NCBI GenBank assembly: GCA_016191235.1
Contig: JACPOZ010000030.1
Span: forward strand, 3,924-67,923
Length of the DNA stretch: 64,000 nt
Source of the DNA: Gammaproteobacteria bacterium
GTDB lineage: Bacteria; Pseudomonadota; Gammaproteobacteria; Ga0077554; Ga007554
Direction of reading: 5' to 3'
Shown: one piece after another, positions 1-64,000 of the stretch
How positions within the stretch are numbered: position 1 is the stretch's first letter
Layout of the letters: each line of letters starts with the position of its first letter
Program-made: the position numbers and the translations under genes
The notes under the pieces: generated by a model
What the model was told of the DNA's origin: nothing
Databases searched by the model: none
The model's input: the letters and a program-made list of their open reading frames with translations, nothing else

Positions 1-966
1 GTTCATGTAATAGTTGAGCAATTCGGGAACGTCTTCGCAATGTTCGCGTAACGGTGGCACGCGTAGCGGCACCACGTTTAACTGGTAATAAAGGTCTTCA
101 CGGAAACGTTTGGCCTGGACATCCTGCGCCAGATCGTGGTGCGTGGCCGCCAGGACGCGCGCGTCGAGCTTCACCGGCTCGCTACCGCCCACCCTCATGA
201 AGGAGCGGCTTTGCAGAGTGCGCAGCAGGCGCGCTTGCAACGCGGCATCCATATCGCCGATCTCATCCAGGAACAGAGTGCCACTGTTGGCTTGCTCAAA
301 GCGTCCGTAATGAATCTTTCCGCCTTCCTCGCTGCCAAACAATTCGATAGCCGGATTGCCCTGCGGAACACCGGCCTCAATAAACGGGCCATTGCGGCGC
401 ACGCTGTTGGCGTGCAGATAACGGGCGAAGAGTTCCTTGCCGCTGCCCGGCTCGCCAGTGATCAGCACCCAGGCGTCGTGCTGGGCGATGCGTTTGACTT
501 GTTCGCGCAGATGGTGCATTACCGTGCCGTGGCCCACCGGCTCTGTTACCGTCTGATCGTGACGCCGCAACCCGAGGTTTTCCCGGCGCAGCCGGTCGGC
601 CTCCAGCGCGCGTTTGATGGTAAGCAGCAGCTTGGCCATCGACAAGGGCTTTTCCAGAAAGTCGTAGGCACCCAAGCGGGTGGCCTCCACTGCGGTTTCC
701 ACCGTACCGTGCCCGGACATCATAATGACCGGCGGCAGCGCATCGCCTTCTTCGGCCCCCCACTCCTTGAGCAGAGAGATGCCGTCAATGTCCGGCATCC
801 AGATATCCAGCAGCACCAGGTCGGGACGGCGTTCGCGCCGCCCGCGCCGTGCCGCCTCGCCATTCTCCGCGATAGCGACCTCGTATCCCTCGTCAACCAG
901 GATCTCCTTGACCAGTTCGCGGATGTCGCGTTCGTCGTCCACTACCAGGACATAAGCCATACTCAT
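1..966 (-). CDS. ntrX: sigma-54-dependent two-component response regulator, NtrX/NtrC family (3' end runs off the window)
   Basis: Minus-strand translation starts MSMAYVLVVDDERDIRELV (receiver domain). It continues into an AAA+ sigma-54 activator domain with Walker A VLITGEPGSGKE and Walker B GTLFLDEIGDM. The cognate kinase gene lies directly upstream. The forward 349-aa ORF 136..1185 is its antisense shadow. Confidence 0.8.
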   Translation of the reverse strand, partial: MSMAYVLVVDDERDIRELVKEILVDEGYEVAIAENGEAARRGRRERRPDLVLLDIWMPDIDGISLLKEWGAEEGDALPPVIMMSGHGTVETAVEATRLGAYDFLEKPLSMAKLLLTIKRALEADRLRRENLGLRRHDQTVTEPVGHGTVMHHLREQVKRIAQHDAWVLITGEPGSGKELFARYLHANSVRRNGPFIEAGVPQGNPAIELFGSEEGGKIHYGRFEQANSGTLFLDEIGDMDAALQARLLRTLQSRSFMRVGGSEPVKLDARVLAATHHDLAQDVQAKRFREDLYYQLNVVPLRVPPLREHCEDVPELLNYYMN

Positions 967-1030
967 GCGCCGTTCTCCCTCGTGCCCTTCAGGGTACTTG
1001 TTCCCTTCAGGGTAAATGCCATGGGTGCGC

Positions 1031-3247
1031 TCATGCGGCGACTCCAGCGCTTTGCAGCGGGAGGCGCACCACGATACAGGCACCGTCGCCGGGGACATTT
1101 TCCGCCCACACCACGCCGCCATGTTCTTCAACAATCTTTTTCACAATCGCCAGCCCCAGCCCGCCGCCCTTGGCTTTGCTGCTGACACCGGGCTCAAAAA
1201 GCCGGGCAAGAATCTCTGGTGTGATGCCTGGGCCATTGTCCTGTACGCGTAGCTCGATGCTCTGAATATCCGGTTCGTGCAGCCATTGCGTGGTGATGGT
1301 GACGCAACAACCCGCGTTTTCACCGATGGCATCGAGGGCGTTTTTGATGAGGTTGTGCAGCAATTGCCGGAAGCGCCCGGCATCGGCCTCGATGCGCGGC
1401 AGTTGCGGATCGAGCCGCGCCTTGGTCCGCACCCGTGCATCACCGTGGTAGAGATCGAGTACCTCGTTGATCAGGCGATTCAGATCCAGCGGATGCAGCA
1501 TCAGTTTCGGCGCACGCGCATAATCGGAAAAGGCCTTGACCATTTCCTGCATGGTCTGCACCTGCTGGATGATGGTATGGGTGGAGCGGTCCAGCAGATC
1601 GGCGTCATCGGCATTCATGGTTTTGAGATATTTATGCCGCAGACGCTCGGCGGAAAGCTGGATAGGCGTGAGCGGGTTTTTGATCTCGTGCGCCAGACGC
1701 CGCGCCACCTCGCCCCACGCCGCATCACGCTGCGCTTGGATCAGGTTTGTGATGTCATCGAATACTATAACATGTCCGCCCGTGTCGCCTTCCGTGCCGG
1801 ACAGCGGAGCGCCACGGCACATCAGCACCTGCCGTCCACTTGCGCCAAACAAAACCACCTCTTCACGCCATTCCCTCGGCACACCCGTCAAATGCGGCGC
1901 AAGGGCCTTGGCAAAACCGCCAAGATGAGGGTAGACGCCACCGAGCTGATCGAGAGGTTCGCCAATAATATTATTGTCGAGATCCGCGCCGAGAATCTGG
2001 CTTGCGGCTATGTTTGCGGTGCGCAGAATGTGTTGCCCATCCAATGTCAGCACACCGGAAGACAGCCGGTCCAGCACCGCCTCCAGATAGGCGCGCTGTG
2101 TTTCGGCCTGTTGATGGCTGCGCTGGGCCTCATCGCGGGCGAGCGAGATCTTGCGCGTCATGTCATTGAATGACTGCACCAGGAAACCCAGCTCGTCATG
2201 GCTGGGCAACGATGGCAGCCGCTGGTCATAATCGCCCGCCGCTACCGCGCGCGTACCCAGCGCCAGCACCCGTACCGGTTCCGTCAAACGCCGCGCCGAA
2301 AAGAATGCGGCCCATACCGCCATCAGCACACTGAGCCACAACACCAGCGACAAGGTCAGGGTAAAGCTGAGCTTGAGCGGCTCGCGCATATAGCCCAGCT
2401 CCTGGTAGCGAGCATAAACAGATTGCACACCCTCGGCCAGTTCGCTCATGCGCCCGGCGACCGGGAACAAGCCCTGCAGCAGGCGCGGCGGACTGCCGGG
2501 ATCGAGACCCGGAACCGTGACCACCGCCCGCACATAAAGGCCTGTGTCGCGGATCGGGTCGAGTCCGACATAGGTGATCCCCTGCCGCACCCTCTGCAGT
2601 ATCGCCTCACTGGGCTGGGTAGGCATGGCCATGGTTGGGTCATCGCTGCTAATGGCAAGAATGTGGCCTTGCGGGGTCAGCAAGGTAAGATCAGAGGCCC
2701 CGCTACGCTGGCGCAATTTGTCCATGTCGAAGATGACTTGGCCATTGGGGATGCCTTCCATCTCCCGGGCCATCAACTCGGTTTGCCGCAGCAGGTCGCG
2801 CATCCGCGCATCCAGTGCGGTGCGGCTCAATTCCAGCGCGTCACCCAGCGCCTTTTCGATACGCACGTCAAACCAGCTATCAATACCGCGCCGCAAAAAA
2901 TCCAGCGAGAAATAATACACTAGCGATACCGGCACCACGGAGAGGATCACGAATATGACCACCAGCCGCGCGGTGAGCCGCGACCCCACCACGCCGGCCC
3001 GGTACTGGCGCACCAGGCGATAAAGATTGGCGGCGATCAGGCCTACCAGGATCACCAGCTCCAGGACGTTGATCACCAGCAGGGCAGAATAGAGGCGGCC
3101 AAACTCTGCCGAGTTCTGTGTCGCGCTGCTCATCATGTAGAGCGACACCAGCAGCAACACAAACAGCACGATCACCGGCGTAATGCCAGAGCCGGTACGT
3201 TTTAGAGCCGCAATGACCATGTGTACCACTCGCTGCTTACGCGCCAT
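1031..3247 (-). CDS. ntrY: sensor histidine kinase NtrY (N-terminal TM segments, HAMP, PAS, HisKA/HATPase)
   Basis: 738 aa with N-terminal hydrophobic segments, an H-box HEIKNPLTPIQLSAERL and a C-terminal ATPase G-boxes (NGPGI, GGGLGLAIV). It is paired with the downstream NtrX-type regulator. Confidence 0.8.
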   Translation of the reverse strand: MARKQRVVHMVIAALKRTGSGITPVIVLFVLLLVSLYMMSSATQNSAEFGRLYSALLVINVLELVILVGLIAANLYRLVRQYRAGVVGSRLTARLVVIFVILSVVPVSLVYYFSLDFLRRGIDSWFDVRIEKALGDALELSRTALDARMRDLLRQTELMAREMEGIPNGQVIFDMDKLRQRSGASDLTLLTPQGHILAISSDDPTMAMPTQPSEAILQRVRQGITYVGLDPIRDTGLYVRAVVTVPGLDPGSPPRLLQGLFPVAGRMSELAEGVQSVYARYQELGYMREPLKLSFTLTLSLVLWLSVLMAVWAAFFSARRLTEPVRVLALGTRAVAAGDYDQRLPSLPSHDELGFLVQSFNDMTRKISLARDEAQRSHQQAETQRAYLEAVLDRLSSGVLTLDGQHILRTANIAASQILGADLDNNIIGEPLDQLGGVYPHLGGFAKALAPHLTGVPREWREEVVLFGASGRQVLMCRGAPLSGTEGDTGGHVIVFDDITNLIQAQRDAAWGEVARRLAHEIKNPLTPIQLSAERLRHKYLKTMNADDADLLDRSTHTIIQQVQTMQEMVKAFSDYARAPKLMLHPLDLNRLINEVLDLYHGDARVRTKARLDPQLPRIEADAGRFRQLLHNLIKNALDAIGENAGCCVTITTQWLHEPDIQSIELRVQDNGPGITPEILARLFEPGVSSKAKGGGLGLAIVKKIVEEHGGVVWAENVPGDGACIVVRLPLQSAGVAA

Positions 3248-3786
3248 CCGGCGTAGACATAGGCCAACAAACGGATCGGCACCGGCAGCGCCTCGATATC
3301 CAGACGGGCACGCAAGCGCGCCTCGTATGTTTCACCCGCCCTCAGCAATTGCTGGTCGAGCATCGGAAAATCACCAACGGCACCCAGCATTTCGAGGGCC
3401 GCATGCAGCGTTGGAAAATGGTTTTGTATGCCGGTATTGAGATTTTTTATCTGGTATTGACGCGTCAGTGCGTGATAAGAAAGCTGGTAGCGTTGCGTTA
3501 CGGTAGCTATTTGCTCGTTCCAGAGATATTGCCGTTTACGCCACACCTCGATGTCCATCGCGAAGGTCAGCGGAATACCTTTATGCAGCGCGTCCAGCAT
3601 CCGGTCGCTGAGTTGATAGTCGATGCGGGCGTCAAGCCGGTATACCTTGTCGACCAGCTCCGTCTCCACACCGCGCACGGTAAATTCGCCGTTTGGGCTT
3701 TCACCCCAGGCGACGCCGAAACACATCAGGCCGATCATGAATATGACCAGCGTTGATAAGAACGCGTTGCCGTGCTTTTTTTTCAT
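3202..3786 (-). CDS. DUF4390-like exported protein (conserved rsmB-to-ntrY linker gene of betaproteobacteria)
   Basis: 194 aa with an N-terminal signal/TM segment (MKKKHGNAFLSTLVIFMIGLMCFGVAWG). It sits between rsmB and ntrY and its 3' end overlaps the ntrY start by about 45 nt. The family assignment is from memory of this conserved synteny. Confidence 0.55.
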   Translation of the reverse strand: MKKKHGNAFLSTLVIFMIGLMCFGVAWGESPNGEFTVRGVETELVDKVYRLDARIDYQLSDRMLDALHKGIPLTFAMDIEVWRKRQYLWNEQIATVTQRYQLSYHALTRQYQIKNLNTGIQNHFPTLHAALEMLGAVGDFPMLDQQLLRAGETYEARLRARLDIEALPVPIRLLAYVYAGWRVSSEWYTWSLRL

Positions 3787-3807
3787 AAGACTTTTGGCAA
3801 CAAAACC

Positions 3808-5103
3808 CTATAATTTCTGCAAACACGCATAATAAAACCCATCCATGCCGTTCTCGCCAGGCAGGATCTGCCGCCCGGCCCCCCTTGGATTTCCCCATGA
3901 AGCATCGATAGCCTTTTCACAAGCATCCGTTTGCGCCGTCAGAAAGCGCGTTATCTGTTGCTCATTTTCCTGTGGCAGTATGGAGCAGGTGGCGTACAAA
4001 AACATCCCCCCCGGCTTCAGCAAGGGCCATAGCACCTGCAGCATACGCCCTTGCAGTTCCGCCAGCGCGGCGATATCGTCTGGCCTGCGCAGGATTTTTA
4101 TGTCGGGATGACGGCGTATCACGCCGGTCGCCGAGCACGGCGCATCGAGCAGGATGCGGTCGTACATCACGCCATCCCACCACGCGGCAGGCTGGGCGGC
4201 ATCGCCCTCGATCAGGCGGGCCTGCAATTGCAAGCGCCGCAAATTCCCGTCCACACGCTTCAGGCGTGCAGCATCGCTATCCAGCGCCGTCAGCTCAATG
4301 CCGGCCTGTGACTCCAGGATATGCGCCGCCTTGCCGCCGGGCGCCGCGCAGGCGTCGAGCACGCGCTGGCCAGGCTGGACATCGAGCAACTGTGCCGCGA
4401 GCTGGGCCGCGCTGTCCTGCACCGACACCCACCCCTCGTCGAATCCGGGCAGGCGTTCAACATCGGTGGGCTGTTCCAGAATGACCCCATGCGAGACATG
4501 CGGCGCAGGGCACGCGGCGATGCCGGCATCCTCCAGTATGCGCAAATAAGCGTCGCGCGCTCTATGTCGGGCGTTGACGCGCAGCACCATCGGCGGACGC
4601 TGATTATTGGCCGTGACGATAGCCTGCCAGGCGTGCGGCCAGGCGTTCTTGAACAATTCCAGCAACCATGCGGGATGGGCCAGCGCCGCCACTTCGTTTT
4701 GATCCACCTCTTCCAGCAGGTGGGCGCTATCGCGCAAATAATTGCGCAAAACGGCGTTCACCAGCCCACCCGCCCACGGCTTGCCCAAGTCCCTGGCCGC
4801 TGCCACCGTCTCGGTCACGGCGGCATGATCCGGCACGCGCATGTAGATGACCTGATACAAGCCCAGTAGCAGCAGGCTGCGCACATCCGCGTCGCGCTCT
4901 TTCAGCGGCTTGCTCAATAGCCGCTCCACTAGCGCGGCCAGCCGGGGATACCAGCGCAGCACGCCGTAACACATTTCCTGCGCCAAGGCGCGTTCCCCGT
5001 CCTTGCGCAACTGGGCAAGGACGGGCGCAAGAATCCCCCCCAGCGAACGCCCTTTGCCCAACACCTGAGCCAATACCTTCGCGGCGGCGGTTCTTGATTT
5101 CAT
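3808..5103 (-). CDS. rsmB: 16S rRNA (cytosine967-C5)-methyltransferase RsmB/Sun
   Basis: 431 aa with a NusB-like N-terminal region and a C-terminal SAM-dependent m5C methyltransferase ([18 protein letters not shown] motif [15 protein letters not shown]). It overlaps the fmt stop by 4 nt. Confidence 0.9.
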
Positions 5104-6047
5104 TTAAACGAAATGCCCGCAGTCACCAAATTACGATGGGCGTTCAAAAAATCGGCGACAGGCATGGGACGACCACCCGGCACCTGAAGCTGCAGCAGGC
5201 GCAGAATGCCGCCGCCTGTGGCGACATCAATGCCCTCCTTTCCGGCAGACAGAATAGTCCCCGGCGGCTGGCCGGCATCGCCTGCTACCACCTGTGCCGC
5301 CCAGACATGCAGCGGGGTCTCACCCAAGAGGGTACGCGCCACCGGCCAGGGATTGAATGCGCGCACCTTGCGCTCCAGTTCCACGGCAGGCCGCGACCAT
5401 TCAATCACCGCCTCAGCCTTGTCAATTTTTGCGGCATAACAAGCCAGACCGTCATCCTGCGGGATGGCGTGCGCCGTGCCGCTATCGAGCTGTTCTAGCA
5501 CCGGCAGCAGCATCTGCGCGCCCAGCGCCGCCAGCCGGTCATGCAGGGTTTGCGTGGTGTCATGAGGCAGGATGGGGCAGGATGCGCGCGCCAGCATGGC
5601 GCCGGTGTCCAGGCCCGCATCCATTTGCATGATGGTAATTCCTGTCTCGGTATCGCCCGCCAGGATGGCGCGCTGGAGCGGCGCGGCACCGCGCCAGCGC
5701 GGCAGCAGCGAGGCGTGAATATTCACGCAGCCCAGGCGCGGCGCCGCCAACACCGGGGGCGGTAGTATCAGACCATAGGCGACCACTACCATCAGATCCG
5801 CCTGCAAGGCCTGCAGCCGCGCCTGTTCTTCGGCAGACTTGAGGCTGGCTGGCTGGTAAACCGGGATGCCGTGCTCAAGCGCCACACACTTGACCGGGCT
5901 GGCAGTGAGCTTGCGGCCCCTGCCGGCCGGCCGGTCCGGCTGGGTATATACCGCGCACACCGTATGTTCCGTTGCGAGCAATGCCCGCAGCGGCGCAACG
6001 GCGAATCCGGGGGTGCCGGCAAAGATGATATTGAGCTTGGATTTCAA
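5100..6047 (-). CDS. fmt: methionyl-tRNA formyltransferase
   Basis: 315 aa starting [24 protein letters not shown], carrying the formyltransferase N- and C-domains. Classic def-fmt-rsmB order. Confidence 0.9.
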
Positions 6048-6068
6048 GGTTTTCTACTTACTTTTTAC

Positions 6069-6572
6069 TTATAGGGTCTGGCGGCGCACTTTTTCCAGCT
6101 TTTTGCGGAGGCGCTGCCGTTTCAATTCGGACAGATAATCGACAAACAGCTTGCCGTCCAGGTGATCCATCTCGTGCTGGATGCACACGGCCAGCAGATC
6201 ATCGGCCTCCATTTCAAACGATGCGCCATTGCGGTCCAGCGCGCGCACCTTGATGTGCCTGGCACGCTGCACCGGCTCGTAAATCCCCGGCACCGAGAGA
6301 CAGCCCTCCTCCATCTGCTCGACACCTTCCTTGCTCAGGATTTCCGGGTTGACCAGACATAACGGCGCATTACGCTGCTCCGAAATGTCAATGACGAGCA
6401 CACGCAGGGCGACATCAACCTGGGGCGCCGCCAGGCCGATGCCCGGCGCCTGATACATGGTCTCGAACATATCGTCGATCAAGGCGCGGAGTTTACCATC
6501 AACCTCGGCGACCGGGGCGGCCTTGTTGCGTAGCCGCGGGTCGGGATAATGCAGGATTGGAAGAATAGCCAT
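6069..6572 (-). CDS. def: peptide deformylase
   Basis: 167 aa with motifs [17 protein letters not shown] and HEMDHLDG (metal ligands). Confidence 0.9.
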
Positions 6573-6665
6573 CAGATAACCGTTAACTTAATGCGATGTG
6601 AGTCCGATATAAGGAATGATCATAATAGATAGGCGCTCTGCGCGCCACATTCAATAAGGACGATT

Positions 6666-7745
6666 ATGTTGACCAAAAAGACCTTAGTGGGCCTGTGTTT
6701 CGCACTCCTGGCCTGGACTGCCACCGTGCCGGCCACGCTGGCGGATACCGTGGCGCTCAACCCCAGCCATCCCGACCGCTACAAGGTGGTCAAGGGCGAC
6801 ACGCTGTGGGACATCTCCGCACGCTTCCTGCGCGACCCCTGGCGCTGGCCGGATGTATGGCATATCAACCCGGAGATCAAAAACCCGCACCTGATCTATC
6901 CGGGCGATGTGATTGTGCTGGGCATGAAAGACGGCAAGCCGGTGCTGCAAATCGAACGCCCCGCACAGTCCGCGACCACGCCATCACATCTGCCGACGGT
7001 AAAGCTATCTCCCCAGATCCGGGTTTCCGGCCTGAACAGCGCCATCCCCGCCATCGCCATGGATGTCATCGAACCCTTCCTGTTGCGCGCACGTGTAATG
7101 AGCGCGAGCGAGGCGGAAAACGCACCTTATGTCGTCGCATTTGAGGAAGGACGACTGGCGACTGGCACGGGGAGCAAGATATACGCGCGCAAGATGGCAG
7201 ATGCGGCCACCACGCGCTTTAGCCTATTTCACCGTGGCAAGGCATACCGCAACCCCGGCGCAAAAAAAGAAGACATCCTGGGCTATGAGGCCATCCAGGT
7301 CGCCGATGCCAGCGTGGAACGCGCAGGGGACCCCACGACATTGCGCATCACCAACGCCTATCGTGAGACCTTGATTGGCGACAATTTGTTCCCGCAGGAG
7401 GAAAAGGACATCGGCCGGGATTTCTTCCCGCACGCACCGGAAAAACCAACCAGCGGCAATATCATTTCGGTAACGGACGGCGTATCCAAAATAGGCCGGT
7501 ACCAGGTGGTAGTGCTCAACCTGGGCATGCAGAATGGCATGGAACCAGGCCATGTGCTGGCTGTGTTTCAATCCGGCACCACCGTGCGCGACTCAGTCAA
7601 TCCCAGCACGGGCAATATGGTGAAACTGCCTGACGAGCGTGCCGGCCTGCTCATGGTGTTTCGCACCTTCGAGCGTGTGAGTTATGCCCTGGTCATGCAG
7701 GCGGAGCGGGATATCCGGCTCTATGATATGGTGAAAAATCCGTAG
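6666..7745 (+). CDS. LysM peptidoglycan-binding domain protein (conserved gene upstream of dprA)
   Basis: Signal peptide followed by a LysM motif YKVVKGDTLWDISARFL...IYPGDVIVL. Lies divergent from def and upstream of dprA, as in other betaproteobacteria. Confidence 0.75.
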   Translation: MLTKKTLVGLCFALLAWTATVPATLADTVALNPSHPDRYKVVKGDTLWDISARFLRDPWRWPDVWHINPEIKNPHLIYPGDVIVLGMKDGKPVLQIERPAQSATTPSHLPTVKLSPQIRVSGLNSAIPAIAMDVIEPFLLRARVMSASEAENAPYVVAFEEGRLATGTGSKIYARKMADAATTRFSLFHRGKAYRNPGAKKEDILGYEAIQVADASVERAGDPTTLRITNAYRETLIGDNLFPQEEKDIGRDFFPHAPEKPTSGNIISVTDGVSKIGRYQVVVLNLGMQNGMEPGHVLAVFQSGTTVRDSVNPSTGNMVKLPDERAGLLMVFRTFERVSYALVMQAERDIRLYDMVKNP

Positions 7746-7751
7746 GCTCTG

Positions 7752-8900
7752 TTGACGTTTGGCTGCCCGCCAATGACTTATGACAAAAACGACCTGAGCT
7801 ATTGGCTGGCCCTGTTGAAGGCGCCGGGCGTAGGCCCCGTCACATTCCTGGCGTTGCTCAACCATTATTCGACGCCCCGCGCCATTTTCGAGACCGCCCC
7901 ACAGCAAGTGGCGTCATGCGGCATACGCGGCGCAGCGGCGCTCGCCGGTTATCTGCGCAAAGCCGATTGGCCCTCAGTAGAAAAAGACCTCGCCTGGAGG
8001 GATCTGCCGGGCAACCACATACTCACGCTCCATGATCCTGCGTACCCTGCACAACTGCGCGAAATCGCCGACCCGCCGCCCATCCTGTTCGTGCATGGCA
8101 ACCCAGCGGTGTTGACAACCCCGCAATTGGCGCTGGTGGGCAGCCGTAACCCCTCTGCCGCCGGACGGGAGATTGCTCACGACTTTGCAAGACACCTGTG
8201 CGGCGCGGGATTAACCGTCACCAGCGGCCTGGCGCTGGGCGTCGACGCCGCCAGCCACCAGGGCGCGCTTGACGGAGAGGGACTCACCGTCGCCGTCATG
8301 GGCACTGGCCTGGACCGCGTATACCCGGCACGGCACCGTGACCTGGCGCACCGCATCGCCCAATGCGGCGCGCTGGTCTCTGAATTTGCGCCCGGCACCC
8401 CGCCGCTGGCCGAACACTTCCCGCGCCGCAACCGAATTATCAGCGGGCTGAGTCTAGGCACCCTGGTAGTGGAGGCCGCCCTCGCCAGCGGCTCGCTGAT
8501 CACCGCACGCCTGGCGGCGGAACAGGGCCGCGAGGTGTTCGCCATCCCCGGCTCCATCCATAACCCCCTGGCACGCGGCTGTCATTCACTGATCCGGCTG
8601 GGGGCAAAACTGGTCGAAAATATCCAGGATATCCTTGAAGAACTCGGCCCAATGGTATCGGATGTGACGCATAACACTGTATTATGTTCCGGTGAAAACT
8701 CTGGTGCCGAACTTAATCTCGACGATAACTCATTGAAATTGCTTGATTGCGTCGACTTCGCCCCCACTTCCATAGATGCGCTGGTTGAGCGCAGTGGATT
8801 GACGCCGGAGCAGGTTTCCTCCATGCTTTTGGTATTGGAATTGCATAATATAGTTGAATCGGCATCGGGCGGATGCTATACCCGCCGGGTTAAAGGCTAA
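7752..8900 (+). CDS. dprA: DNA processing protein DprA (Smf)
   Basis: 382 aa with an N-terminal SAM-like region LSYWLALLKAPGVGPVTFLALL, a Rossmann-like DprA core GLALGVDAASHQGAL and a C-terminal winged-helix tail. Confidence 0.85.
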   Translation: MTFGCPPMTYDKNDLSYWLALLKAPGVGPVTFLALLNHYSTPRAIFETAPQQVASCGIRGAAALAGYLRKADWPSVEKDLAWRDLPGNHILTLHDPAYPAQLREIADPPPILFVHGNPAVLTTPQLALVGSRNPSAAGREIAHDFARHLCGAGLTVTSGLALGVDAASHQGALDGEGLTVAVMGTGLDRVYPARHRDLAHRIAQCGALVSEFAPGTPPLAEHFPRRNRIISGLSLGTLVVEAALASGSLITARLAAEQGREVFAIPGSIHNPLARGCHSLIRLGAKLVENIQDILEELGPMVSDVTHNTVLCSGENSGAELNLDDNSLKLLDCVDFAPTSIDALVERSGLTPEQVSSMLLVLELHNIVESASGGCYTRRVKG

Positions 8901-8917
8901 GCGCAGGAGGTCCTGAA

Positions 8918-9397
8918 ATGAAAGAAAATGTGTTGGATGTCCTGATGTACCTGTTCGAGAACTACCTCGACGGTGAGCTGGAAACCGCCCCTGACCAGGA
9001 GGCGCTGAAGAAGGAACTCATCGAGGCTGGCTTCCACTATGGCGAGATCGACAAGGCCTTCACCTGGCTGGAGGGCATGGCGCAGATGCGGGAAAACGCC
9101 GTACCGGCCATGCGCACCACCAGCCACTCGATTCGTGTCTTCACCCATCATGAAACGAACCGGCTCGACCTGGAGTGCCGCGGCTTCCTGCTGTTCCTGG
9201 AGCAGCTCGGTGTGCTCGATCCCGCCAACCGCGAACTCGTGATCGACCGCGTCATGGCCCTGGAGAGCGAGGAAATTGATCTCGCCCAGCTCAAGTGGGT
9301 AATCCTCATGGTACTCTTCAATCAACCCGGCCAGGAGGCGGCTTTCGCCTGGATGGAAGACCTCGTGTTCGACGAGATGCCCAACAATATACACTAA
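8918..9397 (+). CDS. smg: Smg protein (DUF494)
   Basis: 159 aa starting MKENVLDVLMYLFENYLDGE. Canonical dprA-smg-topA arrangement. Confidence 0.8.
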   Translation: MKENVLDVLMYLFENYLDGELETAPDQEALKKELIEAGFHYGEIDKAFTWLEGMAQMRENAVPAMRTTSHSIRVFTHHETNRLDLECRGFLLFLEQLGVLDPANRELVIDRVMALESEEIDLAQLKWVILMVLFNQPGQEAAFAWMEDLVFDEMPNNIH

Positions 9398-9422
9398 TCA
9401 CATTAGCATGCCGCACGCTACG

Positions 9423-9470
9423 GGCGGCAAGCGCGGGTTCCGGCCATCGCTTGCCGCCTGTGGCTTTTTG
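9423..9470 (+). terminator. rho-independent terminator after smg
   Basis: An 11-bp perfect stem GGCGGCAAGCG...CGCTTGCCGCC is followed by TGTGGCTTTTTG. Confidence 0.5.
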
Positions 9471-9497
9471 CGGCTGTTATCTATGGCCACATAACTT

Positions 9498-11804
9498 ATG
9501 CCCAAAAATCTCCTTATCGTTGAATCGCCCGCCAAGGCCAAAACCTTGAAAAAATACCTGGGCAAGGACTTCGATATCCTCGCCTCCTACGGCCACGTGC
9601 GCGACCTGCTGCCCAAGGAGGGCGCCGTCGACACGGAACACAGCTTCGATATGAAGTACCAGACCATCGAAAGGAATGAAAAACACGTCGACGCCATCGT
9701 CAGCGCCATGAAAAAGGCCGACGTGCTCTATCTGGCGACCGATCCGGACCGTGAAGGCGAAGCCATCTCCTGGCATCTCCTGGAAATCCTCAAGGAAAAG
9801 AAACTCATCAAGGACAAACCCGTGCATCGCGTGGTGTTCTACGAGATCACCAAACGCGCGGTGAACGAGGCCGTGGCGAATCCGCGCGACATATCCATGG
9901 AGCTGGTCAACGCCCAGCAGGCGCGCCGCGCACTGGATTACCTGGTGGGCTTCAACCTCTCCCCGCTGCTGTGGAAGAAAATCCGCCGTGGCCTCTCTGC
10001 CGGGCGTGTGCAAAGCCCGGCATTGCGCATGATTGTCGAACGCGAGGAAGAGATTGAAAAATTCGTCACGCGCGAATACTGGACGATCCTGGCCAATCTC
10101 GCCAAAAAGGGTGATAACTTCAGCGCCAAACTTATCCAGTATCAAGGCGAAAAAATCAGCCAGTTCAGCGTTACCGATGGCGAACAGGCCAGCAAAATCG
10201 AGGAAGAGTTGCTGCGCGCCGCAGCGGGTACACTGGTGGTCGCCAAGGTAGACAAGAAGCAGCGCAAACGCAACCCTTCGCCCCCGTTCACCACCTCGAC
10301 GCTGCAACAGGAAGCATCGCGCAAACTGGGCTTTACCGCCCAGCGCACCATGCGCCTCGCCCAGCAACTTTACGAGGGTATCGACATCGGCGGTGGCGCG
10401 GTGGGCTTGATCAGCTACATGCGTACCGACTCGGTGAGCCTGGCGGCCGAGGCGCTGGATGATATCCGTAGCCTCATTGCCACCCGCTTCGGCAGCGACA
10501 ACGTGCCTGAGCAACCGCATTTTTACAAAACAAAATCCAAAAACGCCCAGGAAGCCCACGAGGCGATACGCCCCACTGCCGCAGAGCGCGTGCCGGAGTC
10601 GATCAAGGACAGCCTGACCGCCGACCAGTACAAGCTGTATGACCTGATCTGGAAACGCACCATCGCCTGCCAGATGATCCACGCCACCCTCGATACCGTA
10701 AGCGTCGACATGAGCGCAGGCGAAGGCAATCTGTTCCGCGCCAACGGCTCCACCGTGGTCCACCCCGGTTTCATGGCGGTGTACCAGGAGAGTGTAGACG
10801 ACAGCAAAGAAGGCGAGGATGAACGCCGCCTCCCCGTGCTGCTAGCCGGTGAAAAGATCGACCTGCTTGGCGTCCAGCCCGAACAACATTTCACCGAGCC
10901 ACCCCCGCGTTACGGCGAAGCCAGCCTGATCAAGGCGCTCGAAGAACACGGCATCGGTCGCCCCTCCACCTATGCGAGCATCATCTCCACGCTCCAGCAG
11001 CGCGAGTATGTGGAGCTGGACAAGCGGCGCTTCAAGCCCACCGACGTGGGGCGCATTGTCAACAAGTTCCTCACCGAATATTTCACGCGTTATGTGGATT
11101 ACGACTTCACCGCCCATCTCGAAGACGAACTCGACGCAGTGTCGCGCGGTGAAAAAGACTGGGTGCCGCTCCTGCGCGACTTCTGGACACCCTTCAAGGC
11201 CCAGGTCGACACTACTGAAGAGAACGTCAAGCGCCAGGATGTCACCCAGGAGGCGTTGGACGAAGCTTGCCCCAAATGCGGCAAACCGCTCTCGATCCGC
11301 CTCGGCAAACGTGGACGGTTCATCGGCTGCACCACGTACCCGGAGTGCGATTACACCCGCAATCTCAATGAAGAAGCGGGCGCTGTGACAGAACCCGAAG
11401 TCGTGGAAGGCCGCACCTGCCCCAAGTGTGAATCTCCGCTTATCTTCCGTCAAGGCCGCTACGGCAAGTTCATCGGCTGCAGCAATTACCCTGCCTGCAA
11501 ACACATCGAACCCCTGGAGAAACCCGCCGACACCGGCGTGGAATGCCCGCAATGTCACAAGGGCACCCTGCTCAAGCGCAAGTCGCGCTACGGCAAGATC
11601 TTCTACTCCTGCTCCACCTACCCGGATTGCAACTACGCCGTGTGGAACGAACCCCTCAACGAGTCCTGCCCAAAATGCAACTGGCCGGTGATGACCATCA
11701 AAACTACCAAGCGCCGCGGCACGGAAAAGGTCTGCCCGCAGAAAGAATGTGGCTATGCCGAGCCGTATGAGGCGGGGGAAACGGCGGAATCTGCGGAATC
11801 TTGA
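9498..11804 (+). CDS. topA: DNA topoisomerase I
   Basis: 768 aa with an N-terminal Toprim (LLIVESPAKAKTLKKYLG), catalytic Tyr region and three C-terminal Cys4 zinc ribbons (CPKCGKP, CPKCESP, CPQCHKG, CPKCNWP). Confidence 0.95.
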   Translation: MPKNLLIVESPAKAKTLKKYLGKDFDILASYGHVRDLLPKEGAVDTEHSFDMKYQTIERNEKHVDAIVSAMKKADVLYLATDPDREGEAISWHLLEILKEKKLIKDKPVHRVVFYEITKRAVNEAVANPRDISMELVNAQQARRALDYLVGFNLSPLLWKKIRRGLSAGRVQSPALRMIVEREEEIEKFVTREYWTILANLAKKGDNFSAKLIQYQGEKISQFSVTDGEQASKIEEELLRAAAGTLVVAKVDKKQRKRNPSPPFTTSTLQQEASRKLGFTAQRTMRLAQQLYEGIDIGGGAVGLISYMRTDSVSLAAEALDDIRSLIATRFGSDNVPEQPHFYKTKSKNAQEAHEAIRPTAAERVPESIKDSLTADQYKLYDLIWKRTIACQMIHATLDTVSVDMSAGEGNLFRANGSTVVHPGFMAVYQESVDDSKEGEDERRLPVLLAGEKIDLLGVQPEQHFTEPPPRYGEASLIKALEEHGIGRPSTYASIISTLQQREYVELDKRRFKPTDVGRIVNKFLTEYFTRYVDYDFTAHLEDELDAVSRGEKDWVPLLRDFWTPFKAQVDTTEENVKRQDVTQEALDEACPKCGKPLSIRLGKRGRFIGCTTYPECDYTRNLNEEAGAVTEPEVVEGRTCPKCESPLIFRQGRYGKFIGCSNYPACKHIEPLEKPADTGVECPQCHKGTLLKRKSRYGKIFYSCSTYPDCNYAVWNEPLNESCPKCNWPVMTIKTTKRRGTEKVCPQKECGYAEPYEAGETAESAES

Positions 11805-11919
11805 GCGTGTGACGATGCGTTAATCCTAAAAACTCAGTCATCCACGAAAGTCACAAAAAAACACGAAAATATTCAAATACATATCGCGATATTACTTGCC
11901 ACCCATCCGGTGAATTGCT

Positions 11920-12190
11920 AAAGCAATCCATGTTTTTGTCTACTCGCTGGTAGTCGATCCGGCCTGTCAAGGCCGCGGCATCGCCCGCGGCCTGCTCGAA
12001 GCCGCCGAACAGGCCGCCGCCGCAAAGGGCTGCATCACCATGCGCCTGGAGGTGCGCGCCGACAACGAGGCGGCCATACGGCTGTACTGCAAGGCCGGCT
12101 ACCGGACGGGCGAGTCGACAATTATTACGACGATGGAATGGCCGCGCAGCGGCTGCGCAAATCCATTGCCTTTGCCGACAATCCCCCGTA
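11920..12190 (+). pseudogene. GNAT (RimI-like) N-acetyltransferase remnant: 5'-truncated and frameshifted
   Basis: Only the C-terminal half of a GNAT fold remains (VYSLVVDPACQGRGIARGLLEAAEQAAAAKGCITMRLEVRADNEAAIRLYCKAGYR). The RimI-like tail (RVDNYYDDGMAAQ) continues in another frame near 12115. No N-terminal half or start codon is present. Confidence 0.55.
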
Positions 12191-12212
12191 ACCCTCACGG
12201 CCACTTTCGAGA

Positions 12213-12929
12213 TCAATAAGCCCAGTCCTCGTGTCTAACCGGCAGCCTATTCAGCTCATCCTTGTAGAACCGCCATTTCGGCATGAACTGATCCATCAAG
12301 GTTATGAAGCGCGCGTTATGCGTGCGCTCCAGCAAGTGAACCATCTCATGCACGACAATGTATTCGAGGCATTCGAGAGGCTTCTTTGTCAGTTCAGTAT
12401 TGAGGCGGATGCTTTTGGAGATTTTGCTACAGCTGCCCCACTTGGTTTTCATCCTTTGCACGAAGAATCTCTCCACCTTCACGCCCATGAGCGGTTCCCA
12501 TTTCGCGACCAACGGTAAGACTGCTTCTTTGAGCTTCTCTCGATACCAAGCATCCAGGACCTCTTGTTTCCGTTCATCACTGGTTTTCGGGCGAAGCTGA
12601 AGGATCATCCTGTTATGCTTTAGCTCGACTACTGGAGCCGCGTCCTTCTCGAGCACTTTGAGCAGGTAGCGCTTTCCCCAAACGTAATGGCTTTCGCGGT
12701 CGAGGTATTCGCGAGGTGTTTCCCGCTGCTGTTCACGCAACTTCTTTTGCTGGCTTTTGATCCAGCTGAGTTTGGTGATGGCAAAAATGCGAATAGTATC
12801 CAGGTCCATCCGCAATGGTGCGGAAATTCGCACCTTACCAGCCGGTGGATAGACGCTCAGGTGGATGTTCTTGATGTCCTTCTTCACCACGTCCACGGTA
12901 ATCTCACCCAGATTGATCTGCGTGACCAT
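12213..12929 (-). CDS. M48/DUF45 (YgjP-like) zinc metallopeptidase coupled to hsdR
   Basis: 238 aa with HEMVH (HExxH) in IVVHEMVHLLERTHNARF. Its start codon overlaps the hsdR stop by 1 nt. This family is recurrently encoded next to type I R subunits. Confidence 0.7.
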   Translation of the reverse strand: MVTQINLGEITVDVVKKDIKNIHLSVYPPAGKVRISAPLRMDLDTIRIFAITKLSWIKSQQKKLREQQRETPREYLDRESHYVWGKRYLLKVLEKDAAPVVELKHNRMILQLRPKTSDERKQEVLDAWYREKLKEAVLPLVAKWEPLMGVKVERFFVQRMKTKWGSCSKISKSIRLNTELTKKPLECLEYIVVHEMVHLLERTHNARFITLMDQFMPKWRFYKDELNRLPVRHEDWAY

Positions 12930-15900
12930 CAGTATTCCTTCTGCTGCTTGATGATAAGGAATATGCGCTCGACCTCGGCCATATCCTTCAGCACCTCATA
13001 TAGGGCGGTCTTGATGACATTCTCCTTGGCTTGAACGCCGCGCCAGCCGTCGGGCCGAGTGCGTTTGACGGCTTCCTCGATCCTGACAACCAGATTAAGC
13101 ACATCGTCTTTCGCGGTATCTCCATACGAAGCGGAAGGCTCAGCCACACAACTCACGCTGCCGGAAGCGGCCCCCTGCTTGAGATTGTTATAGAGGGCGC
13201 GGCGTCCCGGCGTATTCATCTGCTCTGGCGTATCTTCGGCCTGACCAGCATCCACTTTCTTCGCCAGCTCGGCAATCCGTTTCAGGTAGTCCTCATACTC
13301 GATAGCCTTCGCCTTGCGCGCGGCGATGATCTCATCCAGCAGCGCCGACATTTTCTCGTAGTAGGCCGGGTCGTTGAGGTGTTCCTTGATGATCTTGCTG
13401 CGGACGTTGTTCTCGATGGTTTCGGCAACGGCATCCTTGTTGCCCTTGAACCCATTCGGCAGGCTGTTGATCGCATTCGCGATGCCGGTTTTCACGATCA
13501 GCTCAAGCAACGGCATGTCGTCGAAGGGGGAAATCTTGCGCGGTTCGTCGGCTTCGATGTAGGTGTCGATGAGATGGCGCATGTCGGCCTCGTAGGCCTT
13601 GAGGTCGAGCGTCTCGCCACTGGCTTTGCGGATGATTTCGCGCACGTTCAGGTAGTGGTCGAGTTGCCGCTTGATGCGTGTGATGTCGGCAGGGCTATAG
13701 CCGGCCTTGTCCAGTTCGTCGGCGATGTTGGCGTAGGCGCGCACCAGCGCAACGGCCGCCTTGTAGAGCGCCGAACGCTGCGGTTCCCGCTCCTTCAGGT
13801 CGGAGGCAATCTCGGTGTTGCCGCAGAAGTAATGGATATGCTCGAGCTCACCCTTCGGCGGCGCCACCGGCTCGCACAGCAGTGCCAAGGTCTCCAGTGC
13901 GTTGTCGAGGCGTTCCTTGCCCTTCGTCAGACGATCCTGCAGCAACACTTCCGGATCAGGCCCACCGGCGCTGTGATCCAGTTCGGAGGTGTAGACCGCA
14001 ATGGCGTTCTCGACCTTCTTGAACAGGTCCTTGTAGTCCACGATGTAGCCGAAGTCCTTGTCCTCGCCGTCGAGACGGTTGACGCGGCAGATCGCCTGAA
14101 ACAGGCCGTGGTCCTGCATCGATTTGTCGATGTAAAGATAAGTGCAGGGCGGTGCGTCGAAGCCGGTGAGCAGCTTGTCCACCACGACCAGCAACTTCAT
14201 GTTCGCCGGTTCCTTGGTAAACAGGTCTTTGGCCCGCTCCTCGTAGATTTCCGTTTTGTTCATGCCCGGCCTGGCGTCGACATCCTTCAGCAGTTCGTTA
14301 TAGGTGTTGTAGATAAACTGCTTACCGGTCTCGGTGTTAGCGCCGGTTTCCTCCAGCGTCACGTCTCGGGCCAGCGGGTTGTAAGAGGTCACCACCGCAC
14401 ATCTGCCCTTGAATGGCGTCTTCTGGAACAGGGTGAAATACTTGCACGCCTCATAGATGCTCGATGCCACCAGGATAGCGTTGCCGCGCTCGCTGGACAG
14501 GCGCGGTTTGACACTGAAGTCGAACACAATGTCTGCCACCACCCGGTCCATGCGCGACTTGGAACTGAGCACGTGCTGCAACGTGCCCCACTGATTCTTT
14601 AGCTCGGCCTTCTGCCAATCGTTAAGCGCTTTGGTTTTGGCTTCGAACCAAGCGTCGATCTTGGCCTGCGATCCCAGGTGCTGATCGATGTCACGCGCCT
14701 CGTAAACGAGGTCGAGCACCACCCCGTCCTCCACTCCCTCACTGAACTTATAGGTATGAATGTAACCACCGAACACCTCCAGGCTGGTCTGTTTATCTTT
14801 CTTCAACAGCGGCGTGCCGGTAAAGCCGATGAATACCGCGTTGGGCATCATCGCCTTCATCACCCGATGCAGCTTGCCGCCTTGTGTACGGTGGCATTCG
14901 TCCACGAACACAAACACCTCACCCATGGTCTGGCTCGGCTGCGCTTCCAGCTCCCTGATAAAGGCATCGAAATCATCCACATCGCGGCGGCCAAACTTGT
15001 GCACCAGGGAGCAGAGCAGGCGCGGCCTGGCCTGACCGAGCTGGCTCATCAGCTCGCGCCCACTGCCGGTGCGTTTGATCGCCTCGCCCGCCTCGGTGAA
15101 GACGCGCTCGATCTGTTTGTCCAGTTCATCGCGGTCGGTGATGATGGCAACGCGGGCGTTGGGGTTGTTCTCCAGAATCCACTTCGCCAGCAGCACCATC
15201 ACAATGCTCTTACCGCTGCCCTGGGTGTGCCAGATGATGCCGCCCTTGCGCTGACGCACATGCTCCTGCGCTGCCTTGATGCCGAAATACTGATGCACAC
15301 GCGGCAGCTTCTTCACGCCACTATCGAAGAGCACGAAATCGTGCATCAGCTCGATCAACCGCTTCTTCTCGCACAGCTTGAGCAGATACTTGTCCAGCTT
15401 GAAGCGGCTGTTGTCCTGCTCATCCTCCTTCCACTTGAGGAAATACTTCTCCTGCGTACCGATGGTGCCATATTGCAGCCCCTCGGAATCATTACCAGCG
15501 AAGATGAACTGCACGGTGCTGAAGAACCACTCGTTGAACTCAGGCAGTTGATTGGACAAACTCTGGCGGATGCCATCACCAATGGAGGCACGGCTGTTCT
15601 TCAGCTCCAGCACGCCGATGGCGATGCCGTTCACATACAGCACGAGATCCGGCCGCCGCTCAAAATTGCCCTTGAGCGTCACCTCCTCGGCGATGGCGAA
15701 ATCATTTTTCTCCGGCTCATTCCAGTTGATGAGGCGGACACTCTCCGTCACCTTACCCACCTCAACTTTCACCGGCACGCCGTAGCGCAGCAGGTTGTAA
15801 ACAGAGTGATTGTTGCCGTAGAGCGTGCGGTTGTGGTTGTCCGCCTCGGTGCGCAGCTTGTGCAGCGCCACGCTGATCTGCGCCGGGGTGTAGCCGCTTT

Positions 15901-16051
15901 TTGTCAGCCACGCACTGAGCAGACTTTCCTCGACGTTGCTGTTGCCATCGCGGTCGGTCCAGTCGCCGAGGTAGCGATAACTTAGCTCATCGCGGAAAAG
16001 TGCGATGACTCGGTTCTGCGTCTCGCGTTCGGGTTGGCCGACATAATTCAT
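12929..16051 (-). CDS. hsdR: type I restriction enzyme R subunit (HsdR)
   Basis: 1040 aa with an N-terminal endonuclease region, SF2 helicase motifs (TGSGKS-like WHTQGSGKS, DEAH-like VFVDECHR) and a C-terminal helical domain. Confidence 0.9.
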   Translation of the reverse strand: MNYVGQPERETQNRVIALFRDELSYRYLGDWTDRDGNSNVEESLLSAWLTKSGYTPAQISVALHKLRTEADNHNRTLYGNNHSVYNLLRYGVPVKVEVGKVTESVRLINWNEPEKNDFAIAEEVTLKGNFERRPDLVLYVNGIAIGVLELKNSRASIGDGIRQSLSNQLPEFNEWFFSTVQFIFAGNDSEGLQYGTIGTQEKYFLKWKEDEQDNSRFKLDKYLLKLCEKKRLIELMHDFVLFDSGVKKLPRVHQYFGIKAAQEHVRQRKGGIIWHTQGSGKSIVMVLLAKWILENNPNARVAIITDRDELDKQIERVFTEAGEAIKRTGSGRELMSQLGQARPRLLCSLVHKFGRRDVDDFDAFIRELEAQPSQTMGEVFVFVDECHRTQGGKLHRVMKAMMPNAVFIGFTGTPLLKKDKQTSLEVFGGYIHTYKFSEGVEDGVVLDLVYEARDIDQHLGSQAKIDAWFEAKTKALNDWQKAELKNQWGTLQHVLSSKSRMDRVVADIVFDFSVKPRLSSERGNAILVASSIYEACKYFTLFQKTPFKGRCAVVTSYNPLARDVTLEETGANTETGKQFIYNTYNELLKDVDARPGMNKTEIYEERAKDLFTKEPANMKLLVVVDKLLTGFDAPPCTYLYIDKSMQDHGLFQAICRVNRLDGEDKDFGYIVDYKDLFKKVENAIAVYTSELDHSAGGPDPEVLLQDRLTKGKERLDNALETLALLCEPVAPPKGELEHIHYFCGNTEIASDLKEREPQRSALYKAAVALVRAYANIADELDKAGYSPADITRIKRQLDHYLNVREIIRKASGETLDLKAYEADMRHLIDTYIEADEPRKISPFDDMPLLELIVKTGIANAINSLPNGFKGNKDAVAETIENNVRSKIIKEHLNDPAYYEKMSALLDEIIAARKAKAIEYEDYLKRIAELAKKVDAGQAEDTPEQMNTPGRRALYNNLKQGAASGSVSCVAEPSASYGDTAKDDVLNLVVRIEEAVKRTRPDGWRGVQAKENVIKTALYEVLKDMAEVERIFLIIKQQKEY

Positions 16052-16099
16052 GCTGTGGTTTTCTTTTTCATCTGGGCCAGGCCTTCACTCATTCCTCGG

Positions 16100-17260
16100 T
16101 CAGTTGTCCGCCCTATTCAGCGCTGAGGGGATAAATCCCTCATCTGACAGGGCGCGAACCACGCCACGTATCAGGTAGTTATTGCTGAAACCGATGGTGT
16201 ACTGGCGCGCCCCTTCATTGATGGGTTGCAACATTTTTCGTTCCACCAATTTTTTGATTTGATAAGTACGCTGGGCGGGCGACATCCCCGGCATGGCAGC
16301 GGCCAGATCGGCCGCCTTGGCCACGCCACTTTTGGCAGCGATGTGCAACACGGACTCTTCCATCGCCGTGATGAGCTCTCGTTCTTTGGCATATGAAAGT
16401 GCAGGGGCAAGAATTTTGTCGCCCAAGTAGCCAAAGTCAGTGAGCCGATCTACTTTGCGCAATGCGTCCAGGATGCCTCGCAATACATATATGCACCATG
16501 CCTCCATCCCATCTGCGGCGCCGGAGTCGGCGCGCGCCAACATGGCGTAATACTGATCGCGGTTATTGCAGAACACGGCTGTTGGATTCAACACCCTGCC
16601 GCCGGTCTTCACATTGAAGCCGTACTTGATCAACAGGGCGTAGGTCAGCAGCCGCACCACGCGGCCATTGCCGTTGCCAAACGGGTGTATCCAGCCAAAA
16701 CGGTGGTGCGCCAGCGCCACCTTGATGAGGTCATATTTTGGGGGATGCTTTTCGTTGATGAACGCCACCAGCTCCTGCATGTAGTGCGGCACCTGGATGA
16801 ATTCGGGCGGCAAGTGTTCCGCCTGCGCAATCTTTACGGACTTCTGCCGGTAAGCCCCCGGCGTGGCGTCCCCCTCGCGTTCCAGCCCTTTTACCGTGAT
16901 GGCGTGCAGCTCGCGGATGAAGTGCTCAGTTAGCCCGTCGCCGGGCTGAATGCGCTCCTCGATGTAGGCCATGGCGGCTTCGATATTTTCCATTTCACGA
17001 AGCTGGTCAGAGGACGCGGGGGCGCCCTCCAGCTTGCTTTCCACATAGTCGGCCAATGTGGTGTGATTCCCCTCGATACGGGCCGATCCCAGGCTTTCCA
17101 GCATGTGAAAGATACCCTTGAGCTGAAAAAAGACCGGCGCCGGGGTGGTGCCGTGCAATTGCAGGCGGCGCAGGTGTTCCAGCTCCGTCAAAACGTCCAC
17201 CAGCGGGGAGTCAAACGACGGATTGAGCAAGGTCAGATCATGATGGCTAAATACAGGCAT
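16100..17260 (-). CDS. Fic/DOC family protein
   Basis: 386 aa carrying the Fic motif region [12 protein letters not shown] (HxFx[D/E]GNGRxxR with Asn in place of Asp/Glu) and a C-terminal winged-helix-like tail. Located between hsdS and hsdR. Confidence 0.8.
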
Positions 17261-17325
17261 GGCGATATTTATCTGTAATGGCGGAGACGGATTATCTTTA
17301 ATTTACACAGAGTTTATTCTTGAAA

Positions 17326-17379
17326 TCAACAAATTGCACCATAAAAATTGAAATGCTATCTTGAAATCACTCGGAGGGC
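17326..17379. promoter_or_regulatory. AT-rich putative promoter/operator region upstream of fic, with a direct repeat CTTGAAATCA(A/C)
   Basis: Two copies of TCTTGAAATCA about 40 bp apart in the hsdS-fic intergenic region. A GAGGGC...GCCCTC hairpin (17381-17403) follows. Confidence 0.3.
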
Positions 17380-17447
17380 ATATTGACTGGCCCTCGTTGA
17401 TGAAGTCGAAATGCATGGCTGTCTGCTAGACAGGAAGACCGCCATGC

Positions 17448-18701
17448 TCACACCAGCCGTATCCTCCCGGTGAGCAGCTCCTGCATCATGCCCTGCTTGA
17501 GGCTGCGGGCCTTGGCGAGCTTGGCTTCCAGTGCGGCGAGTTCGGCGTCCATGTCGGAAAGGAGGGTGGCGATGGCGGTTTGTTCGGCTTTCGCAGGTAG
17601 CGTCACTTCAAAAGCAGCGAGCTGTGTCTTACCGATTTCAAGGAACGTGCTGCCACCGCACAGACTGATAAATCCCTGTTTTTTCATAAGTAGCAGGTAG
17701 TAGAGAAACTCCACATCCACATGATCGAACGGAATGAAGTTCTTGAAGCCCTGATTCGTGGAAACTGAGACGGTATTGATCGCGCACTCACCAATGGTGG
17801 CTCGTGAGGTCATCACAATCGAGTTGGCCGGGATCATCTCGGCTGAACTGCTTTTCAGACCCAGTGACGAAATCTTGCGGCTAGTGTCGCTGATGTATTT
17901 GAAGCCGTTCAGCCCGGTAATATCGGTGGGCGTACACCAGGGAATGTCCCCATCCCAAAACTGCGGTTGTATCGTGCTTGGCGTTCCGCCGCTGCGAATG
18001 TTTGCCAACTCCCCCAACCGCTTCACCTCCCACTCCCCGCTGAAGCCCGGCAGGCGCTTCTTGCCGGTGAGCAGTTGCTGCATGGCGCCTTGTTTGAGGT
18101 GGCGTTTTTTGGCGATGAGTTGTGCCAGGGATTCGATGAGAGCATCCGCATCGCTCAACGCCTCGGCGATGGCTTCTTGTTCGGCTTTGGTGGGTGGGAG
18201 GACGAGGAATAGTCGTTTTAAGTTGTCTTGATTTATGTTCGTGTTGGCACTTACAGAACTTGCGCCAATCACCCGTCTCCTAAAGCCTTCCTCATAAAAG
18301 CAGTGTCTCTTAAAGCCGCGACTCAGAGTTCCACCATCTCGAAATCTGATCAAGAACCCTGAATACACGGTCTTTGGAAGATCTTCTTCGATGACCGCCG
18401 TTAGACCAACCCCGGAGGGTTTGACGGAGGACCTGATGAAAATCACATCACCTTTTCGGAGATCATATGTTTGTTGCTCTGCATGGTTTGTGTCCACAAG
18501 GCCGAGAGAATCGCTAGATGCAATGCTGGAAACGCCAAAAACATCCATGAGATTCACAAATGGTGAGCCATGGCCAAACGCTTCACTCCCCTTGTTGATA
18601 CCGTTCTTAAATTTGCCCACCTCACAAAGTTGGAAGATATTCCAATCCTCCGGAATCACCCCCACCTCGGTCTGCTTGTAGCCGGTCGGCATGTTATTCA
18701 T
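17448..18701 (-). CDS. hsdS: type I restriction-modification specificity subunit (HsdS), two target-recognition domains
   Basis: 417 aa. The conserved central spacer (LLTGKKRLPGFSGEWEVKRLGE) and C-terminal repeat (QGMMQELLTGRIRLV) flank two variable TRDs. Confidence 0.85.
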   Translation of the reverse strand: MNNMPTGYKQTEVGVIPEDWNIFQLCEVGKFKNGINKGSEAFGHGSPFVNLMDVFGVSSIASSDSLGLVDTNHAEQQTYDLRKGDVIFIRSSVKPSGVGLTAVIEEDLPKTVYSGFLIRFRDGGTLSRGFKRHCFYEEGFRRRVIGASSVSANTNINQDNLKRLFLVLPPTKAEQEAIAEALSDADALIESLAQLIAKKRHLKQGAMQQLLTGKKRLPGFSGEWEVKRLGELANIRSGGTPSTIQPQFWDGDIPWCTPTDITGLNGFKYISDTSRKISSLGLKSSSAEMIPANSIVMTSRATIGECAINTVSVSTNQGFKNFIPFDHVDVEFLYYLLLMKKQGFISLCGGSTFLEIGKTQLAAFEVTLPAKAEQTAIATLLSDMDAELAALEAKLAKARSLKQGMMQELLTGRIRLV

Positions 18702-19317
18702 CGTAGCCTCCCCGGTACGTCATGTTCCGTAGGGGCGACCGGCCGGTCGCCCCTACCCCGGTCGCCGGTACGTTATCCGGGTGCAATGTGTCCTCCGCCC
18801 AACGGCGTGGATTGTCGGCAACGTATTCGGCGATGCGGCGGTAATCGGCGGCGTCGCGGATGATGTGTTCGTAATAATTGCGTTGCCATACCGGCGCACC
18901 GGGGGATTGGCGGATTGCATTGATGCGTTTGGTGACAGCGGATTTGTAACCGGCCATCAATGCGCCGAGGGATTTCGATTGGGGGCCGGTGGGGGCGACT
19001 GGTGGGGCGACCCGCCGGTCGCCCGTACGGCCGGGCACGTCATTAGTAATGAGGACGATGGCGTGAAAATGATTAGGCATGATCACGTATTCGCCGAGTT
19101 CGATTTCTGCCCGGATTTCTGCTGACCGAAGCCATTCATCCGTCACAATCTGCCCGAATTCATTGGACTGCATCTCACCGTTCACGATTCCGCCGAACAG
19201 GCATTCGCGATCACAGGCGCAGATTGTCACGAAATAGCCGCCAGCCTGGGAGTAGTCATAATCTTTCAGACGGATCGAGCGGCGGTGGTGAATATCCCGG
19301 TTATAACGATTCATCAT
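18694..19317 (-). CDS. Y1 HuH transposase-like protein (IS200/RAYT-like, TnpA_REP family), translationally coupled between hsdM and hsdS
   Basis: 207 aa with N-terminal HRRSIRLKDYDYSQAGGYFVTICACDRECLFG, HuH motif MPNHFHAIVLI and a Tyr region VWQRNYYEHIIRD. It overlaps the hsdM stop by 4 nt and the hsdS start by 8 nt. Two GC-rich palindromes lie inside the CDS (18732-18753 and 19004-19025). Confidence 0.7.
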   Translation of the reverse strand: MMNRYNRDIHHRRSIRLKDYDYSQAGGYFVTICACDRECLFGGIVNGEMQSNEFGQIVTDEWLRSAEIRAEIELGEYVIMPNHFHAIVLITNDVPGRTGDRRVAPPVAPTGPQSKSLGALMAGYKSAVTKRINAIRQSPGAPVWQRNYYEHIIRDAADYRRIAEYVADNPRRWAEDTLHPDNVPATGVGATGRSPLRNMTYRGGYDE

Positions 19318-22233
19318 GCGAAACCCGTCTTCTTCAGGTGTTCGGCAGCCTTGCCCATTCCAAGCTCCAGCGCCTTCTGGGCATACCAGAGCCTGGTTTC
19401 CGGGTCGCTGAGTTTATCCAACAGGGTGAGATTGCTGCGCCAAGGCAATTGTGCAACGGTGCGTTGCACAATTGCCCGATCCGGCCAGGCATCTGCGAAT
19501 GTCCGCATGTACTTGAGGTTTCGCGGCGAGAATCCGGTCGTGCCGGGGAATGCGGTTTTCAAGTCATGGGAAATTACCTTCGCCCCCCACCCCTCCTGAT
19601 ACTGGCGTTCCAGAATGGATCGGCCGATGTCCCAATACATGAGTACCATGGCGGCATTGGCCGACAATACGGTTTTGATGCGCTCATGGGCTATGCGCTC
19701 TTTTATGTCGACTAAGAGTGTAGCGTAACCTTCAGGCATTGCGGCCAGGGTGTCGGGAACAGACATCAGCACGTCCGGTTTTGCCGTGCCACGGTTCTTG
19801 CGTCTGTCTGTCGGCTTGGCGACTTGATTCACCATCTGCGGCAGAGGGGTTTCGTAGCGTTCGGCCAACTCCTTCACGCGCTGGGTGAGCGCCTGGCTGA
19901 TGCGGTCCATCTCGCCGTGGATGGCGGCGGCGATGGCGGCCAGCCATTTATCTTCCACCACCAGCGTCTTGATCTCCGCCTCGGTGAGCGTGGGGTATTT
20001 GGCATAGGCCAGTGCGTCGAGCTTGGCCTCGGCGTCTTTCAGGGTTTTCTTGAGTTCAGCGTCCTGCGTGCTTAATTTCAGCCAAGCATTGAGGGCATGG
20101 GCCTCTTTCTTAGCCGCCTTGTCGCCTTTAATTTCTTTCAGGCGGGCGCTGACGTTGGCCTTGTTCACCTTGTCCAGCTCGGCAAACGCACCTTCTTCAC
20201 CGCCGTGTTCCTCTTCCAGTTCGGTCATCTGGGCGGCCACGCTTTCCAGCGCGGCCGCCTGCTGCGCGGTGAAGTAGCGATCCACGATGAGCGGTTTAGG
20301 TATAAGGTCGCAAGCCCAGCCTTTGTCCACTTCTTTGACTGTTTTGCCTTCCTTGTTTTTCTTGACTTCAATAACCCGGTAAGTCGTCGCCTTCCAGCCA
20401 TCTGAAGCGATCAGGTAACAATCGTCCTGCATGGTGGCAGCCCAATAGTCCATCAGGTGTTGATAGACGTCGTATTTATCAATCAGCGGCTGCGCCGTGT
20501 AGTGGGCGAGCAGGTCTTCAGCGAGCTCGTGGATGATATTTTTGGGGTGGCAACCTGCCTGCAAAGCCTTGAGCGTTTCACAACTGCGCTGTTGCCAGTC
20601 GGCAAACAGGGCATTCATGCTCTCGATGAAGCTGACGAACTCTGGATGCTGGTAGATGGTGGGCTTGATGGCTTGCTTGGAGACGGCCAGATCAAGGTAG
20701 CCGGGGCGCTTATCGGAAAGGTCGCGTAGCGAGACCGCGTCCCTCTCACCCGCTTGCGGAAGAGAGTTAGGAGAGAGGGGAACAGCTTTAAACAATGTCT
20801 TCCGAAGTCGTGGGCAAACATCCCAATACGGCTGCAAGGCATCCACGTCGGCTTTGGGGATGCCACCCTTCAGGTGCCCCTCGATGTCCTGAATATCTTC
20901 GACTTGCTGGCTGTCGATGTAGCGCGGGAGGTTGAGGTTGAATTCGTTCTTCTCGATCTCCTCGACGCTGACCATGCGCGAGTATTTGGGAATTTCCAGC
21001 CGCTTGTTGAAGGCATCGACGATCTGGTGAATGTCCATGTCGCGCAGGCGGTTCTTGGGGCCGTCCTTCATGTAGCCGCCGCTGGCGTCGATCATGAAGA
21101 TGCCCTTGCAGGTGTGGGCGTTTTCTTTGTCGATGACGATGATGCAGGCGGGAATGCCGGTGCCGTAGAACAGGTTGGCGGGCAGGCCGATAATGCCCTT
21201 GATGTAGCCTTTGCGGATGAGGTTCTTGCGGATGTCGGCCTCGGCATTGCCACGAAACAGAACGCCGTGCGGCAGAATGCAGGCGCCTTTGCCCGTGCTT
21301 TTCAGCGAGCGCACGATGTGCAGCAGGTAGGCGTAATCGCCTTGCTTGGCAGGTGGTGTGCCAAAATGTTGGAAGCGCTCGTGCGGATCGTTGAGCGGGT
21401 CGATGCCCGTGCTCCAGCGCTTGTCGCTGAAGGGCGGATTGGCAACGACGTAGTCGAAGGTTTTGAGCTGGCCATCCTCGCTTGTAAACAGCGGATTAGC
21501 CAGCGTATTGCCCTGCTTGATCAGCGCCGTTGGGTTGTTGTGCAGGATCATGTTCATGCGCGCCAGGCCAGAGGTGGCGGCGTCTTTCTCCTGCCCGTAA
21601 AGCGTGACCTTGGCTCTGGCTTCATCGCCCACTTTCAGCAGCAGCGAACCGGAACCGCAGGTCGGGTCATAAACAGTGGTATTGTTGCTGGTATGGGCAT
21701 CGTGAATGCCGATGATCTGCGCCATGATGCGGCTGACCTCGGCGGGTGTGTAGAACTGGCCCTTGCTCTTGCCACTCTCGGTAGCGAAGTGGCGCATCAG
21801 GTATTCATAAGCATCGTCCAGAATGTCATCGCCCTCCGCGCGGTTCTTTGAAAAGTCGAGCGCCTTGTTTTCAAAGATGGCGATCAGGTTGGTGAGCCGC
21901 TCTACAATTTCCGAGCCGCTGCCCAGCTTGCTGGGATCATTGAAGTCCGGCATGTCGGACAGCTTGTTGGCATTAGCCAGCGGCGCGATGATTTTCTTGT
22001 TGATCTGGTCACCGATGTCGGGCTTACCCTTTGAGCGCGACCATGTCCTTGAAGCTGGCACCTTCCGGGATGGTGATCGGTGCGAAAGGTACACCGGCGT
22101 ATTTGTCGCTGACGTACTTGATGAACAGCATGACCAGGACGTAGTCCTTGTATTGGCTGGCGTCCATGCCGCCGCGCAGCTCATCGCAACTGGACCAGAG
22201 GGAGAAATAGAGTTCGGATTTTTTCAGGGCCAT
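19314..22233 (-). CDS. hsdM: type I restriction-modification methyltransferase (HsdM) with an apparent +1 frameshift near 22028 (possible pseudogene or sequencing error)
   Basis: The N-terminal 69 aa (MALKKSELYFSLWSSCDELRGGMDASQYKDYVLVMLFIKYVSDKY...KDMVALKG) are in the frame 22024..22233. The rest of the N6-adenine methyltransferase (NPPF motif VVANPPFSDKRW, SAM-binding DPTCGSGSLL) continues in the 19314..22184 frame. The junction is at a GGG run (minus strand). Confidence 0.8.
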
Positions 22234-22629
22234 GTGGGTTTAAACGCTTTTTCTTTGATAGAAGTGCAGAAAAGTTGGGGGCGGGTGATTAAGCAGTACG
22301 ACGATTTTGGCTTATATCGAACAGCTTGTCATCTTTGTCGGGCATTGATTGTCAGGTATTAAATTAAATGAAAAAAGAAAGTCCGATTATGGCCGTTTTT
22401 CGACATGCGGGAGTCGACCCTGAGCAGATATTCAGTGGGGAAGTGACAGGGGCAATGGAATTTCAGGTAAGGCGCGACAGCGCCTCGGCGGTGAATCATT
22501 TACCTGGCGGTGGCTGTGGCTGGCATCTGATCGTTCATGCCTGCTATAATCAACCTGTTATTTTCTATCCATTTTGTGCATGGGCATGGCTGTGGTGACC
22601 TGCAGGCTGTGCGGCAAGGTGCTCTTAAA

Positions 22630-23442
22630 GTGTCAAAAAACAACGATGAGCCTATCGTAAAAATCCGCAGCTTGCGTTTCGCGCATGGGACCCGCGTGAT
22701 TTTTGACGGCGTGGACATCGACATCCCGCGCGGCAAGATTACCGCTATCATGGGTCCCAGCGGCACGGGCAAGACCACGCTGCTGAAACTGATCGGCGGT
22801 CAGTTGCAGCCCAATGCGGGCAGCGTCGTGGTGGACGGCGAGGACGTCAACAAAGTGTCCCGTGATGCGCTGTTCCGCTTGCGCAAGCGCATGAGCCTGT
22901 TGTTCCAGACCGGCGCGCTGTTTACCGATCTCACCGTATTCGAAAACGTGGCCTTTCCGTTGCGCGAGCACACCCGTTTGCCCGAGTCGATACTGCGCGA
23001 CCTGGTGCTGATGAAGCTGCAGGCGGTAGGTCTGCGCGGTGCACGCGACCTGCTGCCTGCCGAATTGTCGGGCGGCATGGCGCGGCGTGTGGCGCTGGCC
23101 AGGGCCATTGCGCTGGACCCGATGATGATTATGTACGATGAGCCCTTCACCGGCCAGGATCCGATCACTGTGGGCGTGATCATGCAGCTTATCCGTATGC
23201 TCAACGACACCTTGGGGCTGACCAGCATCATTGTTTCTCACGATGTGCATGAGTTGACGATGATTTGCGACCATATGTACATGATCTCGGGCGGCAAGGT
23301 GATGGGACACGGGACGCCCGATGATATGGCCCACTCGGAATCGGGCTGGGTGAGGCAGTTCATGTCCGGATTGCCGGATGGCCCGGTGCCGTTCCACTAT
23401 CCGGCGCCGGATTACGCCGACGATCTGTTGGCTGGGGCATAA
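22630..23442 (+). CDS. mlaF: phospholipid ABC transporter ATP-binding protein MlaF
   Basis: Walker A GPSGTGKTT, signature LSGGMARRVALARA and Walker B MIMYDEP. A GTG start at 22630 is proposed; the in-frame ATG at 22537 is also possible. Confidence 0.85.
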   Translation: MSKNNDEPIVKIRSLRFAHGTRVIFDGVDIDIPRGKITAIMGPSGTGKTTLLKLIGGQLQPNAGSVVVDGEDVNKVSRDALFRLRKRMSLLFQTGALFTDLTVFENVAFPLREHTRLPESILRDLVLMKLQAVGLRGARDLLPAELSGGMARRVALARAIALDPMMIMYDEPFTGQDPITVGVIMQLIRMLNDTLGLTSIIVSHDVHELTMICDHMYMISGGKVMGHGTPDDMAHSESGWVRQFMSGLPDGPVPFHYPAPDYADDLLAGA

Positions 23443-23480
23443 CGAATGAAAACACATTTTATACCTGAGGTATACGCTGC

Positions 23481-24263
23481 ATGATGGGATGGTTGCAGCG
23501 GCTGGGAAGCACCAGCCTGAGTGTTTTTGAACGGTTGGGGCGCGGCAATCTGTTCCTGTTACGCATACTGGCTGCCCTGCCCAGTCTGGTGCTGCGACCG
23601 GGGCTGGTAATCGCACAGCTTTATTCTGTAGGTGTGTTGTCAATGACGCTGATCGTCATTTCCGGGCTTAACGTAGGCATGGTGCTGGGCCTGCAAGGAT
23701 ATAATACCCTGGTGGATTTTGGCTCCGAGGAGTCCTTGGGGCAACTGGTTGCCCTGTCGCTGGTGCGTGAATTGGGGCCAGTTGTGGCAGCGCTGCTGTT
23801 CGCCGGGCGGGCCGGGTCAGCATTGACCGCCGAGATCGGGCTGATGAAGGCCACTGAGCAGCTCTCCGGGATGGAGATGATGGCGGTCGATCCGCTCAAG
23901 CGTGTGGTCGCGCCCCGTTTTATTGCCGGTATCATTTCCATGCCGCTGCTGGCGGCAATGTTCAGTGCAGTGGGTGTGCTGGGTGGTTTTTTTGTCGGTG
24001 TCGGTCTGCTCGGTGTGGACAGCGGAGCGTTCTGGTCGCAAATGCAGTCCAAGGTCGATCTGTATGACGACATCCTTAACGGCGTGATTAAAAGCATTGT
24101 GTTCGGTTGTGTGGCGGCCTGGATCGCGGTTTTTGAAGGGTACGACGCAGTGCCGAACACGGAAGGTGTGAGCCGCGCCACCACGCGTACCGTGGTGCAT
24201 ACGGCGTTTGCCGTGCTGGGGCTGGATTTCATATTGACTGCGCTGATGTTTGGGGACGAATAA
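23481..24263 (+). CDS. mlaE: phospholipid ABC transporter permease MlaE
   Basis: 260 aa polytopic membrane protein of the MlaE/Ttg2B family, downstream of mlaF. Confidence 0.85.
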
Positions 24264-24759
24264 GATGATGCAGAAAAGAACCATAGAGATCGGGGTGGGT
24301 GTGTTCGTTGCGGCGGGCATTGCTGCATTGGTGATGTTGGCCATGAAGGTCAGCAACCTGGCCGCCTTCACCAACCAGCAGGGCTACGAAGTCACCGCCC
24401 GGTTTGACAATATTGGTGGACTCAAGGAGCGTTCGGCTGTAACAGTGGCGGGTGTGCGCATTGGCCGGGTGAAGTCGATCGTGTTCGACGACAAGGATTA
24501 TGAGGCCGTGGTCACGATGAATATCGAATCCCAACATGACCGCTTGCCCGCCGACACCTCCGCAAGCATTTTGACCGCAGGGCTGCTGGGCGAGCAGTAT
24601 GTGGCGCTGGAACCGGGTGGCGACGAAGCCTTTCTGAAGCCGGGCGGAGATATCAAGCTTACCCAGTCGGCGATTATTCTGGAGAAGATGGTGGGCCAGT
24701 TCTTGTTTGACAAGGCGGCTGGTGGGGATGGGAAAAAAGAAGAAGGGGCTGCGCCGTGA
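24250..24759 (+). CDS. mlaD: MCE-domain periplasmic substrate-binding protein MlaD
   Basis: 169 aa with an N-terminal TM anchor followed by an MCE domain. Overlaps the mlaE stop. Confidence 0.8.
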
Positions 24760-26120
24760 TGCGGATCGGGTTAGCGGGGCTGGTGGGGTTGCTGGCCTGT
24801 GTGAATGCGGCAGCGGAAACCGTGCCGCTGACACTGGAACAGGCAACGGCGCGCGCCTTGCAGACAGATCCGCGCGTTACCGAGCGCCAGCGTCTCGTCG
24901 ATGCTGCGCAGGCGTTGCTTGCGGAAGTGAACGGCAACGAGGGCTGGAGGTTTGACGCCAATACCTTTCTCGCGGTGTCACCGGGTGCGAATGGCAATAT
25001 ATTCAAGGGCGGCGACTGCGCCCCCGGCAGTTGCACCCTGCGTTCTGATAGATATGACATGAGCAATGGCTTTTCGCCCTGGGTCAACTTGCAGATGACC
25101 ATACTCAAGCCCCTGTACACTTTTGGCAAGGTTGAAAATTACGCTGCCGCCGCGCGCGCCAATATTGAGGTCAAGGACAACGATGTGCGCTTGCAGCGCG
25201 CCACGACGGTGCTGGATGTGCAGCGCGCCTACTATGGTTGTCTGGCGGCGCGTGACGCGCGGTTGTTTTTATCGGATGTCAAGGAACGCGTTGCCAAGAC
25301 CATCGATCTCGCCAAGAGATGGCTGGACGATGGGCAGGGCGACATCAGACAAGCCGACGTATTCGCACTCCAGGCCGCGCATTCGCTGGTGAGTAGATAT
25401 ATAGCCCAAGCCGAAGGCATGGAGAAAGTTGCTAACGATGGATTGAAGGTGCTCGCCGGCATCGCTGCGCAAGATGAGATTCAGCTTGCCGACGACACCT
25501 TGGCCCCGGTGCTGTTGCCTGAGGCCAAATTACCTGAACTCCAGGATCAGGCGCTGGCCAATCGGCCTGAGATGAAGCAGGTGGATGCGGGATTGCGTGC
25601 CCGCCGCGCCTTGGTAGAGGCGCGCCAGGCCGACAAATTGCCAAATGTGTATGCGGGTGTGGCGGGGGTCCTTTCTTACTCTCCCAACCGCGACAATCTC
25701 AAGAACCCGTACATCTACGATCCTTTCAACACCGCCGGTTTGACGCCGATGATCGGTCTCCAGTGGGCTTGGCAGCCGCGGGCGCAGGACGCAAAAGTTG
25801 CGCAAGAGCAGGCGGAATTGAATGCGTTGCTCGCCAAGTCGGATTTTGCCCGGCGCGGCATCCCATTCCAGGTGGCGGAGCAGTACCATCAGATGCAGGC
25901 GGACTTTACGGCGGTGCGGGAATTGAGTGAAGGCAGCCGCAATGCGCGGCGCTGGATGATCGGGCGCTATGCGGATTTTGAGGCTGGCCTTGAAACGGCG
26001 GATCGGGTTATCACCGCCTTCCAGGGGTACGTGTTGGCACAGACTGACTATATCAAGACGGTGTATGATTTCAACATGCATGTAGCGCAATTGCGCAATG
26101 TAACCGGAGCGGACGAATGA
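24756..26120 (+). CDS. TolC-family outer membrane protein embedded in the mla operon
   Basis: 454 aa with a signal peptide ([20 protein letters not shown]). OEP-like N-terminal helix region (LTLEQATARALQTDPRV) and a two-repeat architecture. Sits between mlaD and mlaC and overlaps both by 4 nt. Confidence 0.6.
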   Translation: MMRIGLAGLVGLLACVNAAAETVPLTLEQATARALQTDPRVTERQRLVDAAQALLAEVNGNEGWRFDANTFLAVSPGANGNIFKGGDCAPGSCTLRSDRYDMSNGFSPWVNLQMTILKPLYTFGKVENYAAAARANIEVKDNDVRLQRATTVLDVQRAYYGCLAARDARLFLSDVKERVAKTIDLAKRWLDDGQGDIRQADVFALQAAHSLVSRYIAQAEGMEKVANDGLKVLAGIAAQDEIQLADDTLAPVLLPEAKLPELQDQALANRPEMKQVDAGLRARRALVEARQADKLPNVYAGVAGVLSYSPNRDNLKNPYIYDPFNTAGLTPMIGLQWAWQPRAQDAKVAQEQAELNALLAKSDFARRGIPFQVAEQYHQMQADFTAVRELSEGSRNARRWMIGRYADFEAGLETADRVITAFQGYVLAQTDYIKTVYDFNMHVAQLRNVTGADE

Positions 26121-26746
26121 AAAAATTGATTGCTGCGATGCTGTTGCTGTGTATGGCGGGGTTTGCGCCGGTGGGCGTAAGCGCCAACGTGCCTCAACCG
26201 CCGCAGGATATGGTGAAGCAGACCGCCGACAGCATGCTTGCCAAGCTCAAGGAAGAGAGGGTTGTGATACGTAAGGACCCAGGCCGGATTTACGACCTGG
26301 TCAGCAGTATTGTTTTGCCGCACTTTGACTTTGAGCGCATGTCGTCATGGGTGCTGGGCAAGTATTGGCGCACCGCCACCCCAGCGCAGAAAAAACGCTT
26401 CAGCGAAGAGTTCCGCAATCTGCTGGTGCGTACCTATGCCACCTCGTTGACCGAGTATACGGACCGCAAGATTAACTACCTGCCGTTTCGCGCCGACCCC
26501 AATGATACCGACGTGACGGTGCGTACCGAGGTGGCTCAGCCGGGTGCCGCATCGATCCCTATCGATTACCGGCTTGCACTCACGAATGACGAGTGGAAGG
26601 TTTACGATGTGTCCATCGACAGTGTCAGTCTAGTGACAAACTACCGCACGACGTTTGCCAATCAGATCCGGCAAGAAGGGTTGGACAAGCTTATCGAAAA
26701 ACTCGCTACGCGCAACGAGAAATCCAGCGCGCCTTCCGCCAAATGA
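26117..26746 (+). CDS. mlaC: periplasmic phospholipid-binding protein MlaC (Ttg2D family)
   Basis: 209 aa with a signal peptide and a Tol-tolerance Ttg2D-like fold signature. Confidence 0.8.
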   Translation: MKKLIAAMLLLCMAGFAPVGVSANVPQPPQDMVKQTADSMLAKLKEERVVIRKDPGRIYDLVSSIVLPHFDFERMSSWVLGKYWRTATPAQKKRFSEEFRNLLVRTYATSLTEYTDRKINYLPFRADPNDTDVTVRTEVAQPGAASIPIDYRLALTNDEWKVYDVSIDSVSLVTNYRTTFANQIRQEGLDKLIEKLATRNEKSSAPSAK

Positions 26747-27042
26747 GCGACGTTGAGATCAAGCCGCTTGGGGATGGCGGCTTCCTGCTGTCCGGCGCGC
26801 TGACCTTCGACACCGTACCCGCCCTGTGGCGCCAGAGCGCCGCGCAGTTTAATAGTGCTGATGCGCTTACGCTGGATTTGCAGGGCATTACTCATACCGA
26901 TAGCGCCGGTCTTGCCCTGCTCATAGAATGGATGCGCACCGCACGCAGCCGGAACAAAACTATTGCCTTCAGAAATATACCTCCCCAAATGCTGGCTATC
27001 GCCAAGGTCAGTGGTGTGGAGCAGATCCTCCCGCTTTTGTAG
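26743..27042 (+). CDS. mlaB: STAS-domain protein MlaB
   Basis: 99 aa (MSDVEIKPLGDGGFLLSGALTFDTVPALW...), anti-sigma-factor-antagonist-like. The ATG overlaps the mlaC stop (ATGA). Confidence 0.65.
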   Translation: MSDVEIKPLGDGGFLLSGALTFDTVPALWRQSAAQFNSADALTLDLQGITHTDSAGLALLIEWMRTARSRNKTIAFRNIPPQMLAIAKVSGVEQILPLL

Positions 27043-27132
27043 CGGTGATTATAAAAGTCCTGGTTAAACGCCATGCTCTTCATATGTTTGATACAATAAC
27101 CGTATTTGGTATACGAAAGCAGAGGGTTTCAA

Positions 27133-27378
27133 ATGCAGGCAGAGGATATCAAACGTCTTATTGAGGCGGGATTGCCCGATTGCCAGGCACAGGTTAAGGG
27201 TGATGACGGCGTCCATTTCGAGGCGGTTATCGTTTCGGGCGCGTTCGAGGGCAAGGGCATGCTTGCTCAGCATAAGATGGTCTATGCCACGCTGGGTGAC
27301 CTCATGCATTCGGCGATTCATGCCTTGTCCATGCGCACGTATACCCCGCAGGAGTGGGAAAAGATACCCCCGCAGTGA
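27133..27378 (+). CDS. ibaG: BolA family protein IbaG (YrbA)
   Basis: About 81 aa starting MQAEDIKRLIEAGLPD, with a BolA-like HK...SMRTYTPQEW motif. Conserved between mlaB and murA. Confidence 0.7.
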   Translation: MQAEDIKRLIEAGLPDCQAQVKGDDGVHFEAVIVSGAFEGKGMLAQHKMVYATLGDLMHSAIHALSMRTYTPQEWEKIPPQ

Positions 27379-27444
27379 TGAAGCGTGGCCCCGGCTGTTG
27401 CCGGGGTTAATTTACCACCTACCCATCTTGTTATTACTCTTTAA

Positions 27445-28716
<1,272 letters not shown>

Positions 28717-28735
28717 CAAATGTGGTTTATGGAAA

Positions 28736-28924
28736 CTCTGAAAAATCCATCCGTGGATTTTTCAGAGACGAAAACCAAAAAATGTGATTTTTGTTTTTCT
28801 TCATTTCTCGAACACTTACGTGTTCGAGAAATGGCGGTGCATCCATGCACCGCACGGAACCTCTAATAAATCAGAGGTTCCTTATTATTACGCGCTTTCC
28901 CCCTCTCCCGCCTGCGGGAGAGGG
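28736..28924. repeat. array of five consecutive perfect stem-loops (REP-like/terminator cluster) between murA and hisG
   Basis: Stem-loops at 28736-28767 (14-bp stem), 28804-28831 (12-bp), 28835-28852 (8-bp), 28856-28881 (9-bp) and 28901-28924 (11-bp stem, CCCTCTCCCGC...GCGGGAGAGGG). Confidence 0.5.
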
Positions 28925-29013
28925 TTGGGGAGAGGGGGAGCGCGTATCATCTGTTTCTGTTATTGTGCGAATTTTAAAGCTTGAATTGACCGATCCCTAA
29001 GCCCCGGCACCTT

Positions 29014-29670
29014 ATGAACACCACGCTCACCATCGCCCTCTCCAAGGGGCGCATCTTCAAAGAGACGCTGCCGTTGCTGGCGCATGCCGGCATCGTGCCG
29101 GTCGATGACCCCGATACCAGCCGCAAACTTATCCTCGACACCAACCATCCCGAGATCAAGCTCGTAATTATTCGCGCTTCCGACGTGCCGACCTATGTGG
29201 AATACGGGGCCGCCGATGTGGGCGTGGCGGGCAAGGACGTATTGATGGAGCATGGTGGTGATGGCTTGTACGAACCGCTGGACCTGAAAATCGCGTGCTG
29301 CCGATTGATGCTGGCGGGTCCCGCCTCGGGGAAAAATGGCGAGGCGCGCATGCGTATCGCCACCAAATATGTCGCCTCCACGCGGCGTTATTTCGCCGCA
29401 CAGGGCAAGCAGGTGGAGATCATCAAGCTCTATGGCTCGATGGAGCTCGCACCGCTGGTGGGGCTGGCGGACCGCATCGTCGATGTCGTGGACACCGGCA
29501 ATACGCTGCGGGCCAATGGCCTGGAGCCGCTTGAGCATATCGCCGACATCAGCTCGCGCCTCATCGTCAACAAGGCATCCATGAAGATGAAGCATGCCGC
29601 AGTCAAAACCTTGATCGAGCGTATTGGTGAGGCGGTCGCCGCCAAAGAACTTATGCAAAGAAAAAAATAG
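29014..29670 (+). CDS. hisG: ATP phosphoribosyltransferase, short form (HisG-S)
   Basis: 218 aa starting [22 protein letters not shown]. It lacks the C-terminal regulatory domain of the long form. Confidence 0.9.
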
Positions 29671-29680
29671 GGTGTGAGCC

Positions 29681-30985
29681 ATGGTTGATATCCAGCGATT
29701 GAATACAACACAAGCAGAATTCTGGACGCAACTCGAACAGCGCCTGGCCTGGGAGAGCGTCTCCGATGAGGCGGTGACGCGCACCGTGCGCGATATCCTG
29801 TCCGATGTGCGTAAGCGTGGCGATGCGGCGGTGATCGAATACACCAACCGCTTCGACCGGATGAGCGCGGCACACTTTGACGAGCTGGAGATTCCGCAAA
29901 CCAGCCTGCGGCAGGCGTTGGGGAGAATCCCCGGCGCACAGCGCGAGGCGCTGGAGTTTGCCGTTTCCCGGCTGCGCGCCTACCATGCGTATCAAAAACA
30001 GGAGTCGTGGTCGTATACCGAAGCCGACGGCACAGTGCTCGGCCAGCAGGTGACGGCATTGGAGCGCGTCGGACTGTATGTGCCCGGCGGCAAGGCGACA
30101 TACCCTTCCTCTGTGTTGATGAACGCCATTCCCGCCAAGGTGGCGGGCGTGTCGGAGCTGATCATGGTGGTGCCCACGCCGGATGGTCAGGTGAACGACC
30201 TGGTGCTGGCGGCGGCGGCGATTGTCGGTGTGGACCGCGTGTTCGCCATCGGCGGCGCGCAGGCGGTGGCGGCGCTTGCCTATGGCACGCAAAGCGTACC
30301 ACAGGTGGACAAGATCGTCGGTCCGGGCAACATCTATGTCGCCACTGCCAAGGGCATGGTGTTCGGCACGGTGGGTATCGACATGATCGCCGGTCCCTCG
30401 GAGATCCTGGTGATCTGCGATGGCCACACCGACCCGGACTGGATCGCCATGGATTTGTTTTCGCAGGCCGAGCATGACGAGGATGCGCAGTCGATCCTGG
30501 TGTGCCCTGATGCCGCCTATCTTGATCAGGTGCAGGCCAGCATCAACCGCCTGTTGCCTACCATGGAGCGTGCTACCGTGATTGAAAAATCACTCGCCTC
30601 GCGCGGCGCGATGATCCATGTGCGCGATTTGGACGAGGCTGTTGCCGTTGCCAATTTTATCGCCCCCGAACATCTGGAGCTGTCAGTGGCGGACCCTCAG
30701 GCGATGGCTGCGCATATCCGCCATGCCGGTGCAATTTTCATGGGGCGTTACACTGCCGAGGCGGTGGGCGACTATTGCGCGGGTCCCAACCACGTGCTGC
30801 CCACTTCGCGCACGGCGCGATTTTCTTCGCCGCTCGGGGTGTATGATTTTCAGAAGCGCTCCAGCCTGATCATGTGTTCGGCGCAGGGCGCGTCTGATCT
30901 GGGCAAGACAGCGTCGCTACTGGCGCGCGGCGAAGGCCTCACCGCCCATGCGCGTTCGGCGGAATACCGGATCACCTCGAAATGA
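29681..30985 (+). CDS. hisD: histidinol dehydrogenase
   Basis: 434 aa full-length HisD. Confidence 0.95.
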
Positions 30986-32109
30986 ACGCAAAACCTGTCG
31001 TGAGCGGTGGCCAGAAGCTGGGGATCGGCATGGCATCAGATCGCGTAAGCCAATGGATACGCCCGCAGCTCCGTGCCTTATCGGCTTATCACGTGCCTGA
31101 TCCGGGGAACCTGATCAAGCTTGATGCCATGGAAAATCCCTACATCTGGCCGCAGCCACTGGTTGATGAGTGGCTGGCGACGTTGCGCCATGCCAGCCTC
31201 AACCGCTATCCCGACCCCCAGGCACACGTCCTCAAGGCGCGCCTGCGCGAGGTGTTGGATATACCGCAAGGGATGGATATCCTGCTGGGCAACGGCTCGG
31301 ATGAGCTGATCCAGATGGTCGCCATGGCGGTGGCCGGGCCGGGGCGTACTGTGCTGTCGCCAGAACCCAGCTTTTCCATGTACCGCATGATTGCCGCCTT
31401 CACTGGCTTCGAGTACGTTAGCGTGCCGCTGAATGCGGGCGATTTCAGCCTGGATATGCCGGCGATGCGCGATGCGATTGCCCGCCATCAGCCCGCTGTG
31501 GTGTTTTTATCCTACCCCAACAACCCCAGCGGCAATCTGTGGAATGCCGACGAGTTGTGTGAGCTGATCGCCGCCGCGCCTGGCCTGGTGGTGGTGGACG
31601 AGGCCTATAACGCCTTCGCCGATGGCACGTTCATGCCGCGTCTGACGGACTTTGACAATCTGCTGGTGCTGCGCACCCTGTCCAAAATGGGCCTGGCCGG
31701 ATTGCGCCTGGGCGTGCTGGCCGGCGCTAAGGCGTGGCTGGATGAGTTTGACAAGATACGTCTACCGTATAATATCGGCGTACTGACGCAGACGAGTGCG
31801 GAATTTGCCTTGCGCCATTATGATGTGCTCGAAGCCCAGGCTGCGCAGATCCGCGCCGACCGCGAGCAGCTCCTGGCTCGGCTGCGTGCCATGAGCGGCA
31901 TCACCGCCTATCCCAGTCGCGCCAACTTCATCCTGTTCCGTGTGCCCGCTGGGCGCGCCCCAGAGATATTCGCGGCGATCAAGGCGGACGGCGTGTTGAT
32001 CAAAAGCATGCATGGCGCAAGTCCGCTGCTCAACGACTGCCTGCGGGTAACGGTGGGCACGCCGCAAGAGAATGAGGCTTTTCTGGCGGCGTTGGCAAAG
32101 GTCATTTGA
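30982..32109 (+). CDS. hisC: histidinol-phosphate aminotransferase
   Basis: 375 aa class-II aminotransferase with PLP lysine region ([13 protein letters not shown]). Overlaps the hisD stop. Confidence 0.9.
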
Positions 32110-32112
32110 TAT

Positions 32113-32208
32113 GATTTTTGCCACGGAGCCACAGAGAGCACCGAGAAATGAAATTTTGTGTGGGACTCATCGCATGACTCTCTGTGTCCTCTGTGCCTCC
32201 GTGGCAAA
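32113..32208. repeat. MITE-like small inverted-repeat element in the hisC-hisB spacer
   Basis: About 22-bp terminal inverted repeats TTTTTGCCACGGAGCCACAGAG / CTCTGTGCCTCCGTGGCAAAAA (1 mismatch), flanking about 50 bp. Confidence 0.4.
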
Positions 32209-32230
32209 AATATAAAACTGGAGAAAACCC

Positions 32231-32824
32231 ATGACTGAGCGCAAGGCGACCGTCAAACGCGATACCCTGGAGACCCGCATCGAGGCGACCGTGAATCTTG
32301 ATGGCACAGGTGCGTCGCGCTTTCAGACCGGCGTGCCGTTCCTCGATCACATGATGGATCAGATTGCACGGCACGGCATGATCGACATCGACATCCAGGC
32401 CGAGGGTGATCTGCATATTGATGCCCACCATACTGCCGAAGATATCGGTATCACCCTCGGCCAAGCGGTGGCAAAGGCCATAGGTGACAAGCGTGGTATT
32501 CGCCGCTACGGCCATGCCTACGTGCCGCTCGACGAGGCGTTGTCTCGCGTGGTCATTGATTTTTCCGGCCGCCCCGGCCTGGAATATCATATTGATTTTC
32601 CCCGCGCGCGTATCGGTGACTTCGATGTCGATTTGTTTCGTGAGTTTTTTCAGGGTTTCGTCAACCATGCCCTGGTGAGCCTGCACATCGACAACCTCCG
32701 TGGCCGCAACGCCCATCACATTGCCGAGACCGTGTTCAAGGCCTTCGGCCGTGCCGTGCGCATGGCGCTTGAGATGGACCCGCGTATGCAGGGCATCATG
32801 CCGTCCACCAAGGGGAGTCTGTGA
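32231..32824 (+). CDS. hisB: imidazoleglycerol-phosphate dehydratase
   Basis: 197 aa monofunctional IGPD with Mn-binding His/Glu motifs (GxDxHH, HHxxE). Confidence 0.9.
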
Positions 32825-32831
32825 TGAATGA

Positions 32832-32972
32832 CGCTTACTTAAGCCAAAATGTAGGGTGGGTTAGCGTTTTTTGCGTAACCCACCAAGCGTTGCGCAGCAA
32901 CACAACGCATTATTTAATGAGCGCCTCTTGTGCCCTTTGGATAAACCCAACCTATGTTTGGCATAAGTAAGT
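32832..32972. repeat. inverted-repeat-bounded spacer element in the hisB-hisH gap, with an internal hairpin
   Basis: Termini CGCTTACTTAAGCCAAA / TTTGGCATAAGTAAGTGCG. Internal hairpin GGTGGGTTA-N12-TAACCCACC. The terminal 11 nt match the inner part of the IS4-family inverted repeat at 44933/46148. Confidence 0.35.
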
Positions 32973-33008
32973 GCGGTTCGAGTTTGTGACCACTCCGAGT
33001 TATCCGGC

Positions 33009-33659
33009 ATGAGCACCGTTGCAGTCATTGATTACGGCATGGGTAATCTGCGCTCGGTCGCCAAAGCGCTGGAACACGTCGCCGACCCCGGTACGACGGT
33101 AGAGGTTACTGCCTCGCCAGAGCGCATCCTACAGGCCGACCGCGTGGTTTTTCCTGGTCAGGGTGCGGCACGCGATTGCATGGCAGAACTCACGCAGCGT
33201 GGACTGGTGGATGTGGTAAAAGAGGCCGTACGCAGCAAACCGTTTCTTGGAATTTGCATGGGCCTGCAAGTGCTGCTGGAATCCAGCGAGGAAAATGGCG
33301 GTACAGCAGGCCTGGGCATTTTGCCGGGTAGCGTGCGGCGCTTCCCGGATGGCATGGTTGATCCCCGCTCAGGCGACGCGCTGAAGATCCCTCACATGGG
33401 CTGGAACCAGGTGCATCAAACAAAACCACATCCCTTGTGGCAGAGCATACCCCAAGACAGCCGTTTTTATTTCGTGCATAGTTACTATGTTGCGCCAACG
33501 GAGTCGGGCCAGGTCGCAGGGATAACGCATTACGGCACCGATTTCGCCTGCGCCATGGCGCGCGGCAATGTCTTTGCTGTGCAATTTCATCCCGAAAAAA
33601 GCGCAGGGGCGGGGCTTGCCCTGCTCGCCAATTTTCTGGGTTGGGATGGGTGTCTGTAG
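33009..33659 (+). CDS. hisH: imidazole glycerol phosphate synthase glutaminase subunit
   Basis: 216 aa class-I glutamine amidotransferase with catalytic Cys in GICMGLQ and the His/Glu triad. Confidence 0.9.
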   Translation: MSTVAVIDYGMGNLRSVAKALEHVADPGTTVEVTASPERILQADRVVFPGQGAARDCMAELTQRGLVDVVKEAVRSKPFLGICMGLQVLLESSEENGGTAGLGILPGSVRRFPDGMVDPRSGDALKIPHMGWNQVHQTKPHPLWQSIPQDSRFYFVHSYYVAPTESGQVAGITHYGTDFACAMARGNVFAVQFHPEKSAGAGLALLANFLGWDGCL

Positions 33660-33696
33660 ACGTAAGGGGTTTTAATTCTATTTCTAATTTTTGACC

Positions 33697-33721
33697 CCCT
33701 CTCCCGCACGGCGGGAGAGGG
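33697..33721. repeat. REP-like hairpin (same 11-bp stem as 28901-28924)
   Basis: CCCTCTCCCGC-ACG-GCGGGAGAGGG directly after hisH. Confidence 0.45.
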
Positions 33722-33810
33722 AATAATTGATTACCTGATTGAAATGGAATAAGACACACTCTGCGAAATTTTGGGTAATAAATTTTTTCTGTCCCCGTGA
33801 GGAAGCTATC

Positions 33811-34545
33811 ATGTTGTTGATCCCCGCCATTGACCTGAAAGATGGCAAATGCGTGCGTCTGCGCCAGGGGCGCATGGAAGATGACACCGTCTTTTCCGAT
33901 GACCCGCTCGCCGTCGCCGGGCGCTGGGTGGACGCGGGCGCGCGGCGTCTGCATCTGGTGGATCTGAACGGCGCCTTCGCCGGCAAGCCGGTTAATGCCG
34001 ATATCATCCGGCGCATCGCACAAACCTATCCCGACGTGCCGATCCAGGTGGGGGGCGGCATACGCGACGACGACACCATCCAGGCCTACCTGGATGCAGG
34101 TGTCAGCTACGTGATCCTCGGCACCAAAGCGGTCAACACGCCGCACTTCGTGGGTGATGTGTGCCGCGAGTTCCCCGGCCATATCATCGTCGGCCTGGAC
34201 GCCAAAAACGGCAAGGTGGCGATAGATGGCTGGTCCAAACTCTCCAATCACGATGTTATTGATATCGCGCAGCGCTTTGAAAAAGATGGTGTCGAGGCGA
34301 TTATCTATACCGACATCGGACGTGACGGCATGCTGGGTGGAGTGAATATCGAAGCCACTGTCGCACTGGCGCGGGCCATCTCGATCCCGGTGATCGCCTC
34401 CGGCGGCATCACCAACCTGGAAGATATCCGCGCGCTGTGCGCGGTCGCCGAGGAAGGCATCATGGGCGCAATTACTGGCCGCGCCATCTACGAAGGCACG
34501 CTGGATTTTGTCGCAGGACAGAAACTGGCGGACGAGTTGAGCTGA
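33811..34545 (+). CDS. hisA: ProFAR isomerase
   Basis: Starts [17 protein letters not shown] with a GAGGAAG RBS upstream. The ORF-track start at 33739 is probably too early. Confidence 0.9.
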
Positions 34546-34546
34546 T

Positions 34547-35326
<780 letters not shown>

Positions 35327-35441
35327 TCAAAAGCCGCGTCCTGCCTGGGGCCGCTGGTATTGATTTCGCTGGGTTTCTCAAGAAAGGAATAGGGGTATCA
35401 CCCCCTTTTTACTTTTTTATTCGCGGGCTGAGGAGTAATAA

Positions 35442-36671
35442 ATGGCAGTCATCGAAGGATTTCGGGTGCAGAACTATCGCGCACTGCGCGATGTGACGCT
35501 GGGCAAGCTCTCCAACCAGCAAGCTGGGAAACCATTGACGCCTTTCACCGTGGTGATTGGCAAGAACGGCGTAGGCAAGAGCACCTTGTTCGATGCATTC
35601 GGATTCGTGGCGGACTGTTTGTCCGCCGATGTAGAAAGCGCCTGCGACATGAAGCAACGCGGTGGCTTCGATCGCCTTCGCTCGATGGGCGTGAATGAGC
35701 CCATCCGGTTTGAAATCTATTACCGCGAAGGGCCCAATGAACGGCCGATCACCTACGAGTTGGCGATTGCGCTAGATTCCTCGGGGCGGCCCTTTGTCGA
35801 ATCCGAGGTGCTCAAGCAGCGTCGTAAGGGCGAGAAGCGTGGTCGGCCTTATGCGTTCCTGCGCCTGGACCACGGCAAGGGAACGGTCTGGGCAGGTGAA
35901 GAAGCCCTAGAAGCCGAAGGTGGAGAGGATCGTGCCCAGACGCCAGTAGAACTGACCGATACCCGGCAACTCGGCATCGCCACCTTGGGTACGCTCAAGG
36001 AACATCCGCGCATCAAGCTGTTTCGAGACTTCCTCAAAGGCTGGTATCTGTCCTACTTCTACCCGGATGCGGCGCGTAGTCTGCCGAGCGCCGGCCCACA
36101 GCGGCATTTGAACATCCACGGCGACAACATTGGCAACGTGGTGCAGTTCATGGAGCGTGAGCACAAAGCGCGATTCAAGGCCATCCTCGAACGCATTGCG
36201 GCGAAGATTCCGGGGATTGCCAGTATCGACACGCAGGTGACTGAGGACAAGCGCGTGTTACTGCGTTTCAACGACGGCGCTTTTGGTGACCCATTCTTCG
36301 CCCAGCAGATGTCAGATGGCACGCTAAAAGTTTTTGCTTACCTGCTGTTGTTGGAAGACCCGGACCCACCACCGTTCATTTGCATCGAAGAGCCAGAGAA
36401 CGGCCTTTATCACAAGCTGTTGGAGGCGTTGGCCCAGGAGTTCCGTTTACATGCCACCGGCAAAAAGAATGCCCCGCAGATTTTCGTGACCACGCACCAG
36501 CCGTACTTTGTTGATGCGCTGGCGCCCGAGGAAGTGTGGATACTGGAGAAAGGAACGGATGGCTATTCCACTGTGCGTCGCGTCTCTGAGCTTGAAGACG
36601 TGAAAAACCTCGTGGCTGAAGGTTTGCCTTTGGGTGGTCTTTGGTACAGCGATTATCTCGATGAGAGATGA
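35442..36671 (+). CDS. ABC-type AAA ATPase (AAA_21/AAA_15-like, OLD/PARIS AriA-like) without a nuclease domain
   Basis: Walker A VVIGKNGVGKST, Q/signature-like QMSDGTLKVF, Walker B/D-loop FICIEEPENGLY and H-loop VTTHQP. GAGGAG RBS upstream. 4-nt overlap with the next gene. Confidence 0.8.
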   Translation: MAVIEGFRVQNYRALRDVTLGKLSNQQAGKPLTPFTVVIGKNGVGKSTLFDAFGFVADCLSADVESACDMKQRGGFDRLRSMGVNEPIRFEIYYREGPNERPITYELAIALDSSGRPFVESEVLKQRRKGEKRGRPYAFLRLDHGKGTVWAGEEALEAEGGEDRAQTPVELTDTRQLGIATLGTLKEHPRIKLFRDFLKGWYLSYFYPDAARSLPSAGPQRHLNIHGDNIGNVVQFMEREHKARFKAILERIAAKIPGIASIDTQVTEDKRVLLRFNDGAFGDPFFAQQMSDGTLKVFAYLLLLEDPDPPPFICIEEPENGLYHKLLEALAQEFRLHATGKKNAPQIFVTTHQPYFVDALAPEEVWILEKGTDGYSTVRRVSELEDVKNLVAEGLPLGGLWYSDYLDER

Positions 36672-37327
36672 GTATGCACATTGAGATATTGGTGGAGGAC
36701 AGTTCGGGGGAGAAGTTGCTGCAAGTATTGCTGCCTCAGTTTCTGGGGCTACAAGGCGAGCCACATACCTGGCGTTTACATGCCTACAAGGGCATCGGCC
36801 GAATTCCACCTGGCTTGGTGACGAAGGCCGATCCCTCGAAGCGGATTTTGCTTGACCAGCTGCCAAAGCTATTACGTGGTTATGGCAATACGCCCGGAAT
36901 AGATGCCGTTGTGGTCGTGCTCGATACTGACAAACGCGACTGCGCTGCATTTTTGGCCGAGCTGAAAGCGGCCGCCGATGTCTGCAATCCGGTGCCTAAC
37001 ACTCTGTTCAGACTCGCTATCGAGGAAATGGAAGCCTGGTATTTCGGCGACCAAGATGCTTTGTTGGCCGCCTATCCACGAGCCAAGCGGGATGTGCTCG
37101 GAAAGTATGTTCAGGACAGCGCATGTGATACATGGGAACTCCTCGCCGACGCAGTGCATTCGGGCGGGTCGGCAGCGATCAAGAAAGCTGGCTGGCCATT
37201 GCCGGGACAGGTGAAGCATGAATGGGCCGAAAAGATTGGTCCGTTGATGGACCCGAACCGGAATATCTCTCCGAGTTTTGGAAAGCTGAGGGATGGATTG
37301 CGCTGGCTCGTCGCAGAGGCGACTTAA
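36668..37327 (+). CDS. DUF4276-like protein with Toprim-like signature (candidate nuclease partner of the upstream ATPase)
   Basis: 219 aa. N-terminal HIEILVEDSSGE (conserved Glu) and VVVVLDTDKRD (DxD) resemble a Toprim catalytic core. The DUF4276 family assignment is from memory. Confidence 0.6.
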   Translation: MSMHIEILVEDSSGEKLLQVLLPQFLGLQGEPHTWRLHAYKGIGRIPPGLVTKADPSKRILLDQLPKLLRGYGNTPGIDAVVVVLDTDKRDCAAFLAELKAAADVCNPVPNTLFRLAIEEMEAWYFGDQDALLAAYPRAKRDVLGKYVQDSACDTWELLADAVHSGGSAAIKKAGWPLPGQVKHEWAEKIGPLMDPNRNISPSFGKLRDGLRWLVAEAT

Positions 37328-37391
37328 TGCGGGCAATCGGAATCCTTTAATGCTTTAATGAGAGAAAAAAGCGAAGAAAGGACTCCACCCC

Positions 37392-37423
37392 TTAACCCTC
37401 CCTCGACTTAACCCTCCCTCGAC
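37392..37423. repeat. perfect tandem duplication of a 16-bp unit
   Basis: TTAACCCTCCCTCGAC occurs twice in tandem, between the DUF4276 gene and the convergent S8 protease gene. Confidence 0.6.
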
Positions 37424-37537
37424 GCGTGTCCTCATCTCTGCTCTATCGCCCCACCCCAACGCGGCAGGCTGGATGAAGCCTACCGCGCGCCCTTGGCTTC
37501 CGTCGTCAGACGCAGGACGGGTTACTGTGCCGTGACA

Positions 37538-40069
37538 CTACTCGCTTCCACCTGCATAGTAGCGGATGGATTCGGAGTGTAGCCCCTGCGCCGTGAGCAC
37601 CAGCCGTGGCAGGTCGAGGCCGCATCCCGGGCGGAGGATGAGCTTGCCTCGGCCAACGCCGGCCCTCTGCACAGTGAATGTCTGCTGAACGTCCGGCACG
37701 ATGGCGAGGGAGAAAACCCCGTCCCTGTTGGTCATGGCCGATGCCTCCCGAGGTTGGAAAGCGGCTTTTCCAGGCGCGGCCAGCTTGGTGGATAGGCGTG
37801 CTCCGGCGACAGGGCGGCCATTGGCATCGACCACCTCGCCGAAGACGCGGCAGGGCCGTGGCACGTAGGTACGCACCGTGACGCCGCCGATCAGCCGCCG
37901 TTCTCCGTCTTTGGGCGTGGCATACACCGCCACGTTGCAATTCGCCTGGCGGCCGGGACGGGTGCCGACGGGGGCGTTGAAGGTAACCTTGATGTTCCGC
38001 GCGCAATCGGTGAACGGGTCCAGCGCGAAAGCGGCATCGCTGACCGTACAGCGCCAGCCGGGGTGGTCGGAAACCGCCTTGATCTCGAATCGCGCGGGCG
38101 TCATAAGCGAATTTTCGACACGGACATTGTATACCGATGGGCTGATCATGATATTGCGTTGCGTGACATTGTTGGTGTAATCCGCGTCGAGTCCATACGC
38201 GATCGAGATCTGGACACATTGATGGTCTGAAGATGCCGGCGTCCACGCCATGTTCTCGGTAACGGTATCGTGGGGATTGATGGTGATCTTTTTTGTGCCG
38301 AGAGGGTGGAATTGATTATTCCCGGCGGCAAAATTGTACACGCCGAAATTCACCAGGATCGTGACGGGGGTGTTGCCGGGATTTTCTATCTTGACGTTGA
38401 TCTGATTGGGGACGCCGGCCTTGGCCGGCGTGTTCGTCGTTATGTCGACCTGATTATTCCACGCCGGATCGTTGCTCTTGAGCGGGCAGGGCTGGCCCGC
38501 GGCGCCGCCACTCTGGCAGTTGGGAAAGCGCACATCGGTGGATTGCGCCATCGCACCTTGCAGCGCCGCGCCGACGTTCAACAAACCCCAGCCCAGCGCC
38601 GTGTCCCAATTGCCCGTCGTGGATGAATATGGAGTATTGCGCGAATTGTCGGCGAACATGATCAGCAACTGTTTCAGGCTGTCGGGCGACATGGCGGGGA
38701 ATTTCTGCAACACCAGGGCCGCGGCGCCCGATGTCATCGCCGCGGCGGGAGATGTTCCGGGAATTCCCATGAGCGTGGTGGTGCTCAGATTCTGTCCCGG
38801 CGCGGAGAGGTCGGGTTTCAGCGCCAGCAGGTTCGGCGACACGAAGCTGAAGTCCTTGCGCGGACCAATGAGATAGTTGCTCCAATGCGTGTCGTCGCTG
38901 CGTGTCACCGTGTTCTTGTCATCCGTGGCATTGACGCTGATGGCGAACGAGGCCGAGGCAGGCGGCTTGGTGATCCTGGCGCCTGGCGAAGACGCCGGGC
39001 ATGACGCCGTACCGTTATTGGCATTGGCGTAGGAGGCCACCACCACCAACCCCAGCGCCGAAAGATAATTGGCCTGCTGCGACAATGCGTCCGTGCCGTC
39101 ATCATCGACGCAGCGCGAGAAAGACAGGTTGACGACGCGAATCTTGAATTTCTGGGCATTGATGCCAACCCAGTCCACCGCCTTGGCGGTAAATGTCGAG
39201 TCGCAATTGTATTGACCGGAAGAAGTGGTCCCGCAACGGTTCACATCAATAAGACCTGCGGCTGGCGCAATCCCGGCACAATTGGCCGCGGGGCCGCCGC
39301 CGGGATTTCTGCACGTCTGGCCGGCAACACCTCGCCCCAGCGCCATCACGGCCATGGTGGTGCCATGATTGCCGACGTTGTCCGTTGGATTTCTTGATCC
39401 GTCTCCCGAATCAGTGCTGTCCCAGGCATCGTATCCGGCAACGAATGCCGAAGATGGGAGTGTATTCAAGGTGCCATCATTGACACCTGTATCGACGATG
39501 GCGATATTGATCCCGCTTCCGTTCAGGCCCATGTCCTGCGCCGACTGGTTCGGGTATTGGGCGCTGGCATGCGCTTGAATGGCGCGGGAGGCAACGTCCA
39601 GCTCCAGGGTTTCCGGTATCTGCCATTCGACCATCGCCACCTCGGGCCGCGCGGCAAGTGCCGGCAAGTCGGCAATTGGAACATCGTTGAGGAAGACGAA
39701 ACTGACCAGCTTGCCTACATAGGCTATCTTTCCGTATCTGGAAAAGATTTCCTGCACCTGCGCCGGAGGAATGCAACGGTTTAGTGCGAGAATGATATTC
39801 GTGCGATCTTTGGGGCCAAAGCGCGCCTCGATCTCGTCATCGATGAAGTTGCGGTTCTGGTCGCGAACCCAGGATAGATGCTTGCGCTGCCCGATCAGGG
39901 TGGGATTCGAGTGCGACGTCACAACTTTTTGCCAGGAAAGCGGCGTATATGCTGTTGCGTACAACGGCCCACACGTAAAAATAAACAGGAATGACGAGAA
40001 AGCGATAACGAACTTCCTTGTGAGTTGCTCTGTCTTCCCTGACACGTAAAAACCCAGCTGGATTTTCAT
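37538..40069 (-). CDS. secreted subtilisin-like serine protease (peptidase S8) with N-terminal propeptide and C-terminal accessory domains
   Basis: 843 aa with a signal peptide, catalytic triad motifs IAIVDTGV (Asp), HGTTMA (His) and GTSPAAAMTSGAAAL (Ser), and a C-terminal beta-sandwich region. Confidence 0.85.
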   Translation of the reverse strand: MKIQLGFYVSGKTEQLTRKFVIAFSSFLFIFTCGPLYATAYTPLSWQKVVTSHSNPTLIGQRKHLSWVRDQNRNFIDDEIEARFGPKDRTNIILALNRCIPPAQVQEIFSRYGKIAYVGKLVSFVFLNDVPIADLPALAARPEVAMVEWQIPETLELDVASRAIQAHASAQYPNQSAQDMGLNGSGINIAIVDTGVNDGTLNTLPSSAFVAGYDAWDSTDSGDGSRNPTDNVGNHGTTMAVMALGRGVAGQTCRNPGGGPAANCAGIAPAAGLIDVNRCGTTSSGQYNCDSTFTAKAVDWVGINAQKFKIRVVNLSFSRCVDDDGTDALSQQANYLSALGLVVVASYANANNGTASCPASSPGARITKPPASASFAISVNATDDKNTVTRSDDTHWSNYLIGPRKDFSFVSPNLLALKPDLSAPGQNLSTTTLMGIPGTSPAAAMTSGAAALVLQKFPAMSPDSLKQLLIMFADNSRNTPYSSTTGNWDTALGWGLLNVGAALQGAMAQSTDVRFPNCQSGGAAGQPCPLKSNDPAWNNQVDITTNTPAKAGVPNQINVKIENPGNTPVTILVNFGVYNFAAGNNQFHPLGTKKITINPHDTVTENMAWTPASSDHQCVQISIAYGLDADYTNNVTQRNIMISPSVYNVRVENSLMTPARFEIKAVSDHPGWRCTVSDAAFALDPFTDCARNIKVTFNAPVGTRPGRQANCNVAVYATPKDGERRLIGGVTVRTYVPRPCRVFGEVVDANGRPVAGARLSTKLAAPGKAAFQPREASAMTNRDGVFSLAIVPDVQQTFTVQRAGVGRGKLILRPGCGLDLPRLVLTAQGLHSESIRYYAGGSE

Positions 40070-40328
40070 GGTTCATCTCCCTGTAAGGGCAAAGAATTTG
40101 TTGTGTAGCTGCCACGACAAAATCATTGAACCACATCATGATCCAGGCATCTTTGACGCAGATCAAAAATACTCCGAATTAATATAAGACTTCCGCAAGA
40201 GCATGGCATCCTGGAAACCGGTAATGCATCCGACCTTGATATAGATCAAGGAAATATTCTGGCGAGCGTCTACTATCGTTTATCAGGCGGTAGTGGTGGG
40301 ACGTGTGATGCAGGGTACGGAGGCAGCC

Positions 40329-43300
40329 ATGATTAAGGTCACGGTAAGTTCCCGATTTTTCATCGGGAGTAAAAAGAAAAATATACTGGCGTTGTTGCTT
40401 CTCGCGATCAGCGCCCTGTGTTTTCCGATACTGGTGCCTGCGGCCCCTCCCAACGTCAACATTACCAATCATGCGGCGTGGCAAAATGAGCCGATGGTCG
40501 CGGTCAATCCCCAGGATCACGACAGGCTCGTGGTGGGATATAACGACAATCGCACTGGCAATGTGGCGGTCGGCTGGTCGTGGTCCGACAATGGCGGCGC
40601 CGTCTGGACTCACGGCGGCACCATTGCGCTGGCGGGTTATACGCGAAGCGCCGATCCCGTGGTGGCCTTCGACAGCGCGGGTACTGCCTACCTCGCCGGC
40701 CTGGCCTTCAATCCCGACAACACGCCGGGCAGCCTGGGCAGGGATGGCAGCATTTTCCTGGCCAAATCCAATGACGGCGGCCATACCTTCACCGTCTTCC
40801 AGAACATCGTCGCCGCCGGACAAGGCACGGCAAACCACCTCGACAAACCCTGGCTGTTCGTTAATCCCGCCAATAATCATGTGTATCTGGCCTGGACGCA
40901 GCGTGCCAACGCGTGGGGCGTGGGCGGGGCTGAGTCGATGACGATATGGTTCACGCGCTCTATCGATGGCGGCGTCACTTTCTCCCCGCCGCTTCAGGTC
41001 AGCACCTTCAATCCCCCAACCGGCGCTTCGCGCTCGTTTGGGCCGCAAATCGCAATCGGAGCGAACGATCGCATCTATGTTGCATGGCATACCCTGGAGA
41101 ATGGCAATCCGGGCGATGCAAATTGGGTCGCTCCCAGGCTGTGGATCGCCGAATCCATCGATGGTGGCGTGAGCTTCGGCGCCAACCAGCAGGTTGCCAG
41201 CCAGCTGTTCGGCAAGCCAAATAAATTCATCAGCATGGGCGCGGACCCGGCCAGTGGCAGGATTTACATTGCCTACGCCGACAGGCCCGCTTGGCCGGGC
41301 GATTATGACATCTATGTGGCAAGCGCCGCCGCGGCTGCCGGACCGTGGGCGGTAACGCGCATCAGCGATGACCCGGTGGGCAGCGGCAGGGCACAGTTCT
41401 GGCCAAGCCTGGACGTAGCACCTAACGGTCGGGTGGATGTAATCTGGTATGACAACCGGGACGATGCCGTGACTAACAAATTGAGCGTCTATTACACTGC
41501 CTCGATCGATGGCGGAATGACGTGGGCCGTCAATACCCGCATCACGGATGTCGTGCCAGGTTTCACGCCGACGCAGGATTTCGCGGGCGACTACCACTCC
41601 GTCGCCTCCGTCAACGATAAGGCTTACGCCGTGTGGATGGATAACCGGCTGGGCAATCAGGAAATCTTTGGCACCAACATCTCGCAGGAGGCGGTGGACG
41701 CCATGCTGGTGCTGGATATCTCTGGCAGCATGCTGTCGCCGGGTTGTCCCAATTGCGCGCCCAAGCTCGACGCGCTGAAGGATGCAGTGGAGATCTTCGT
41801 GCAGTTATGGAACAGCCTGGCCGTGGCCGAGCCGCAGCACCGGCTGGGGGTGACCTATTTCAGAACCAACGTGAACGAATTCAATATCGGTGGCGAGGCC
41901 CTGTTGCCAATCGGACCTGGTAACAACAACGCCCAGGCTATCATTGCCGATGTCGACAGCCAGACGACTGTTCCCATGAATCTGACGGCAATGGGAGGCG
42001 GACTGCAATCCGCCATCAACCGTCTCACCGGCATGAGTCCACGCCGCATCATCCTGTTCACCGACGGTATGCAGAACGTCAATCCAATGGCGCTGCCGCA
42101 GGGCGCTGCGCTGAAAATCGACACCGATCCCGCCACTTCTAACACCTCCAATATCAGTCCCACCACACCACCCACCGTGCTGGACCAGCAGTTGGGGCGC
42201 AGGATCAACACCATCGGCGTGGGCGCCACGCCGCAATTCGTGACGCTGCTGCAGAGCATCGCCAATAACACGGGCGGGAGAAGTTACACGACCATGGCGC
42301 CCGATGCTAACCTGCGCCGCTTCTTCGTGGAGCAACTGGTGGATGCCCTGCGCGGCGCCAGCCCGCAATTGATCGACTACCGTGTTCACAATCTGACCGC
42401 CGACCGGGTTTTCGAAGTCTTCAGCGTCGATCGTTCGGCGAAAAAAATCATTTTCAAGCTGAGCTGGAAGCGTGGCGAACCACCACTGGCGATTGAGCAG
42501 ATCGAAAAAGACGGCGTCAACCTCATCGCCCATGCCAGGCTGACCAGCGGCGACTTCTACCGCATCTATGCCTTTGATCTGCCGCTCGCGGTGCAGAATG
42601 CACGGATCGGGCCTGAGGGAGACTGGCGCCTGCAAATCTATGGCATCAAGGGCGCGCGCTACGAAGTTGCGGCGCTCGCTGACGAGAAAAGGCTCGATTA
42701 CGCCTTTGAGATTCACAAGGGGCTGAGCAAGGTGGGAGAGCCGCTCCGATTGACGGCTCGCCTCGCTGTGGACGGCAGGCCGCTGTCCGATGCCAATCTG
42801 GTGGCCGCCCAGGTCTTCAAGCCCGGAACCAGCGTTGGAACGGCCCTTTCGATAACACCTACTCCTGCATGGATCAGCGCTGCGGCGCCAGTCGCGGCCG
42901 GCCATCAATCCGAGCCGGGAACGAGTCCTGCCCAGCAGAAACTGCAAACTTTGCTGCAACAGGAGGGGTTCTGGAAACGTGTTCAACCCGCCGACGGAGC
43001 GCTGGTGCTGGCCAGCCAGGGGAATGGCATTTATACCGCAATCTATGACGATACCAGCATCCCCGGCGCCTATACCGTGGTGTTTCGCGTCAGCGGCACG
43101 GATGAGGATATCGGCGCGTATACCCGCACCGAAACACGTGTGGCGACGGTGCAGTTCGGCAAGGCGAATCTGGATGCCTCAGATATGCGCGTGGTGAGCA
43201 AGGACGTGATGGGTTATGCCACCCTCATCAAGATCCAACTCCGCCCCCGTGACGCACGCGGCAATTATCTTGGGCCTGACTATGGGCAGCGGATCAAAGT

Positions 43301-43889
43301 ATCCACCGCGACGGGAAACATCGAGCCGGGTTTCCGTGATCTGCTGGACGGACGATATGAGTATGCTCTAACTGTGCCCACCGGCTCCGACCCCGAGATT
43401 CGCGTGGCGGTGATGGATGAGCCCCTCTACGCCGGACCGCTCTCGCGAGTGAGCGAGGGCGCTTCCTATCGCTTTGCCCTCAGCGCCCACCTGGGCTGGG
43501 GTGTGCCTTTGGGCAACTTCAACAATCAATACGATGCGGGAATGCTGGGCGAGCTGGATTTCGAGTATCGGCCTTCGCCACGCTATTCGCTCAACGCCGT
43601 GCTTGGCCGCTACCGCTTCGACCCTGATTTCGACATCACGGGTGGTACACTTTACCTGCGGGGCTATCAACCGCTCACGCCACAGATGGAAGGGTATGTC
43701 GAGGCAGGTTTGGGCGCCTATCGCCCCGAGTCCTTGAGCAGGAGGGGCGGGATAAGTCTCGGTGCCGGCGTGAGCCACGCCCTGGCTCCAAGGCTTCGCG
43801 GTGAGCTCGGCGCCGATTATTTCCATCTGTTTGGCGGAGGTGATATTGATTTCATCGGTGTTAAGGCGGGCCTGCGTTGGTTGTTTTGA
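40329..43889 (+). CDS. large exported BNR/Asp-box repeat + von Willebrand factor A + C-terminal outer-membrane beta-barrel protein
   Basis: GGAGG RBS and ATG at 40329 (the ORF track starts earlier at 40293). Signal peptide ILALLLLAISALCFPILVPA. Five SxDxGxTW-type Asp-boxes (SWSDNGGAVW, SNDGGHTF, SIDGGVTF, SIDGGVSF, SIDGGMTW). VWA MIDAS motif LVLDISGSM. The C-terminus has alternating hydrophobic beta-strand periodicity and ends in AGLRWLF (OMP-type terminal Phe). Confidence 0.7.
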   Translation: MIKVTVSSRFFIGSKKKNILALLLLAISALCFPILVPAAPPNVNITNHAAWQNEPMVAVNPQDHDRLVVGYNDNRTGNVAVGWSWSDNGGAVWTHGGTIALAGYTRSADPVVAFDSAGTAYLAGLAFNPDNTPGSLGRDGSIFLAKSNDGGHTFTVFQNIVAAGQGTANHLDKPWLFVNPANNHVYLAWTQRANAWGVGGAESMTIWFTRSIDGGVTFSPPLQVSTFNPPTGASRSFGPQIAIGANDRIYVAWHTLENGNPGDANWVAPRLWIAESIDGGVSFGANQQVASQLFGKPNKFISMGADPASGRIYIAYADRPAWPGDYDIYVASAAAAAGPWAVTRISDDPVGSGRAQFWPSLDVAPNGRVDVIWYDNRDDAVTNKLSVYYTASIDGGMTWAVNTRITDVVPGFTPTQDFAGDYHSVASVNDKAYAVWMDNRLGNQEIFGTNISQEAVDAMLVLDISGSMLSPGCPNCAPKLDALKDAVEIFVQLWNSLAVAEPQHRLGVTYFRTNVNEFNIGGEALLPIGPGNNNAQAIIADVDSQTTVPMNLTAMGGGLQSAINRLTGMSPRRIILFTDGMQNVNPMALPQGAALKIDTDPATSNTSNISPTTPPTVLDQQLGRRINTIGVGATPQFVTLLQSIANNTGGRSYTTMAPDANLRRFFVEQLVDALRGASPQLIDYRVHNLTADRVFEVFSVDRSAKKIIFKLSWKRGEPPLAIEQIEKDGVNLIAHARLTSGDFYRIYAFDLPLAVQNARIGPEGDWRLQIYGIKGARYEVAALADEKRLDYAFEIHKGLSKVGEPLRLTARLAVDGRPLSDANLVAAQVFKPGTSVGTALSITPTPAWISAAAPVAAGHQSEPGTSPAQQKLQTLLQQEGFWKRVQPADGALVLASQGNGIYTAIYDDTSIPGAYTVVFRVSGTDEDIGAYTRTETRVATVQFGKANLDASDMRVVSKDVMGYATLIKIQLRPRDARGNYLGPDYGQRIKVSTATGNIEPGFRDLLDGRYEYALTVPTGSDPEIRVAVMDEPLYAGPLSRVSEGASYRFALSAHLGWGVPLGNFNNQYDAGMLGELDFEYRPSPRYSLNAVLGRYRFDPDFDITGGTLYLRGYQPLTPQMEGYVEAGLGAYRPESLSRRGGISLGAGVSHALAPRLRGELGADYFHLFGGGDIDFIGVKAGLRWLF

Positions 43890-43910
43890 CACAACATCAG
43901 GAGAGCGATT

Positions 43911-44681
43911 ATGACATCCATGCGCTATGTGAAAAGCTGGTTATCCTTGATGACTCTGGTGAGCGTAACGCTCGCCCTTGCGGCGTGCGCAACGACATAC
44001 AAGGCTCAGCCGCTGCCGTTTCGTCTGCCTTCCTCCTATCCCAATGCCACCGTGGTGGCGGGGGCGACGCTGGGCGCCGAGGCCTATGTGGACAAGGATC
44101 AGGCGGGGAACGCCTTTGGTTTCGACGTGCGCGGCGCGGGGCTGTTGCCGGTGCAGGTGGTTTTCGATAACAAGGGTACGCACCCGCTGGTGATCAATCC
44201 CGGTCAAACCTTCTTGGTGGACAACGAAGGCAAGCTCTGGCCGGTGTTGGAAGAACGCTTTGCTTACGAGCGTGTCACCAAGTATGCACAGACCAAAAAG
44301 ATCTTCAGCGAGGGGGCTTACAGCGGCTTTCTCGGCGGTGTGGCGGGTGGCTTGATCGGTGCTGCGGTCGGCGTGGTCAGCGGTGAGGATGTGGCCAGCG
44401 CCGCAGGCAAGGGTGCGGCGGCGGGCGCGGCCGCCGGTGCCGTGCTGGGAGGGGCCAGCGGCGCGGCCAGTGCGGGCGAGGCCCGTGACCGGGTGATGGA
44501 CGATTTCAGGGCCAAGTCGTTGCAGAACAAATCAGTGAAGCCGGGTGACATCGCCTACGGTTTCATGTTCTTTCCCGGCGAGGTCATGTCGGCCAAAGTG
44601 TTGCGCCTTCAGCTCATGGAAAAGGATACCAACACCGTTCACACGCTGGAAATACCGCTGTCCGTCGGCAATGCGAAGTAG
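43911..44681 (+). CDS. lipoprotein with glycine-zipper segment, function unknown
   Basis: Lipobox LALAAC and a Gly/Ala-rich zipper GFLGGVAGGLIGAAVGVVSG...GAAAGAAAGAVLGGASGAASAG. Lies 21 bp downstream of the BNR/VWA gene, so likely co-transcribed. Confidence 0.6.
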   Translation: MTSMRYVKSWLSLMTLVSVTLALAACATTYKAQPLPFRLPSSYPNATVVAGATLGAEAYVDKDQAGNAFGFDVRGAGLLPVQVVFDNKGTHPLVINPGQTFLVDNEGKLWPVLEERFAYERVTKYAQTKKIFSEGAYSGFLGGVAGGLIGAAVGVVSGEDVASAAGKGAAAGAAAGAVLGGASGAASAGEARDRVMDDFRAKSLQNKSVKPGDIAYGFMFFPGEVMSAKVLRLQLMEKDTNTVHTLEIPLSVGNAK

Positions 44682-44932
44682 GGGCGAATTTCAAACTCAC
44701 CTCGTCAAGAAGCGATGGAATGTTTGGAGATTATCACTACACTCGATGTGGATGCCATCGTCAATGCCGCCAACCCAGCAAAAGAAGCAGCAAAAAGCAG
44801 CAAAAGGGTCGCAGCCCTTTAATCTGAACGGCGGTGTGCGCTCTACCCCGAATGCTTCATACATTCGGGGTAGTTTCGCCTAATGAACAGCCTGGTCACA
44901 TGAGGCTAATGATAGAAAAAAGTAAAAAAAGG

Positions 44933-46148
44933 CTCTGACCCGAATGGCACTTACTTAAGCTTCGTAGGGTGTCCATTTTTCCGAATGTTCTCCCTGGCGA
45001 CAGGTCGTGGCTTGGTGAGCAAAGGATAGGGTTTCGGTCGTCGCTTGATGGCGCGAGGTTCAATGCGCCCCAGGCGGTTCCCGACGCGCTGTTGGGCGAT
45101 CAGGGCAAACAGGTCTGCGAGGGTGTCTGCGTTACCGGCGCCCATTCCTCTTTGGTTCCACGCCAACCAGAGCTGAAGGGTGTGCTTGAAACTAAATTCG
45201 CGCGGTAGCCTATCGGTCAACAAAGCGGACTGAGCCATCAGGAGCCGAATCAGGTTATAGGCCAACAGATGCACCCAGATTTCCTTCTCAGCCATCGCTG
45301 GGGTTTTGCAACTCAGCATTTCCATGCCCAGCGTGGTTTTGATGTGGCGCAGATCCAGTTCTATGTGCCATCGGCTTCGATAGAGTATTTTCAGGGCCGC
45401 TTTGGGTGTTTGGTTCGGGTTCAATAGCGTCGTTACCAGGACCTTGCCGCCGGTATACAGCTCCCGTACCGTCAGCGTGTCCGGGGCGTGATCGTAGTCC
45501 GATTGCGCCATCCAGCCGGGCTTGGTCTGCGGCTTGGCGATCGTGATCAGATGATCACGTGATCCCAACCGCCGGCCACGCCGAAAGTCGGTGCGGCGCT
45601 TGCGTGCCCCCAGTTGTTCGAACACCGCATCCACACCGCGTGATTGCAAGTCGGACAGCAGAAAATAGGTCGCGTAATAGGCATCCCCCAGCAGGATGTC
45701 TCCGGCATTCAGAGTGTCGAGCACCGACCGCAGCAAAGATTGTTCATCGCCGCCCTTGCCTTGGTAGCGACCGATCGCCGCGTTGAGTACCGCACCGCTG
45801 CCGAGGCACACGATGCCTACCATGCGGCACAGCGGGAAACCCGCCCCCGGCTTTTGGCTGCGCGATCGACAACGTCTCCGTGGGCGGAAACAGCCTCTCC
45901 AGGTGATCGAGCCATTCGGCGCTGGTGAGAAGGTTGAAGAACGCGTAGGAATCGGTGTTGGCGGCGTGATGCCGAATACGGCGCTGTTGATGTGCGCGAG
46001 CGCTGGGAGTACGATGCATAAAGACTGGCTCCTTGTGATATCGGTGGTAGTTTGGCAACACCAACCTTATCACTTAAGCCAGCCTTTTTGTATATTAAAA
46101 TCAATGTGTTATTCGTTAAGTAAGCGCCATTCGGGTCAGACCCCTTTA
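44933..46148. mobile_element. degenerate IS4-family insertion sequence (internally deleted), about 26-bp terminal inverted repeats
   Basis: Inverted repeats GCTCTGACCCGAATGGCACTTACTTAA (44933-44959) and TTAAGTAAGCGCCATTCGGGTCAGACC (46122-46148). A transposase reading frame is disrupted inside. Confidence 0.7.
44951..46073 (-). pseudogene. IS4-family DDE transposase, internal deletion/frameshift
   Basis: The N-terminal 70 aa (MHRTPSARAHQQRRIRHHAANTDSYAFFNLLTSAEWLDHLERLFPPTETLS) are in one frame. The C-terminal 290 aa (GFPLCRMVGIV...LLGDAYY...YRSRWHIELDLRHIKTTLGMEML) are in another. About 100 codons between them appear to be missing. Confidence 0.7.
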
Positions 46149-46211
46149 TACCCTCAACTGGCTGTTCTGCTGGGCCGAGCTTGGTGCAAAAGTAACCGGT
46201 CAAACCAAGCA

Positions 46212-46355
46212 AGATATAAATCAGGCGCCAACCACCATCACCCCATCCATCTCCACCGCCGCGCCCCTAGGCAAAGCCGCCACGCCGATGGCAGCACGGG
46301 CGGGATAGGGTTCCTGGAAATAGCCCGCCATCACCTGATTGACCACCGGGAAGTG
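46212..46355 (-). pseudogene. RidA/YjgF-family gene remnant (C-terminal about 45 codons only)
   Basis: [50 protein letters not shown] matches the RidA C-terminus. No upstream RidA sequence is present. Confidence 0.5.
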
Positions 46356-46496
46356 GGCAAGATCAGTAAGGTTCCTTGAAAAATTAAGACCTGTTTCCCC
46401 GTGATCACCGTGAAAGTGACAATGATGGAATAATGTTTGGTGTTTGAAGCGATTTATTTGCGTAATGCCGCAAGATGCAAGTATCTTCGCTCCACT

Positions 46497-47468
46497 TTAT
46501 AACCGCCACCCCCAAAACTCAAGAAACCGCGCAAATTCCCACATATCCGAAGCCGTGCGGTTCCACGGTTTCAGGCTGGTGTAAAATACTGTGCCGGTCT
46601 CGCGGCTATCGCCAAGCTCTTTATCCGATCCAATGTGCGGGTCCAGCGCCCACCAACTCATCAGCAGGACTTCAAACGGCTTGATGGCCCCTTTGACGTA
46701 ACCTTTGCGGAAGCCTTGCGTTTCATAAAACGATGTCATGGTGTGGCTATCCAGCGGCAGCTTTTTCAGTACTGCCATTGGCTCGATGGGGGTTGGAATG
46801 ATGTTGTAGGTGTTGTCCTGCGCCCCGATCTTCACATCCATCACGCGGTGCGTGGCGTCCCTCAGGAGCACCACAGGCCGCTGGTCCGCGCCGGAAGATG
46901 CCGGGTAATCGAGCCTTGCGGGCAGTGTTTCACCATAGATAGACTGGGGTTGTGCAAAATCCCATCCCTGGGGATAAGCATCATCTGGTAAATAACGCGT
47001 GGGGATGACGGCGAGATAGCAGCCACAGGTATGGACGGTTGTTACCAGCACTGGCTCTTCTTTTTGATTAAGGGTGATGATGACAAACAACCCGGAATTT
47101 TTTCCGGCGGTCAGGTGAAAATACGGCACACCCTGAAAATGCACACGGTAAATCAGGTTGGTGTAGTTGCCTTTGCTGGTCTGGAACGTCTGCTGCTGGG
47201 CATACATCACCGGCACCGCAGGGTCGACATAGATCTGTTCGCGGCCCTGCGCGTCATAGCGGCCGGAGGGACGGCCGATCTTGTTGTAGGTTTTGTAATG
47301 ATGCTGCGGCACAAAGACCGGGGCATGGCGCGCGAACAGGCCACCGTCGTCTTTCGCCACATAGGCCACTGGCGGTTGCCCGGTGAGGGGGCGGGTGCTT
47401 GCGCAGGAGGCGAGCAGCATGGCCAAGGCCAGTGCGCCGAGAATCCTGACTAATGTGTGCCTTGGCAT
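46497..47468 (-). CDS. lipoprotein of unknown function
   Basis: 323 aa with signal peptide and lipobox LLASCAS. No recognisable catalytic motifs. Confidence 0.55.
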   Translation of the reverse strand: MPRHTLVRILGALALAMLLASCASTRPLTGQPPVAYVAKDDGGLFARHAPVFVPQHHYKTYNKIGRPSGRYDAQGREQIYVDPAVPVMYAQQQTFQTSKGNYTNLIYRVHFQGVPYFHLTAGKNSGLFVIITLNQKEEPVLVTTVHTCGCYLAVIPTRYLPDDAYPQGWDFAQPQSIYGETLPARLDYPASSGADQRPVVLLRDATHRVMDVKIGAQDNTYNIIPTPIEPMAVLKKLPLDSHTMTSFYETQGFRKGYVKGAIKPFEVLLMSWWALDPHIGSDKELGDSRETGTVFYTSLKPWNRTASDMWEFARFLEFWGWRL

Positions 47469-47502
47469 GTTCTCACCTCATCGAATTAAGAGTCGATGTT
47501 AC

Positions 47503-47905
47503 GCACCGTCCACGAAAAACACAAAAGGCACATAAAATCTTCATAGCACAACCCGCTCGACTGTTGCTTTCGGATAGCAGCCTCAAGAAAACCACAACAA
47601 GCATGGCGTGCGCTATGCGCACGAATTACCGAAAAGACAACACAGTATGCGTCATTGGGCAATCCGCCATACAGGAAAGAGCGCAAGTAAAGTTCTGCAA
47701 GTGCCGTGGGCGTATGGATGCGGATGAGCGGTCACACATACCTCCCTTCTATATTTTTTCATTACAGCCACCATTTTTCGTGCGCACAGCGCACGCTACA
47801 CTTGCTGCTCCAAGAGCTGTTTTCGGCCGCTGCTCCCGGCGCGGCTCTACCTCCTCTTGCTAACCGTCCAAAAAAGCGGTCAACTGCCGTTTTTAAGATA
47901 ATATG
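47503..47905. repeat. composite repeat region carrying one terminus of repeat family A and one of family B
   Basis: 47505-47535 CCGTCCACGAAAAACACAAAAGGCACATAAAA matches the family-A terminus at 55320-55347 (reverse complement). 47878-47905 GTCAACTGCCGTTTTTAAGATAATATG matches the family-B terminus at 53952-53977. The internal segment is similar to 53870-53910. Confidence 0.4.
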
Positions 47906-47960
47906 CCTGCCACGCAAAATTCCCCTGTCAATCGAAATCCTGCGTGATCATCACGTGAAT

Positions 47961-50498
47961 TTACGAAACATTCGGTCTAGGTTTCCGGCGTGCCGTAGGT
48001 TCGGCATTCCATGGGTCATCCGGCCAGGGGTGTTTGGGATAGCGGCCTTTGAGTTCTTTTTTGACTTCGGCGTAGGTGCGTTCCCAGAAGCCGCGCAGGT
48101 CTTGTGTTACCTGGATGGGACGTTGTGCCGGGGAGAGCAGGTGCAGGGTTACCGGCACCCGTCCCCAAGCCACGCGCGGCGTGTCGGCGAGGCCGAACAT
48201 TTCTTGCAGCTTCACCGCCAGCACCGGCGATTCGCCGGGGGTATATTGCAGACGCAGCCGTGATCCGCTGGGCACGGTGAGGTGGGTGGGCGCGCCTTCG
48301 TCGAGGCGGGTGCGCTGCGTCCAGTCCAGCGTGTTTTGCAGTATTGCCAGCAGGTCGATGCGGGTCAGATGATCGCGGCGGGTGATGCCGTCGAGGTATG
48401 GCTCCAGCCAGTCTTCCAGTGTTGTTTCCAGATGTGCGTCGCTCACATCCGGCCAGCCCTCCTCTGGGCACCAGTGACGCAACGATAGCACGCGCGCTTG
48501 CCATTCCCTGGCCTCGTGTGTCCAGGGCAATGCCTCCAGCCCGAGACGGCGCACGCCTTCAAGCATGGCCTTGCGTAACGCATCTGGGCTAGCTTTTGTC
48601 AGCGGTTGGCTGGCGAGCACGAGTTCTCCAAGCCGTTCTTCGCGCCGCGAGATGATGGCCCGCTGCTGGCTGTCCCAGCGCACCACGTCCTGCGTTTGTA
48701 TTCGTCCCGCGAGATGTTTGCGCAAAGCCTGCACGGTGACTGGCGCGGCGAGGTAGATTATGGCTTCGGTTTTTCCCGCATCCATCTGCGCGGCCACCAG
48801 GTAGGTGTGCTTGATCAGATGATCCTCACACGCCAGGCGCGCGCCACGGCCATTGGCGAGCAGGTAGCGTCCGGTGTTGGCTTCGCGCTGTGCGGCGATG
48901 CGGTCTGGATAGGCGAGGGCTAATAGCAGGCCAACCTCTTCGTCGCTGGCGCTCGCTGCAGGTTGTTTGATATTTAGCAGTCGCCGCCACTGGCTGGCCG
49001 CTTGTTCGATGCGTTCACAGGCGTAAGGGTCGGCCTCATAGGATTGCGCACCGGCCCTGCCGCGCTTGCGGAATGCCATTATCGCCTCGACGCGCTCCAG
49101 CAGGTCGCAGGTGCGTTTACGACTCTGGTTGTCGCTGGTGAGAATGTCGCGTTCGGCAAGCAGCGCCGAGATATCGCAGGCCAGCACGCCCAATCCCAGC
49201 TTGTTGCCCTCCAGCAGCAGGTGCGCGAGGCGTGGGTGCGCGGGCAACGCAGCCATTGCCTGGCCGGCGGGGGTGATCAATCCCTTGTCGTCCAGTGCGC
49301 CCAGTTCGATGAGCAATTGCCGCGCCTGGGCCAGCGCGCCGGGCGGGGGTGGGTCCAGCCACGCCAGATCCACCGCATTACGCACCCCCCATTGAGCCAG
49401 GTCCAGTGCCAGCGGGGCGAGGTCGGCGGCGAGTATCTCCGGTATGGTCTGGGCTTGCAGGCCGCGCTGGGTGGATTCGCTCCATAGCCGGTAGCAATGC
49501 CCCGGCCTGAGACGTCCGGCGCGTCCGGCGCGCTGTTCAGCGGACGCACGCGACACGCGCACCGTGTCGAGCCTCGTTAGACCGCTGTTCGGGTCAAAAC
49601 GCGGTACGCGCGCGAAACCGCTATCCACTACGCTGACGATACCCTCGATAGTCAGGCTGGTTTCGGCGATGGAGGTGGCCAGCACCACTTTGCGCCGCCC
49701 ACTGGAATCAGGCCGGATCGCCCGGTCCTGCGCCTCTTTTGGCAGGTCGCCATAGAGGGGATGGATGCGGACCTCTGCGCAGGCGGGATCGGCCTCCAAT
49801 AAGCGCTGTGTGCGCTGGATCTCGCCACCGCCGGGAAGAAAGGCCAGCACGTCGCCTTGTTGTTCGTTTAAGGCACGGCGCACCGCAGCGGCCACGGTCT
49901 CGGGCGTTCTGCTTTCTGGATCGCGCGGCAGGTAGCTGACAGCCACCGGAAAGCTGCGCCCCATGCTGGTGATAATTGGCGCATTATCGAGCAGTCTGGC
50001 GACGCCTTCGGTATCCAGCGTGGCCGACATCACCAGCACCTTCAAATCGTCGCGCAGGCCGCGCTGGCTGTCGATGCACAGTGCCAGCGCGAGATCGGCG
50101 TTGAGATTGCGCTCGTGAAACTCATCGAAGATCACCAGCCCTACCCCCTCCAGCCCCGGATCGCTTTGCAGGCGGCGGGTGAGGATACCCTCGGTTAGCA
50201 CCTCGATGCGCGTCTGGCGCGAAATCTGGCTGTCGAAACGGATGCGGTAACCGACTGTCTGTCCCACCTTCTCGCCCAACAGATCCGCCATGCGCGCCGC
50301 CGCCGCCCGCGCCGCAAGACGACGTGGCTCCAGCATCACGATCGAACGGCCTTGCAGCCAGGGTTCATCCAGGAGCGCCAACGGTACCAGCGTGGTTTTG
50401 CCCGCACCGGGCGGGGCTTGCAGCACGACTGCGGGATGGGCGGCGAGCGCCGTGCACAGCTCGGGAAGGGTTGCTTCGATAGGCAAGGAGGCGGGCAT
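47961..50498 (-). CDS. hrpB: ATP-dependent RNA helicase HrpB (DEAH-box)
   Basis: 845 aa with Walker A APPGAGKTT, DEFH box (VIFDEFHERN) and the HrpB C-terminal domain. Confidence 0.9.
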   Translation of the reverse strand: MPASLPIEATLPELCTALAAHPAVVLQAPPGAGKTTLVPLALLDEPWLQGRSIVMLEPRRLAARAAAARMADLLGEKVGQTVGYRIRFDSQISRQTRIEVLTEGILTRRLQSDPGLEGVGLVIFDEFHERNLNADLALALCIDSQRGLRDDLKVLVMSATLDTEGVARLLDNAPIITSMGRSFPVAVSYLPRDPESRTPETVAAAVRRALNEQQGDVLAFLPGGGEIQRTQRLLEADPACAEVRIHPLYGDLPKEAQDRAIRPDSSGRRKVVLATSIAETSLTIEGIVSVVDSGFARVPRFDPNSGLTRLDTVRVSRASAEQRAGRAGRLRPGHCYRLWSESTQRGLQAQTIPEILAADLAPLALDLAQWGVRNAVDLAWLDPPPPGALAQARQLLIELGALDDKGLITPAGQAMAALPAHPRLAHLLLEGNKLGLGVLACDISALLAERDILTSDNQSRKRTCDLLERVEAIMAFRKRGRAGAQSYEADPYACERIEQAASQWRRLLNIKQPAASASDEEVGLLLALAYPDRIAAQREANTGRYLLANGRGARLACEDHLIKHTYLVAAQMDAGKTEAIIYLAAPVTVQALRKHLAGRIQTQDVVRWDSQQRAIISRREERLGELVLASQPLTKASPDALRKAMLEGVRRLGLEALPWTHEAREWQARVLSLRHWCPEEGWPDVSDAHLETTLEDWLEPYLDGITRRDHLTRIDLLAILQNTLDWTQRTRLDEGAPTHLTVPSGSRLRLQYTPGESPVLAVKLQEMFGLADTPRVAWGRVPVTLHLLSPAQRPIQVTQDLRGFWERTYAEVKKELKGRYPKHPWPDDPWNAEPTARRKPRPNVS

Positions 50499-50701
50499 GT
50501 GTGTTTTTTTGGCAATGAAAAACTTTAGAGCCTGTCTGTGAATAAATCATCCCTGCGCGCTTCATTATCGGGATAGGGAGATCGAATATTTTCTCAGCCC
50601 GCTGTTGCAGTATGGACAGGGAACGGCATAGGCCATGCCGTGGGAAATGTACAGGGTGCGCCGCGCACACCACCAGCACGGCTTATAGCGGCGGCGCCTT
50701 T

Positions 50702-52669
50702 CTAATTAAGGATCAACGTCAGCTTCTGTCCCGGTTTCAGGCTCTTGATCTTGGCGGGGGTGTTCCACTTGCGTAGCTCGGAGAGAGTGACATCAAAACG
50801 GTCGGCGATGTGGGTTAGCGTGTCGCCAGGACGTATCTTGTAGCTGATGCGGCGCAGGGTGATGTCTGCTTTGGCTAAACGCGATGAGGCGCGGCTGAGG
50901 GTCAGGCGCTGCGTGGTGCCTGTTGCGGAGCGTATCACCAGACGTTGTCCGGCGCTCAGTCTCGACTTGGGGGCCAGGTCGTTCCAGGTAGCCAGATCTC
51001 GGGGGGTTACGCCAAACTTGCGTGCGACCTTCCACAAGGTGTCGCCACGGCCCACGGTGTGAGATGCGGTTTTTCCCGTGGCCTTTGGCTCATCCGTTCT
51101 GGATGTATTCTGAGAGACCTGTAGAGCCGGCGCTGAATTTTGAGCAATGCGCAATGCGTAGTTGCCCAGATCGCTGGTTGCCACCGGCACGAGCAGGTCG
51201 GTGCTGGCGCGTGCGATATCGCTGGTCAGTTTATTGATCTGGCGCAACAGCGTGGTGGTAGTGCCATAGAGGCTCGCGATATAGCTAAGAGACTGTTTTT
51301 TCTTGACATGATGGCGTGTCCAGGTGACACGCTTCTCGGTCGGGAGGGAGGCGAGTCTGGTCTTGAAGCTTTCCACCTTTTCGATGGGCAGCAGCAGGTG
51401 ATGAGGTCCGTCGGGGTCGGTTACCCAGCGGTTAAAGCCTGGGTTAAGCCGGTGGACTTCTTCCAGTGGGACATCAGCCAATTCTGCCGCCAATGCCAGA
51501 TCAATCTGGGTGTCTGTGGTGATCGTGGTCAGATACGGCTGGTTCGGCACGGGTTTGAGCGTGACGCCGAATTTTTCCGGCGCGGCGACAACGTCAGTGA
51601 TCGCCAGCAGCCAAGGCACGTAACCCTGGGTTTCTACCGGAAGCTGGAGCGACCAGAAATCGGTGGGTTTGCCCGCAGCGGCGTTTTTGTTGACGGCGCG
51701 CATCACGGCGCCTTCGCCTGCGTTGTAGGCGGCCAACGCCAGTAGCCAGTCACCCTGGAAATCGGCGTTAAGTTTCTGCAAATAGTCGAGCGCGGCGCGG
51801 GTTGAGGCGTGGATGTCGCGGCGGCCGTCATACCACCAGTTCAATTTCAGGCCATAGTTTTTGGCCGTGGACGGGATAAACTGCCATATTCCTGCGGCCT
51901 TGGCGTGGGAGTTGGCAAGTGGCTGATAGGCGCTTTCCACGATGGGCAGCAGTGCGAGTTCCGAAGGCATGCCGCGCCGCTCAATTTCCTCCACGATATA
52001 GTGCAGATAAGGCGTGGCGCGTTCGATGGTCCTGTCCAGGTAAACCTGACGAGCGGCATACCAGTTTTTGCTGGACTGTACGCGAGGATGATCGCGGTCA
52101 GGCAGGCTGAAGCGGGTACGGATGCGATTCCACATGTCCTGGTTGTTCGGGGTGTCGTCTATGCCGACGGGACTTGCCATGCTGGCGCGCGAATCGGTTG
52201 ATGCCGCTGTTGCTGGAGCGAGTGCATCCGTGGCCGGTTTTTTCCTGGGTACGGCTATGGGTCCAGCGGAAGGACGTTTGGCCGGTTCAGGGCTGGACTT
52301 TTGATTGACTAATAGGGTGCTGTCCGAGAGCGCAACATTGGTGATGCTTACCGGAGCGGGTTCAGGGTCGGGTTGTGCGGCAAGGGTAACAACGCTCTCC
52401 CAGAGGTCTGGCAGCGCTGAACCGGGAATGCCAAGGGATGATGATACGTCACCTGGCGCCGCCGGGCGTTGTGCCAAAGCGGATTCGAGCGCGGTGGCGG
52501 GCGTCAGGGCCGACTCTTGGTGCGGCTGGGCTTGTGTGCGGTCAGCCGGGTGTGTGGTTGCGCTGGACACCTTGCTTTGCTGCATGGCGCAACCGCCAAG
52601 GTAGAGCATGATTGTGCTAGACAAACACAAGTTCAGCAAACGTCGTGCCTGGTTTTTGTCTATGACCAT
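50702..52669 (-). CDS. mltD: membrane-bound lytic murein transglycosylase D-like (SLT domain + C-terminal LysM repeats)
   Basis: Lipoprotein signal (MLYLGGCAM). SLT catalytic region with ALAAYNAGEGAV. Three C-terminal LysM motifs (GDTLWKVARKFGVTPRDL, GDTLTHIADRFDVTLSEL, ending KLTLILN). Confidence 0.8.
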   Translation of the reverse strand: MVIDKNQARRLLNLCLSSTIMLYLGGCAMQQSKVSSATTHPADRTQAQPHQESALTPATALESALAQRPAAPGDVSSSLGIPGSALPDLWESVVTLAAQPDPEPAPVSITNVALSDSTLLVNQKSSPEPAKRPSAGPIAVPRKKPATDALAPATAASTDSRASMASPVGIDDTPNNQDMWNRIRTRFSLPDRDHPRVQSSKNWYAARQVYLDRTIERATPYLHYIVEEIERRGMPSELALLPIVESAYQPLANSHAKAAGIWQFIPSTAKNYGLKLNWWYDGRRDIHASTRAALDYLQKLNADFQGDWLLALAAYNAGEGAVMRAVNKNAAAGKPTDFWSLQLPVETQGYVPWLLAITDVVAAPEKFGVTLKPVPNQPYLTTITTDTQIDLALAAELADVPLEEVHRLNPGFNRWVTDPDGPHHLLLPIEKVESFKTRLASLPTEKRVTWTRHHVKKKQSLSYIASLYGTTTTLLRQINKLTSDIARASTDLLVPVATSDLGNYALRIAQNSAPALQVSQNTSRTDEPKATGKTASHTVGRGDTLWKVARKFGVTPRDLATWNDLAPKSRLSAGQRLVIRSATGTTQRLTLSRASSRLAKADITLRRISYKIRPGDTLTHIADRFDVTLSELRKWNTPAKIKSLKPGQKLTLILN

Positions 52670-52816
52670 GATTCCTCCAGTCCGGTTATAAGCCGGAATT
52701 ATACCTTATGATGACATTTTTAAGAAACCCTAAACGTCATAAGGCATTAAAGTTGATGCTGCCGAAAAATAACCATATGAAATACATGAAAATAATGCGT
52801 TGGCAAAGGTTGCGGA

Positions 52817-53602
52817 TCAATCCAGCGTATCTTTCCAGTAACGTACCACGGCAAATACCTCCTGCTCGGAGACAAGCCGTTTACCCGCGAATTTTTCCGC
52901 CGCTGCGATAACACCGGGAACATGGCAGCGCAGGAAAGGATTGGTGCGCAATTCAAGCTCCAGGATGGAGGGTACGGTGGGATGTCCATTCGCCCAGCAG
53001 CGTTCGGCATCCAGCAGGCGCGCCCTGATATCCGCGTTGTCCGGTTCCACCTTCATTGCAAACGTCAGATTCGCAAGGGTGTATTCATGTGCACAATATA
53101 CAAGAGTATTCTTCGGCAGCGCGGCGATTTTCTTTAGTGATTGGTGCATTTGTGCCGCCGTACCTTCAAACAATCGCCCGCAACCCGCGCCGAATAATGT
53201 ATCGCCGCAAAACAGCATGCCATGGCCGTAATAGGCAATATGTCCGGCGGTATGGCCGGGAACATCCATGACGATGAATTTTACTTTATCCCCTTGAAGT
53301 ATAATGTGATCGTTTTCACGTAACGGGTGAGTGATTTCAGGAATGCGCTCCAGCGCGGGGCCATACACTGGGATGGCGTAGCGCTGCACCAGGGTGCGTA
53401 CTCCCCCGATGTGATCGTTGTGATGGTGCGTCAATAGGATGGCGGTGGGGGTGATCGACAGCTCGGTTAACGTATCAGCGACGGGTTCGGCGTCGCCAGG
53501 GTCGACGATGACGGCATGGCGCCCCGTTTTTTTAGCGCCATCGTTACAAATCAACCAGATATAGTTGTCGGTGAAGGCCGGAATAGTGAGCACAGTAATC
53601 AT
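52817..53602 (-). CDS. gloB: hydroxyacylglutathione hydrolase (glyoxalase II)
   Basis: 261 aa metallo-beta-lactamase fold with HHHNDH in LLTHHHNDHIGG. Confidence 0.85.
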   Translation of the reverse strand: MITVLTIPAFTDNYIWLICNDGAKKTGRHAVIVDPGDAEPVADTLTELSITPTAILLTHHHNDHIGGVRTLVQRYAIPVYGPALERIPEITHPLRENDHIILQGDKVKFIVMDVPGHTAGHIAYYGHGMLFCGDTLFGAGCGRLFEGTAAQMHQSLKKIAALPKNTLVYCAHEYTLANLTFAMKVEPDNADIRARLLDAERCWANGHPTVPSILELELRTNPFLRCHVPGVIAAAEKFAGKRLVSEQEVFAVVRYWKDTLD

Positions 53603-53730
53603 GCGTGGCGATCAATGAGGTTGGAATAACAAAACATTTTATGCTCTCAGGGATTAACGGCAGGGTCAACGCCTATAGTCTGACACATCTGGTGGAAAGC
53701 ACGTTATGCTAGCAACTTGCGGACCAGAGT

Positions 53731-53977
53731 GATGATCCTAAAAACGGCGGTTGACCGCTATTCTGGACTGTTAGCAATATGCTTTTAATAAATTTCATCA
53801 TATCTTGCAGGTTCACCTGTTTGGTGAGGCCGCTACGGAGCGGATTACACGATTTTCAGTGCGCATGGCAGCGTTGCAACTCCTTGGAATGGAACAATCA
53901 TTCCGCGTCGTCGCGCCTTGCCCTGCACCCCGAAAACCGCACACTCCACCCCGTCCAACTGCCGTTTTTAGGATGAT
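53731..53977. repeat. MITE-like element (repeat family B) in the gloB/methyltransferase divergent intergenic region
   Basis: 25-bp terminal inverted repeats GATGATCCTAAAAACGGCGGTTGAC and GTCCAACTGCCGTTTTTAGGATGAT, flanking about 195 bp. A related copy lies at 47700-47905. Confidence 0.5.
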
Positions 53978-54751
53978 ATGAAATCGACGTTTGATCACAG
54001 CGCACCCCCCGGACTCCGCCGGGACTTGCGTGCCTGGTATGCTCATGGCATCGGCCATCTGCTGCTGGAAACCGAACGCGCGCAACTGGATGAGGTCTTG
54101 CCCAACCTGTTCGGTTATCACCTGTTGCAGGTTGGGCGCATCCATCATGAAGATCTGCTGGCGTCCAGCCGCATCTCCCACCGGGTGGTGCTGGATATCG
54201 ATGCGGTGGCGGGGGATGCTCCTGCCAGTGTGTTGCGTGCCCGCGCGGATGATCTGCCTATCGCTTCAGACAGCGTGGATGTAGTGGTCTTGCCGCATAC
54301 CCTCGAATTTGAGTCCGATCCCCACAGCGTGTTACGGGAGACGGAGCGCATCTTGATCCCGGAGGGGCATGTGGTGGTGCTGGGATTTAATCCCTGGAGC
54401 TTTTGGGGAATATGGCGGAAGCTGTTGGCCCGCCAGGGCGCGGCACCCTGGTGCGGACGTTTTCTGGGGTTGATGCGTATCAAGGATTGGCTGGCCTTGC
54501 TGGGGTTCGATGTCATTGTGACGCGCCAATATTTTTTTCGTCCCCCCTTGCAGCGGGAAGGGGTGATGCGCAAGCTGCTGTTCATGGAAAAAGCAGGGGC
54601 GCGGTTGTGGCCCCATTTGGGCGGGGCCTACATGGTGGTGGCCAAGAAACGGGTAACCACCATGACGCCGATCAAACCGCGCTGGCGCCCCCGCCGCAGC
54701 CTGATCGCCGCCCCTGCGAGACCCTGCACGAGGAATATGAGACGTGTCTGA
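53978..54751 (+). CDS. class I SAM-dependent methyltransferase (conserved gloB-rnhA neighbour)
   Basis: 257 aa Methyltransf_11-like protein, divergent from gloB, overlapping the rnhA start. Confidence 0.7.
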
Positions 54752-55181
54752 TGTTGTAGAGATTTATACTGACGGGGCCTGCCGTGGCAACCCTGGCCCT
54801 GGGGGATGGGGTGCGTTGTTGCGTCATAAGGGGCGCGAGAAATCGCTCTATGGCGGTGAGCGGCTCACCACCAACAACCGCATGGAACTTATGGCGGCAA
54901 TCATGGCCCTGGAGTCGCTGAAGCGGCCTTGCGAAGTCCGCTTGACCACCGATTCTCAATATGTGAAAAAGGGGATCACGGAATGGCTGGCGAACTGGAA
55001 AAAGCGCGGCTGGAAAACCGCCGCCAAAGAGCCTGTAAAAAACGCCGACTTGTGGCAGCGTCTCGAAGCTGCGGCGCAACGTCATGATGTTGCCTGGCAC
55101 TGGGTGCGGGGACATACCGGACACGCGGAAAATGAGCTGGCCGACCAGCTTGCCAACCGTGCTATTGATGAAATGAAATAA
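54744..55181 (+). CDS. rnhA: ribonuclease HI
   Basis: GTG start. Begins [26 protein letters not shown] and carries the DEDD catalytic residues. Confidence 0.9.
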
Positions 55182-55193
55182 TGAAAATGTGAT

Positions 55194-55347
55194 CCACGAA
55201 AAACACGAAAGCCACGAAAAAATGGGTTTGGCGTGCATCGGGAGATGGACGCTGGCTTTCTCGAACCTGTCTATTCTCGCCAACAACTGAACGGATAGTA
55301 TTGTAAAGATTTTTCGTGCCTTTCGTGTTTTTCGTGGACGGTGCATA
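55194..55347. repeat. MITE-like element (repeat family A) between rnhA and dnaQ
   Basis: 28-bp terminal inverted repeats CCACGAAAAACACGAAAGCCACGAAAAA and TTTTTCGTGCCTTTCGTGTTTTTCGTGG (1 mismatch), flanking about 98 bp. Solo termini occur at 11838-11866 and 47505-47535. Confidence 0.5.
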
Positions 55348-55373
55348 ACGTCAATGAAATAAGGTAACTATCA

Positions 55374-56081
55374 ATGCGGCAGATCATACTTGATACTGAA
55401 ACCACCGGCCTGGACCCCGCGCAGGGGCACCGCATCATCGAAATCGGTTGCGTGGAGCTGGTCAACCGCCGCCTTACCGGCAATCACTACCATCAATACC
55501 TGCAACCCGACCGCGAGATAGATGCCGGGGCATTCGATGTCCACGGCATCAGCAATGAATTTCTCATCGACAAGCCCCGCTTTTCCGATGTGGCTGACGA
55601 GTTCCTGGATTTTATCAAAGGGGCGGAGCTTATCATCCATAACGCCCCCTTTGACATCGGCTTCATCAATGCCGAGCTTGTCTGGCTGGGGCGGTCTCAC
55701 GGCGCAGTTGCCGATCATTGCACCGTCGTTGACACCTTGGCGCTGGCCCGGAAGCTGCACCCTGGCCAGAAAAACAACCTGGACGCGCTGTGCAGGCGCT
55801 ACCAGATCGACAACAGCCGGCGCGATCTGCACGGTGCCTTGCTGGACGCCGAGATACTGGCCGACGTTTATCTGGCGATGACAGGTGGGCAGGCCAGTTT
55901 ATCCCTGGACAGTGGGCAGGACGCAGGCCAGGCATCACGCCAGGCAATCCGTCACCTTGATTCTGCCCGACCCCGCTTGAAGGTGATCCAGGCAACGGCG
56001 GCGGAGCAGGCGGCGCATGAGCGGCGCCTGGATGCCCTCGACAAGGCGAGCGGCGGAACGTGTGTCTGGCGGAACGTGTAA
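55374..56081 (+). CDS. dnaQ: DNA polymerase III epsilon subunit (3'-5' proofreading exonuclease)
   Basis: Begins MRQIILDTETTGLDP (Exo I) and carries the Exo II and III motifs. Confidence 0.9.
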   Translation: MRQIILDTETTGLDPAQGHRIIEIGCVELVNRRLTGNHYHQYLQPDREIDAGAFDVHGISNEFLIDKPRFSDVADEFLDFIKGAELIIHNAPFDIGFINAELVWLGRSHGAVADHCTVVDTLALARKLHPGQKNNLDALCRRYQIDNSRRDLHGALLDAEILADVYLAMTGGQASLSLDSGQDAGQASRQAIRHLDSARPRLKVIQATAAEQAAHERRLDALDKASGGTCVWRNV

Positions 56082-56232
56082 TTCTGTAGTTCAGACTACA
56101 AACGGCTTGGCAAATGCGGTGATGTCAAGTATGTTGATTGTTGAGCTTGTTGCTGTGTCATGAGGTTGGCTTGCGCGACCGGCTGTTGTTTGCCGGGCCA
56201 GAATTTACTGCGGAATAGAGAAAAGGGCACTT

Positions 56233-56364
56233 CTAAAAATTCGATCAAGACACGAGGGCAAGGCGGAAATGCGCGAAAAAGCGGAGTGTACACGGAGTAC
56301 ATGAGCATTTTGAGCGCATTTCCAACGCCGCCATCGTGGCTTCAGCGAATTTTTAGAGGTGCCC
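56233..56364. repeat. MITE-like element with 19-bp terminal inverted repeats upstream of the ankyrin gene
   Basis: GGGCACTTCTAAAAATTCG ... CGAATTTTTAGAGGTGCCC. Internal inverted repeat GGAAATGCGC/GCGCATTTCC. A partial related copy (TCGATCAAG...GAAAAAGCGGAG..TACATGA..CATTTTGAG) lies at about 62110-62225. Confidence 0.5.
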
Positions 56365-56402
56365 AGAAAATAAAGAATTAATTACGGGTGGGAGGTACGG
56401 CG

Positions 56403-58247
56403 ATGAAGCGGCATAGTGTGTCGGGGTCATTTGGGAAGGGTTGCCGTTTGTTATTTTGCGGCGTGGGTATTGCCCTTGTTACCGTGGGGCACGCCGCAGA
56501 ACCGGCCGATAGCCCTCCCGCAACCGCCGCTCCTGCGCCGGAGCAAACAGTCCCGTCCCCCACGCCCGTCCCCGGTGATGCCTTAAGCCCGGACCGCCTG
56601 GTGCTGGCGGCAACTTTCGGCCATGACAAGGTAGTGCGCTACATGCTCGAACGCGGCATGGACGTAAACTCCAAGGATATGTTTGGGACTACCGCGTTGA
56701 TTGCCGCCGCCACTGCCGGTCAGGGTGAAATCGTTGACCTACTGCTCAAGGCGGGCGCCGATGTGAAAGCAGGCACCAACGTGGGGCATACTGCTCTGAT
56801 GGGTGCCATTACAAAAGGCGATGTCTCGATCACCAAACGCCTGCTCACTGCGGGTGCGGAGGTCAACGCCAAGAACAACCGTGGGGAAACCGCCTTGTTT
56901 CCTGCCGTCCAATACGGCAACCTCAGGTTGGTGGAAATGCTGCTGGCGGCGGGGGCAGACCCGAATGTAGCGAACACGCTTGCGCTTTCCGCAAGCGACA
57001 GCGGATATACACCGCTGATGTATGCCGCACGGCATGGCCTGATGTCTGCCGACGGCCCTTGGCACGACATCACCAATGCCCTGCTCGCCAAGGGGGCCGA
57101 CCCCAATCTCAGGGATACCCATGGCGGCACGGCGTTAAGCCTTGCGGAGCGCAATCAATATGCGGACATTGCGCACACCTTGAGACAGGCCGGCGCGCGC
57201 AAAGAATCGGTTTATACCAGCCTCAGCCTGGACGATGCCTTGATCAAGGCATCGAGAAACGGCGATGTTGCCAAAGTAGGCCAATTATTTGAAGAAGGCG
57301 CACGGGCAAACGTCAAAAACAGGGTCGGCGTGACACCCCTGCTGGAGGCGGCACTGGCTGGCCACACGGCGGTTGTAAAGATCCTGGTCGAGCGTGGCGC
57401 CAAAGTGAATGCCGTACCGGATGGCTTGCGTGACTGGGCCATCTCTGCCTCAAGTGTTCCACTGGCTGATCAGGACATAGTGCAAGCCGCTTCGCGCGGC
57501 GATACGGCGCTGATCATCGCCGTGCGCAATGCCCGCACCGAGACCGTGCGTTATCTGCTCGATCATGATGCGGATTTTAATCGCCCCAACCACCGGAATG
57601 AGACCGCCCTGTTTGTCGCCGCTGAATTGGGGCGCAGCGACATCATGCGCCTGATGTTAAGCAAAGGCGCGGACCCCAATGCGGTGGAGCAGGAAAACCG
57701 CACCAGTTCGTTCACCGTCGCAATGAGCACCATCGGCAGGAACACGGTGTTGATCAAGGCCGCGCAAAGCGGCCATGCCGATGTCGCACGGATTCTGCTG
57801 GATGCGGGAGCACGAGTCGATGCGCGCGGTTTTATGGGGAAAACGGCCCTGTTCTGGGCAGTGGAGCGTGGCCATGCAGCGGCTGCTCAAACGCTGCTTG
57901 AACAAAAGGCCGATCCGAATATCAAAGATGTTTCGGGACTCACTCCTCTTATGGTTGCAGCGGCGAACGGCTCCTCCAGAGTTGTGGAGCTTCTCCTGAA
58001 AAACAAGGCCGACATCAACGCCACGGAGGGCGCCGATCCTGGTGCCGGTGGCAGCGTGTTTGGCGTATCCGGCACCACGGCCTTGATATTCGCGGCCCGC
58101 GCCGGTCATGTGGAAGTTGTGCAGATGCTGTTGAAGGCCGGGGCTGATGTCAACGCCATGAACAGCAACGGCAGCAACGCCATCAAGGAGGCGGAAACGA
58201 ACGGGTATACGAAGATAGTGGAGATGTTGAAAGCCGCAGGTGCATAA
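56403..58247 (+). CDS. exported ankyrin-repeat protein (about 15 ANK repeats)
   Basis: Signal peptide MKRHSVSGSFGKGCRLLFCGVGIALVTVGHAA. Reiterated ANK consensus (G-TALM-AA--GH--VV--LL-AGADVNA) throughout. Confidence 0.8.
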   Translation: MKRHSVSGSFGKGCRLLFCGVGIALVTVGHAAEPADSPPATAAPAPEQTVPSPTPVPGDALSPDRLVLAATFGHDKVVRYMLERGMDVNSKDMFGTTALIAAATAGQGEIVDLLLKAGADVKAGTNVGHTALMGAITKGDVSITKRLLTAGAEVNAKNNRGETALFPAVQYGNLRLVEMLLAAGADPNVANTLALSASDSGYTPLMYAARHGLMSADGPWHDITNALLAKGADPNLRDTHGGTALSLAERNQYADIAHTLRQAGARKESVYTSLSLDDALIKASRNGDVAKVGQLFEEGARANVKNRVGVTPLLEAALAGHTAVVKILVERGAKVNAVPDGLRDWAISASSVPLADQDIVQAASRGDTALIIAVRNARTETVRYLLDHDADFNRPNHRNETALFVAAELGRSDIMRLMLSKGADPNAVEQENRTSSFTVAMSTIGRNTVLIKAAQSGHADVARILLDAGARVDARGFMGKTALFWAVERGHAAAAQTLLEQKADPNIKDVSGLTPLMVAAANGSSRVVELLLKNKADINATEGADPGAGGSVFGVSGTTALIFAARAGHVEVVQMLLKAGADVNAMNSNGSNAIKEAETNGYTKIVEMLKAAGA

Positions 58248-58304
58248 GGCCTGTCAGAACGGGTTCTGAAACACAATCTGGAAGGTGCGAAAAATGGTTA
58301 CACA

Positions 58305-58718
58305 ATGACAGAAAAAGTGATAATGGCGGTGGTCGTCTTGTCGACCTACCTCCTCATGCTCGCCGCCTTCTTCCGGCCGCAACACCGCAAGTTCCACGTC
58401 TCGACGATGATCTTCGTCATGTTGTTTGATATGGGCATACCTGTTTATCTCTATTTCTATCGTGACTGGTATACCCGCCTGTTTGTGCATGGAGATATCG
58501 AATCCTTCCTGGTATGGATGCATGTCATCCTGGTGTTGTCCCTCTACATCCTGTACGTATTCCAGGTCCAGATCGGGCGCAAGCTGTTGCGCGGCGACGC
58601 CGAGGCCAGTCTGCGGATAGAGCACCGTGGGCAGGGGAAAGGTATACTGGTGACGAGGGCGCTGGCGATCCTGACAGGGGCGCTATTGATAGAACCGGAT
58701 CCGGCTGCCAGGGGTTAA
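58305..58718 (+). CDS. small integral membrane protein, function unknown
   Basis: 137 aa with three to four predicted TM helices ([53 protein letters not shown]). Confidence 0.5.
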
Positions 58719-58786
58719 TGCGCCTTTCCGGATGCTCGCTATCCCAGCTTAGGGTTATTAACCAAAATCCAACAGGAGATTGCAAC

Positions 58787-59242
58787 ATGAAAAAACCAGC
58801 AGCCTTCGTCACCCTGCTCGTCTTGGGTATGAATGGCGTGGCACTTGCCGAAACAGCGAAACAGGAAAAATCAGCGATGACAGAAACAACCAAAACTACC
58901 CAACTGGTGAAAACCGACGTCAAGGTGGGCACAGGGAAAGAGGCTGTGCCCAACAAACTGGTGATCGTGCATTACACCGGCTGGCTCTACGACCCCAAGG
59001 CCCCCAACAACCATGGCGCCAAGTTTGACAGCTCGCGCGATCGCGGCCAGCCATTCGACTTTCTGCTGGGCGGTGGACAGGTCATCAAGGGATGGGATCA
59101 AGGCGTGGCGGGCATGAAAGCAGGCGGTCAGCGCACTTTGATTATTCCACCTGAGATGGGCTATGGCGCACGTGGTGCGGGCGGCGTGATTCCACCCAAT
59201 GCCACGCTGGTGTTTGATGTGGAACTGCTCGACGTTAAATAA
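58787..59242 (+). CDS. periplasmic FKBP-type peptidyl-prolyl cis-trans isomerase
   Basis: Signal peptide [25 protein letters not shown] core [11 protein letters not shown]...[35 protein letters not shown]...[10 protein letters not shown]. The ORF-track start at 58514 is too early. Confidence 0.85.
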
Positions 59243-59249
59243 ATAAGTC

Positions 59250-59283
59250 GACGCCCTTCCCCCTCATGCGAGAGGGAAGGGCC
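59250..59283 (+). terminator. strong hairpin after the FKBP gene
   Basis: GCCCTTCCCCCTC-ATGCGA-GAGGGAAGGGC. Confidence 0.45.
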
Positions 59284-59324
59284 GGAGTGGTGCTAAGATA
59301 CCCTATTTCAAAGGGTTCAAAACC

Positions 59325-60326
59325 ATGCCGCACTCCAACCTGCTCTACCAGGATCTCACCCCGGACCGGTTGCTCAACGCCGTCGAGAGCATCGGGTTAC
59401 GCTGTGATGGCCGGATGCTCGCGCTCAACAGCTACGAGAACCGCGTCTACCAGCTTGGTATCGAGGACGGTGCGCCAGTTATCGCCAAGTTTTACCGCCC
59501 CAACCGCTGGTCAAACGAGGCGATTCTCGAAGAACACGCCTTTACGCTGGAGCTTGCCGGCCGCGAGATCCCGGTAGTCGCGCCGCTTGTCGATGAGGCA
59601 GGCCATACGCTTCATGAATTCGAGGGTTTCCGTTTCGCCCTCTTTCCGCGCCATGCGGGCCGCACGCCCGAGCTGGATGACCCCGATACGCTGGAGTGGA
59701 TGGGCCGCTTCATTGGCCGCATCCATGCCGTGGGCGCCATCGCGCCGTTCCTTCACCGTCCCACGCTCGATATCGAGAGCTTCGGTGACGAGCCCTTTCA
59801 CTTTCTTATGGGGCACGGCTTCATCCCGCCCGATCTGGAACTGAGCTATCGCAGCGTGGCAGAGGATGTGCTTGCGCGGGTACGCGAATGCTATGCACAA
59901 ACCGCCGGAATTACCACCCTCCGCCTGCACGGCGATTGCCATGCCGGCAACATCCTCTGGACGGAGGCCGGCCCGCACTTCGTGGATTTTGATGACTGCC
60001 GCATGGGTCCGGCGATACAGGATCTCTGGATGCTGCTCTCCGGCGACCGCGCCGCCATGAACGCCCAGTTGCTTTACGTCATCGACGGCTACAGCGAATT
60101 TTATGATTTCAACCCTGCGGAGTTGCGGCTGGTGGAGGCGCTACGCAGTCTGCGTATCATCCACTATTCCGGCTGGCTCGCCCGCCGCTGGGAAGATCCA
60201 GCGTTCAAGATGGCCTTCCCCTGGTTTAATACCCAGCACTACTGGCAGAACCAGATCCTCGCCTTGCGCGAGCAGATGGCGGCGCTGGACGAGCCGCCGT
60301 TGCAGCTACTCCCAGGGTATGCTTGA
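59325..60326 (+). CDS. srkA: stress response serine/threonine kinase SrkA (YihE/RdoA family)
   Basis: 333 aa. N-terminal LALNSYENRVYQ, APH-like catalytic region HGDCHAGNILW and DFDD. Confidence 0.8.
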   Translation: MPHSNLLYQDLTPDRLLNAVESIGLRCDGRMLALNSYENRVYQLGIEDGAPVIAKFYRPNRWSNEAILEEHAFTLELAGREIPVVAPLVDEAGHTLHEFEGFRFALFPRHAGRTPELDDPDTLEWMGRFIGRIHAVGAIAPFLHRPTLDIESFGDEPFHFLMGHGFIPPDLELSYRSVAEDVLARVRECYAQTAGITTLRLHGDCHAGNILWTEAGPHFVDFDDCRMGPAIQDLWMLLSGDRAAMNAQLLYVIDGYSEFYDFNPAELRLVEALRSLRIIHYSGWLARRWEDPAFKMAFPWFNTQHYWQNQILALREQMAALDEPPLQLLPGYA

Positions 60327-60386
60327 CATCTGTTTGTATCTTATGGTACAAAAATAGTACCATTTGATTCATGGCCGAGGACGACA

Positions 60387-60794
60387 ATGAATGCCATTAT
60401 CCCGATCCCGCCAAGAAAGGCTGATATTCACGGTAAACAGGGCCGCGAGAGCCTGGCCAGGATGGTGGTGAAACTGTTTGAGCTTTGGGGACTCAACACC
60501 GGTGATCAAGCGGCCTTGCTCGGGCTTTCCAGCGACTCACGTTCAACCGTGGCACGTTATAAAAAGGGCAGCCCGCTCGCTGATAATGCCGACCTCATCG
60601 GGCGCGCCGGGCATCTGCTGGGTATACACAAATCCCTGCGCATTCTGTTTCCGCATAATCGCGATCTGGCTTACCGCTGGGTCGCCACCCCTAACCGCAG
60701 GTTTGATGGCCAAACCCCGCTTTCCATCATGACCAAGGGCTACGAAGGCCTGCTCGCCGTGCGTAGGTATCTTGATTTCGAGCGTGGCCGCTAG
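60387..60794 (+). CDS. Xre/MbcA/ParS-family antitoxin (DUF2384) of a RES-Xre toxin-antitoxin pair
   Basis: 135 aa. C-terminal DUF2384-like AYRWVATPNRRFDGQTPLSIMTKGYEGLLAVRRYLDFE. Confidence 0.75.
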   Translation: MNAIIPIPPRKADIHGKQGRESLARMVVKLFELWGLNTGDQAALLGLSSDSRSTVARYKKGSPLADNADLIGRAGHLLGIHKSLRILFPHNRDLAYRWVATPNRRFDGQTPLSIMTKGYEGLLAVRRYLDFERGR

Positions 60795-61497
60795 CGCCAT
60801 GATATATGGCGAGCTGATTTCCGCAGCCGTGGATTTTCACCGGCATCTCATCAGAAATATCAAAGGCATCCGCGAATCCCAGGCGATTTTTGATGATCTC
60901 GCCGAGAGCGAGGCAGAGATGCGCGTGGCGATTGCCGTCGAATCGGCGGACTTGATCGAAAGCCATGCGCCACTGATTACCCGTCCGTTCGATTATGGCA
61001 CAGTCATCACCTATCCCTTCCTGAATCACAACTGGCAGCAGACACGCTTTAGCAACGGCACCCGCTACGGTGTATGGTACGGCTCGCTGGATGTAGAAAC
61101 CACGGTTTACGAGTCGTCCTATCATTGGTATCGCTTTGTCATGGACAGCTATGCGCAGGAAAATACCGTCATCATAGCGGAGCGGCGGGTTTTTAACGTG
61201 CAGTGCGATGCCATCCTGATCGACTTGCGCGGTAAGGAGAAAAATTATCCGCAACTTGTCGCCACACATGATTATGTTTACACGCAGCAACTGGGTGCCT
61301 ATCTCCAGCAGAAAAACCAGAATGGCCTGCTGGTCAAATCCGCCCGTTGTGATGGCGTGAATGGTACGATTTTTACGCCGGAAGTTTTATCCCATCCATC
61401 CGATGTCTGTTATCTTACCTATACAATGAATCCGGTAGCGGCTGAGATCCTGATTGAAAGGCAGCGTGGCTTGCCGTGGTTTACGATTACAATGTAA
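60772..61497 (+). CDS. RES-domain toxin (MbcT/ParT family)
   Basis: R-E-S signature: RFSNGTRYGVWYGS...ETTVYES...S. An alternative ATG at 60799, 4 nt after the antitoxin stop, gives a 233-aa product. Confidence 0.75.
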   Translation: MISSVAASAMIYGELISAAVDFHRHLIRNIKGIRESQAIFDDLAESEAEMRVAIAVESADLIESHAPLITRPFDYGTVITYPFLNHNWQQTRFSNGTRYGVWYGSLDVETTVYESSYHWYRFVMDSYAQENTVIIAERRVFNVQCDAILIDLRGKEKNYPQLVATHDYVYTQQLGAYLQQKNQNGLLVKSARCDGVNGTIFTPEVLSHPSDVCYLTYTMNPVAAEILIERQRGLPWFTITM

Positions 61498-61534
61498 TTC
61501 CCTCCTGCTTAATGGCTGCGCAATCCGAAAAAAC

Positions 61535-61710
61535 ATGATCCATATCACACGCACCATCGCCATCGACGAAAGCGAAATCGAAGAACACTTTATCCGCGCA
61601 TGCCCCGCAAAAAAACCAAGCCAACGCTCGCCTCGAAAAAACGCCGCCTGGAGGGCAAACGCCGCCGCGGTGAGGCCAAACGCAGCCGGGGGGTTGTTTC
61701 TGATGAGTGA
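61535..61710 (+). pseudogene. arfB: arfB (peptidyl-tRNA hydrolase ribosome-rescue factor) remnant with internal deletion and frameshift
   Basis: The N-terminal MIHITRTIAIDESEIEEHFIRA matches the ArfB start. There is no GGQ domain. The basic ArfB tail (KKTKPTLASKKRRLEGKRRRGEAKRSRG) is in a different frame and ends at 61710. Confidence 0.4.
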
Positions 61711-61762
61711 GGCCTTGGTTCTGTGTGATGAGCGTAATCGAATATGTAAATGTAAAAAAGAA

Positions 61763-61784
61763 GGGGTGCTTGCGCACCCCTTTT
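61763..61784. terminator. bidirectional rho-independent terminator
   Basis: AAAAAAG-GGGGTGC-TTGC-GCACCCC-TTTT. Confidence 0.5.
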
Positions 61785-62279
61785 AAGTGGGAGGTTTAAA
61801 ACAAGCGTGTCACACAAGGAGGGGGAGTATGACACGCTTAACATGGTGCATAAGCTGTGCCATTGATTCTATTGGCCGCGCGCAGGAATGCGCGGGGCTT
61901 GCGAGACACTCACAATATATTGATTTTTATATAAAAAAATATGATCGTTGATAGTTTTCGGTTCAGCGAGGGTAGGCGCGCCCTGTTTTTTAGGTGCCTA
62001 CTGAAGTGGAATACTGGCGAAATTTGGGCGTTTTTTGCACGGTTTCAAGGTGTAATATTTGTCGTGCGCCAAGAAAACGTTCATTGGTTGGCTCAGAACC
62101 TGTTCAAGATCTCGATCAAGGGAAGAGCGCAAGCGAAGGGTTCCCAGTGCAAGGCAAAATCGAACGAAAAAGCGGAGCATACATGAAGTCTGCCGCTTCA
62201 CGGCCCCGCATTTTGAGTTCGCCCTTATATATTAAGGTAACGCCGCAATGCGCCCTTCAGCGAGATATTGAACAGGTTC

Positions 62280-63779
62280 TCAACTCTCCTTCCGGCATTC
62301 GTGCGTCACTTTCACCTCGCCATCCTCATGCACGGTCTCCAGGCGTACGGTGAAGCCCCATAACCGGGCGAGGTGTTTGAGCACTTCGTCGGCGTCGTCG
62401 TTCATTGGGCGCCGGTTGTGCTGGATATGGCGCAGGGTCAGCGAGCGGTCGCCGCGGCGATTGACGTTGTAGACCTGGATATTGGGTTCGCGGTTGCCCA
62501 GGTTGTAATTTTCGGCGAGCGCCTGGCGGATGTAGCGGTAGCCGCGTTCGTCGTGTATCGCCGAGATTTCGAGTTGATTGTCTGTGTCGTCGTCGAGCAC
62601 GGCGAACAGTTTCAGGTCGCGGATCAGCTTGGGCGACAGGTATTGCGCGATAAAACTCTCGTCCTTGAAGTTACGCATGGCGAAATCCAATGACTTGATC
62701 CAGTCGCTACCGGCAAGATCCGGGAACCAGTGCCTGTCTTCGTCGGTGGGGTGCTCGCAGATGCGGCGGATGTCGCTCATCATGGCAAAGCCCAGCGCAT
62801 AGGGATTGATGCCGCTGTAGTACTTGCTGTCATACGGCGGTTGATAGACTACGTTAGTGTGGGATTGCAGGAATTCGATCATGAAGCCGTCGCTGAGCAG
62901 GCCTTCGTCGTACATAGTGTTGAGGATGGTGTAGTGCCAGAAGGTCGCCCAGCCCTCGTTCATCACCTGGGTCTGGCGCTGCGGATAGAAATATTGCGCC
63001 ATTTTTCTGACGATACGCACGACCTCGCGTTGCCACGGTTCCAATAGCGGGGCATTTTTCTCGATGAAATAGAGGAGGTTTTCCTGCGGCTCCGGCGGGA
63101 AATGTTCTTCCTCATGCACATTGGCGCGCTTGTCTGTCACCGGCACGGTGCGCCACAGGTCGTTGATGCGCGATTGCAGGTACTCTTCCCGCTCCTTGTG
63201 CCGCTGCTGCTCCTCTTGCAGAGAGAGGCGGGCGGGGCGTTTGTAGCGGTCTACGCCGTAATTCATCAGGGCGTGACAGGAGTCCAGCACCGCCTCGACC
63301 TCATCGGCGCCATAGCGCTGCTCACACTCGGCGATGTAGTTTCGGGCGAACAACAGATAGTCGACGATGGATTCCGCATCTGTCCAGGCGCGGAACAGAT
63401 AATTGCCCTTGAAAAAGGAATTGTGGCCGTAAGCGGCATGGGCGATTACCAGGGCCTGCATCATCATGGTGTTTTCTTCCATGAGGTAGGCGATGCACGG
63501 ACTGGAGTTGATGACGATCTCGTACGCCAGGCCCATCTGGCCGCGCCGGTAACGCTGTTCGACACCGAGGAACTGCTTGCCGAACGACCAATGCGCATAG
63601 CCCACCGGCATGCCTACATAGGAGTAGGCGTCCATCATCTGTTCCGCGGTGATGATCTCTATCTGGTTGGGATAGGTGTCGAGCTTGTAATGTGCGGCAA
63701 CACGGGCGATCTCATTGTGATACTTGTCGAGCAGATCGAAGGTCCACTCGGATGTTTCGGACAACACGCGCTTTTCCAT
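62280..63779 (-). CDS. SpoVR family protein (YcgB homologue)
   Basis: 499 aa of the SpoVR family. The yeaH-like gene directly upstream overlaps it. Confidence 0.85.
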   Translation of the reverse strand: MEKRVLSETSEWTFDLLDKYHNEIARVAAHYKLDTYPNQIEIITAEQMMDAYSYVGMPVGYAHWSFGKQFLGVEQRYRRGQMGLAYEIVINSSPCIAYLMEENTMMMQALVIAHAAYGHNSFFKGNYLFRAWTDAESIVDYLLFARNYIAECEQRYGADEVEAVLDSCHALMNYGVDRYKRPARLSLQEEQQRHKEREEYLQSRINDLWRTVPVTDKRANVHEEEHFPPEPQENLLYFIEKNAPLLEPWQREVVRIVRKMAQYFYPQRQTQVMNEGWATFWHYTILNTMYDEGLLSDGFMIEFLQSHTNVVYQPPYDSKYYSGINPYALGFAMMSDIRRICEHPTDEDRHWFPDLAGSDWIKSLDFAMRNFKDESFIAQYLSPKLIRDLKLFAVLDDDTDNQLEISAIHDERGYRYIRQALAENYNLGNREPNIQVYNVNRRGDRSLTLRHIQHNRRPMNDDADEVLKHLARLWGFTVRLETVHEDGEVKVTHECRKES

Positions 63780-63780
63780 G

Positions 63781-64000
63781 TCACACCAGCTTTTTCTGGA
63801 AGAGTTTGCGAAACACGGGATAGATATCCGCGGGTTCGGTAATATGCTGCATGGCGAAATTCGGGCAGGACCGCTTCACGGTCAGATATTCGCGCCACAG
63901 CCCCTGATGATTCTCATCGGTGATCTCGATGTAGGCGTAATACTGCATGTTCGGCATGATGGCGTTGATCAGGATGTCGCGGCAGATCGGTGAATCGTCG
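63781..64000 (-). CDS. YeaH/DUF444 family protein, C-terminal part (5' end beyond the window)
   Basis: The minus-strand translation ends ...NAIMPNMQYYAYIEITDENHQGLWREYLTVKRSCPNFAMQHITEPADIYPVFRKLFQKKLV*. The stop abuts the spoVR ATG (TGACATG). Confidence 0.7.
   Translation of the reverse strand, partial: DDSPICRDILINAIMPNMQYYAYIEITDENHQGLWREYLTVKRSCPNFAMQHITEPADIYPVFRKLFQKKLV

Follow-up and report, generated by a model that had tools for sequence, protein, structure and literature searches.

The window (the whole 64-kb stretch of DNA analysed here) carries an inserted island of 10,352 bp at 12168-22519, its breakpoints set by comparison with three relatives (L168, L169 and L170). Six genes lie on the minus strand of the island: a ygjP-like peptidase gene, hsdR, a SoFic-like fic, hsdS, tnpA_REP (RAYT) and hsdM. 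An earlier note on this DNA had placed six minus-strand genes here and read them as a type I restriction-modification (R-M) island. All six genes were recovered with Pfam, NCBIfam and PADLOC. The reading is supported as far as a strain-specific R-M island with Fic and YgjP/M48 accessories and a tnpA_REP-like gene, set upstream of mlaF and beside a damaged GNAT gene, is concerned.

Restriction, specificity and accessory genes

The full-length hsdR (12929-16051, minus strand) matches TIGR00348 at 513 bits and PADLOC REase_I at 1449 bits over residues 1-1038, and contains both the HSDR_N nuclease and the SF2 motor (PF04313, PF18766, PF22679). Directly downstream, with its start overlapping the hsdR stop, lies the gene for a YgjP-like (DUF45/M48-type) metallopeptidase (12213-12929, minus strand; PF01863, E 8.5e-60, profile positions 3-206 of 207), in which the HExxH motif reads HEMVH; the hsdR-ygjP pair recurs in two loci of the same cassette architecture (L084 and L085). 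The hsdS gene (17448-18701, minus strand) matches Methylase_S (PF01420) in two stretches as well as PADLOC Specificity_I, and alignment with its counterparts in L084-L086 reveals two target-recognition domains (TRDs) with conserved central and C-terminal regions.

The slot between hsdS and hsdR is occupied by fic (16100-17260, minus strand; Pfam Fic, E 6e-19). Its product resembles the SoFic single-gene defence system in its PADLOC profile match (SoFic, E 1e-48 over residues 39-354) and in its Fic motif. Unlike SoFic, which stands alone, it is embedded in an hsd operon; its score for the NCBIfam SoFic equivalog is 40.6 bits, where the cut-off is 550, and its motif, HPFGNGNGR, has Asn at the position of Asp/Glu in the canonical HxFx(D/E)GNGRxxR.

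A disrupted hsdM

The hsdM gene (19314-22233, minus strand) belongs to a long, ~806-aa family, and a sigma-70-like promoter match (22304-22332, minus strand), a candidate by consensus only, lies upstream of it. The N6-adenine methyltransferase domain is present (PF02384, E 2e-100; PADLOC MTase_I), and TIGR00497 is matched at 243.9 bits, just over its cut-off of 242.75. The gene is interrupted, however, by one extra A (AAA at 22030-22032 vs AA in L084), so that a TAA (22024-22026) ends the frame once codon 69 has been read. The 69-aa piece matches HsdM_N, and the remaining ~887 codons past the stop are open in the +1 frame; because they are still open, the break must be either recent or bypassed. 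The frameshift allele is identical in three other assemblies (L172, L173 and L174; Logan SRR12113392, JGI 3300038435 and ENA ERZ27314160), where the DNA for the 69-aa product is 100% identical; with the window this makes four. The three extra assemblies are 100% identical to the window and may share an origin in related samples or a single enrichment lineage, which makes the case for an allele fixed in the population weaker than a count of four suggests.

A second lesion lies in the hsdM tail. In-frame between ...ERYETPLPQMVNQVA and KAAEHLKKTGFA*, where the canonical tail reads ...HLKRMGFS* (compared with L084 and L086), sits a 155-codon relic of a DUF1016 (PADLOC PDC-S02) gene (19353-19817, minus strand; DUF1016_N, E 5e-32; PDC-S02, E 5e-52). 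It comprises the 5' leader and N-terminal domain only (profile positions 1-120 of 137), lacks the C-terminal PD-(D/E)XK domain of a YhcG-like nuclease, and contains a hairpin with a 15-bp stem (19444-19476). DUF1016 and RhuM have been reported between core type I R-M coding sequences, enriched beside hsdS (PMC9881135), and DUF1016 co-occurs with R-M domains (PMC3424549). The locus in the window resembles type I R-M operons with embedded accessory genes (DUF1016, RhuM, Fic and others), having Fic between hsdS and hsdR and the DUF1016 relic after hsdM; it differs from them in that the gene embedded between hsdM and hsdS encodes an HUH/Y1 REP-associated transposase.

With hsdM frameshifted and a foreign insert in its tail, the locus does not hold the three uninterrupted genes of a type I R-M system, and what remains is probably an inactive or decaying version. 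The earlier note, which had overlooked the frameshift, the DUF1016 relic and the REP palindrome within the RAYT gene, had named an inactive hsdM among the observations that would speak against its reading; this is half borne out, by the frameshift common to the four assemblies.

Alternatively, full-length HsdM might be made through a +1 ribosomal shift at GGG-UAA-G, leaving the R-M system with low or regulated activity. Omission of the T that follows GGG (22029-22027) does restore the canonical ...ALKG-KPDIG... found in L084, and the allele has been kept in four assemblies in which the downstream frame is fully open and hsdS and hsdR are undamaged. Yet there is no upstream Shine-Dalgarno-like stimulator of the prfB type, the shift site is absent from the L084 homologue, a recent inactivating mutation fits the data equally well, and the DUF1016 insertion may disable HsdM regardless. 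We regard recoding as improbable.

Borders of the island and the empty site

To the right of the island lies mlaF (22630-23442, plus strand; 271 aa from a GTG at 22630), the first gene of a mla-bolA-murA-his block. The 400-bp non-coding stretch that the earlier note saw before mlaF is present; since mlaF truly starts at 22630, rather than 22537, its length is 396 nt (22234-22629). What precedes mlaF varies among relatives, with a DedA/VTT gene in this position in L166.

To the left lies topA, encoding DNA topoisomerase I (9498-11804, plus strand; Pfam Topoisom_bac/Toprim/Zn ribbons). By blastn, synteny with the two closest relatives (L001 and L002) ends at 11779-11792 and so stops with the topA stop codon, after which L001 has a pilus/T2SS-like cluster and L002 has pepA and pyruvate dehydrogenase genes. 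In the joint of 133 nt that follows topA in the window, a dispersed repeat, TCCACGAAA..CAC..CACGAAAA, is represented by a solo terminus (11837-11869, plus strand), which the earlier note had placed at 11838-11866. It matches three other such termini, at 47509, 55193 and 55310, at only ~69% identity.

The joint leads into a GNAT acetyltransferase remnant on the plus strand (11938-12191; Acetyltransf_1, E 2.8e-14), convergent with the island genes. Its conceptual translation matches profile positions 64-116 of 116, and its DNA is 91.5% identical to nt 208-441 (of 444) of the intact GNAT gene in L168. The first 207 nt are missing, the frame is shifted near 12112, and the native stop is replaced by eight codons from the island. 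The 5'-truncated, frameshifted remnant of the earlier note is thus real.

An intact GNAT gene, which the earlier note had proposed to look for in related genomes, occurs without the island in L168, L169 and L170. In all three the empty site consists of an intact 147-aa GNAT gene, then 167 nt, then mlaF, and is 90-92% identical to the window in DNA. Comparison with it places the island breakpoints at 12167|12168, directly after the last GNAT sense codon, and at 22519|22520; about 57 nt of the GNAT-mlaF spacer are replaced by the island, and synteny with relatives resumes on the mlaF side at 22520-22631.

In the earlier note the island splits a rimI-like GNAT gene located between topA and mlaF. 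A GNAT gene that is truncated, frameshifted and abutting the island agrees with this, but it is the 3' part that is left, and this reaches the last sense codon at the island edge, so that the absent 5' part would belong to the left, where topA stands, and the right border (22234-22629) is free of GNAT sequence. In no relative examined does topA adjoin GNAT or mlaF, and among 75 relatives there is not one in which topA is followed by a GNAT or mla gene; there is no ancestral topA-to-mlaF junction of the kind that the note assumed. With the empty site in L168-L170 contradicting it as well, insertion into GNAT is very improbable. Because the missing 207 nt belong on the topA side, the 5' truncation is a rearrangement separate from the island insertion.

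The usual signs of an integrase-mediated genomic island (an integrase or recombinase, a tRNA or other att site, flanking direct repeats) are lacking. No integrase is found among the six island genes, no tRNA within the 64-kb window, no Rfam match, and no terminal direct or inverted repeat or target duplication at the island ends; the base composition of the island is no different from that of its flanks. The entry of the island is not accounted for by any integrase, tRNA, target duplication or terminal repeat. An ancestral region deleted in the relatives would show just such an absence of insertion scars and compositional signal, and the variability upstream of mlaF noted above would suit it too. 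We nevertheless consider it unlikely that the region is ancestral: the clean GNAT-167 nt-mlaF junction is common to three independent samples, and cassettes of 77-92% nucleotide identity stand in wholly different flanks in L083 and L084, as expected of a mobile module.

The RAYT gene and its palindromes

Between hsdM and hsdS lies a tnpA_REP (RAYT) gene (18694-19317, minus strand). Its product aligns to the E. coli enzyme (4ER8), and in Foldseek of its AlphaFold model 4er8_A is the top match (E 4e-6). Its features are those of subclass 2.4 (Quentin et al. 2018, PMC6006769), which corresponds to group 4 of the RAYTs (Bertels et al. 2017, PMC5581495). PADLOC contains no model for RAYT, and the NCBIfam REP_Tyr_transpos score of 60.8 bits falls below the 80-bit equivalog cut-off of a model centred on other subclasses. 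Relative to 4ER8, the HUH motif is H83-F-H85 (in PNHFHAIV), the catalytic tyrosine is Y165 (in AEYVADNP), and W144, Q145, E150, H151 and R154 correspond to the residues W94, Q95, E100, H101 and R104 that read the GTAG guide. The two proteins share the fold and these aligned residues at 17% identity, and the window RAYT differs in an extra, REP-encoded loop of ~25-30 residues. Across 31 homologues, with identity down to 57%, 37 columns are invariant, HUH and Tyr included. Judged by its sequence, the enzyme is catalytically competent.

A perfect 28-nt double-foot REP palindrome, GTAGGGGCGACCGGCCGGTCGCCCCTAC, lies in the 3' end of the RAYT ORF (18729-18756) and encodes VGATGRSPL. A degenerate copy, with two mismatches to the 22-nt core, lies in-frame in the loop between HUH and Tyr (19004-19025) and encodes GDRRVAP. 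Subclass 2.4 is characterized by GTAG-guide residues and a double-foot REP near the gene and in-frame between HUH and Tyr (PMC6006769). The window RAYT agrees in its HUH and Tyr motifs, in the spacing of 82 residues from H83 to Y165 (subclass median 88), in its double-foot REP with the GT[AG]G foot (5' GTAG and 3' CTAC) and in-frame copies within its own gene, in the lack of a C-terminal extension domain, and in patchy taxonomic spread. It is unlike the subclass in two respects. Within the 64-kb window the perfect and the degenerate copy, both in the RAYT gene, are the only two, so that this stretch gives no sign of a genome-wide REP population; and RAYT is not set off by intergenic DNA on either side, its start and stop codons overlapping those of its neighbours in the hsd operon (an ATGA overlap with hsdM, and 8 nt shared by the RAYT stop and the hsdS start), with the hsdS ribosome-binding site falling within the RAYT tail.

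Sister cassettes and the recurrence of RAYT in R-M operons

L084, L085 and L086 have a cassette of the same architecture between unrelated flanks, and L083 has a remnant of one, in which the RAYT gene is retained and the hsd genes are deleted. Nucleotide identity between L084 and the window is 78-84% in hsdM and 77% in hsdR. The slot between hsdS and hsdR holds differing genes in L084 and L085 and is empty in L086.

Beyond these cassettes, RAYT homologues lie within type I R-M operons at 10 of 34 informative metagenome loci and at none of 80 control loci (Fisher p = 2e-6), where the controls are topA neighbourhoods, which consist of conserved housekeeping DNA and do not form a matched random sample, and the 80 RAYT loci were picked as nearest relatives of the R-M-embedded query. 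The R-M-linked RAYTs are dispersed across the tree, with varied hsd families and gene orders around them. The 570 kb of RAYT loci contain the REP core 49 times, the 1.27 Mb of control loci not once. At some loci REP copies lie in-frame in hsd genes, and in sister cassettes they are found in hsdM, hsdS and hsdR; in the hsdS of L084 and L085 they bracket TRD1 and the central conserved region (one at the RAYT 3' end, the other just before TRD2). No published link between RAYT and hsd genes was found in the literature searched. We infer that the RAYT gene is a recurrent passenger of type I R-M clusters in many uncultured bacteria.

An alternative to a passenger is a working partnership: RAYT could cut REP hairpins in single-stranded DNA for hsdS TRD exchange or movement of hsd modules, or act as a nuclease effector, as other genes embedded in type I loci do. 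Its catalytic residues have been kept during long co-residence, translational coupling to hsdM and hsdS is kept in the window, L084 and L085, co-oriented embedding recurs across hsd families and involves all the junctions (M-R-S, M-S-R-hsdR, R-M), REPs bracket TRD1 with the central region in L084 and L085, and RAYT outlived the hsd genes in L083. Against this, ~70% of family members lie away from R-M genes, REP sites in hsdM and hsdR are scattered and not at module bounds, the window's hsdS has no internal REP and no spare TRD cassette, and no PADLOC model covers RAYT. Phase-variable type I systems (hsdS invertons; PMC7672463, PMC9881135) likewise place a DNA breaking and joining enzyme beside hsdS. 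Those use integrase-type or serine invertases with several hsdS copies between inverted repeats, whereas the window has an HUH single-strand enzyme, a single hsdS and no inverted hsdS fragments. On balance we think a working role in the R-M system rather unlikely. Also unlikely is a reading in which subclass-2.4 RAYTs are a recurrent functional module of type I R-M systems and not random passengers, their GTAGGGGC...GCCCCTAC hairpins being cut and rejoined in single-stranded DNA so as to swap or mobilize hsd modules (e.g. the REP-bracketed segment of L084 and L085) or the whole cassette; if true, this would provide a recombinase-independent path to new restriction specificities and to the spread of R-M systems.

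Proposed history of the locus

We consider it probable that the locus combines an acquired mobile cassette, a separate rearrangement on the GNAT side, a decaying R-M system and a RAYT carried as passenger. A mobile type I R-M cassette with the conserved order hsdM - tnpA_REP (subclass 2.4) - hsdS - [variable slot, here fic] - hsdR - ygjP would have been gained horizontally, landing in the short spacer that separates mlaF from the native GNAT gene, directly behind the final sense codon of the latter. A second rearrangement, which we infer to have come later, would have removed GNAT codons 1-69 and everything upstream, the remainder then being joined to the topA 3' flank through the 133-nt stretch with its solo repeat terminus. 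The cassette itself would have begun to decay, with hsdM cut after codon 69 by the one-base insertion and the DUF1016 relic left in its C-terminal helix region. Methylation would probably have been lost or strongly reduced and, because restriction needs the M2S core, restriction with it, while hsdS, hsdR, fic, ygjP and RAYT are still intact. RAYT would be a long-term passenger travelling with the operon, its cognate double-foot REPs seeding in-frame into its own gene and also into the hsdM, hsdS and hsdR of sister cassettes.

The island itself is ordinary, another horizontally acquired and partly decayed type I R-M locus. Its exact empty site indicates that an R-M cassette can enter without an integrase, at a stop codon, with a second rearrangement apparently reshaping the neighbourhood later. 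The RAYTs of group 4 (subclass 2.4) are 'domesticated' transposases that have lacked a clear cellular role ever since they were discovered. About three in ten informative RAYT loci lie inside type I R-M operons, across hsd families and gene orders and with palindromes in-frame in hsd genes; if confirmed on complete genomes, this would give RAYT biology a concrete, testable genomic partner and would add an HUH enzyme to the list of R-M-embedded genes.

Gene content of the island

Six co-oriented genes fill 12213–22233 on the minus strand, and searches with Pfam, NCBIfam and PADLOC bear out the list given for them in the earlier note: a YgjP-like/M48-type metallopeptidase (12213–12929; E 8.5e-60, HEMVH motif), a full-length HsdR (12929–16051; TIGR00348, 513 bits), a Fic protein (16100–17260; nearest PADLOC profile SoFic, E 1e-48, motif HPFGNGNGR), an HsdS with two target-recognition domains (TRDs; 17448–18701), a 207-aa homologue of the IS200-like/REP-associated tyrosine transposases (tnpA_REP, here RAYT; 18694–19317) and a long-type HsdM (19314–22233). 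The RAYT scored 60.8 bits in NCBIfam, under the 80-bit cut-off, and was recognised neither by PADLOC nor by Pfam at its gathering threshold. Neighbouring genes overlap by 1 nt (hsdR/ygjP), by the ATGA of hsdM/RAYT and by 8 nt (RAYT/hsdS). Upstream of the island lies topA (9498–11804), and downstream the mla operon. A 121-aa minus-strand ORF at 11851–12216 was considered as a GNAT gene and ruled out, since it matched no family and the GNAT match comes from the plus strand.

Insertion site and flanking genes

Only a search starting from the GNAT remnant (11938–12191, plus strand, convergent with ygjP) recovered an empty site. Three contigs (L168, a 138-kb JGI contig, and the Logan contigs L169 and L170) carry an intact 147-aa GNAT gene, 90% identical and directly upstream of mlaF, in the order LPG_synthase_C, GNAT, 167 nt, mlaF. 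Positions 10208–10441 of L168 align to 11938–12167 of the window, and L168 from 10502 onward aligns to the window from 22520 onward; these breakpoints place the island at 12168–22519 (10,352 bp). Its left edge directly follows the final sense codon of GNAT; the stop codon and some 57 nt of spacer are replaced by it, and the mlaF promoter region (CTGCTATAAT...) is retained. The earlier description thus holds in part: the R-M island adjoins a damaged GNAT gene upstream of mlaF, but it is not inserted into that gene. The GNAT gene lacks its first 207 nt, which are missing on the topA side, where a 133-nt joint holds the solo terminus of a dispersed repeat. This 5' loss argues for two events, an insertion beside GNAT and a separate truncating rearrangement, the latter possibly mediated by short hairpin/MITE-like repeats. 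A 101-aa GNAT protein (P0242) is 98% identical to the remnant.

The search based on topA yielded no empty site, all 80 relatives losing synteny at the topA stop; in the two closest (95–96% TopA identity, about 90% DNA identity) it is lost at 11779–11792, with unrelated genes beyond. Among 75 relatives, topA is never followed by a GNAT or mla gene but most often by tsaC, a LysR regulator or purE, and the ancestral topA–mlaF junction proposed earlier is therefore abandoned. In look-ups based on MlaF (L166, L167), contigs end, or differ, just upstream of mlaF. No tRNA, Rfam family, integrase, target duplication, island-terminal direct or inverted repeat, or compositional shift was found for the island.

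The mlaF ORF from 22537 (301 aa) is about 30 codons too long: homologues have 271–275 aa, and both identity and synteny with relatives begin at the GTG at 22630. In L166, a relative with a 96% identical MlaF, a DedA/VTT-domain gene (157–828), not GNAT, lies directly upstream of mlaF, so that the region upstream of mlaF is variable in the clade, with three states in five genomes. Between mlaD and mlaC, the window (24263–27100), L166, L167 and L168 share a gene of about 453 aa for an outer-membrane efflux protein resembling OEP/TolC (weak Pfam match), which is not the E. coli arrangement; this layout, with a STAS-domain mlaB, bolA, murA and the his operon coming next, is found here and in all close relatives. 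Families of short hairpin/MITE-like repeats (28731–28941, 53737–53985, 56225–56364, 62091–62282) have 70–98% identical copies in L002, L004, L005, L061 and L168, and one copy in L061 lies directly after topA, where the window has its solo repeat terminus. Two 32-nt inverted repeats (44927–44958/46116–46147; 91% complementary) surround 1,157 nt and possibly mark a small IS or MITE.

Disruption of hsdM

The earlier note had missed that hsdM is disrupted at both ends. From the ATG at 22233 the frame runs for 69 codons, which bear the HsdM_N signature, to a TAA stop at 22024–22026, and the homologous frame goes on in +1. Alignment to the 84% identical hsdM of L084, a 3.2-Mb contig, locates one extra A (CTCAAAGGGTAAG vs CTC-AAGGGTAAG in L084). 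DNA 100% identical to that of the window, with the same 69-aa product, occurs in Logan SRR12113392, JGI 3300038435 and ENA ERZ27314160, so the frameshift is not a single-assembly error, though these samples may be related. Were ribosomes to shift +1 at GGG-UAA-G (22029–22023), full HsdM would still be made, with exactly the canonical ...ALKGKPDIG...; we saw no recognisable stimulatory element for such a shift and regard it as very unlikely.

At the other end, the canonical HsdM tail of L084 and the related locus L086, ...ERYETPLPQ-(about 17 aa)-HLKRMGFS-stop, is split in the window by 155 codons (19353–19817); beyond them comes the native end, KAAEHLKKTGFA and the stop codon. The insert is a relic of a DUF1016/PDC-S02 gene, with its leader and N-terminal domain but no nuclease domain; genes of the DUF1016 family are known to occur between core hsd genes (PMC9881135, PMC3424549). 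Within this DUF1016_N relic, just upstream of RAYT, is a hairpin with a 15-bp stem and 3-nt loop (GGCAATTGTGCAACG-GTG-CGTTGCACAATTGCC; 19444–19476). The same hairpin, followed by degenerate DUF1016-like codons, is kept in the 94-nt hsdM–RAYT spacer of the homologous locus L085 (976–1002), which dates the relic–RAYT junction to before these cassettes diverged. It may be that RAYT took the place of the 3' half of a DUF1016 gene.

Judged from its sequence, an HsdM cut after 69 residues, its C-terminal region carrying a 155-residue insert, probably leaves the methyltransferase core non-functional. Restriction by type I enzymes depends on that core, and loss of hsdM is therefore tolerated.

The cassette in other genomes

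The unit of hsdM, RAYT, hsdS, a variable slot, hsdR and ygjP recurs with different flanks. Nucleotide identity between L084 and the window is 78–84% in hsdM and 77% across hsdR–ygjP, L085 and L086 have the architecture seen in the window, and L081 is 99.7% identical in DNA from RAYT to hsdR. What lies between hsdS and hsdR varies: fic in the window, fic with an ATPase gene in L085, a DUF4062/HATPase/HTH gene in L084 and no gene in L086. The cassette is a mobile module. Beside mutS on a 4.6-Mb contig (L083, 9755–10655), RAYT (95% identical to that of the window) is the only gene of the cassette left whole; hsdM is down to its first 146 nt, hsdS to 54 nt and the DUF1016 relic to its final 121 nt. 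Here RAYT has outlived the R-M genes.

RAYT and its palindrome

The RAYT protein has the HUH motif PNHFHAIV and a catalytic tyrosine in AEYVADNP, and the residues with which E. coli TnpA_REP reads the GTAG guide align to W144, Q145, E150, H151 and R154; HUH, tyrosine and guide residues are invariant in 31 homologues. Its AlphaFold model (pLDDT 75.6, >90 in the core) has as top PDB match 4er8_A, TnpA_REP bound to a REP hairpin, followed by IS200/IS605 transposases. A perfect 28-nt palindrome, GTAGGGGCGACCGGCCGGTCGCCCCTAC, the cognate REP, lies at the 3' end of the gene (18729–18756), where it encodes VGATGRSPL, and a degenerate copy in the loop between HUH and Tyr encodes GDRRVAP. In subclass 2.4 of TnpA_REP (RAYT group 4), as described by Quentin et al. 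(PMC6006769), the REPs have a ‘double foot’, with GT[AG]G on the 5' side and the complementary foot on the 3' side; REPs are inserted in-frame in tnpA_REP between HUH and Tyr, and the HUH–Tyr distance is longer and variable. The window RAYT matches in its double-foot REP, in-frame REPs and HUH–Tyr spacing, and on these sequence features the gene itself belongs to an established family, subclass 2.4.

A plasmid collection contained only five distant RAYT homologues, the best (on a Leptolinea plasmid) outside an R-M context. Within IMG/VR the exact 28-mer occurred in only seven viral-contig stretches (L175–L181), with no RAYT or hsd gene in the fetched flanks, and these matches lend no support to phage-DNA targeting.

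Recurrent association with type I genes

The RAYT family is large (>7,900 clusters at E <= 0.001), and its gene context was sampled in 80 metagenome loci encoding the closest relatives (41–64% identity). Upstream neighbours (n = 53) included N6_Mtase (7), HsdS (4), an EcoEI_R_C protein (2) and RhuM (1), and downstream neighbours (n = 50) HsdS (5), an HSDR_N protein (2) and N6_Mtase (1); the remaining families were singletons or pairs of housekeeping genes. In a per-locus tblastn census of these loci plus L084 and L085 (82 in all; RAYT-overlapping matches removed), type I genes adjoined RAYT, always co-oriented, in 10 of the 34 loci that extend 1 kb or more to each side and in 4 of the 13 with 5 kb or more; the same queries matched in 0 of 80 control loci (1.27 Mb in total; Fisher p = 2e-6).

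The linked hsd genes belong to different families (HsdM 24–39% identical to that of the window), the junctions differ (M-RAYT-S, M-S-RAYT-hsdR, RAYT-M), and R-M-linked RAYTs are scattered among the others in a neighbour-joining tree. Every R-M-linked locus comes with a double-foot REP of its own, built as GTAGGGGC-N12-GCCCCTAC, with copies in-frame in RAYT and, in several loci, also in hsdM (L084, L144, L156), hsdS (L084, L085) or hsdR (L098, L156). The tail ...PLR..GGxxE-stop ends 21 of the 120 best homologue clusters of RAYT, and we infer that hsdS has both its ribosome-binding site and its start codon within this tail in the window, L084 and L085. Full-text literature searches found nothing relevant that ties RAYT, REP transposase or COG1943 to hsd genes or type I R-M, and nothing usable on COG1451 with type I; the R-M link goes unmentioned in the two reference papers on RAYT classification, and PADLOC has no model for the protein. 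This recurrent embedding thus appears not to have been described before.

Partner or passenger

Perfect 28-nt REPs interrupt intact genes in-frame: in hsdS of L084 (9355–9382) and L085 (2378–2405) the element encodes IVGATGRSPL and sits precisely between TRD2 and the central conserved region; another lies in hsdM of L084 (6079–6106). Such insertions resemble the Rickettsia palindromic elements found in coding genes. That two REPs bracket TRD1 and the central conserved region of hsdS in L084 and L085 is the main hint that RAYT might be a functional partner of the R-M system, acting in REP-guided exchange of hsdS modules, in cassette mobilisation or as a nuclease effector. We consider such a partnership unlikely, as REPs seem haphazardly placed in hsdM and hsdR, the hsdS of the window has no internal REP and about 70% of the RAYT family is not near R-M genes.

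The island is an ordinary type I R-M locus, and what appears to be new is the recurrent embedding of subclass-2.4 RAYTs and their REPs in type I operons. The most economical reading is that the pair would be a long-term passenger of mobile, addictive R-M cassettes, in which RAYT would be expressed through translational coupling and REPs may now and then insert in-frame where the host protein tolerates insertion.

Follow-up and report, generated by a model that had tools for sequence, protein, structure and literature searches.

The open reading frame (ORF) at positions 18694-19317 of the window, as we call the whole 64,000-nucleotide stretch of DNA analysed here, is, judged by its motifs, a profile match and its predicted fold, a TnpA_REP protein (RAYT) of subclass 2.4 (Quentin et al. 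2018, BMC Genomics 19:475), which is RAYT Group 4 of Bertels et al. (2017, GBE 9:2110). Its gene separates hsdM from hsdS in a type I restriction-modification (R-M) operon, and a survey of other genomes found the same hsdM-RAYT-hsdS layout in at least 10 diverged operons. The explanation that we favour, as a probable though by no means secure one, is that a REPtron, a RAYT with its own double-foot REPs, became fixed in the hsdM/hsdS junction and travels with a mobile defence operon. The R-M operon context is new, the element itself is of a known kind and any functional role is hypothetical.

A sequence search returned more than 7900 homologues of the RAYT ORF. The NH.H motif is present in all 125 top protein clusters and Y...NP in 122 of them, and NHFH, WQ and Y165-x3-N169-P170 are all invariant in the homologue alignment. 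The only PDB sequence match in a profile search is 4ER8, the E. coli TnpA_REP (E 1.7e-6), in which Y115 serves as the catalytic Tyr and N119 coordinates the metal (PMC3479197). The AF2 model of the ORF (pLDDT 73, pTM 0.72) also has 4ER8 as its top Foldseek match in the PDB (E 1.5e-5), followed by the ISDra2, IS608 and IS200 TnpAs, with a probability of 1.0 throughout and TM values of 0.4-0.6. Because the curated HMMs score below their thresholds (Pfam Y1_Tnp, PF01797, 18.8 bits with a cut-off of 23; NCBIfam REP_Tyr_transpos, NF047646, 60.8 with a cut-off of 80), the family assignment is made from the motifs, the PDB profile match and the predicted fold. The two models seem to have been made from other subclasses, and PF01797 is annotated on some close homologues.

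The published features of subclass 2.4 are NH[IFV]H, WQ (one of its listed signatures), YIxNNP, double-foot REPs and in-frame REPs between HuH and Y (PMC6006769). The ORF has NHFH, WQRNYYEH and YVADNP, the last deviating at two non-conserved positions. It also has what is expected of a Y1 HUH protein, namely the HuH motif, a single catalytic Tyr on helix alphaD with its Asn (Y-x3-N-P) and, in the model, a Y1 transposase fold. The original prediction of a RAYT-type Y1 HuH protein, including its HuH motif and the retention of the HuH and Tyr residues in homologues, agrees with all of this. Its catalytic Tyr, however, had been placed in WQRNYYEH, which is the conserved WQ motif; the catalytic Tyr aligns at Y165 (EYVADNP). 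Hairpin-specific cleavage and joining of ssDNA would be expected of a protein of this kind. The features of the locus are collected in Table 1.

Table 1. Features of the RAYT gene and the type I R-M operon, in window positions.
Feature	Position	Strand	Remarks
RAYT / TnpA_REP gene, assigned to subclass 2.4	18694..19317	-	ORF, 207 aa, ATG start
HuH motif N82-H83-F84-H85	19063..19074	-	invariant in homologue alignment; aligns to 4ER8 HuH
'WQ' motif WQRNYYEH	18865..18888	-	aligns to IWQPRFWEH of 4ER8
Predicted catalytic Tyr motif Y165-V-A-D-N169-P170	18808..18825	-	aligns to Y115...N119-P120 of 4ER8
3' 'double-foot' REP GTAGGGGCGACCGGCCGGTCGCCCCTAC	18729..18756		perfect 28-nt, in frame in C-terminal tail (VGATGRSPL)
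Internal REP, degenerate	19002..19030		in frame, loop between HuH and Tyr, encodes TGDRRVAP
ATGA overlap, upstream ORF stop / RAYT start	19314..19317	-	homologous to original hsdM/hsdS coupled junction
New hsdS start, GGGGAGG SD (18707-18713) and ATG (18701-18699)	18699..18713	-	within last RAYT codons
Sigma-70-like promoter, consensus match only	22304..22332	-	sole one on operon strand, upstream of hsdM
hsdM with +1 frameshift near 22030 and DUF1016 fragment in tail	19314..22233	-	Pfam N6_Mtase E 2e-100, TIGR00497
DUF1016 (YhcG-like) fragment, in frame	19350..19817	-	PF17761 E 5e-32
Perfect 15+3+15 hairpin GGCAATTGTGCAACG-GTG-CGTTGCACAATTGCC	19444..19476		inside DUF1016 fragment
hsdS, 417 aa	17448..18701	-	Pfam Methylase_S E 4e-42
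Fic/DOC family gene between hsdS and hsdR	16100..17260	-	Pfam Fic E 6e-19
hsdR, 1040 aa, intact	12929..16051	-	Pfam HSDR_N, SWI2_SNF2, T1R_D3-like
YgjP-like metallopeptidase gene, at the end of the operon	12213..12929	-	Pfam YgjP-like E 8.5e-60

The upstream hsdM is not the intact gene that it had been taken to be. Its N-terminal 69 codons are in another frame, with an extra A (CTCAAAGGG versus CTCAAGGG in the related locus L002), and the DUF1016 fragment of about 470 nt fused into its tail sits between hsdM ...QMVNQVA and a terminal AAEHLKKTGFA. This insert is absent from the relatives. The RAYT-less locus L116 has a full DUF1016 gene between hsdM and hsdS, and the insert shares 81% identity with its N-terminus. 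Since hsdM is frameshifted and carries a foreign fragment, the locus has been rearranged, and the DUF1016/hsdM-tail hybrid may be the scar of a recombination event. The sequence of the 15+3+15 hairpin is also found in the hsdM-RAYT spacers of L089 and, in degenerate form, L002. The window HsdR is in one frame and 80% identical to that of L002, and a YgjP-like gene follows hsdR in homologous operons as well. The operon is flanked by dprA-smg-topA on one side and by mla-like genes on the other; around it there is no tRNA or GC shift that would signal a genomic island, and an Rfam search of positions 17000-23000 gave no match at E <= 1.

The overlaps noticed originally at both ends of the RAYT gene are as described. 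The RAYT ATG (19317-19315) overlaps with the stop codon of the 956-aa ORF upstream (TGA, 19316-19314), and the last RAYT codons with their TAA (18696-18694) overlap the hsdS ATG (18701-18699) by 8 nt, with a GGAGG at 18707-18711, 5 nt upstream of that ATG. In RAYT-less relatives the hsdS start ATGGAAGTGA overlaps the hsdM stop, the overlap being tcATGGAAGTGA. When the hsdM/RAYT junctions (window GCATGATGAATCG, L003 ACGTGGTGAATCG, L009 TCATGGTGAGCCG) are compared with the native TCATGGAAGTGAAGCC, the RAYT start falls exactly on the old coupled hsdS start in the window, L003, L009, L010 and L114. In these RAYT-bearing operons the hsdS N-terminus has been replaced (MNN.. versus MEVK.. in the RAYT-less ones) along with a new GGAGG/ATG, and the resulting hsdS start, GGGAGG-N5/6-ATGAATAAC, is kept in all members of the RAYT clade. 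The idea that this hsdS leader (REP-SD-ATGAAT) is a duplicated RAYT 5' leader was rejected, as the sequences upstream of RAYT are unlike it.

The two GC-rich palindromes reported originally are also present within the reading frame. GGGGCGACCGGCCGGTCGCCCC at 18732-18753 is an exact palindrome that extends to the perfect 28-nt GTAGGGGCGACCGGCCGGTCGCCCCTAC at 18729-18756 and lies 27 nt upstream of the hsdS ATG, whereas the second copy, at 19004-19025, differs from it at 2 positions. The latter belongs to the stretch 19002-19030, which encodes the loop GRTGDRRVAPPVAPT between HuH and Tyr, corresponding to the variable insertion of subclass 2.4 between beta3 and alphaC, and has low pLDDT in the AF2 model. 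With a perfect GTAG...CTAC 28-mer at the RAYT 3' end and a degenerate copy within the gene, they were rightly seen as REP hairpins of the type bound by RAYTs, GC-rich and with a 5' GT[AG]G foot. They are the only two copies in the 64-kb window, where shuffles lead one to expect 0 matches, and the window has no 5' REP or hairpin of the RAYT. Few REP copies lie outside the RAYT gene in about 1 Mb of homologous loci, and none was found in 78 RAYT-less operons of the R-M family (743 kb).

Palindromes inside the coding sequence had been regarded as a special feature of this gene. Of 88 homologous loci, 54-60 contain a GTAGGGGC...GCCCCTAC hairpin between +240 and +330 nt, which is perfect in most relatives; 7 of 12 stem pairs have changed on both sides, in sequences that were pre-selected as palindromes. 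Because in-frame double-foot GTAG...CTAC REPs between HuH and Tyr are a published hallmark of subclass 2.4 (Quentin 2018, PMC6006769), they are not new. The 3' REP is identical at 28 of 28 positions in L002, L003, L004, L009, L010 and L114, in which the flanks are merely 68-72% identical, and by this comparison its nucleotide conservation far exceeds what coding would need. Some relatives have REP copies with locus-specific stems in hsdM and hsdS; in-frame copies are present in the hsdM of L002 and in the hsdS of L002 and L089, and the inner stem is common to all REP copies within one locus (L006, L089). REPs bracket TRD1 and the central conserved region of hsdS in L002 and L089. An exchange of hsdS TRDs mediated by the RAYT and its REPs was considered and rejected; the breakpoints in the near-identical operons L009, L010 and L114 are in conserved hsdS segments, like those of ordinary recombination.

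The layout is old. Five further RAYTs (P0010, P0015, P0016, P0018 and P0028) are each placed between hsdM and hsdS and run 8 nt into hsdS, and the same arrangement recurs in two Competibacter MAGs (L009 and L010) and two metagenome loci (L089 and L114). The junction RAYT clade comprises at least 15 protein clusters, and a REP plus a terminal GGxxE tail is present in 15 of the 125 top clusters. Nucleotide identity to the window is 71-84% for hsdM, 68-72% for RAYT and 77-78% for hsdR; synonymous sites are near saturation in the RAYT clade, and the divergence of RAYT is comparable to that of the operon genes. The dN/dS values of RAYT, 0.13-0.30 (0.20 at dS 0.15), are near those of hsdM (0.11-0.27) and hsdR (0.12-0.16), and a ratio of about 0.2 indicates that the RAYT protein is under purifying selection.

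The distribution is nevertheless too patchy for the integral operon member that the original prediction had in mind. The sample of this R-M family comprises 80 metagenome operons, 55-60 of them with a readable hsdM-hsdS junction; two of these (L089 and L114) carry RAYT, in about 55 hsdM and hsdS abut, and in most of those without RAYT the two genes overlap directly. The RAYT has stayed intact (pN/pS 0.26) in five contigs (L001 and L169-L172) where R-M genes are deleted, and several RAYT-bearing operons have frameshifts in hsdM or hsdR. A core component would be carried by most operons and lost together with them, and RAYT does not behave in this way in this type I R-M family. In neighbour-joining trees, which are without support values, the RAYT-bearing operons fall in at least four places on the HsdM tree, yet their RAYTs form one clade. 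This observation would suggest that the junction cassette spreads by homologous recombination between related operons.

More distant RAYTs adjoin unrelated type I R-M genes in at least seven further loci. The neighbour families that Pfam and PADLOC detect most often next to 80 GTDB homologues are Methylase_S, N6_Mtase and ResIII/HsdR, the Pfam survey covering immediate neighbours only. In 9 of the 80 loci, which are scattered over the RAYT tree, a type I gene of the same orientation stands immediately beside the RAYT. Some 70 of the 80 sit in unrelated contexts, and the neighbour families number 155 in all. Two independent lineages have tight overlaps of their own: in L014, hsdM and RAYT overlap by 14 nt and RAYT and hsdS by an ATGA, and in L037 RAYT and hsdR share an ATGA. 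The position of the RAYT varies by lineage, before hsdS, before hsdM or before hsdR. Such recurrent tight overlaps exceed what a one-off passenger predicts and could reflect either a functional link or a strong insertion preference. Another RAYT homologue is located within a TIR / MazE-PIN / GmrSD island. The plasmid collection gave five weak matches, and the one inspected (H1, Leptolinea) is not beside R-M genes.

These patterns can be read in several ways. The frameshifted hsdM with its DUF1016 fragment and the many operons of the family without RAYT might point to a recent strain-specific IS200-like insertion or a decaying pseudogene of no lasting significance. However, the layout is shared by at least 10 operons with saturated synonymous divergence, the ORF is intact, the Y motif is of the RAYT type (Y-x3-NP) rather than the IS200 type (Y[IV]ENQ), and the window has no flanking IS ends, no second copy and no target-site duplication around the ORF, the sign of a recent insertion that was specifically looked for. 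The comparative data thus already refute this reading, as the original prediction anticipated, and we give it almost no credence. It is also rather unlikely, in our judgment, that the RAYT serves type I R-M, or defence generally, as a functional accessory and was recruited repeatedly into R-M operons, where it could act as a hairpin- or ssDNA-directed nuclease arm or as a partner on REPs that affects HsdR translocation or hsdS expression. The prominence of type I genes among the neighbours, the nine scattered loci, the overlaps in L014 and L037, the purifying selection with invariant catalytic residues and the homologue in the TIR / MazE-PIN / GmrSD island all speak for it, and Bertels et al. 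(PMC5581495) speculated about a defence-like role for RAYT/REPIN. On the other side are its rarity in the readable operons of the window's R-M family, its changing position between lineages, its survival after R-M gene loss, the frameshifted hsdM and hsdR genes beside it and the many members of the family in unrelated contexts. The more general proposal that subclass 2.4 RAYTs are type I R-M partners, repeatedly recruited and co-translated, with a hairpin/ssDNA activity or a REP-based control of hsdS, strikes us as decidedly doubtful.

A different kind of explanation makes the 3' REP primarily an RNA or DNA regulator of hsdS (it could stabilise or process the mRNA, cause a pause or serve coupling), with the RAYT ORF mainly a translated leader that delivers ribosomes. 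We consider this improbable. It would account for the 28 conserved nucleotides between diverging flanks and for the fixed spacing of the 3' REP to the hsdS SD/ATG, and there is no internal promoter or terminator match between hsdM and hsdS on the minus strand. In all five operons folded, a weaker stem is predicted between CCGGGAGG (SD) and CCGnCCGG in hsdS codons 5-8; therefore, hsdS initiation would depend on an upstream ribosome. The REP stem-loop itself, however, covers neither the SD nor the AUG and has no U-tract, so the hairpin control of hsdS translation that had been proposed is without direct support, and an intrinsic terminator or an SD-sequestering hairpin was rejected for these features. 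Furthermore, the identical REP type occurs within and at the ends of RAYT genes in dozens of non-R-M contexts, and because of this the conservation of the 3' REP is explained by the RAYT-REP relationship. The independent R-M-linked RAYTs L014 and L033 have no 3' REP, and a leader-peptide role fails to explain selection on the whole RAYT protein including its catalytic residues.

For the REPtron fixed in the junction, we infer transcription, coupling and nuclease activity as follows. hsdM, RAYT and hsdS would be read as one transcript, with ribosomes passing from hsdM to RAYT to hsdS. The RAYT would bind its own GTAG-footed hairpins on single-stranded DNA and maintain or copy them locally. The element would not be needed for restriction or modification; presumably it persists by being wired into hsdS expression and by travelling with a horizontally mobile, recombining defence operon. 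Several observations count against this explanation. In a sample of 80 genomes, the genes most often found right beside subclass 2.4 RAYTs are those of type I R-M, phylogenetically scattered cases included, and tight overlaps recur in independent lineages. No REP lies outside the gene in the 64-kb window, so a REP population kept up by this RAYT would be hypothetical for this genome.

RAYTs are single-copy, vertically inherited and under selection, and no function is known for them beyond presumed REP upkeep. Here a RAYT clade has apparently been held for a long time in a defence operon and would be wired at the ribosome level to hsdM and hsdS. Together with the independent recurrences at other type I systems, this offers a concrete setting in which to test RAYT function versus hitch-hiking. 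A selfish element may entrench itself by taking over the start site of a gene for an essential subunit, in this case hsdS. If the RAYT were truly an R-M partner, it would have a physiological role, the first to be ascribed to any RAYT; if it is only a passenger, it is a well-documented example of an ordinary process. For annotation, in-CDS palindromes and 'VGATGRSPLR...GGxxE' tails should be regarded as REP-encoded, not as new domains.

Of the known systems, subclass 2.4 is the closest. The window RAYT shares with it NHFH, WQ, Y-x3-NP and the in-frame REP insertion between HuH and Tyr, the double-foot REPs (5' GTAG ... CTAC 3'), whose stems are GC-rich, another REP at the end of the gene, and a wide taxonomic spread (Chloroflexota, Cyanobacteria, Nitrospirota, Proteobacteria). 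The published members are described as stand-alone genes flanked by REPs, and the word 'restriction' is absent from the 2018 paper (PMC6006769), whereas this clade is inside a type I R-M operon, on a coupled hsdS start, and the window copy has a degenerate internal REP and no 5' REP. The intragenic REPs of Di Nocera et al. (2013, BMC Genomics 14:522) are likewise GTAG-tagged, in frame and tolerated in loops and termini, as are the inserts in the hsdM of L002 and the hsdS of L002 and L089. The REPs here differ in being limited to the RAYT and its host operon, with an inner stem that changes in concert per locus.

E. coli TnpA_REP (YafM, 4ER8; subclass 2.2) aligns with the window RAYT at the HuH, WQ and Tyr/Asn and recognises a GTAG-footed hairpin, like the feet of the window REPs. 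The two proteins are, however, only about 15% identical. BIME/REP arrays, of which the genome has hundreds of copies, flank the E. coli gene, which has no in-gene REP and no R-M context and whose REP stems are different and bulged. The IS200/IS605 TnpAs (IS608, ISDra2), which work by a hairpin-dependent ssDNA mechanism, appear from the model to have the same HUH/Y1 fold. Unlike them, the window RAYT lacks Y[IV]ENQ and a 5' hairpin, is present as one copy in 64 kb, and is inherited with its operon, no identical copies, IS ends or tnpB being seen. Nor does the locus resemble a phase-variable hsdS shufflon, as the window has a single hsdS and the TRD breakpoints are not at a REP.

Translational coupling of hsdM and hsdS, as treated for EcoKI by Roer et al. 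(2012, PMC3510504), provides a further comparison. The RAYT-less relatives keep the classical overlap; here a third, unrelated ORF stands in the chain, with overlaps at both new junctions, and coupling would run through it. The hsdM-hsdS gap is a hot spot for passengers, which in relatives of this operon include Fic (L112, L115, L126), DUF1016 (L116) and other inserts, and the window operon itself has Fic between hsdS and hsdR. Fic/DOC, DUF1016/YhcG and RhuM are accessory genes of the hsdM-hsdS or hsdS-hsdR gaps of type I operons, and PrrC is a further one. Our searches of the literature on RAYT or IS200 with hsdS, hsdM or type I restriction, on COG1943 and on REP-encoded peptides turned up neither a Y1 HUH/RAYT gene described as a passenger of this kind nor the arrangement seen here. 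The RAYT differs from the other passengers in that it brings its own hairpins and has replaced the hsdS start.

The window carries a type I R-M operon on its minus strand, delimited by ORF calls and Pfam/NCBIfam scans, and the genes are listed in the following table.

Features of the type I R-M operon in the window
Feature	Position	Strand	Remark
hsdM	about 22233-19314	minus	frameshifted, foreign insert in tail
DUF1016 fragment	19350-19817	minus	joined in frame to hsdM tail at both junctions
RAYT ORF, 207 aa	19317-18694	minus	between hsdM and hsdS
hsdS	18701-17448	minus	single copy
Fic/DOC gene	17260-16100	minus	between hsdS and hsdR
hsdR	16051-12929	minus	intact
YgjP-like metallopeptidase gene	12929-12213	minus	last gene of operon

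As originally noted, the RAYT ORF overlaps its neighbors at both ends: in the window sequence its ATG overlaps the TGA of the upstream ORF (ATGA at 19317-19314), and its last codons run 8 nt into hsdS, with GGAGG 5 nt before the hsdS ATG. The sole promoter-like match on the operon strand is upstream of hsdM, a minus-strand scan found no terminator-like site between hsdM, the RAYT ORF and hsdS, and an Rfam search of 17000-23000 gave no match. The operon is flanked by dprA-smg-topA and by mla-like genes, with neither a tRNA nor a GC shift around it as signs of a genomic island. A 121-aa ORF (11851-12216, minus strand) between topA and the YgjP-like gene has no Pfam match and overlaps the end of the latter gene by 4 nt.

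The hsdM-RAYT-hsdS order, for which a survey of other genomes had been suggested, is present at the loci of all five homologous proteins looked up (P0010, P0015, P0016, P0018 and P0028), each with the 8-nt overlap, and also in two Candidatus Competibacter MAGs (L009 and L010) and two metagenome contigs (L089 and L114). The closest homologues end in a common tail, ...VGATGRSPLRNV..PGGxxE and stop, which corresponds to a REP, GGAGG and ATGAATAA; this REP/GGxxE tail occurs in 15 of the top 125 protein clusters. Homology extends over the whole of these operons: relative to the window, nucleotide identity is 71-84% in hsdM, 68-72% in the RAYT and 77-78% in hsdR. The dN/dS values are 0.13-0.30 for the RAYT (0.20-0.21 in unsaturated pairs), 0.11-0.27 for hsdM and 0.12-0.16 for hsdR. 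These sequence comparisons indicate that the arrangement is old and that the ORF is under selection.

The junctions display how the RAYT is wired into the operon. Where the RAYT is absent, in about 55 operons of this R-M family, hsdM ends in ...MGFxW[KND] and stop, and the hsdS start lies inside the hsdM end (junction sequence tcATGGAAGTGAagcccggctacaag, giving MEVKPGYKQTEVGVIPEDW). At the L009 junction, tcATGGTGAgccgatacaat, hsdM ends in ...GFSW and stop, and the RAYT (MVSRYN) begins at the exact former hsdS ATG; homologous junctions are found in L003, L010, L114 and the window (gcATGATGAatcg). In the RAYT-bearing operons, hsdS has a replacement N-terminus (MNN.P.GYKQTEV...), and a conserved string, REP-CTACGGAACrTGcc...GGGAGG-N5/6-ATGAATAAC, comes before it. 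The coupled start has therefore passed to the RAYT, and hsdS now begins at a start provided by the insert's own 3' end. Four of the RAYT-bearing operons (L002, L004, L006 and L089) have additional DNA between hsdM and the RAYT, consisting of DUF1016 remnants and extra REPs, and so the 5' ATGA overlap is kept in only part of the clade. In RNA folding, the REP forms an isolated stem that includes neither the SD nor the AUG, and a weaker stem pairs the SD with hsdS codons 5-8 in all five operons folded; this predicted stem would be compatible with coupling.

Both palindromes noticed originally are real, the one at 18732-18753 being exact and the one at 19004-19025 a degenerate copy, where shuffles expect none. 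The exact one forms the center of a perfect 28-mer, GTAGGGGCGACCGGCCGGTCGCCCCTAC, at 18729-18756, and the 64-kb window has no further copy besides these two. A hairpin of the form GTAGGGGC-(variable, self-complementary)-GCCCCTAC is found 240-330 nt into the gene in 54-60 of 88 homologous loci, many of which have a second REP with an identical inner stem at the gene 3' end. Among 21 distinct 28-mers, 7 of 12 stem pairs have changed on both sides, a paired fraction that is circular because the 28-mers were pre-selected as palindromes. The 3' REP is identical at 28 of 28 positions in L002, L003, L004, L009, L010 and L114 despite saturated synonymous sites around it, and where the inner stem differs (GTATGG... 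in L006, AATTCA... in L089), all copies of that locus differ alike. None of 78 RAYT-less operons, 743 kb in total, contains a REP. Within RAYT-bearing operons, a REP is inserted in frame in the L002 hsdM (L002:6079-6106), and a REP with about 15 nt of flank is inserted in frame in the hsdS of L002 (9350-9400) and L089 (10778-10830), in both cases directly after the central conserved KRLPGF; each carries the inner stem of its own locus. On this sequence evidence, the REPs act like elements that belong to the RAYT. An exchange of TRDs in hsdS mediated by the RAYT and its REPs was also examined and is unsupported. The 3' REP is separated from the RAYT core by a variable stretch with internal repeats (GNGNIG..., VGATNVGAT...), seen at L010:8600-8935, at L114:2700-2960 and in the tails of P0003, P0008, P0011 and P0018, and its length varies between near-identical operons.

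The window hsdM is not intact. One extra A at about 22026-22034 on the minus strand (CTCAAAGGG vs CTCAAGGG in L002), which may reflect a real pseudogene or a sequencing error, places the first 69 codons in a different frame from the remainder. Several RAYT-bearing operons have a frameshifted hsdM or hsdR, and some of them may come from error-prone long-read assemblies; such frameshifts split hsdM three times in L003, hsdR once in L004, and hsdM once and hsdR twice in L010. The one in L004 is probably real, since L004 is a short-read (k141) assembly. In addition, a DUF1016 (YhcG-like) gene fragment of about 470 nt interrupts the C-terminal tail of the window hsdM in frame (PF17761, E 5e-32). 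In relatives, this tail reads ...ERYETPxPQ-(about 20 aa)-HLxKMGFxW and stop; in the window, ...PLPQMVNQVA is followed by DUF1016 residues about 5-150 and then by AAEHLKKTGFA and stop. In the RAYT-less operon L116, hsdM and hsdS are separated by a complete DUF1016 gene that has 81% identity to the window fragment. A perfect 15+3+15 hairpin at 19444-19476 within the fragment persists in the spacer between hsdM and the RAYT in L089 and, in degenerate form, in L002, and the deletion endpoint in L001, a locus that has lost R-M genes, is about 5 nt away from the hairpin sequence.

The original reading as an integral operon member goes too far. The RAYT forms a long-lived, selected clade in such operons, but several observations count against a required role. 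Only two of 80 sampled metagenome operons of this R-M family have the RAYT, about 55 have abutting hsdM and hsdS, and in further relatives the same gap is filled by other genes (Fic, DUF1016). Moreover, in five contigs (L001 and L169-L172) only 57 codons of hsdM are left and hsdS and hsdR have been lost, while the RAYT and REP are intact (pN/pS 0.26). The frameshifts in several RAYT-bearing operons and the scatter of these operons over the HsdM tree point the same way. We consider it unlikely, though possible, that the RAYT is a real functional partner of type I R-M, and very unlikely in the strong version of this idea; Bertels et al. only speculate on a defence-like role (PMC5581495). The remnant (L001:7755-8700 and L169-L172) lies between a GGDEF gene and mutS, and it consists of the 57-codon hsdM, a DUF1016 tail, the RAYT and REP, and about the first 60 nt of hsdS. 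Between L001 and L169, dS is 0.04 in the RAYT region and 0.26-0.38 in the neighboring mutS, M16 peptidase and PNPase genes, a difference suggesting that the remnant was recently transferred or converted.

What favors a partnership is the neighborhood of other RAYTs. The 135 immediate neighbors of the 80 best GTDB homologues were scanned with Pfam and PADLOC; Methylase_S (5), N6_Mtase (4), ResIII (3), DEAD (3) and YchF-GTPase_C (3) are the commonest of 155 Pfam families, and type I S and M subunits rank top in PADLOC. A co-oriented type I gene directly adjoins the RAYT at 9 of the 80 loci, scattered over the RAYT tree. Type I genes are estimated at about 3 per few thousand genes, so such a neighbor is expected for about 0.2% of random genes; the enrichment is tentative, since the 80 loci were picked by similarity to an R-M-embedded query. 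The nine comprise the window-type operons of Ca. Competibacter (L009 and L010), hsdM-RAYT-hsdS in an Anaerolineae (L014, with a 14-nt hsdM/RAYT overlap and ATGA between RAYT and hsdS), hsdM-Fic-RAYT-hsdS in Nitrospira (L033), RAYT-hsdM-hsdS (L041), RAYT-hsdR (L032, L037 and L046, overlapping by ATGA in L037) and RAYT-hsdS (L056). The EcoR124-type HsdR directly downstream of the L032 RAYT (L032:1145-4654, a WOR-3 MAG) has a GIY-YIG nuclease domain at residues 138-206. Another homologue (P0041, locus L178) is in a defence-island-like stretch, with a 983-aa TIR_2 protein upstream and MazE-PIN and GmrSD (type IV restriction) downstream.

The best-supported mechanism, which we regard as reasonably probable, is a REPtron (a RAYT carried with its own REPs) fixed in, and moving with, a mobile defence operon. 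The RAYT and its REPs would have lodged at the hsdM/hsdS junction, seizing the coupled hsdS start, and the 3' end of the insert would have provided the replacement. The junction cassette would then spread between related operons through homologous recombination. In a neighbor-joining HsdM tree without support values, the operons with a RAYT are interspersed with those lacking it, at four or more positions, and their RAYTs form one clade; this discordance would fit such movement, a reading supported by the DUF1016/hsdM-tail hybrid of the window.

The ORF itself has more than 7900 homologues, with H83, H85, W144, Q145, Y165, N169 and P170 invariant in the family alignment, NH.H in 125 of 125 and Y...NP in 122 of 125 top protein clusters. 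Its scores are under the curated HMM thresholds (Pfam 18.8 vs 23; NCBIfam 60.8 vs 80), and the only PDB sequence matched by the family profile is E. coli TnpA_REP (4ER8), whose catalytic Tyr is Y115 and whose N119 coordinates metal (PMC3479197). The alignment places WQRNYYEH on IWQPRFWEH and Y165-VAD-N169-P170 on Y115-IYI-N119-P120; the predicted catalytic Tyr is thus Y165 and not, as had been proposed, in WQRNYYEH. An AlphaFold model (pLDDT 73, pTM 0.72) has 4ER8 as its best PDB match, then the ISDra2, IS608 and IS200 transposases, and the REP-encoded loop and tail are its low-confidence regions.

We found no report of RAYTs in R-M operons in the literature searched, and the setting appears to be unreported, namely an operon-embedded clade, long-lived and under selection, that has captured the start of hsdS, and independent recurrences of RAYTs beside other type I systems. 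The window gene and its palindromes are of a known kind, a RAYT of TnpA_REP subclass 2.4 (Quentin et al. 2018, PMC6006769), which is RAYT Group 4 of Bertels et al. 2017 (PMC5581495), with in-gene double-foot REPs. The NHFH / WQ / Y-x3-NP signature of the ORF matches this subclass, as do the variable HuH-Tyr loop and the GTAG...CTAC double-foot hairpins. Hairpins placed in frame between HuH and Tyr are described for the subclass and are seen again in the homologous loci, and palindromes in the coding sequence are therefore a known trait of the family.

Follow-up and report, generated by a model that had tools for sequence, protein, structure and literature searches.

A probable one-base insertion pseudogene of hsdM in a type I restriction-modification island downstream of topA

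The hsdM gene of a type I restriction-modification (R-M) island in an uncultured gammaproteobacterium, located in a window of 64 kb (the whole stretch of DNA that was analysed), is very probably a genuine pseudogene created by the insertion of one base in a short A3G3 run, and the island itself was probably acquired horizontally. The insertion places a TAA after hsdM codon 69, so that no full-length HsdM would be made. The pseudogene is real and is probably recent. It is a biologically ordinary case of defence-gene decay, a kind of event that is already known. The parts of the gene are as follows.

22024 to 22233, minus strand: 5' part of hsdM, 69 codons up to the premature TAA (22026-22024), with an HsdM_N match
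22027 to 22032, minus strand: AAAGGG run, the frameshift site, with one extra base (A or G); the run is a base shorter in relatives (AAGGGN or AAAGGN)
19314 to 22031, minus strand: remainder of hsdM in the +1 frame, comprising N6_Mtase with CGSGS and NPPF, a long C-terminal region, an inserted fragment and the tail
20712 to 20783, minus strand: in-frame insertion of 72 nt (VPLSPNSLPQAGERDAVSLRDLSD), private to this gene, at a place where homologs vary in length
20250 to 20258, minus strand: site of a private 18-nt in-frame deletion, with IREQEA missing after AQQA
19353 to 19814, minus strand: DUF1016/YhcG fragment of 154 codons, in frame in the hsdM tail (DUF1016_N, 4.6e-32)
19314 to 19352, minus strand: displaced true hsdM C-terminal tail, K-AAEHLKKTGFA-stop

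On the minus strand the site reads CTC AAA GGG TAA, with AAA at 22032-22030, GGG at 22029-22027 and TAA at 22026-22024. The premature stop closes a 69-codon frame, ORF1 (22233-22024), which matches Pfam HsdM_N at 1.9e-11. The +1 frame is open from 22184 to 19314, and homology to HsdM restarts in it at KGKPDIG (22031). This second frame, ORF2, matches Pfam N6_Mtase at 1.8e-100, and its translation contains DPTCGSGS and ANPPFS, the AdoMet-binding and NPPF catalytic motifs. The hsdM products are 87-89% identical to annotated HsdM proteins. The initial annotation, which had placed a stop after codon 69 and the rest of the homology in the +1 frame, is confirmed in both sequence and coordinates. The segment ...ALKGKPDIGDQINKK... 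is encoded in one frame in 18 of 18 related loci, all relatives examined read ALKGKPDIG without interruption, and in the homolog alignment the frameshift falls in the invariant block L67 K68 G69 P71 I73 G74 D75. Comparison with the closest DNA relative by blastn gives exactly one gap across the first 1449 nt of hsdM, and thus no compensating second indel. An uninterrupted frame of the length typical of the family (~800 aa) is lacking. The same annotation spoke of one G too many. One extra base is indeed present, but it could equally be A or G, because the AAAGGGT of the window corresponds to AAGGGT in four related loci and to AAAGGT in two.

Beyond the frameshift, the rest of hsdM is rearranged. 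Removal of one base gives a frame of 972 aa, whereas 118 aligned proteins among the 120 best homologs have 790-835 aa. Since the repaired frame exceeds the homologs by ~170 aa, it does not represent the intact state of the gene. The uninterrupted frame of 970 aa that had been anticipated as the normal hsdM is incorrect in length, and it would carry the DUF1016 fragment in frame, the 72-nt insertion and the 18-nt deletion. The DUF1016 piece is absent from all 120 best HsdM homologs. It consists of 462 nt that replace ~3 codons before the conserved C-terminal tail, 12 codons short of the stop, and an AAG codon is situated on either side of it (19817-19815 and 19352-19350). Compared with DUF1016 homologs, it extends from ~codon 9 to ~codon 165 and covers the N-terminal domain only; it lacks the start codon along with the initial ~8 codons, and has a 9-nt deletion of its own (DRL). 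The homology stops at ...LELGMGK, where relatives go on with DMLVIQIENRL... A complete DUF1016/YhcG is a separate gene of ~340-350 aa with DUF1016_N followed by YhcG_C, and the fragment does not have this form. Another reading of the stretch after PLPQMVNQVA, as a degenerate tail of hsdM in which GACA is duplicated, was rejected, because the DUF1016 homologs of the relatives L075 and L081-L085 have this stretch natively in their N-terminal part. The DUF1016 gene of a sister genome (L160) was rejected as the donor, being only 47% identical. Downstream of the fragment, the hsdM tail ends in a TGA that overlaps the start codon of the following gene, the two together reading ATGA.

The junction between the DUF1016 fragment and the hsdM tail is also present in an independent JGI contig (L168). 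The upstream junction (19815/19814), the 72-nt insertion and the 18-nt deletion are represented by the contig of the metagenome-assembled genome alone, because no independent contig covers 19364-21074. No contig with both junctions was found, and a metagenome scan with the chimeric C-terminus gave DUF1016 homologs only. The IREQEA missing at the deletion site occurs in >90% of HsdM homologs. The 72-nt insertion carries a 10-nt imperfect inverted repeat, and no further copy of it exists in the window. The idea that the neighbouring RayT-like gene had mobilised this insertion as a REP element was unsupported, as the insertion folds like shuffled sequences (z = 0.05).

Recombination involving the AAG microhomology at both junctions may have brought the DUF1016 fragment into hsdM. 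The three private structural changes suggest that rearrangement of the locus preceded the frameshift or roughly coincided with it, although this order of events is tentative. Two of five conserved columns are changed in the displaced tail; in the hsdM body the figure is 4 of 393 (Fisher p = 0.002). At invariant HsdM columns there is no excess of private substitutions (three, against a homolog mean of 1.4 and maximum of 5), so the hsdM body bears no signature of long-term decay. The variation in hsdR and Fic is still mainly synonymous. Together, these observations make the inactivation look recent.

The other genes of the operon are listed here.

18694 to 19317, minus strand: RayT-like (REP-associated tyrosine transposase-like) gene, 207 aa, between hsdM and hsdS
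17448 to 18701, minus strand: hsdS, intact, with two target-recognition domains (Methylase_S, 417 aa)
16100 to 17260, minus strand: Fic-family gene within the operon, intact
12929 to 16051, minus strand: hsdR, intact, 1040 aa, with GSGKS, DECH and D...ELK present
12213 to 12929, minus strand: YgjP-like M48 metallopeptidase gene, last in the island, intact

Intact hsdS and hsdR thus adjoin hsdM. HsdR matches TIGR00348 at 1.2e-153, is full length (aligned over 1-1040) and is ~83% identical to its relatives, which bears out the earlier proposal that the R-M system is inactivated while hsdR stays intact. The RayT-like protein scores 60.8 bits against NF047646 (1.3e-16), for which the cut-off is 80, and has no Pfam match; HFH and YYEH are seen in its translation, and JGI labels the identical protein RayT. 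The window was searched for cognate REP repeats, for Rfam families and for tRNAs, in each case with no match. The island occupies a variable spot downstream of topA. In a sister genome another type I system occupies this position, and other genomes have none there.

Type I enzymes need a core of two HsdM and one HsdS (M2S1) for methylation and for restriction. Because restriction requires this core, it too is abolished when HsdM is lost. Such a loss is not toxic and calls for no compensating damage to hsdR. The search for compensatory lesions in hsdR suggested in the initial annotation rests on type II logic. Judged from the truncated HsdM, the system is most likely unable to restrict or to modify, despite intact hsdS and hsdR. 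Truncated versions (196 aa) of the same HsdM family exist on other, unrelated contigs, suggesting that decay is recurrent in this family. In predictions of the defence repertoire or methylome of the host, this type I system is best scored as non-functional.

It is very unlikely that an internal start, such as GTG at 22061, yields an N-terminally truncated and active HsdM. Gene calling in other assemblies put the start of the reading frame at the equivalent of 22061, and the catalytic N6_Mtase domain is situated wholly downstream. However, the 67 residues that would be lost are where the invariant positions of the family are packed most densely, the GGAAG ahead of the GTG is followed by practically no spacer, and not one of the 120 best natural homologs begins there.

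A sequencing or assembly error, in which the true genome would be one base shorter and hsdM a single open frame, is also very unlikely. Homopolymers are well known for artefactual single-base indels and the window belongs to a metagenome-assembled genome, but three other assemblies made with different pipelines match the window at 100% through the site, including the frameshift (CTCAAAGGGTAAGCC): Logan SRR12113392 (7687 nt), JGI 3300038435 (1067 nt) and ENA ERZ27314160 (979 nt). The agreement of the four assemblies is independence at the level of the assembler, and samples or reads may be common to them. The exact 69-aa product of ORF1 is called in the JGI, Logan and ENA assemblies and is listed only from those. 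The proteins of the source record include HsdR, Fic, HsdS, YgjP and TopA, and neither hsdM reading frame is among them; the 956-aa ORF2 is absent from the protein collection searched. No intact hsdM allele of >89% identity was found among 5.8 billion proteins. The other assemblies consist of short contigs, and the name of one includes k119, which suggests short-read assembly. On short-read platforms, consensus indels in 3-base runs are very rare. Moreover, the rest of the 64-kb window has no other gene split by one base: the only other broken gene, an IS4-family transposase (44951-46073) considered as a second 1-nt frameshift, has a large internal deletion instead. The larger structural changes in hsdM are also impossible as homopolymer errors. 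The identical insertion in four assemblies and the other scars in the gene indicate that the break is real, and they effectively refute the homopolymer error that had been raised for this site. The frameshift should be annotated as a real pseudogene, without 'correction'. More generally, look-ups of exact proteins across independent assemblies can tell real frameshifts from assembly errors without reads.

Programmed or leaky +1 frameshifting at GGG-UAA-G (GCGCUCAAAGGGUAAGCCCGAC), with a slip from GGG to GGU that restores some full-length HsdM, is exceedingly unlikely. The shift needed is +1, and a sense codon followed directly by a stop is the geometry of known +1 sites, such as CUU-UGA in prfB. 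The slip would give exactly the conserved ...LKGKPDIG... On the other hand, the shift site is not conserved, given a single frame in all 18 related loci and in each of the 120 best homolog proteins, and no stimulators were found: no SD-like motif occurs 3-6 nt upstream, and the downstream 97 nt fold no better than shuffled sequences (z = -0.32). UAAG is a stop context that terminates strongly in E. coli, re-pairing from GGG to GGU is imperfect, and the product would still be an aberrant 972-aa chimera. The programmed frameshift mentioned earlier as a rare option thus gains no support. There is a similarly slight chance that low-level +1 slippage at AAA-GGG-UAA-G produces small, regulated amounts of a 972-aa HsdM-DUF1016_N fusion whose frame is kept by selection. 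Frame is preserved at both junctions, as is the native frame of the DUF1016 fragment, for which the expectation by chance is ~1 in 9. Such a product, if it exists, would be a domain fusion of a new kind, in which a 972-aa HsdM contains the N-terminal domain of DUF1016.

There is next to no chance that slipped-strand mispairing in the run switches this hsdM reversibly ON and OFF: phase-variable hsdM genes are known, with repeats mostly in the 5' part of the gene, but the published criterion is at least nine identical bases, and G7 is the shortest switching tract cited (PMC7383803), while this run is A3 then G3 and therefore too short, all four assemblies have the same OFF length, and no ON allele was found in the databases searched.

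The preferred reading, a genuine one-base insertion pseudogene, can be set beside several known systems. The closest are type I systems with a long HsdM (~800 aa) and the order hsdM-(accessory)-hsdS-(accessory)-hsdR-ygjP. They have the same domains as the system here, namely HsdM_N and N6_Mtase, Methylase_S, and HSDR_N/SWI2_SNF2/T1R_D3, and four of them (L001, L002, L008 and L159) have the same gene order and a YgjP-like last gene, at 80-89% identity. Unlike these, the hsdM of the window is frameshifted after codon 69 and contains the DUF1016 fragment, the 72-nt insertion and the 18-nt deletion. It is followed by the RayT-like gene; in relatives this position belongs to hsdS or to a complete DUF1016 gene. 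DUF1016/YhcG genes (PDDEXK nuclease-like) are type I accessory genes that directly follow hsdM in relatives L075 and L081-L085, and the fragment is 81-83% identical to their N-terminal domain. In contrast to them, it has no YhcG_C nuclease domain and is situated in frame inside hsdM, with no separate gene. The frameshifting of prfB likewise involves a +1 shift at a sense codon before an in-frame stop, but the hsdM site is unconserved and lacks an SD-like element upstream, its stop context is strong, and its +1 re-pairing is imperfect. Phase-variable hsdM genes (Atack et al., 2020; PMC7383803) are likewise frameshifted in their 5' part, whereas the window has no long repeat tract (A3G3 against at least nine) and the length of the run does not vary among assemblies. 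The locus is a small example of the turnover and decay in defence islands downstream of topA. The nearest counterparts of the lesion itself are the known frameshifted or pseudogenised R-M methyltransferase genes, which likewise combine a single-base indel, an early stop, a mobile defence gene and intact neighbours. There is no essential difference from these genes, except that here the lesion comes from an environmental population and several assemblies rather than from a cultured isolate.

The minus-strand hsdM of the type I restriction-modification (R-M) island reads ...GCG CTC AAA GGG TAA GCC CGA C... in the window. The frameshift after codon 69 claimed by the initial annotation is borne out, as type I methyltransferase coding stops at the TAA and resumes in the +1 frame at KGKPDIG (22031). 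The features of the gene and the island are as follows.

22233-12213, minus strand: island, in the order hsdM, RayT-like gene, hsdS, Fic, hsdR, YgjP-like gene
22233-22024, minus strand: ORF1, ATG start, 69 codons, HsdM N-terminal domain (Pfam PF12161, 1.9e-11)
22032-22030 (AAA), 22029-22027 (GGG), 22026-22024 (TAA), minus strand: frameshift site of hsdM
22184-19314, minus strand: ORF2, open +1 frame, N6_Mtase (1.8e-100), CGSGS and NPPF motifs visible
20783-20712, minus strand: private in-frame 72-nt insertion, VPLSPNSLPQAGERDAVSLRDLSD, containing an imperfect inverted repeat of 10 nt
about 20254, minus strand: private in-frame 18-nt deletion, IREQEA lost
19814-19353, minus strand: in-frame DUF1016/YhcG gene fragment, 154 codons (Pfam DUF1016_N, 4.6e-32)
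19352-19314, minus strand: genuine hsdM tail, K-AAEHLKKTGFA-stop, resuming after the DUF1016 fragment
18694-19317, minus strand: RayT-like (REP-associated tyrosine transposase-like) gene, part of the type I operon, ATGA overlap with the hsdM stop

A scan of representative genomes gave 80 related loci, and ...MVALKGKPDIGDQINKK... is in a single frame in all 18 that were inspected at the DNA level. The protein alignment places the site in a block of invariant residues (L67 K68 G69 P71 I73 G74 D75). In a blastn comparison with the closest DNA relative, the first 1449 nt contain a single gap, and therefore no compensating indel lies nearby. The proposal of "one G too many" holds for the single extra base but not for its being G, since relatives read AAGGGT (four loci) or AAAGGT (two loci), besides other synonymous variants, where the window has AAAGGGT; from this comparison, the extra base in AAAGGG would be an A as likely as a G.

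The TopA, HsdR, Fic, HsdS, and YgjP-like proteins of the window exactly match NCBI proteins of a metagenome-assembled genome (MAG; MBI2779201 and MBI2779203 to MBI2779206). Neither hsdM frame is listed from the source MAG record, the 956-aa ORF2 product being absent from the protein collection, and the 69-aa ORF1 product is on record from JGI, Logan, and ENA only. The exact product is carried by the Logan assembly of SRR12113392 (7687 nt), JGI metagenome 3300038435 (1067 nt), and ENA analysis ERZ27314160 (979 nt, contig name starting k119), all three contigs being 100% identical to the window along their entire length, CTCAAAGGGTAAGCC included. A fourth contig, L168 from the JGI sample, matches window 19364-15126 at 99.67% identity with 14 SNPs and no indels, indicating that a slightly different strain variant is present in the JGI data set. 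Elsewhere in the 64-kb window, approximately fifty genes are of normal length and no other gene split by one base was found; apart from hsdM, only an IS4-family transposase gene is broken, and its lesion looks like a large internal deletion. Because the assemblies match and no second such gene was found, an assembler artefact is ruled out (the four assemblies are independent at the assembler level), and the homopolymer error that the initial annotation had allowed for would have to be a read-level one in a run of 3 bases, which is very unlikely. It is thus highly likely that hsdM carries a real, reproducible one-base insertion that makes a structurally rearranged gene a pseudogene. No intact hsdM allele of this lineage was found in the 5.8-billion-protein collection, where the best HsdM matches reach 87% (BLASTP) or 89% (alignment).

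The independent assemblies all break within hsdM: contigs L165, L166, and L167 end at window positions 21074, 21392, and 21293, L168 begins at 19364, and 19364-21074 is covered by none. A community with many hsdM homologs of 80-90% identity, or with many strain variants, is probably behind these breaks.

Deletion of one base yields a conceptual protein of 972 aa, rather than the 970 aa expected earlier, compared with 790-835 aa in 118 aligned homologs. Each of the 120 best homologs (from which the 118 were drawn) covers no more than its first 83%, and their C-termini read ...ERYETPLPxxxxxVAxLxxKVxAHLxKMGFxx-stop; judged by these homologs, the repaired gene is not a normal hsdM. A few homologs also have inserts at the site of the 72-nt insertion, and IREQEA is present in >90% of them. 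Private substitutions at invariant HsdM columns (three, vs. a homolog mean of 1.4 and maximum of 5) show no excess over the homologs.

The DUF1016 fragment is entered after ...PLPQMVNQVAK, is left again 12 codons ahead of the hsdM stop, and replaces approximately three hsdM codons (LSA in the related locus L002). Both junctions are in frame, with an AAG codon at each, and the tail's TGA shares bases with the ATG of the gene that follows, an arrangement also seen at hsdM stops in relatives. In loci L075 and L081-L085, full-length DUF1016 genes, 81-83% identical to the fragment, lie directly 3' of hsdM. Such homologs start MSNNKDIKPTDSRK... and carry on ...KALELGMGKDMLVIQIENRL..., so the fragment spans roughly codons 9 to 165 and lacks the YhcG_C nuclease domain; a 9-nt deletion (DRL, about 19575) is private to it. 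Junction 2 is also found in the independent contig L168, and junction 1 in the MAG contig only; de Bruijn-graph chimeras would not be expected to share 3-4 nt at their junctions. Of the highly conserved columns, 2/5 differ from the family in the displaced tail and 4/393 in the body (Fisher p = 0.002), which would fit a tail under relaxed constraint or one of different origin. The best explanation for the fragment, the only mildly unusual element of the locus, is that recombination left it as a scar. In the simplest reading, a single microhomology-mediated insertion would have entered an hsdM that already had the RayT-like gene next to it; alternatively, the fragment could have come in two steps via adjacent type I loci. 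A RayT-like homolog (33% identical) lies between hsdS and hsdR in the Chloroflexi locus L031 (13960-14484), and the window yielded no cognate REP repeats. Three copies of a short intergenic repeat family, TCCACGAAAAACACRAAAG..., lie at 11841-11869, 47509-47537, and 55193-55221 (69-100% identity).

On one side of the island is topA, and on the other an mlaF-like gene. In a sister genome (L160; TopA 96% identical), DNA identity with the window is ~89-90% up to 11792, and just past topA (L160 12392-20155) lies a different type I system with a 492-aa HsdM, a full DUF1016 (47% identical to the window fragment), HsdS, and HsdR. Other close relatives (L161-L164) lack R-M genes past topA, where pepA and 2-oxoacid dehydrogenase genes take their place. 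The region 3' of topA (window 11792-12212) is a variable defence-island spot. Decay of such type I systems is commonplace: hsdM is likewise frameshifted in L075 (10001-), hsdS is split in the related locus L001 (9333-10653; 269 + 195 aa), and three unrelated contigs carry frameshifted alleles from this HsdM family, whose 196-aa products end after GQFYTP (P0242/P0243/P0245).

Elsewhere in the window, the IS4-family (DDE_Tnp_1) remnant (44951-46073, minus strand) is split into two ORFs, by what looks like a large internal deletion; relative to typical IS4 transposases, ~100 aa would be missing between PPTETLS and GFPLCRMVG. An AAA_21/AAA_15 ATPase gene and a DUF4276 gene directly 3' of hisF (35442-37327, plus strand; weak MADS3 match, 1.8e-27, below cut-off) resemble a small defence-like module of two genes that has been inserted there. 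A 241-aa RES-domain protein and the 135-aa ORF before it (60387-61497, plus strand) probably form a toxin-antitoxin pair of the RES-Xre type.

The claim that hsdR is intact is confirmed: HsdR is full length, its residues 1-1040 align to relatives at about 83% identity, and Walker A, DECH, and D...ELK motifs are present; the suggested check for compensatory lesions found length and motifs kept. HsdS carries both target-recognition domains. The window and L168 differ by 14 changes, of which 9 are synonymous, 3 are non-synonymous, and 2 lie between genes; from the synonymous excess, Fic and hsdR variation still looks purified, and the frameshift is probably recent relative to this divergence. In type I enzymes, an HsdM2-HsdS1 core is required for DNA recognition, methylation, and HsdR recruitment. 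On this requirement, see also PMC2878639. Loss of HsdM should therefore give a non-restricting, non-modifying, non-toxic phenotype, and no compensatory hsdR lesion is expected. An inactivated R-M system with intact hsdR, one of the readings first offered, is preferred in view of the truncated HsdM, and the environmental gammaproteobacterial population most likely carries a type I system that is dead.

Programmed or leaky +1 ribosomal frameshifting at GGG-UAA, also offered initially, formally fits the geometry, with a stop directly after a sense codon, and a GGG to GGU slip would give back ...LKGKPDIG.... However, the site is kept in no relative examined, no Shine-Dalgarno-like element lies upstream, the downstream 97 nt are no more stably folded than shuffled sequences (z = -0.32), re-pairing in the +1 frame is imperfect, and the stop context is UAAG, an efficient terminator context. 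We therefore regard such recoding as highly improbable, and a functional HsdM-DUF1016 fusion made by a leaky shift as equally so; residual spontaneous slippage is possible but unsupported. Phase variation by run-length switching is slightly less probable still, because the runs are only 3 bases each (A3, G3) and equal in all assemblies, whereas screens for phase-variable hsd genes need at least nine identical bases and the shortest tract cited as switching is G7 (PMC7383803). The hsdM site resembles prfB-type +1 frameshifting in its sense codon and in-frame stop and differs from it in conservation and in the upstream Shine-Dalgarno-like element, and the one-base inactivation of hsdM is a kind of event that is already well known.

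What the first reader, a model, noticed from the sequence alone, without database searches (positions are those of the whole stretch)
35330..47500. About 12 kb accessory insertion truncating the his operon after hisF
hisGDCBHAF are contiguous, but hisI/hisE are absent. Between hisF and hrpB lies a mosaic: the defence-like pair, a convergent secreted S8 subtilase, a 1187-aa BNR/VWA/beta-barrel surface protein plus a glycine-zipper lipoprotein, a macro-domain gene stub, a decayed IS4-family element, a ridA tail and another lipoprotein. The density of remnants and repeats suggests repeated insertion and deletion at this site.
Basis: inference. Interest (0 to 1): 0.6.

Follow-up and report, generated by a model that had tools for sequence, protein, structure and literature searches.

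The report
Species-specific gene patch after hisF
The histidine operon of this uncultured gammaproteobacterium already ended at hisF in its ancestors, and the roughly 10.7 kb that follows is an ordinary species-specific patchwork (a candidate anti-phage gene pair, a secreted protease, a large surface protein, a broken insertion sequence), not an insertion that cut the operon.

Summary
The reading "a 12 kb insertion truncated the his operon" does not hold. Four congeneric or sister lineages (HisF 91-98% identical) share mla-bolA-murA-hisGDCBHAF, and all of them end the operon at hisF. Each has a different right-hand neighbour. Homology stops within about 85 bp of the hisF stop codon, and one congener shares the terminator. 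So the loss of hisIE is ancestral, and hisF marks the edge of a synteny block in a heavily rearranged genus. hrpB likewise has different neighbours on both sides in two congeners. The lineage-specific segment is 35411-46154 (~10.7 kb). It holds a PADLOC HEC-01 pair (ABC ATPase + TOPRIM-like DUF4276), a secreted S8 protease, a 1198-aa protein (propeller, VWA, 8-strand barrel) with a lipoprotein, a doubtful macro stub, and an IS4 copy. The IS4 copy has intact inverted repeats, an internal ~0.3 kb deletion and no target duplication. It sits exactly where homology to the hrpB block begins. The ridA tail and the second lipoprotein belong to that conserved hrpB block. Composition is not foreign. This is ordinary genome plasticity and of low interest.

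The parts
29014..35326 (+). hisG-hisD-hisC-hisB-hisH-hisA-hisF, the conserved left block (continues upstream to murA, bolA and the mla genes)
   Evidence: Pfam hits. 90-94% nt identity and collinear with congeners L081, L082 and L086. dN/dS is 0.01-0.18.
35391..35418 (+). hisF terminator-like hairpin (GGGGTATCACCCC) followed by a T-run. This is the end of the ancestral block.
   Evidence: Terminator scan. The spacer 35327-~35410 aligns with congener L081 only.
35442..36671 (+). HEC-01A-like ABC (AAA_21) ATPase, a candidate defence gene
   Evidence: Pfam AAA_21 2.6e-41. PADLOC HEC-01A 6.5e-193. Homologues at 63-66% identity on plasmids and 64% on IMG/VR viral contigs.
36668..37327 (+). HEC-01B-like DUF4276 (TOPRIM-like) partner; its start overlaps the ATPase gene by 4 bp
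   Evidence: Pfam DUF4276 1.3e-8. PADLOC HEC-01B 1.2e-93.
37538..40069 (-). Secreted S8 subtilase (843 aa) with a C-terminal CarboxypepD_reg-like domain, convergent with the HEC-01 pair
   Evidence: Pfam Peptidase_S8 1.2e-30. Its 3' end is present next to HEC-01B in an independent 99.6%-identical contig, L101.
40293..43889 (+). 1198-aa predicted outer-membrane-anchored surface protein: sialidase-like six-bladed propeller, VWA domain, beta-sandwiches and a C-terminal 8-strand beta-barrel
   Evidence: Pfam VWA_2/BNR_2. AlphaFold model with pLDDT 78.9 and an 8-strand C-terminus. Foldseek hits to sialidase/GH93 propellers at E 1e-10. Nearest non-identical homologue is 59% identical.
43911..44681 (+). 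256-aa lipoprotein with a glycine-rich (glycine-zipper-like) segment, 21 bp downstream of the 1198-aa gene
   Evidence: Lipobox LALAAC and a G/A-rich stretch in the translation. No Pfam family.
44715..44780 (+). Possible macro-domain N-terminal stub (EIITTLDVDAIVNAANP); weak evidence
   Evidence: The only PDB matches are YmdB-type macro proteins, at E 1.3. No Pfam hit.
44927..46147 (-). Defective IS4-family element. It has 32-nt terminal inverted repeats. The transposase has lost about 95 codons internally and is split across two frames (45849-45989 and 44954-45856). No target-site duplication was found.
   Evidence: Inverted repeats. NF033592 at 132.6 bits against a cut-off of 115. Comparison with a 460-aa Pseudomonas veronii transposase in a 1514-bp IS. 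Flanks read.
46221..46370 (-). ridA pseudogene: only the last 49 codons remain. A 267-bp deletion removed codons 1-87.
   Evidence: 100% identical to residues 88-136 of RidA in L094. Deletion junction at 46370|46371.
46497..47468 (-). 323-aa lipoprotein. It is part of the conserved hrpB block, not cargo.
   Evidence: 98.5% aa identity and syntenic with L094 (gloB-mltD-hrpB-orf323-ridA).
47548..47941 (.). 394 bp of extra intergenic DNA where L094 has 19 bp; it carries REP/MITE-like repeats also found elsewhere in the window
   Evidence: blastn gap. Repeat families D3, D9 and I1.
47961..50498 (-). hrpB, the first intact gene of the right-hand conserved block (hrpB-mltD-gloB-methyltransferase-rnhA-dnaQ)
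   Evidence: Pfam HrpB_C 2.2e-56. 94.6% nt identity to L094 over 47942-53886.

Best explanation
The position just after hisF is the edge of a conserved synteny block in a genus whose chromosomes are heavily rearranged. It is not the scar of a recent insertion.

Proposed order of events:
1. hisIE (with tatABC in outgroups) was separated from hisGDCBHAF in a common ancestor of this genus and its sister lineage. hisF kept its own terminator. hisIE is inferred to be encoded elsewhere.
2. In the window's species, the DNA beyond the terminator was assembled piecemeal from unrelated modules. First comes a mobile-element-associated candidate defence pair (HEC-01-like ABC ATPase plus TOPRIM-like nuclease). 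Next is a secreted S8 protease. Then comes a horizontally acquired, outer-membrane-anchored propeller-VWA protein with its lipoprotein.
3. This patch is joined to an unrelated conserved block (ridA-lipoprotein-hrpB-mltD-gloB) through an IS4 copy that has no target duplication. That points to IS-associated recombination or deletion.
4. Later decay followed: an internal deletion in the IS and a 267-bp deletion in ridA.

Status of the steps:
- Shown: gene identities, boundaries, ancestral truncation, remnants, and the species-level fixation of the arrangement.
- Inferred: the order of events, the role of the IS, and hisIE being elsewhere.
For: Ancestral truncation:
- Congeners L081, L082 and L086 (HisF 97-98% aa) and sister lineage L090 (91% aa) all carry mla-bolA-murA-hisGDCBHAF without hisIE.
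- They have four different right-hand neighbourhoods: plsY/folBK/bio genes; PAP2/PRK/sulfite reductase; DUF3562/Big_5/nifUS; GGDEF-EAL.
- Nucleotide homology to the window ends at 35328-35330 in L082 and L086, and at about 35410, after a shared terminator, in L081.

Outgroups:
- Outgroups at 74-82% HisF identity have hisF-hisI-hisE-tat.
- All 13 of the 80 loci that carry an upstream hisD (11 of them also hisG) have hisI adjacent.

Operon still functional:
- dN/dS of hisG through hisF is 0.01-0.18, even against L090 at dS about 0.8.

Right-hand block:
- L094 carries gloB-mltD-hrpB-orf323-intact ridA. Homology to the window starts at 46155, a few bases from the right IS repeat at 46147.
- The IS lacks a target duplication and lacks about 95 transposase codons.
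- hrpB has different neighbours on both sides in two congeners.

Not an assembly artefact:
- Independent contigs reproduce the junctions. L101 is 99.6% identical over 34156-37854. L100 is 100% identical over 38617-46353.

Cargo:
- Homologues lie on plasmids and viral contigs.
- The 1198-aa gene has no close homologue in congeners.
Against: - No relative with an empty site, and no complete genome, was available. The sequence of events and the role of the IS are therefore inferences.
- hisIE was not located in any genome of the clade.
- Composition of the patch is not foreign. This fits old or intragenomic origin as well as horizontal transfer.
- Only two loci (hisF and hrpB) support the claim of genus-wide scrambling.
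- All relatives are metagenome-assembled genomes or metagenome contigs.
Confidence: 0.75

Rival explanations
1. One reading: a single ~12 kb genomic island inserted between hisF and hisI in this genome, cutting the operon and displacing or deleting hisIE.
For: - hisIE follows hisF directly in outgroups.
- The region contains mobile-type genes: a HEC-01 pair and an IS4 copy.
- Other lineages do carry genes inserted between hisF and hisI (L019 and L020).
Against: - hisIE is absent from the whole window, including the far side of the region.
- Four related lineages that lack this DNA also lack hisIE after hisF.
- The terminator after hisF is shared with a congener.
- There is no integrase, tRNA, att-like direct repeat or compositional shift.
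- The right 1.4 kb is conserved flank.
Confidence: 0.04
2. The 3' end of hisF is a true site-specific hotspot. A sequence or structure just after the stop codon, such as the terminator hairpin, is repeatedly targeted by mobile elements or recombinases. That would explain why five lineages differ exactly there.
For: - There are five different right-hand neighbours, with breakpoints nested within about 85 bp of the stop codon.
- A candidate defence pair sits directly behind the terminator.
- Insertions between hisF and hisI occur in other lineages.
Against: - In congeners the right-hand neighbours are core metabolic genes (bio, fol, sulfite reduction, nif-type Fe-S assembly), not cargo.
- hrpB shows the same behaviour on both of its sides, so the effect is not specific to hisF.
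- No recombinase or conserved att-like motif was found.
- Selection against disrupting hisF by itself explains breakpoints clustering just past the stop codon.
Confidence: 0.15
3. The junctions are metagenome assembly chimeras, and hisF is not really adjacent to this DNA.
For: - The window comes from a metagenome-assembled genome.
- The exact HisF protein is not on record in the gene-position index.
Against: - An independent JGI contig (L101, 99.6% identical) spans hisA-hisF-HEC-01-S8 3' end.
- A Logan contig (L100, 100% identical) spans S8 through the IS to the ridA tail.
- L094 covers the ridA tail through gloB.
- The only stretch not covered lies inside the intact S8 reading frame.
Confidence: 0.03

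Closest known systems
Split (sub-operon) organisation of his genes in Proteobacteria, e.g. hisBHAF separate from hisIE(-tatABC) in Pseudomonadales and Halomonadaceae
   Same: - hisIE is not linked to hisF.
- About half of the 80 sampled gammaproteobacterial and betaproteobacterial loci lack hisI after hisF.
- Variable his organisation (compact operons, sub-operons, scattered genes) is well documented (PMC10138114).
   Different: - Here the upstream part remains a complete murA-hisGDCBHAF unit.
- In all 13 sampled loci with an upstream hisD (11 also with hisG), hisI is adjacent. This clade is therefore a derived exception among its nearest sampled relatives.
- The P. aeruginosa hisIE-tatABC linkage is from my own knowledge and was not tested.
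HEC-01 candidate defence system (PADLOC; Payne et al., bioRxiv 10.1101/2024.01.29.577857), in the ABC-ATPase + TOPRIM class that includes OLD, Gabija and PARIS
   Same: - It is a two-gene operon of an ABC-type ATPase (Pfam AAA_21) and a DUF4276/TOPRIM-like protein.
- Both genes make full-length, very strong HMM matches.
- Homologues occur on plasmids and viral contigs.
   Different: - It is not embedded in an Hma (Hachiman-type) locus here. It sits behind a housekeeping operon.
- The describing paper detected no phage protection for HEC-01, so a defence function is unproven for the family and untested here.
IS4-family insertion sequences
   Same: - It has a DDE transposase above the NCBIfam cut-off.
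- It has 25-32-nt terminal inverted repeats similar to those of a 1514-bp relative on a Pseudomonas veronii plasmid.
   Different: - It is about 1.22 kb long.
- About 95 transposase codons are deleted internally and the reading frame is split.
- No target-site duplication is present.
- It is therefore non-autonomous, and its two flanks were probably not contiguous originally.
Defence islands and variable-region hotspots flanked by core genes
   Same: - A core-gene flank is followed by variable cargo that includes a defence candidate and IS debris.
- The content differs between close relatives.
   Different: - Only one candidate defence system is present.
- Most of the cargo is not defence-related.
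- Only one flank is conserved across the genus.
- In relatives the 'cargo' is core metabolism, which points to chromosomal rearrangement rather than island turnover.
Surface proteins anchored by a C-terminal 8-strand OmpA/OmpX-like barrel, with VWA and enzyme 'head' domains
   Same: - The model predicts a signal helix, a propeller head, a VWA domain, Ig-like sandwiches and an 8-strand barrel ending in an aromatic residue.
- The head resembles sialidase/GH93 propellers.
   Different: - No curated family covers the C-terminal ~600 residues.
- Homologues share the VWA-to-barrel scaffold (48% identity) but carry an S8 peptidase head instead.
- Catalytic activity and membrane insertion are untested.

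Membership tests
Horizontally acquired genomic island (single insertion) | Presence/absence polymorphism with an identifiable empty site in close relatives | tested here: not met
   Relatives lack this DNA at hisF but have other genes there, not the far flank. No hisF-to-ridA/hrpB or hisF-hisIE empty site was found.
Horizontally acquired genomic island (single insertion) | Compositional deviation from the host genome | tested here: not met
   GC content is 0.55-0.61. Tetranucleotide distance is 13.6-17.1 against a window mean of 16.0 +/- 2.2.
Horizontally acquired genomic island (single insertion) | Integrase or recombinase, a tRNA/att target, and flanking direct repeats | tested here: not met
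   No tRNA in the window. No integrase among the Pfam hits. No flanking direct repeats. The only mobility gene is a defective IS4 copy.
Complete his operon (hisGDCBHAFIE) | hisI and hisE (or a fused hisIE) contiguous with hisF | tested here: not met
   tblastn with four outgroup HisI/HisE proteins found nothing in the window.
HEC-01 (PADLOC candidate defence system) | HEC-01A ABC ATPase and HEC-01B TOPRIM-like protein encoded side by side | tested here: met
   E 6.5e-193 over profile positions 1-402 of 406, and E 1.2e-93 over positions 1-210 of 213. The two genes overlap by 4 bp.
HEC-01 (PADLOC candidate defence system) | Protection against phage infection | not testable with these tools
   The describing preprint found no protection against the phages it tested.
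IS4 family insertion sequence | DDE transposase of the IS4 family | tested here: met
   NF033592 at 132.6 bits against a cut-off of 115. Pfam DDE_Tnp_1 at 2.2e-18.
IS4 family insertion sequence | Terminal inverted repeats | tested here: met
   32-nt repeats, 91% complementary, at 44927-44958 and 46116-46147. They resemble those of the P. veronii relative.
IS4 family insertion sequence | Intact transposase and a target-site duplication (an autonomous, simply inserted copy) | tested here: not met
   Residues 66-160 are missing and the frame shifts. The sequences flanking the repeats are unrelated.
Macro domain (YmdB-like) gene remnant | Significant similarity to the macro domain | tested here: inconclusive
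   A 16-residue motif matches YmdB at 13 of 16 positions, but at E 1.3. There is no Pfam hit.
RidA (Ribonuc_L-PSP) gene | Full-length reading frame | tested here: not met
   Only residues 88-136 remain. A 267-bp deletion is seen relative to L094.

The most novel reading that the evidence does not exclude
This uncultured gammaproteobacterial genus has an unusually high rate of chromosomal rearrangement at only about 8-10% nucleotide divergence. Breakpoints hug the ends of conserved genes and operons. hisF has five different right-hand neighbours in five lineages, and hrpB has different neighbours on both sides. Defective IS copies and REP/MITE-like repeats may drive this. On this reading the hisF 3' junction is a species-diagnostic, recurrently reused breakpoint where defence candidates and surface-protein genes can lodge.
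Probability: 0.35. Interest if true: 0.35.

Novelty: new member of a known kind. Interest (0 to 1): 0.15.

Why it matters
The practical value is as a correction. An operon that looks truncated next to mobile-looking genes invites the reading that an insertion broke the pathway. Comparison with relatives shows that the truncation is old, that the seven his genes are under strong purifying selection, and that the adjacent DNA is later patchwork.

It also gives three smaller results:
- another natural context for the untested HEC-01 candidate defence pair;
- a rare surface-protein scaffold whose enzymatic head domain is swapped between homologues;
- a hint that this environmental genus has unusually fluid gene order.

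None of this changes current understanding.

Tried and rejected
- **Exact-protein look-ups.** Look-ups of the window's HisF and of the 100%-identical database entry P0002 found nothing on record. The source assembly could not be retrieved.
- **Genome-collection scan with HisF.** Close relatives had to be reached through the protein search and contig look-ups.
- **Metagenome scan with the 1198-aa protein.** It gave only 27-29% identical propeller matches.
- **Link between the adjacent S8 gene and the 1198-aa protein.** The S8 protein does not specifically resemble the S8 head of the fused homologue P0244. Neither S8 nor the lipoprotein accompanies homologues of the 1198-aa gene. The idea that the three genes form one conserved module was dropped.
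- **Relation to the IS4-like element in congener L081.** It is only distantly related to the window's IS (29% over 86 residues), so no shared active IS was shown.
- **Rfam.** No RNA family is present in the window.
- **Direct repeats flanking the HEC-01 pair.** None were found.
- **Locating hisIE in the congeners.** This was not possible.


Full report
**What is in the sequence**

The window has about 58% GC and carries no tRNA gene. The left-hand genes run mlaC, a STAS-domain gene, bolA, murA (27457-28716) and then hisG, D, C, B, H, A and F (29014-35326). All are on the + strand and all have strong Pfam support.

After hisF come the following features:
- A terminator-like hairpin at 35391-35406, followed by a T-run.
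- An AAA_21 ATPase gene (35442-36671). It overlaps a DUF4276 gene (36668-37327) by 4 bp.
- A convergent S8 subtilase gene (37538-40069, minus strand).
- A divergent 1198-aa gene (40293-43889), followed 21 bp later by a 256-aa lipoprotein gene (43911-44681).
- About 250 bp containing a macro-like motif.
- An IS4-family element (44927-46147).
- A ridA fragment (46224-46370, minus strand).
- A 323-aa lipoprotein gene (46497-47468, minus strand).
- hrpB (47961-50498, minus strand), then mltD, gloB, a methyltransferase gene, rnhA and dnaQ.

tblastn with HisI, HisE, TatB and TatC from four outgroups found nothing in the 64 kb. The best E-value was 0.14.

**Is the operon truncated by this DNA?**

Eighty loci from species-representative genomes have HisF 73-82% identical to the window's. 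In the nearest of them hisF is followed directly by hisI, hisE and tatBC. All 13 loci that carry an upstream hisD (11 of them also hisG) have hisI adjacent. The absence of hisIE here is therefore a derived state.

A protein search found much closer relatives, with HisF 91-100% identical. Their contigs give the following picture:
- GCA_040183005.1 (L081), GCA_022842345.1 (L082, plus three independent metagenome contigs) and GCA_021731145.1 (L086, plus three Logan contigs) have HisF 97-98% identical.
- GCA_033717875.1 (L090) has HisF 91% identical.
- All four share mlaED-OEP-mlaC-STAS-bolA-murA-hisGDCBHAF, and all four lack hisIE after hisF.
- What follows hisF differs in each:
  - L081: plsY, folB, folK and bio genes.
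  - L082: PAP2, PRK, PAPS reductase and sulfite reductase.
  - L086: DUF3562, a Big_5 protein, a transposase fragment and nifU/S-type genes.
  - L090: a GAF-GGDEF-EAL protein.

At the nucleotide level the window is 90-94% identical to the three congeners up to 35328-35330 (L082, L086). For L081 identity continues to about 35410, through the terminator region.

The seven his genes show dN/dS of 0.01-0.18 in every comparison. This includes L090, where dS is about 0.8. The operon has therefore been maintained by selection long after hisIE left it. By inference, hisIE is encoded elsewhere.

The truncation is ancestral to the clade and cannot have been caused by the present cargo.

**The right-hand boundary**

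HrpB relatives were found with a second protein search.

The closest contig is L094 (Logan run SRR22388024). It carries gloB, mltD, hrpB, a 323-aa gene, an intact 136-aa ridA and then an unrelated 507-aa gene. The window matches it as follows:
- 47942-53886 at 94.6% identity.
- 46371-47547 at 98.2% identity.
- 46155-46370 at 98.6% identity.
- A 267-bp deletion removes ridA codons 1-87; the junction is at 46370|46371.
- The window has 394 extra bp (47548-47941) where L094 has 19 bp.

The ridA tail and the second lipoprotein therefore belong to the conserved hrpB block. The lineage-specific segment is 35411-46154, about 10.7 kb.

In two congeners (L091 and L093) hrpB is about 90% identical at the nucleotide level, but its neighbours differ on both sides. 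Gene order in this genus is evidently fluid in general, not only at hisF.

**The insertion sequence at the seam**

The element has 32-nt inverted repeats, 91% complementary, at 44927-44958 and 46116-46147. Its transposase is IS4-family, with NF033592 scoring above the curated cut-off.

I compared it with a 460-aa transposase in a 1514-bp IS on a Pseudomonas veronii plasmid. The window copy matches residues 11-65 in one frame and 161-460 in another. About 95 codons have been lost internally.

The sequences flanking the repeats show no target-site duplication. Homology to the hrpB block starts 8 bp beyond the right repeat. I infer from this that the IS took part in joining two formerly separate regions and then decayed. 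That step is inferred, not shown.

A 12-nt perfect hairpin at 44843-44873 resembles the core of the IS repeat. It may be debris from an earlier event.

The macro stub rests on a 16-residue motif. It has non-significant matches to YmdB-type proteins (E 1.3) and no Pfam hit.

**The cargo**

*The AAA_21/DUF4276 pair.* The two genes match PADLOC HEC-01A and HEC-01B over their full lengths, at E 6.5e-193 and 1.2e-93. The describing preprint characterises HEC-01 as an ABC ATPase plus a TOPRIM-like protein with an OLD-like metal site. It detected no protection against the phages it tested. Homologues at 63-66% identity lie on Pseudomonas and Rahnella plasmids. Others lie at 64% on two IMG/VR viral contigs and at 50% on a phage contig.

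*The 1198-aa protein.* It was modelled with 26 homologues, giving a mean pLDDT of 78.9. The model shows:
- a signal helix;
- a six-bladed propeller, which matches sialidase/GH93 folds in Foldseek at E about 1e-10 and TM about 0.6 on the target;
- a VWA domain;
- beta-sandwich domains;
- a confident 8-strand C-terminal barrel.

Apart from an identical copy, its best homologue among 5.8 billion proteins is 59% identical and comes from an unrelated organism with other neighbours. The sequenced congeners therefore lack it. Homologues share the VWA-to-barrel scaffold at 48% identity but carry an S8 peptidase head in place of the propeller.

*No shared module.* The adjacent S8 gene is not specifically related to that head. 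It does not co-occur with homologues of the 1198-aa gene. I therefore treat the S8 gene, the surface protein and the lipoprotein as neighbours, not as a demonstrated module.

**Artefact and composition checks**

Independent assemblies reproduce the junctions:
- L101 (JGI 3300038435) is 99.6% identical over 34156-37854, covering hisA through the S8 3' end.
- L100 (Logan SRR12113392) is 100% identical over 38617-46353, covering S8 through the ridA tail.

GC content and tetranucleotide distance of the segment lie within one standard deviation of the window mean. The type I restriction-modification island at 12-22 kb deviates more. No Rfam family was found in the window.

**Verdict**

- The DNA after hisF is species-specific and bears remnants of insertion and deletion.
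- It is a composite sitting at an ancestral operon end and synteny breakpoint. It is not a 12-kb insertion that truncated the his operon.
- Variable his gene organisation, with sub-operons and scattered genes, is well known in Proteobacteria (PMC10138114).

This is ordinary genome plasticity with a few minor curiosities.

Two things were not resolved: where hisIE lies in this clade, and whether any relative has an empty site.

Noticed in passing
window 12213-22184 (minus strand): A type I restriction-modification island: a YgjP-like metallopeptidase, HsdR, a Fic protein, HsdS, a 207-aa protein with a weak IS200-type Y1 transposase match, and an HsdM fused to a DUF1016 N-terminal domain. It has the most deviant tetranucleotide composition in the window.
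   Followed up: partly
window 56388-58247 (+): A 619-aa protein made almost entirely of ankyrin repeats (at least 12 repeats, Pfam Ank_2 at 2.3e-89). It has an N-terminal hydrophobic segment.
   Followed up: no
window 60387-61497 (+): An Xre/ParS-type antitoxin and RES-domain toxin pair, next to a SpoVR-like gene (62280-63779).
   Followed up: no
window 11841-11869, 47495-47566, 55193-55352, 32114-32211, 56225-56364, 62095-62280: Families of short REP/MITE-like intergenic repeats (e.g. TCCACGAAAAACACGAAAG) and palindromic elements, including one between hisC and hisB. Nucleotide homology to congeners drops out precisely in the his intergenic spacers.
   Followed up: partly
window 47961-50498; loci L091 and L093: hrpB is about 90% identical at the nucleotide level in two congeners, but its neighbours differ on both sides. 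This suggests unusually fluid gene order in this genus.
   Followed up: partly
window 40293-43889; proteins P0244, P0260, P0266, P0268: The C-terminal scaffold (VWA domain, beta-sandwiches, 8-strand barrel) recurs in a rare protein family. In this family the N-terminal head is either a sialidase-like propeller or an S8 peptidase. No curated family covers the scaffold.
   Followed up: partly
window 37391-37422: A perfect tandem duplication of a 16-nt unit (CTTAACCCTCCCTCGA) in the spacer between the DUF4276 gene and the S8 gene.
   Followed up: no
window 44843-44873: A perfect 12-nt hairpin (CTACCCCGAATG...CATTCGGGGTAG) whose arms resemble the core of the IS4 terminal repeat. It may be debris of an earlier IS end.
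   Followed up: no
locus L081 1536-2702: A congener carries a different IS4-like element (DUF4372 + DDE_Tnp_1, 388 aa) inserted between the STAS gene and bolA, inside the otherwise conserved mla-his block.
   Followed up: partly
loci L019 and L020: In two more distant lineages, extra genes sit between hisF and hisI (hisI starts 1827 and 1377 bp after hisF). The hisF-hisI junction has therefore been opened independently elsewhere.
   Followed up: no
protein P0001: A 384-aa HisF-like protein on a 3.2-kb ENA contig scores higher than the self-hit (657 against 559 bits). It may be a hisA'-hisF fusion or a frame error.
   Followed up: no
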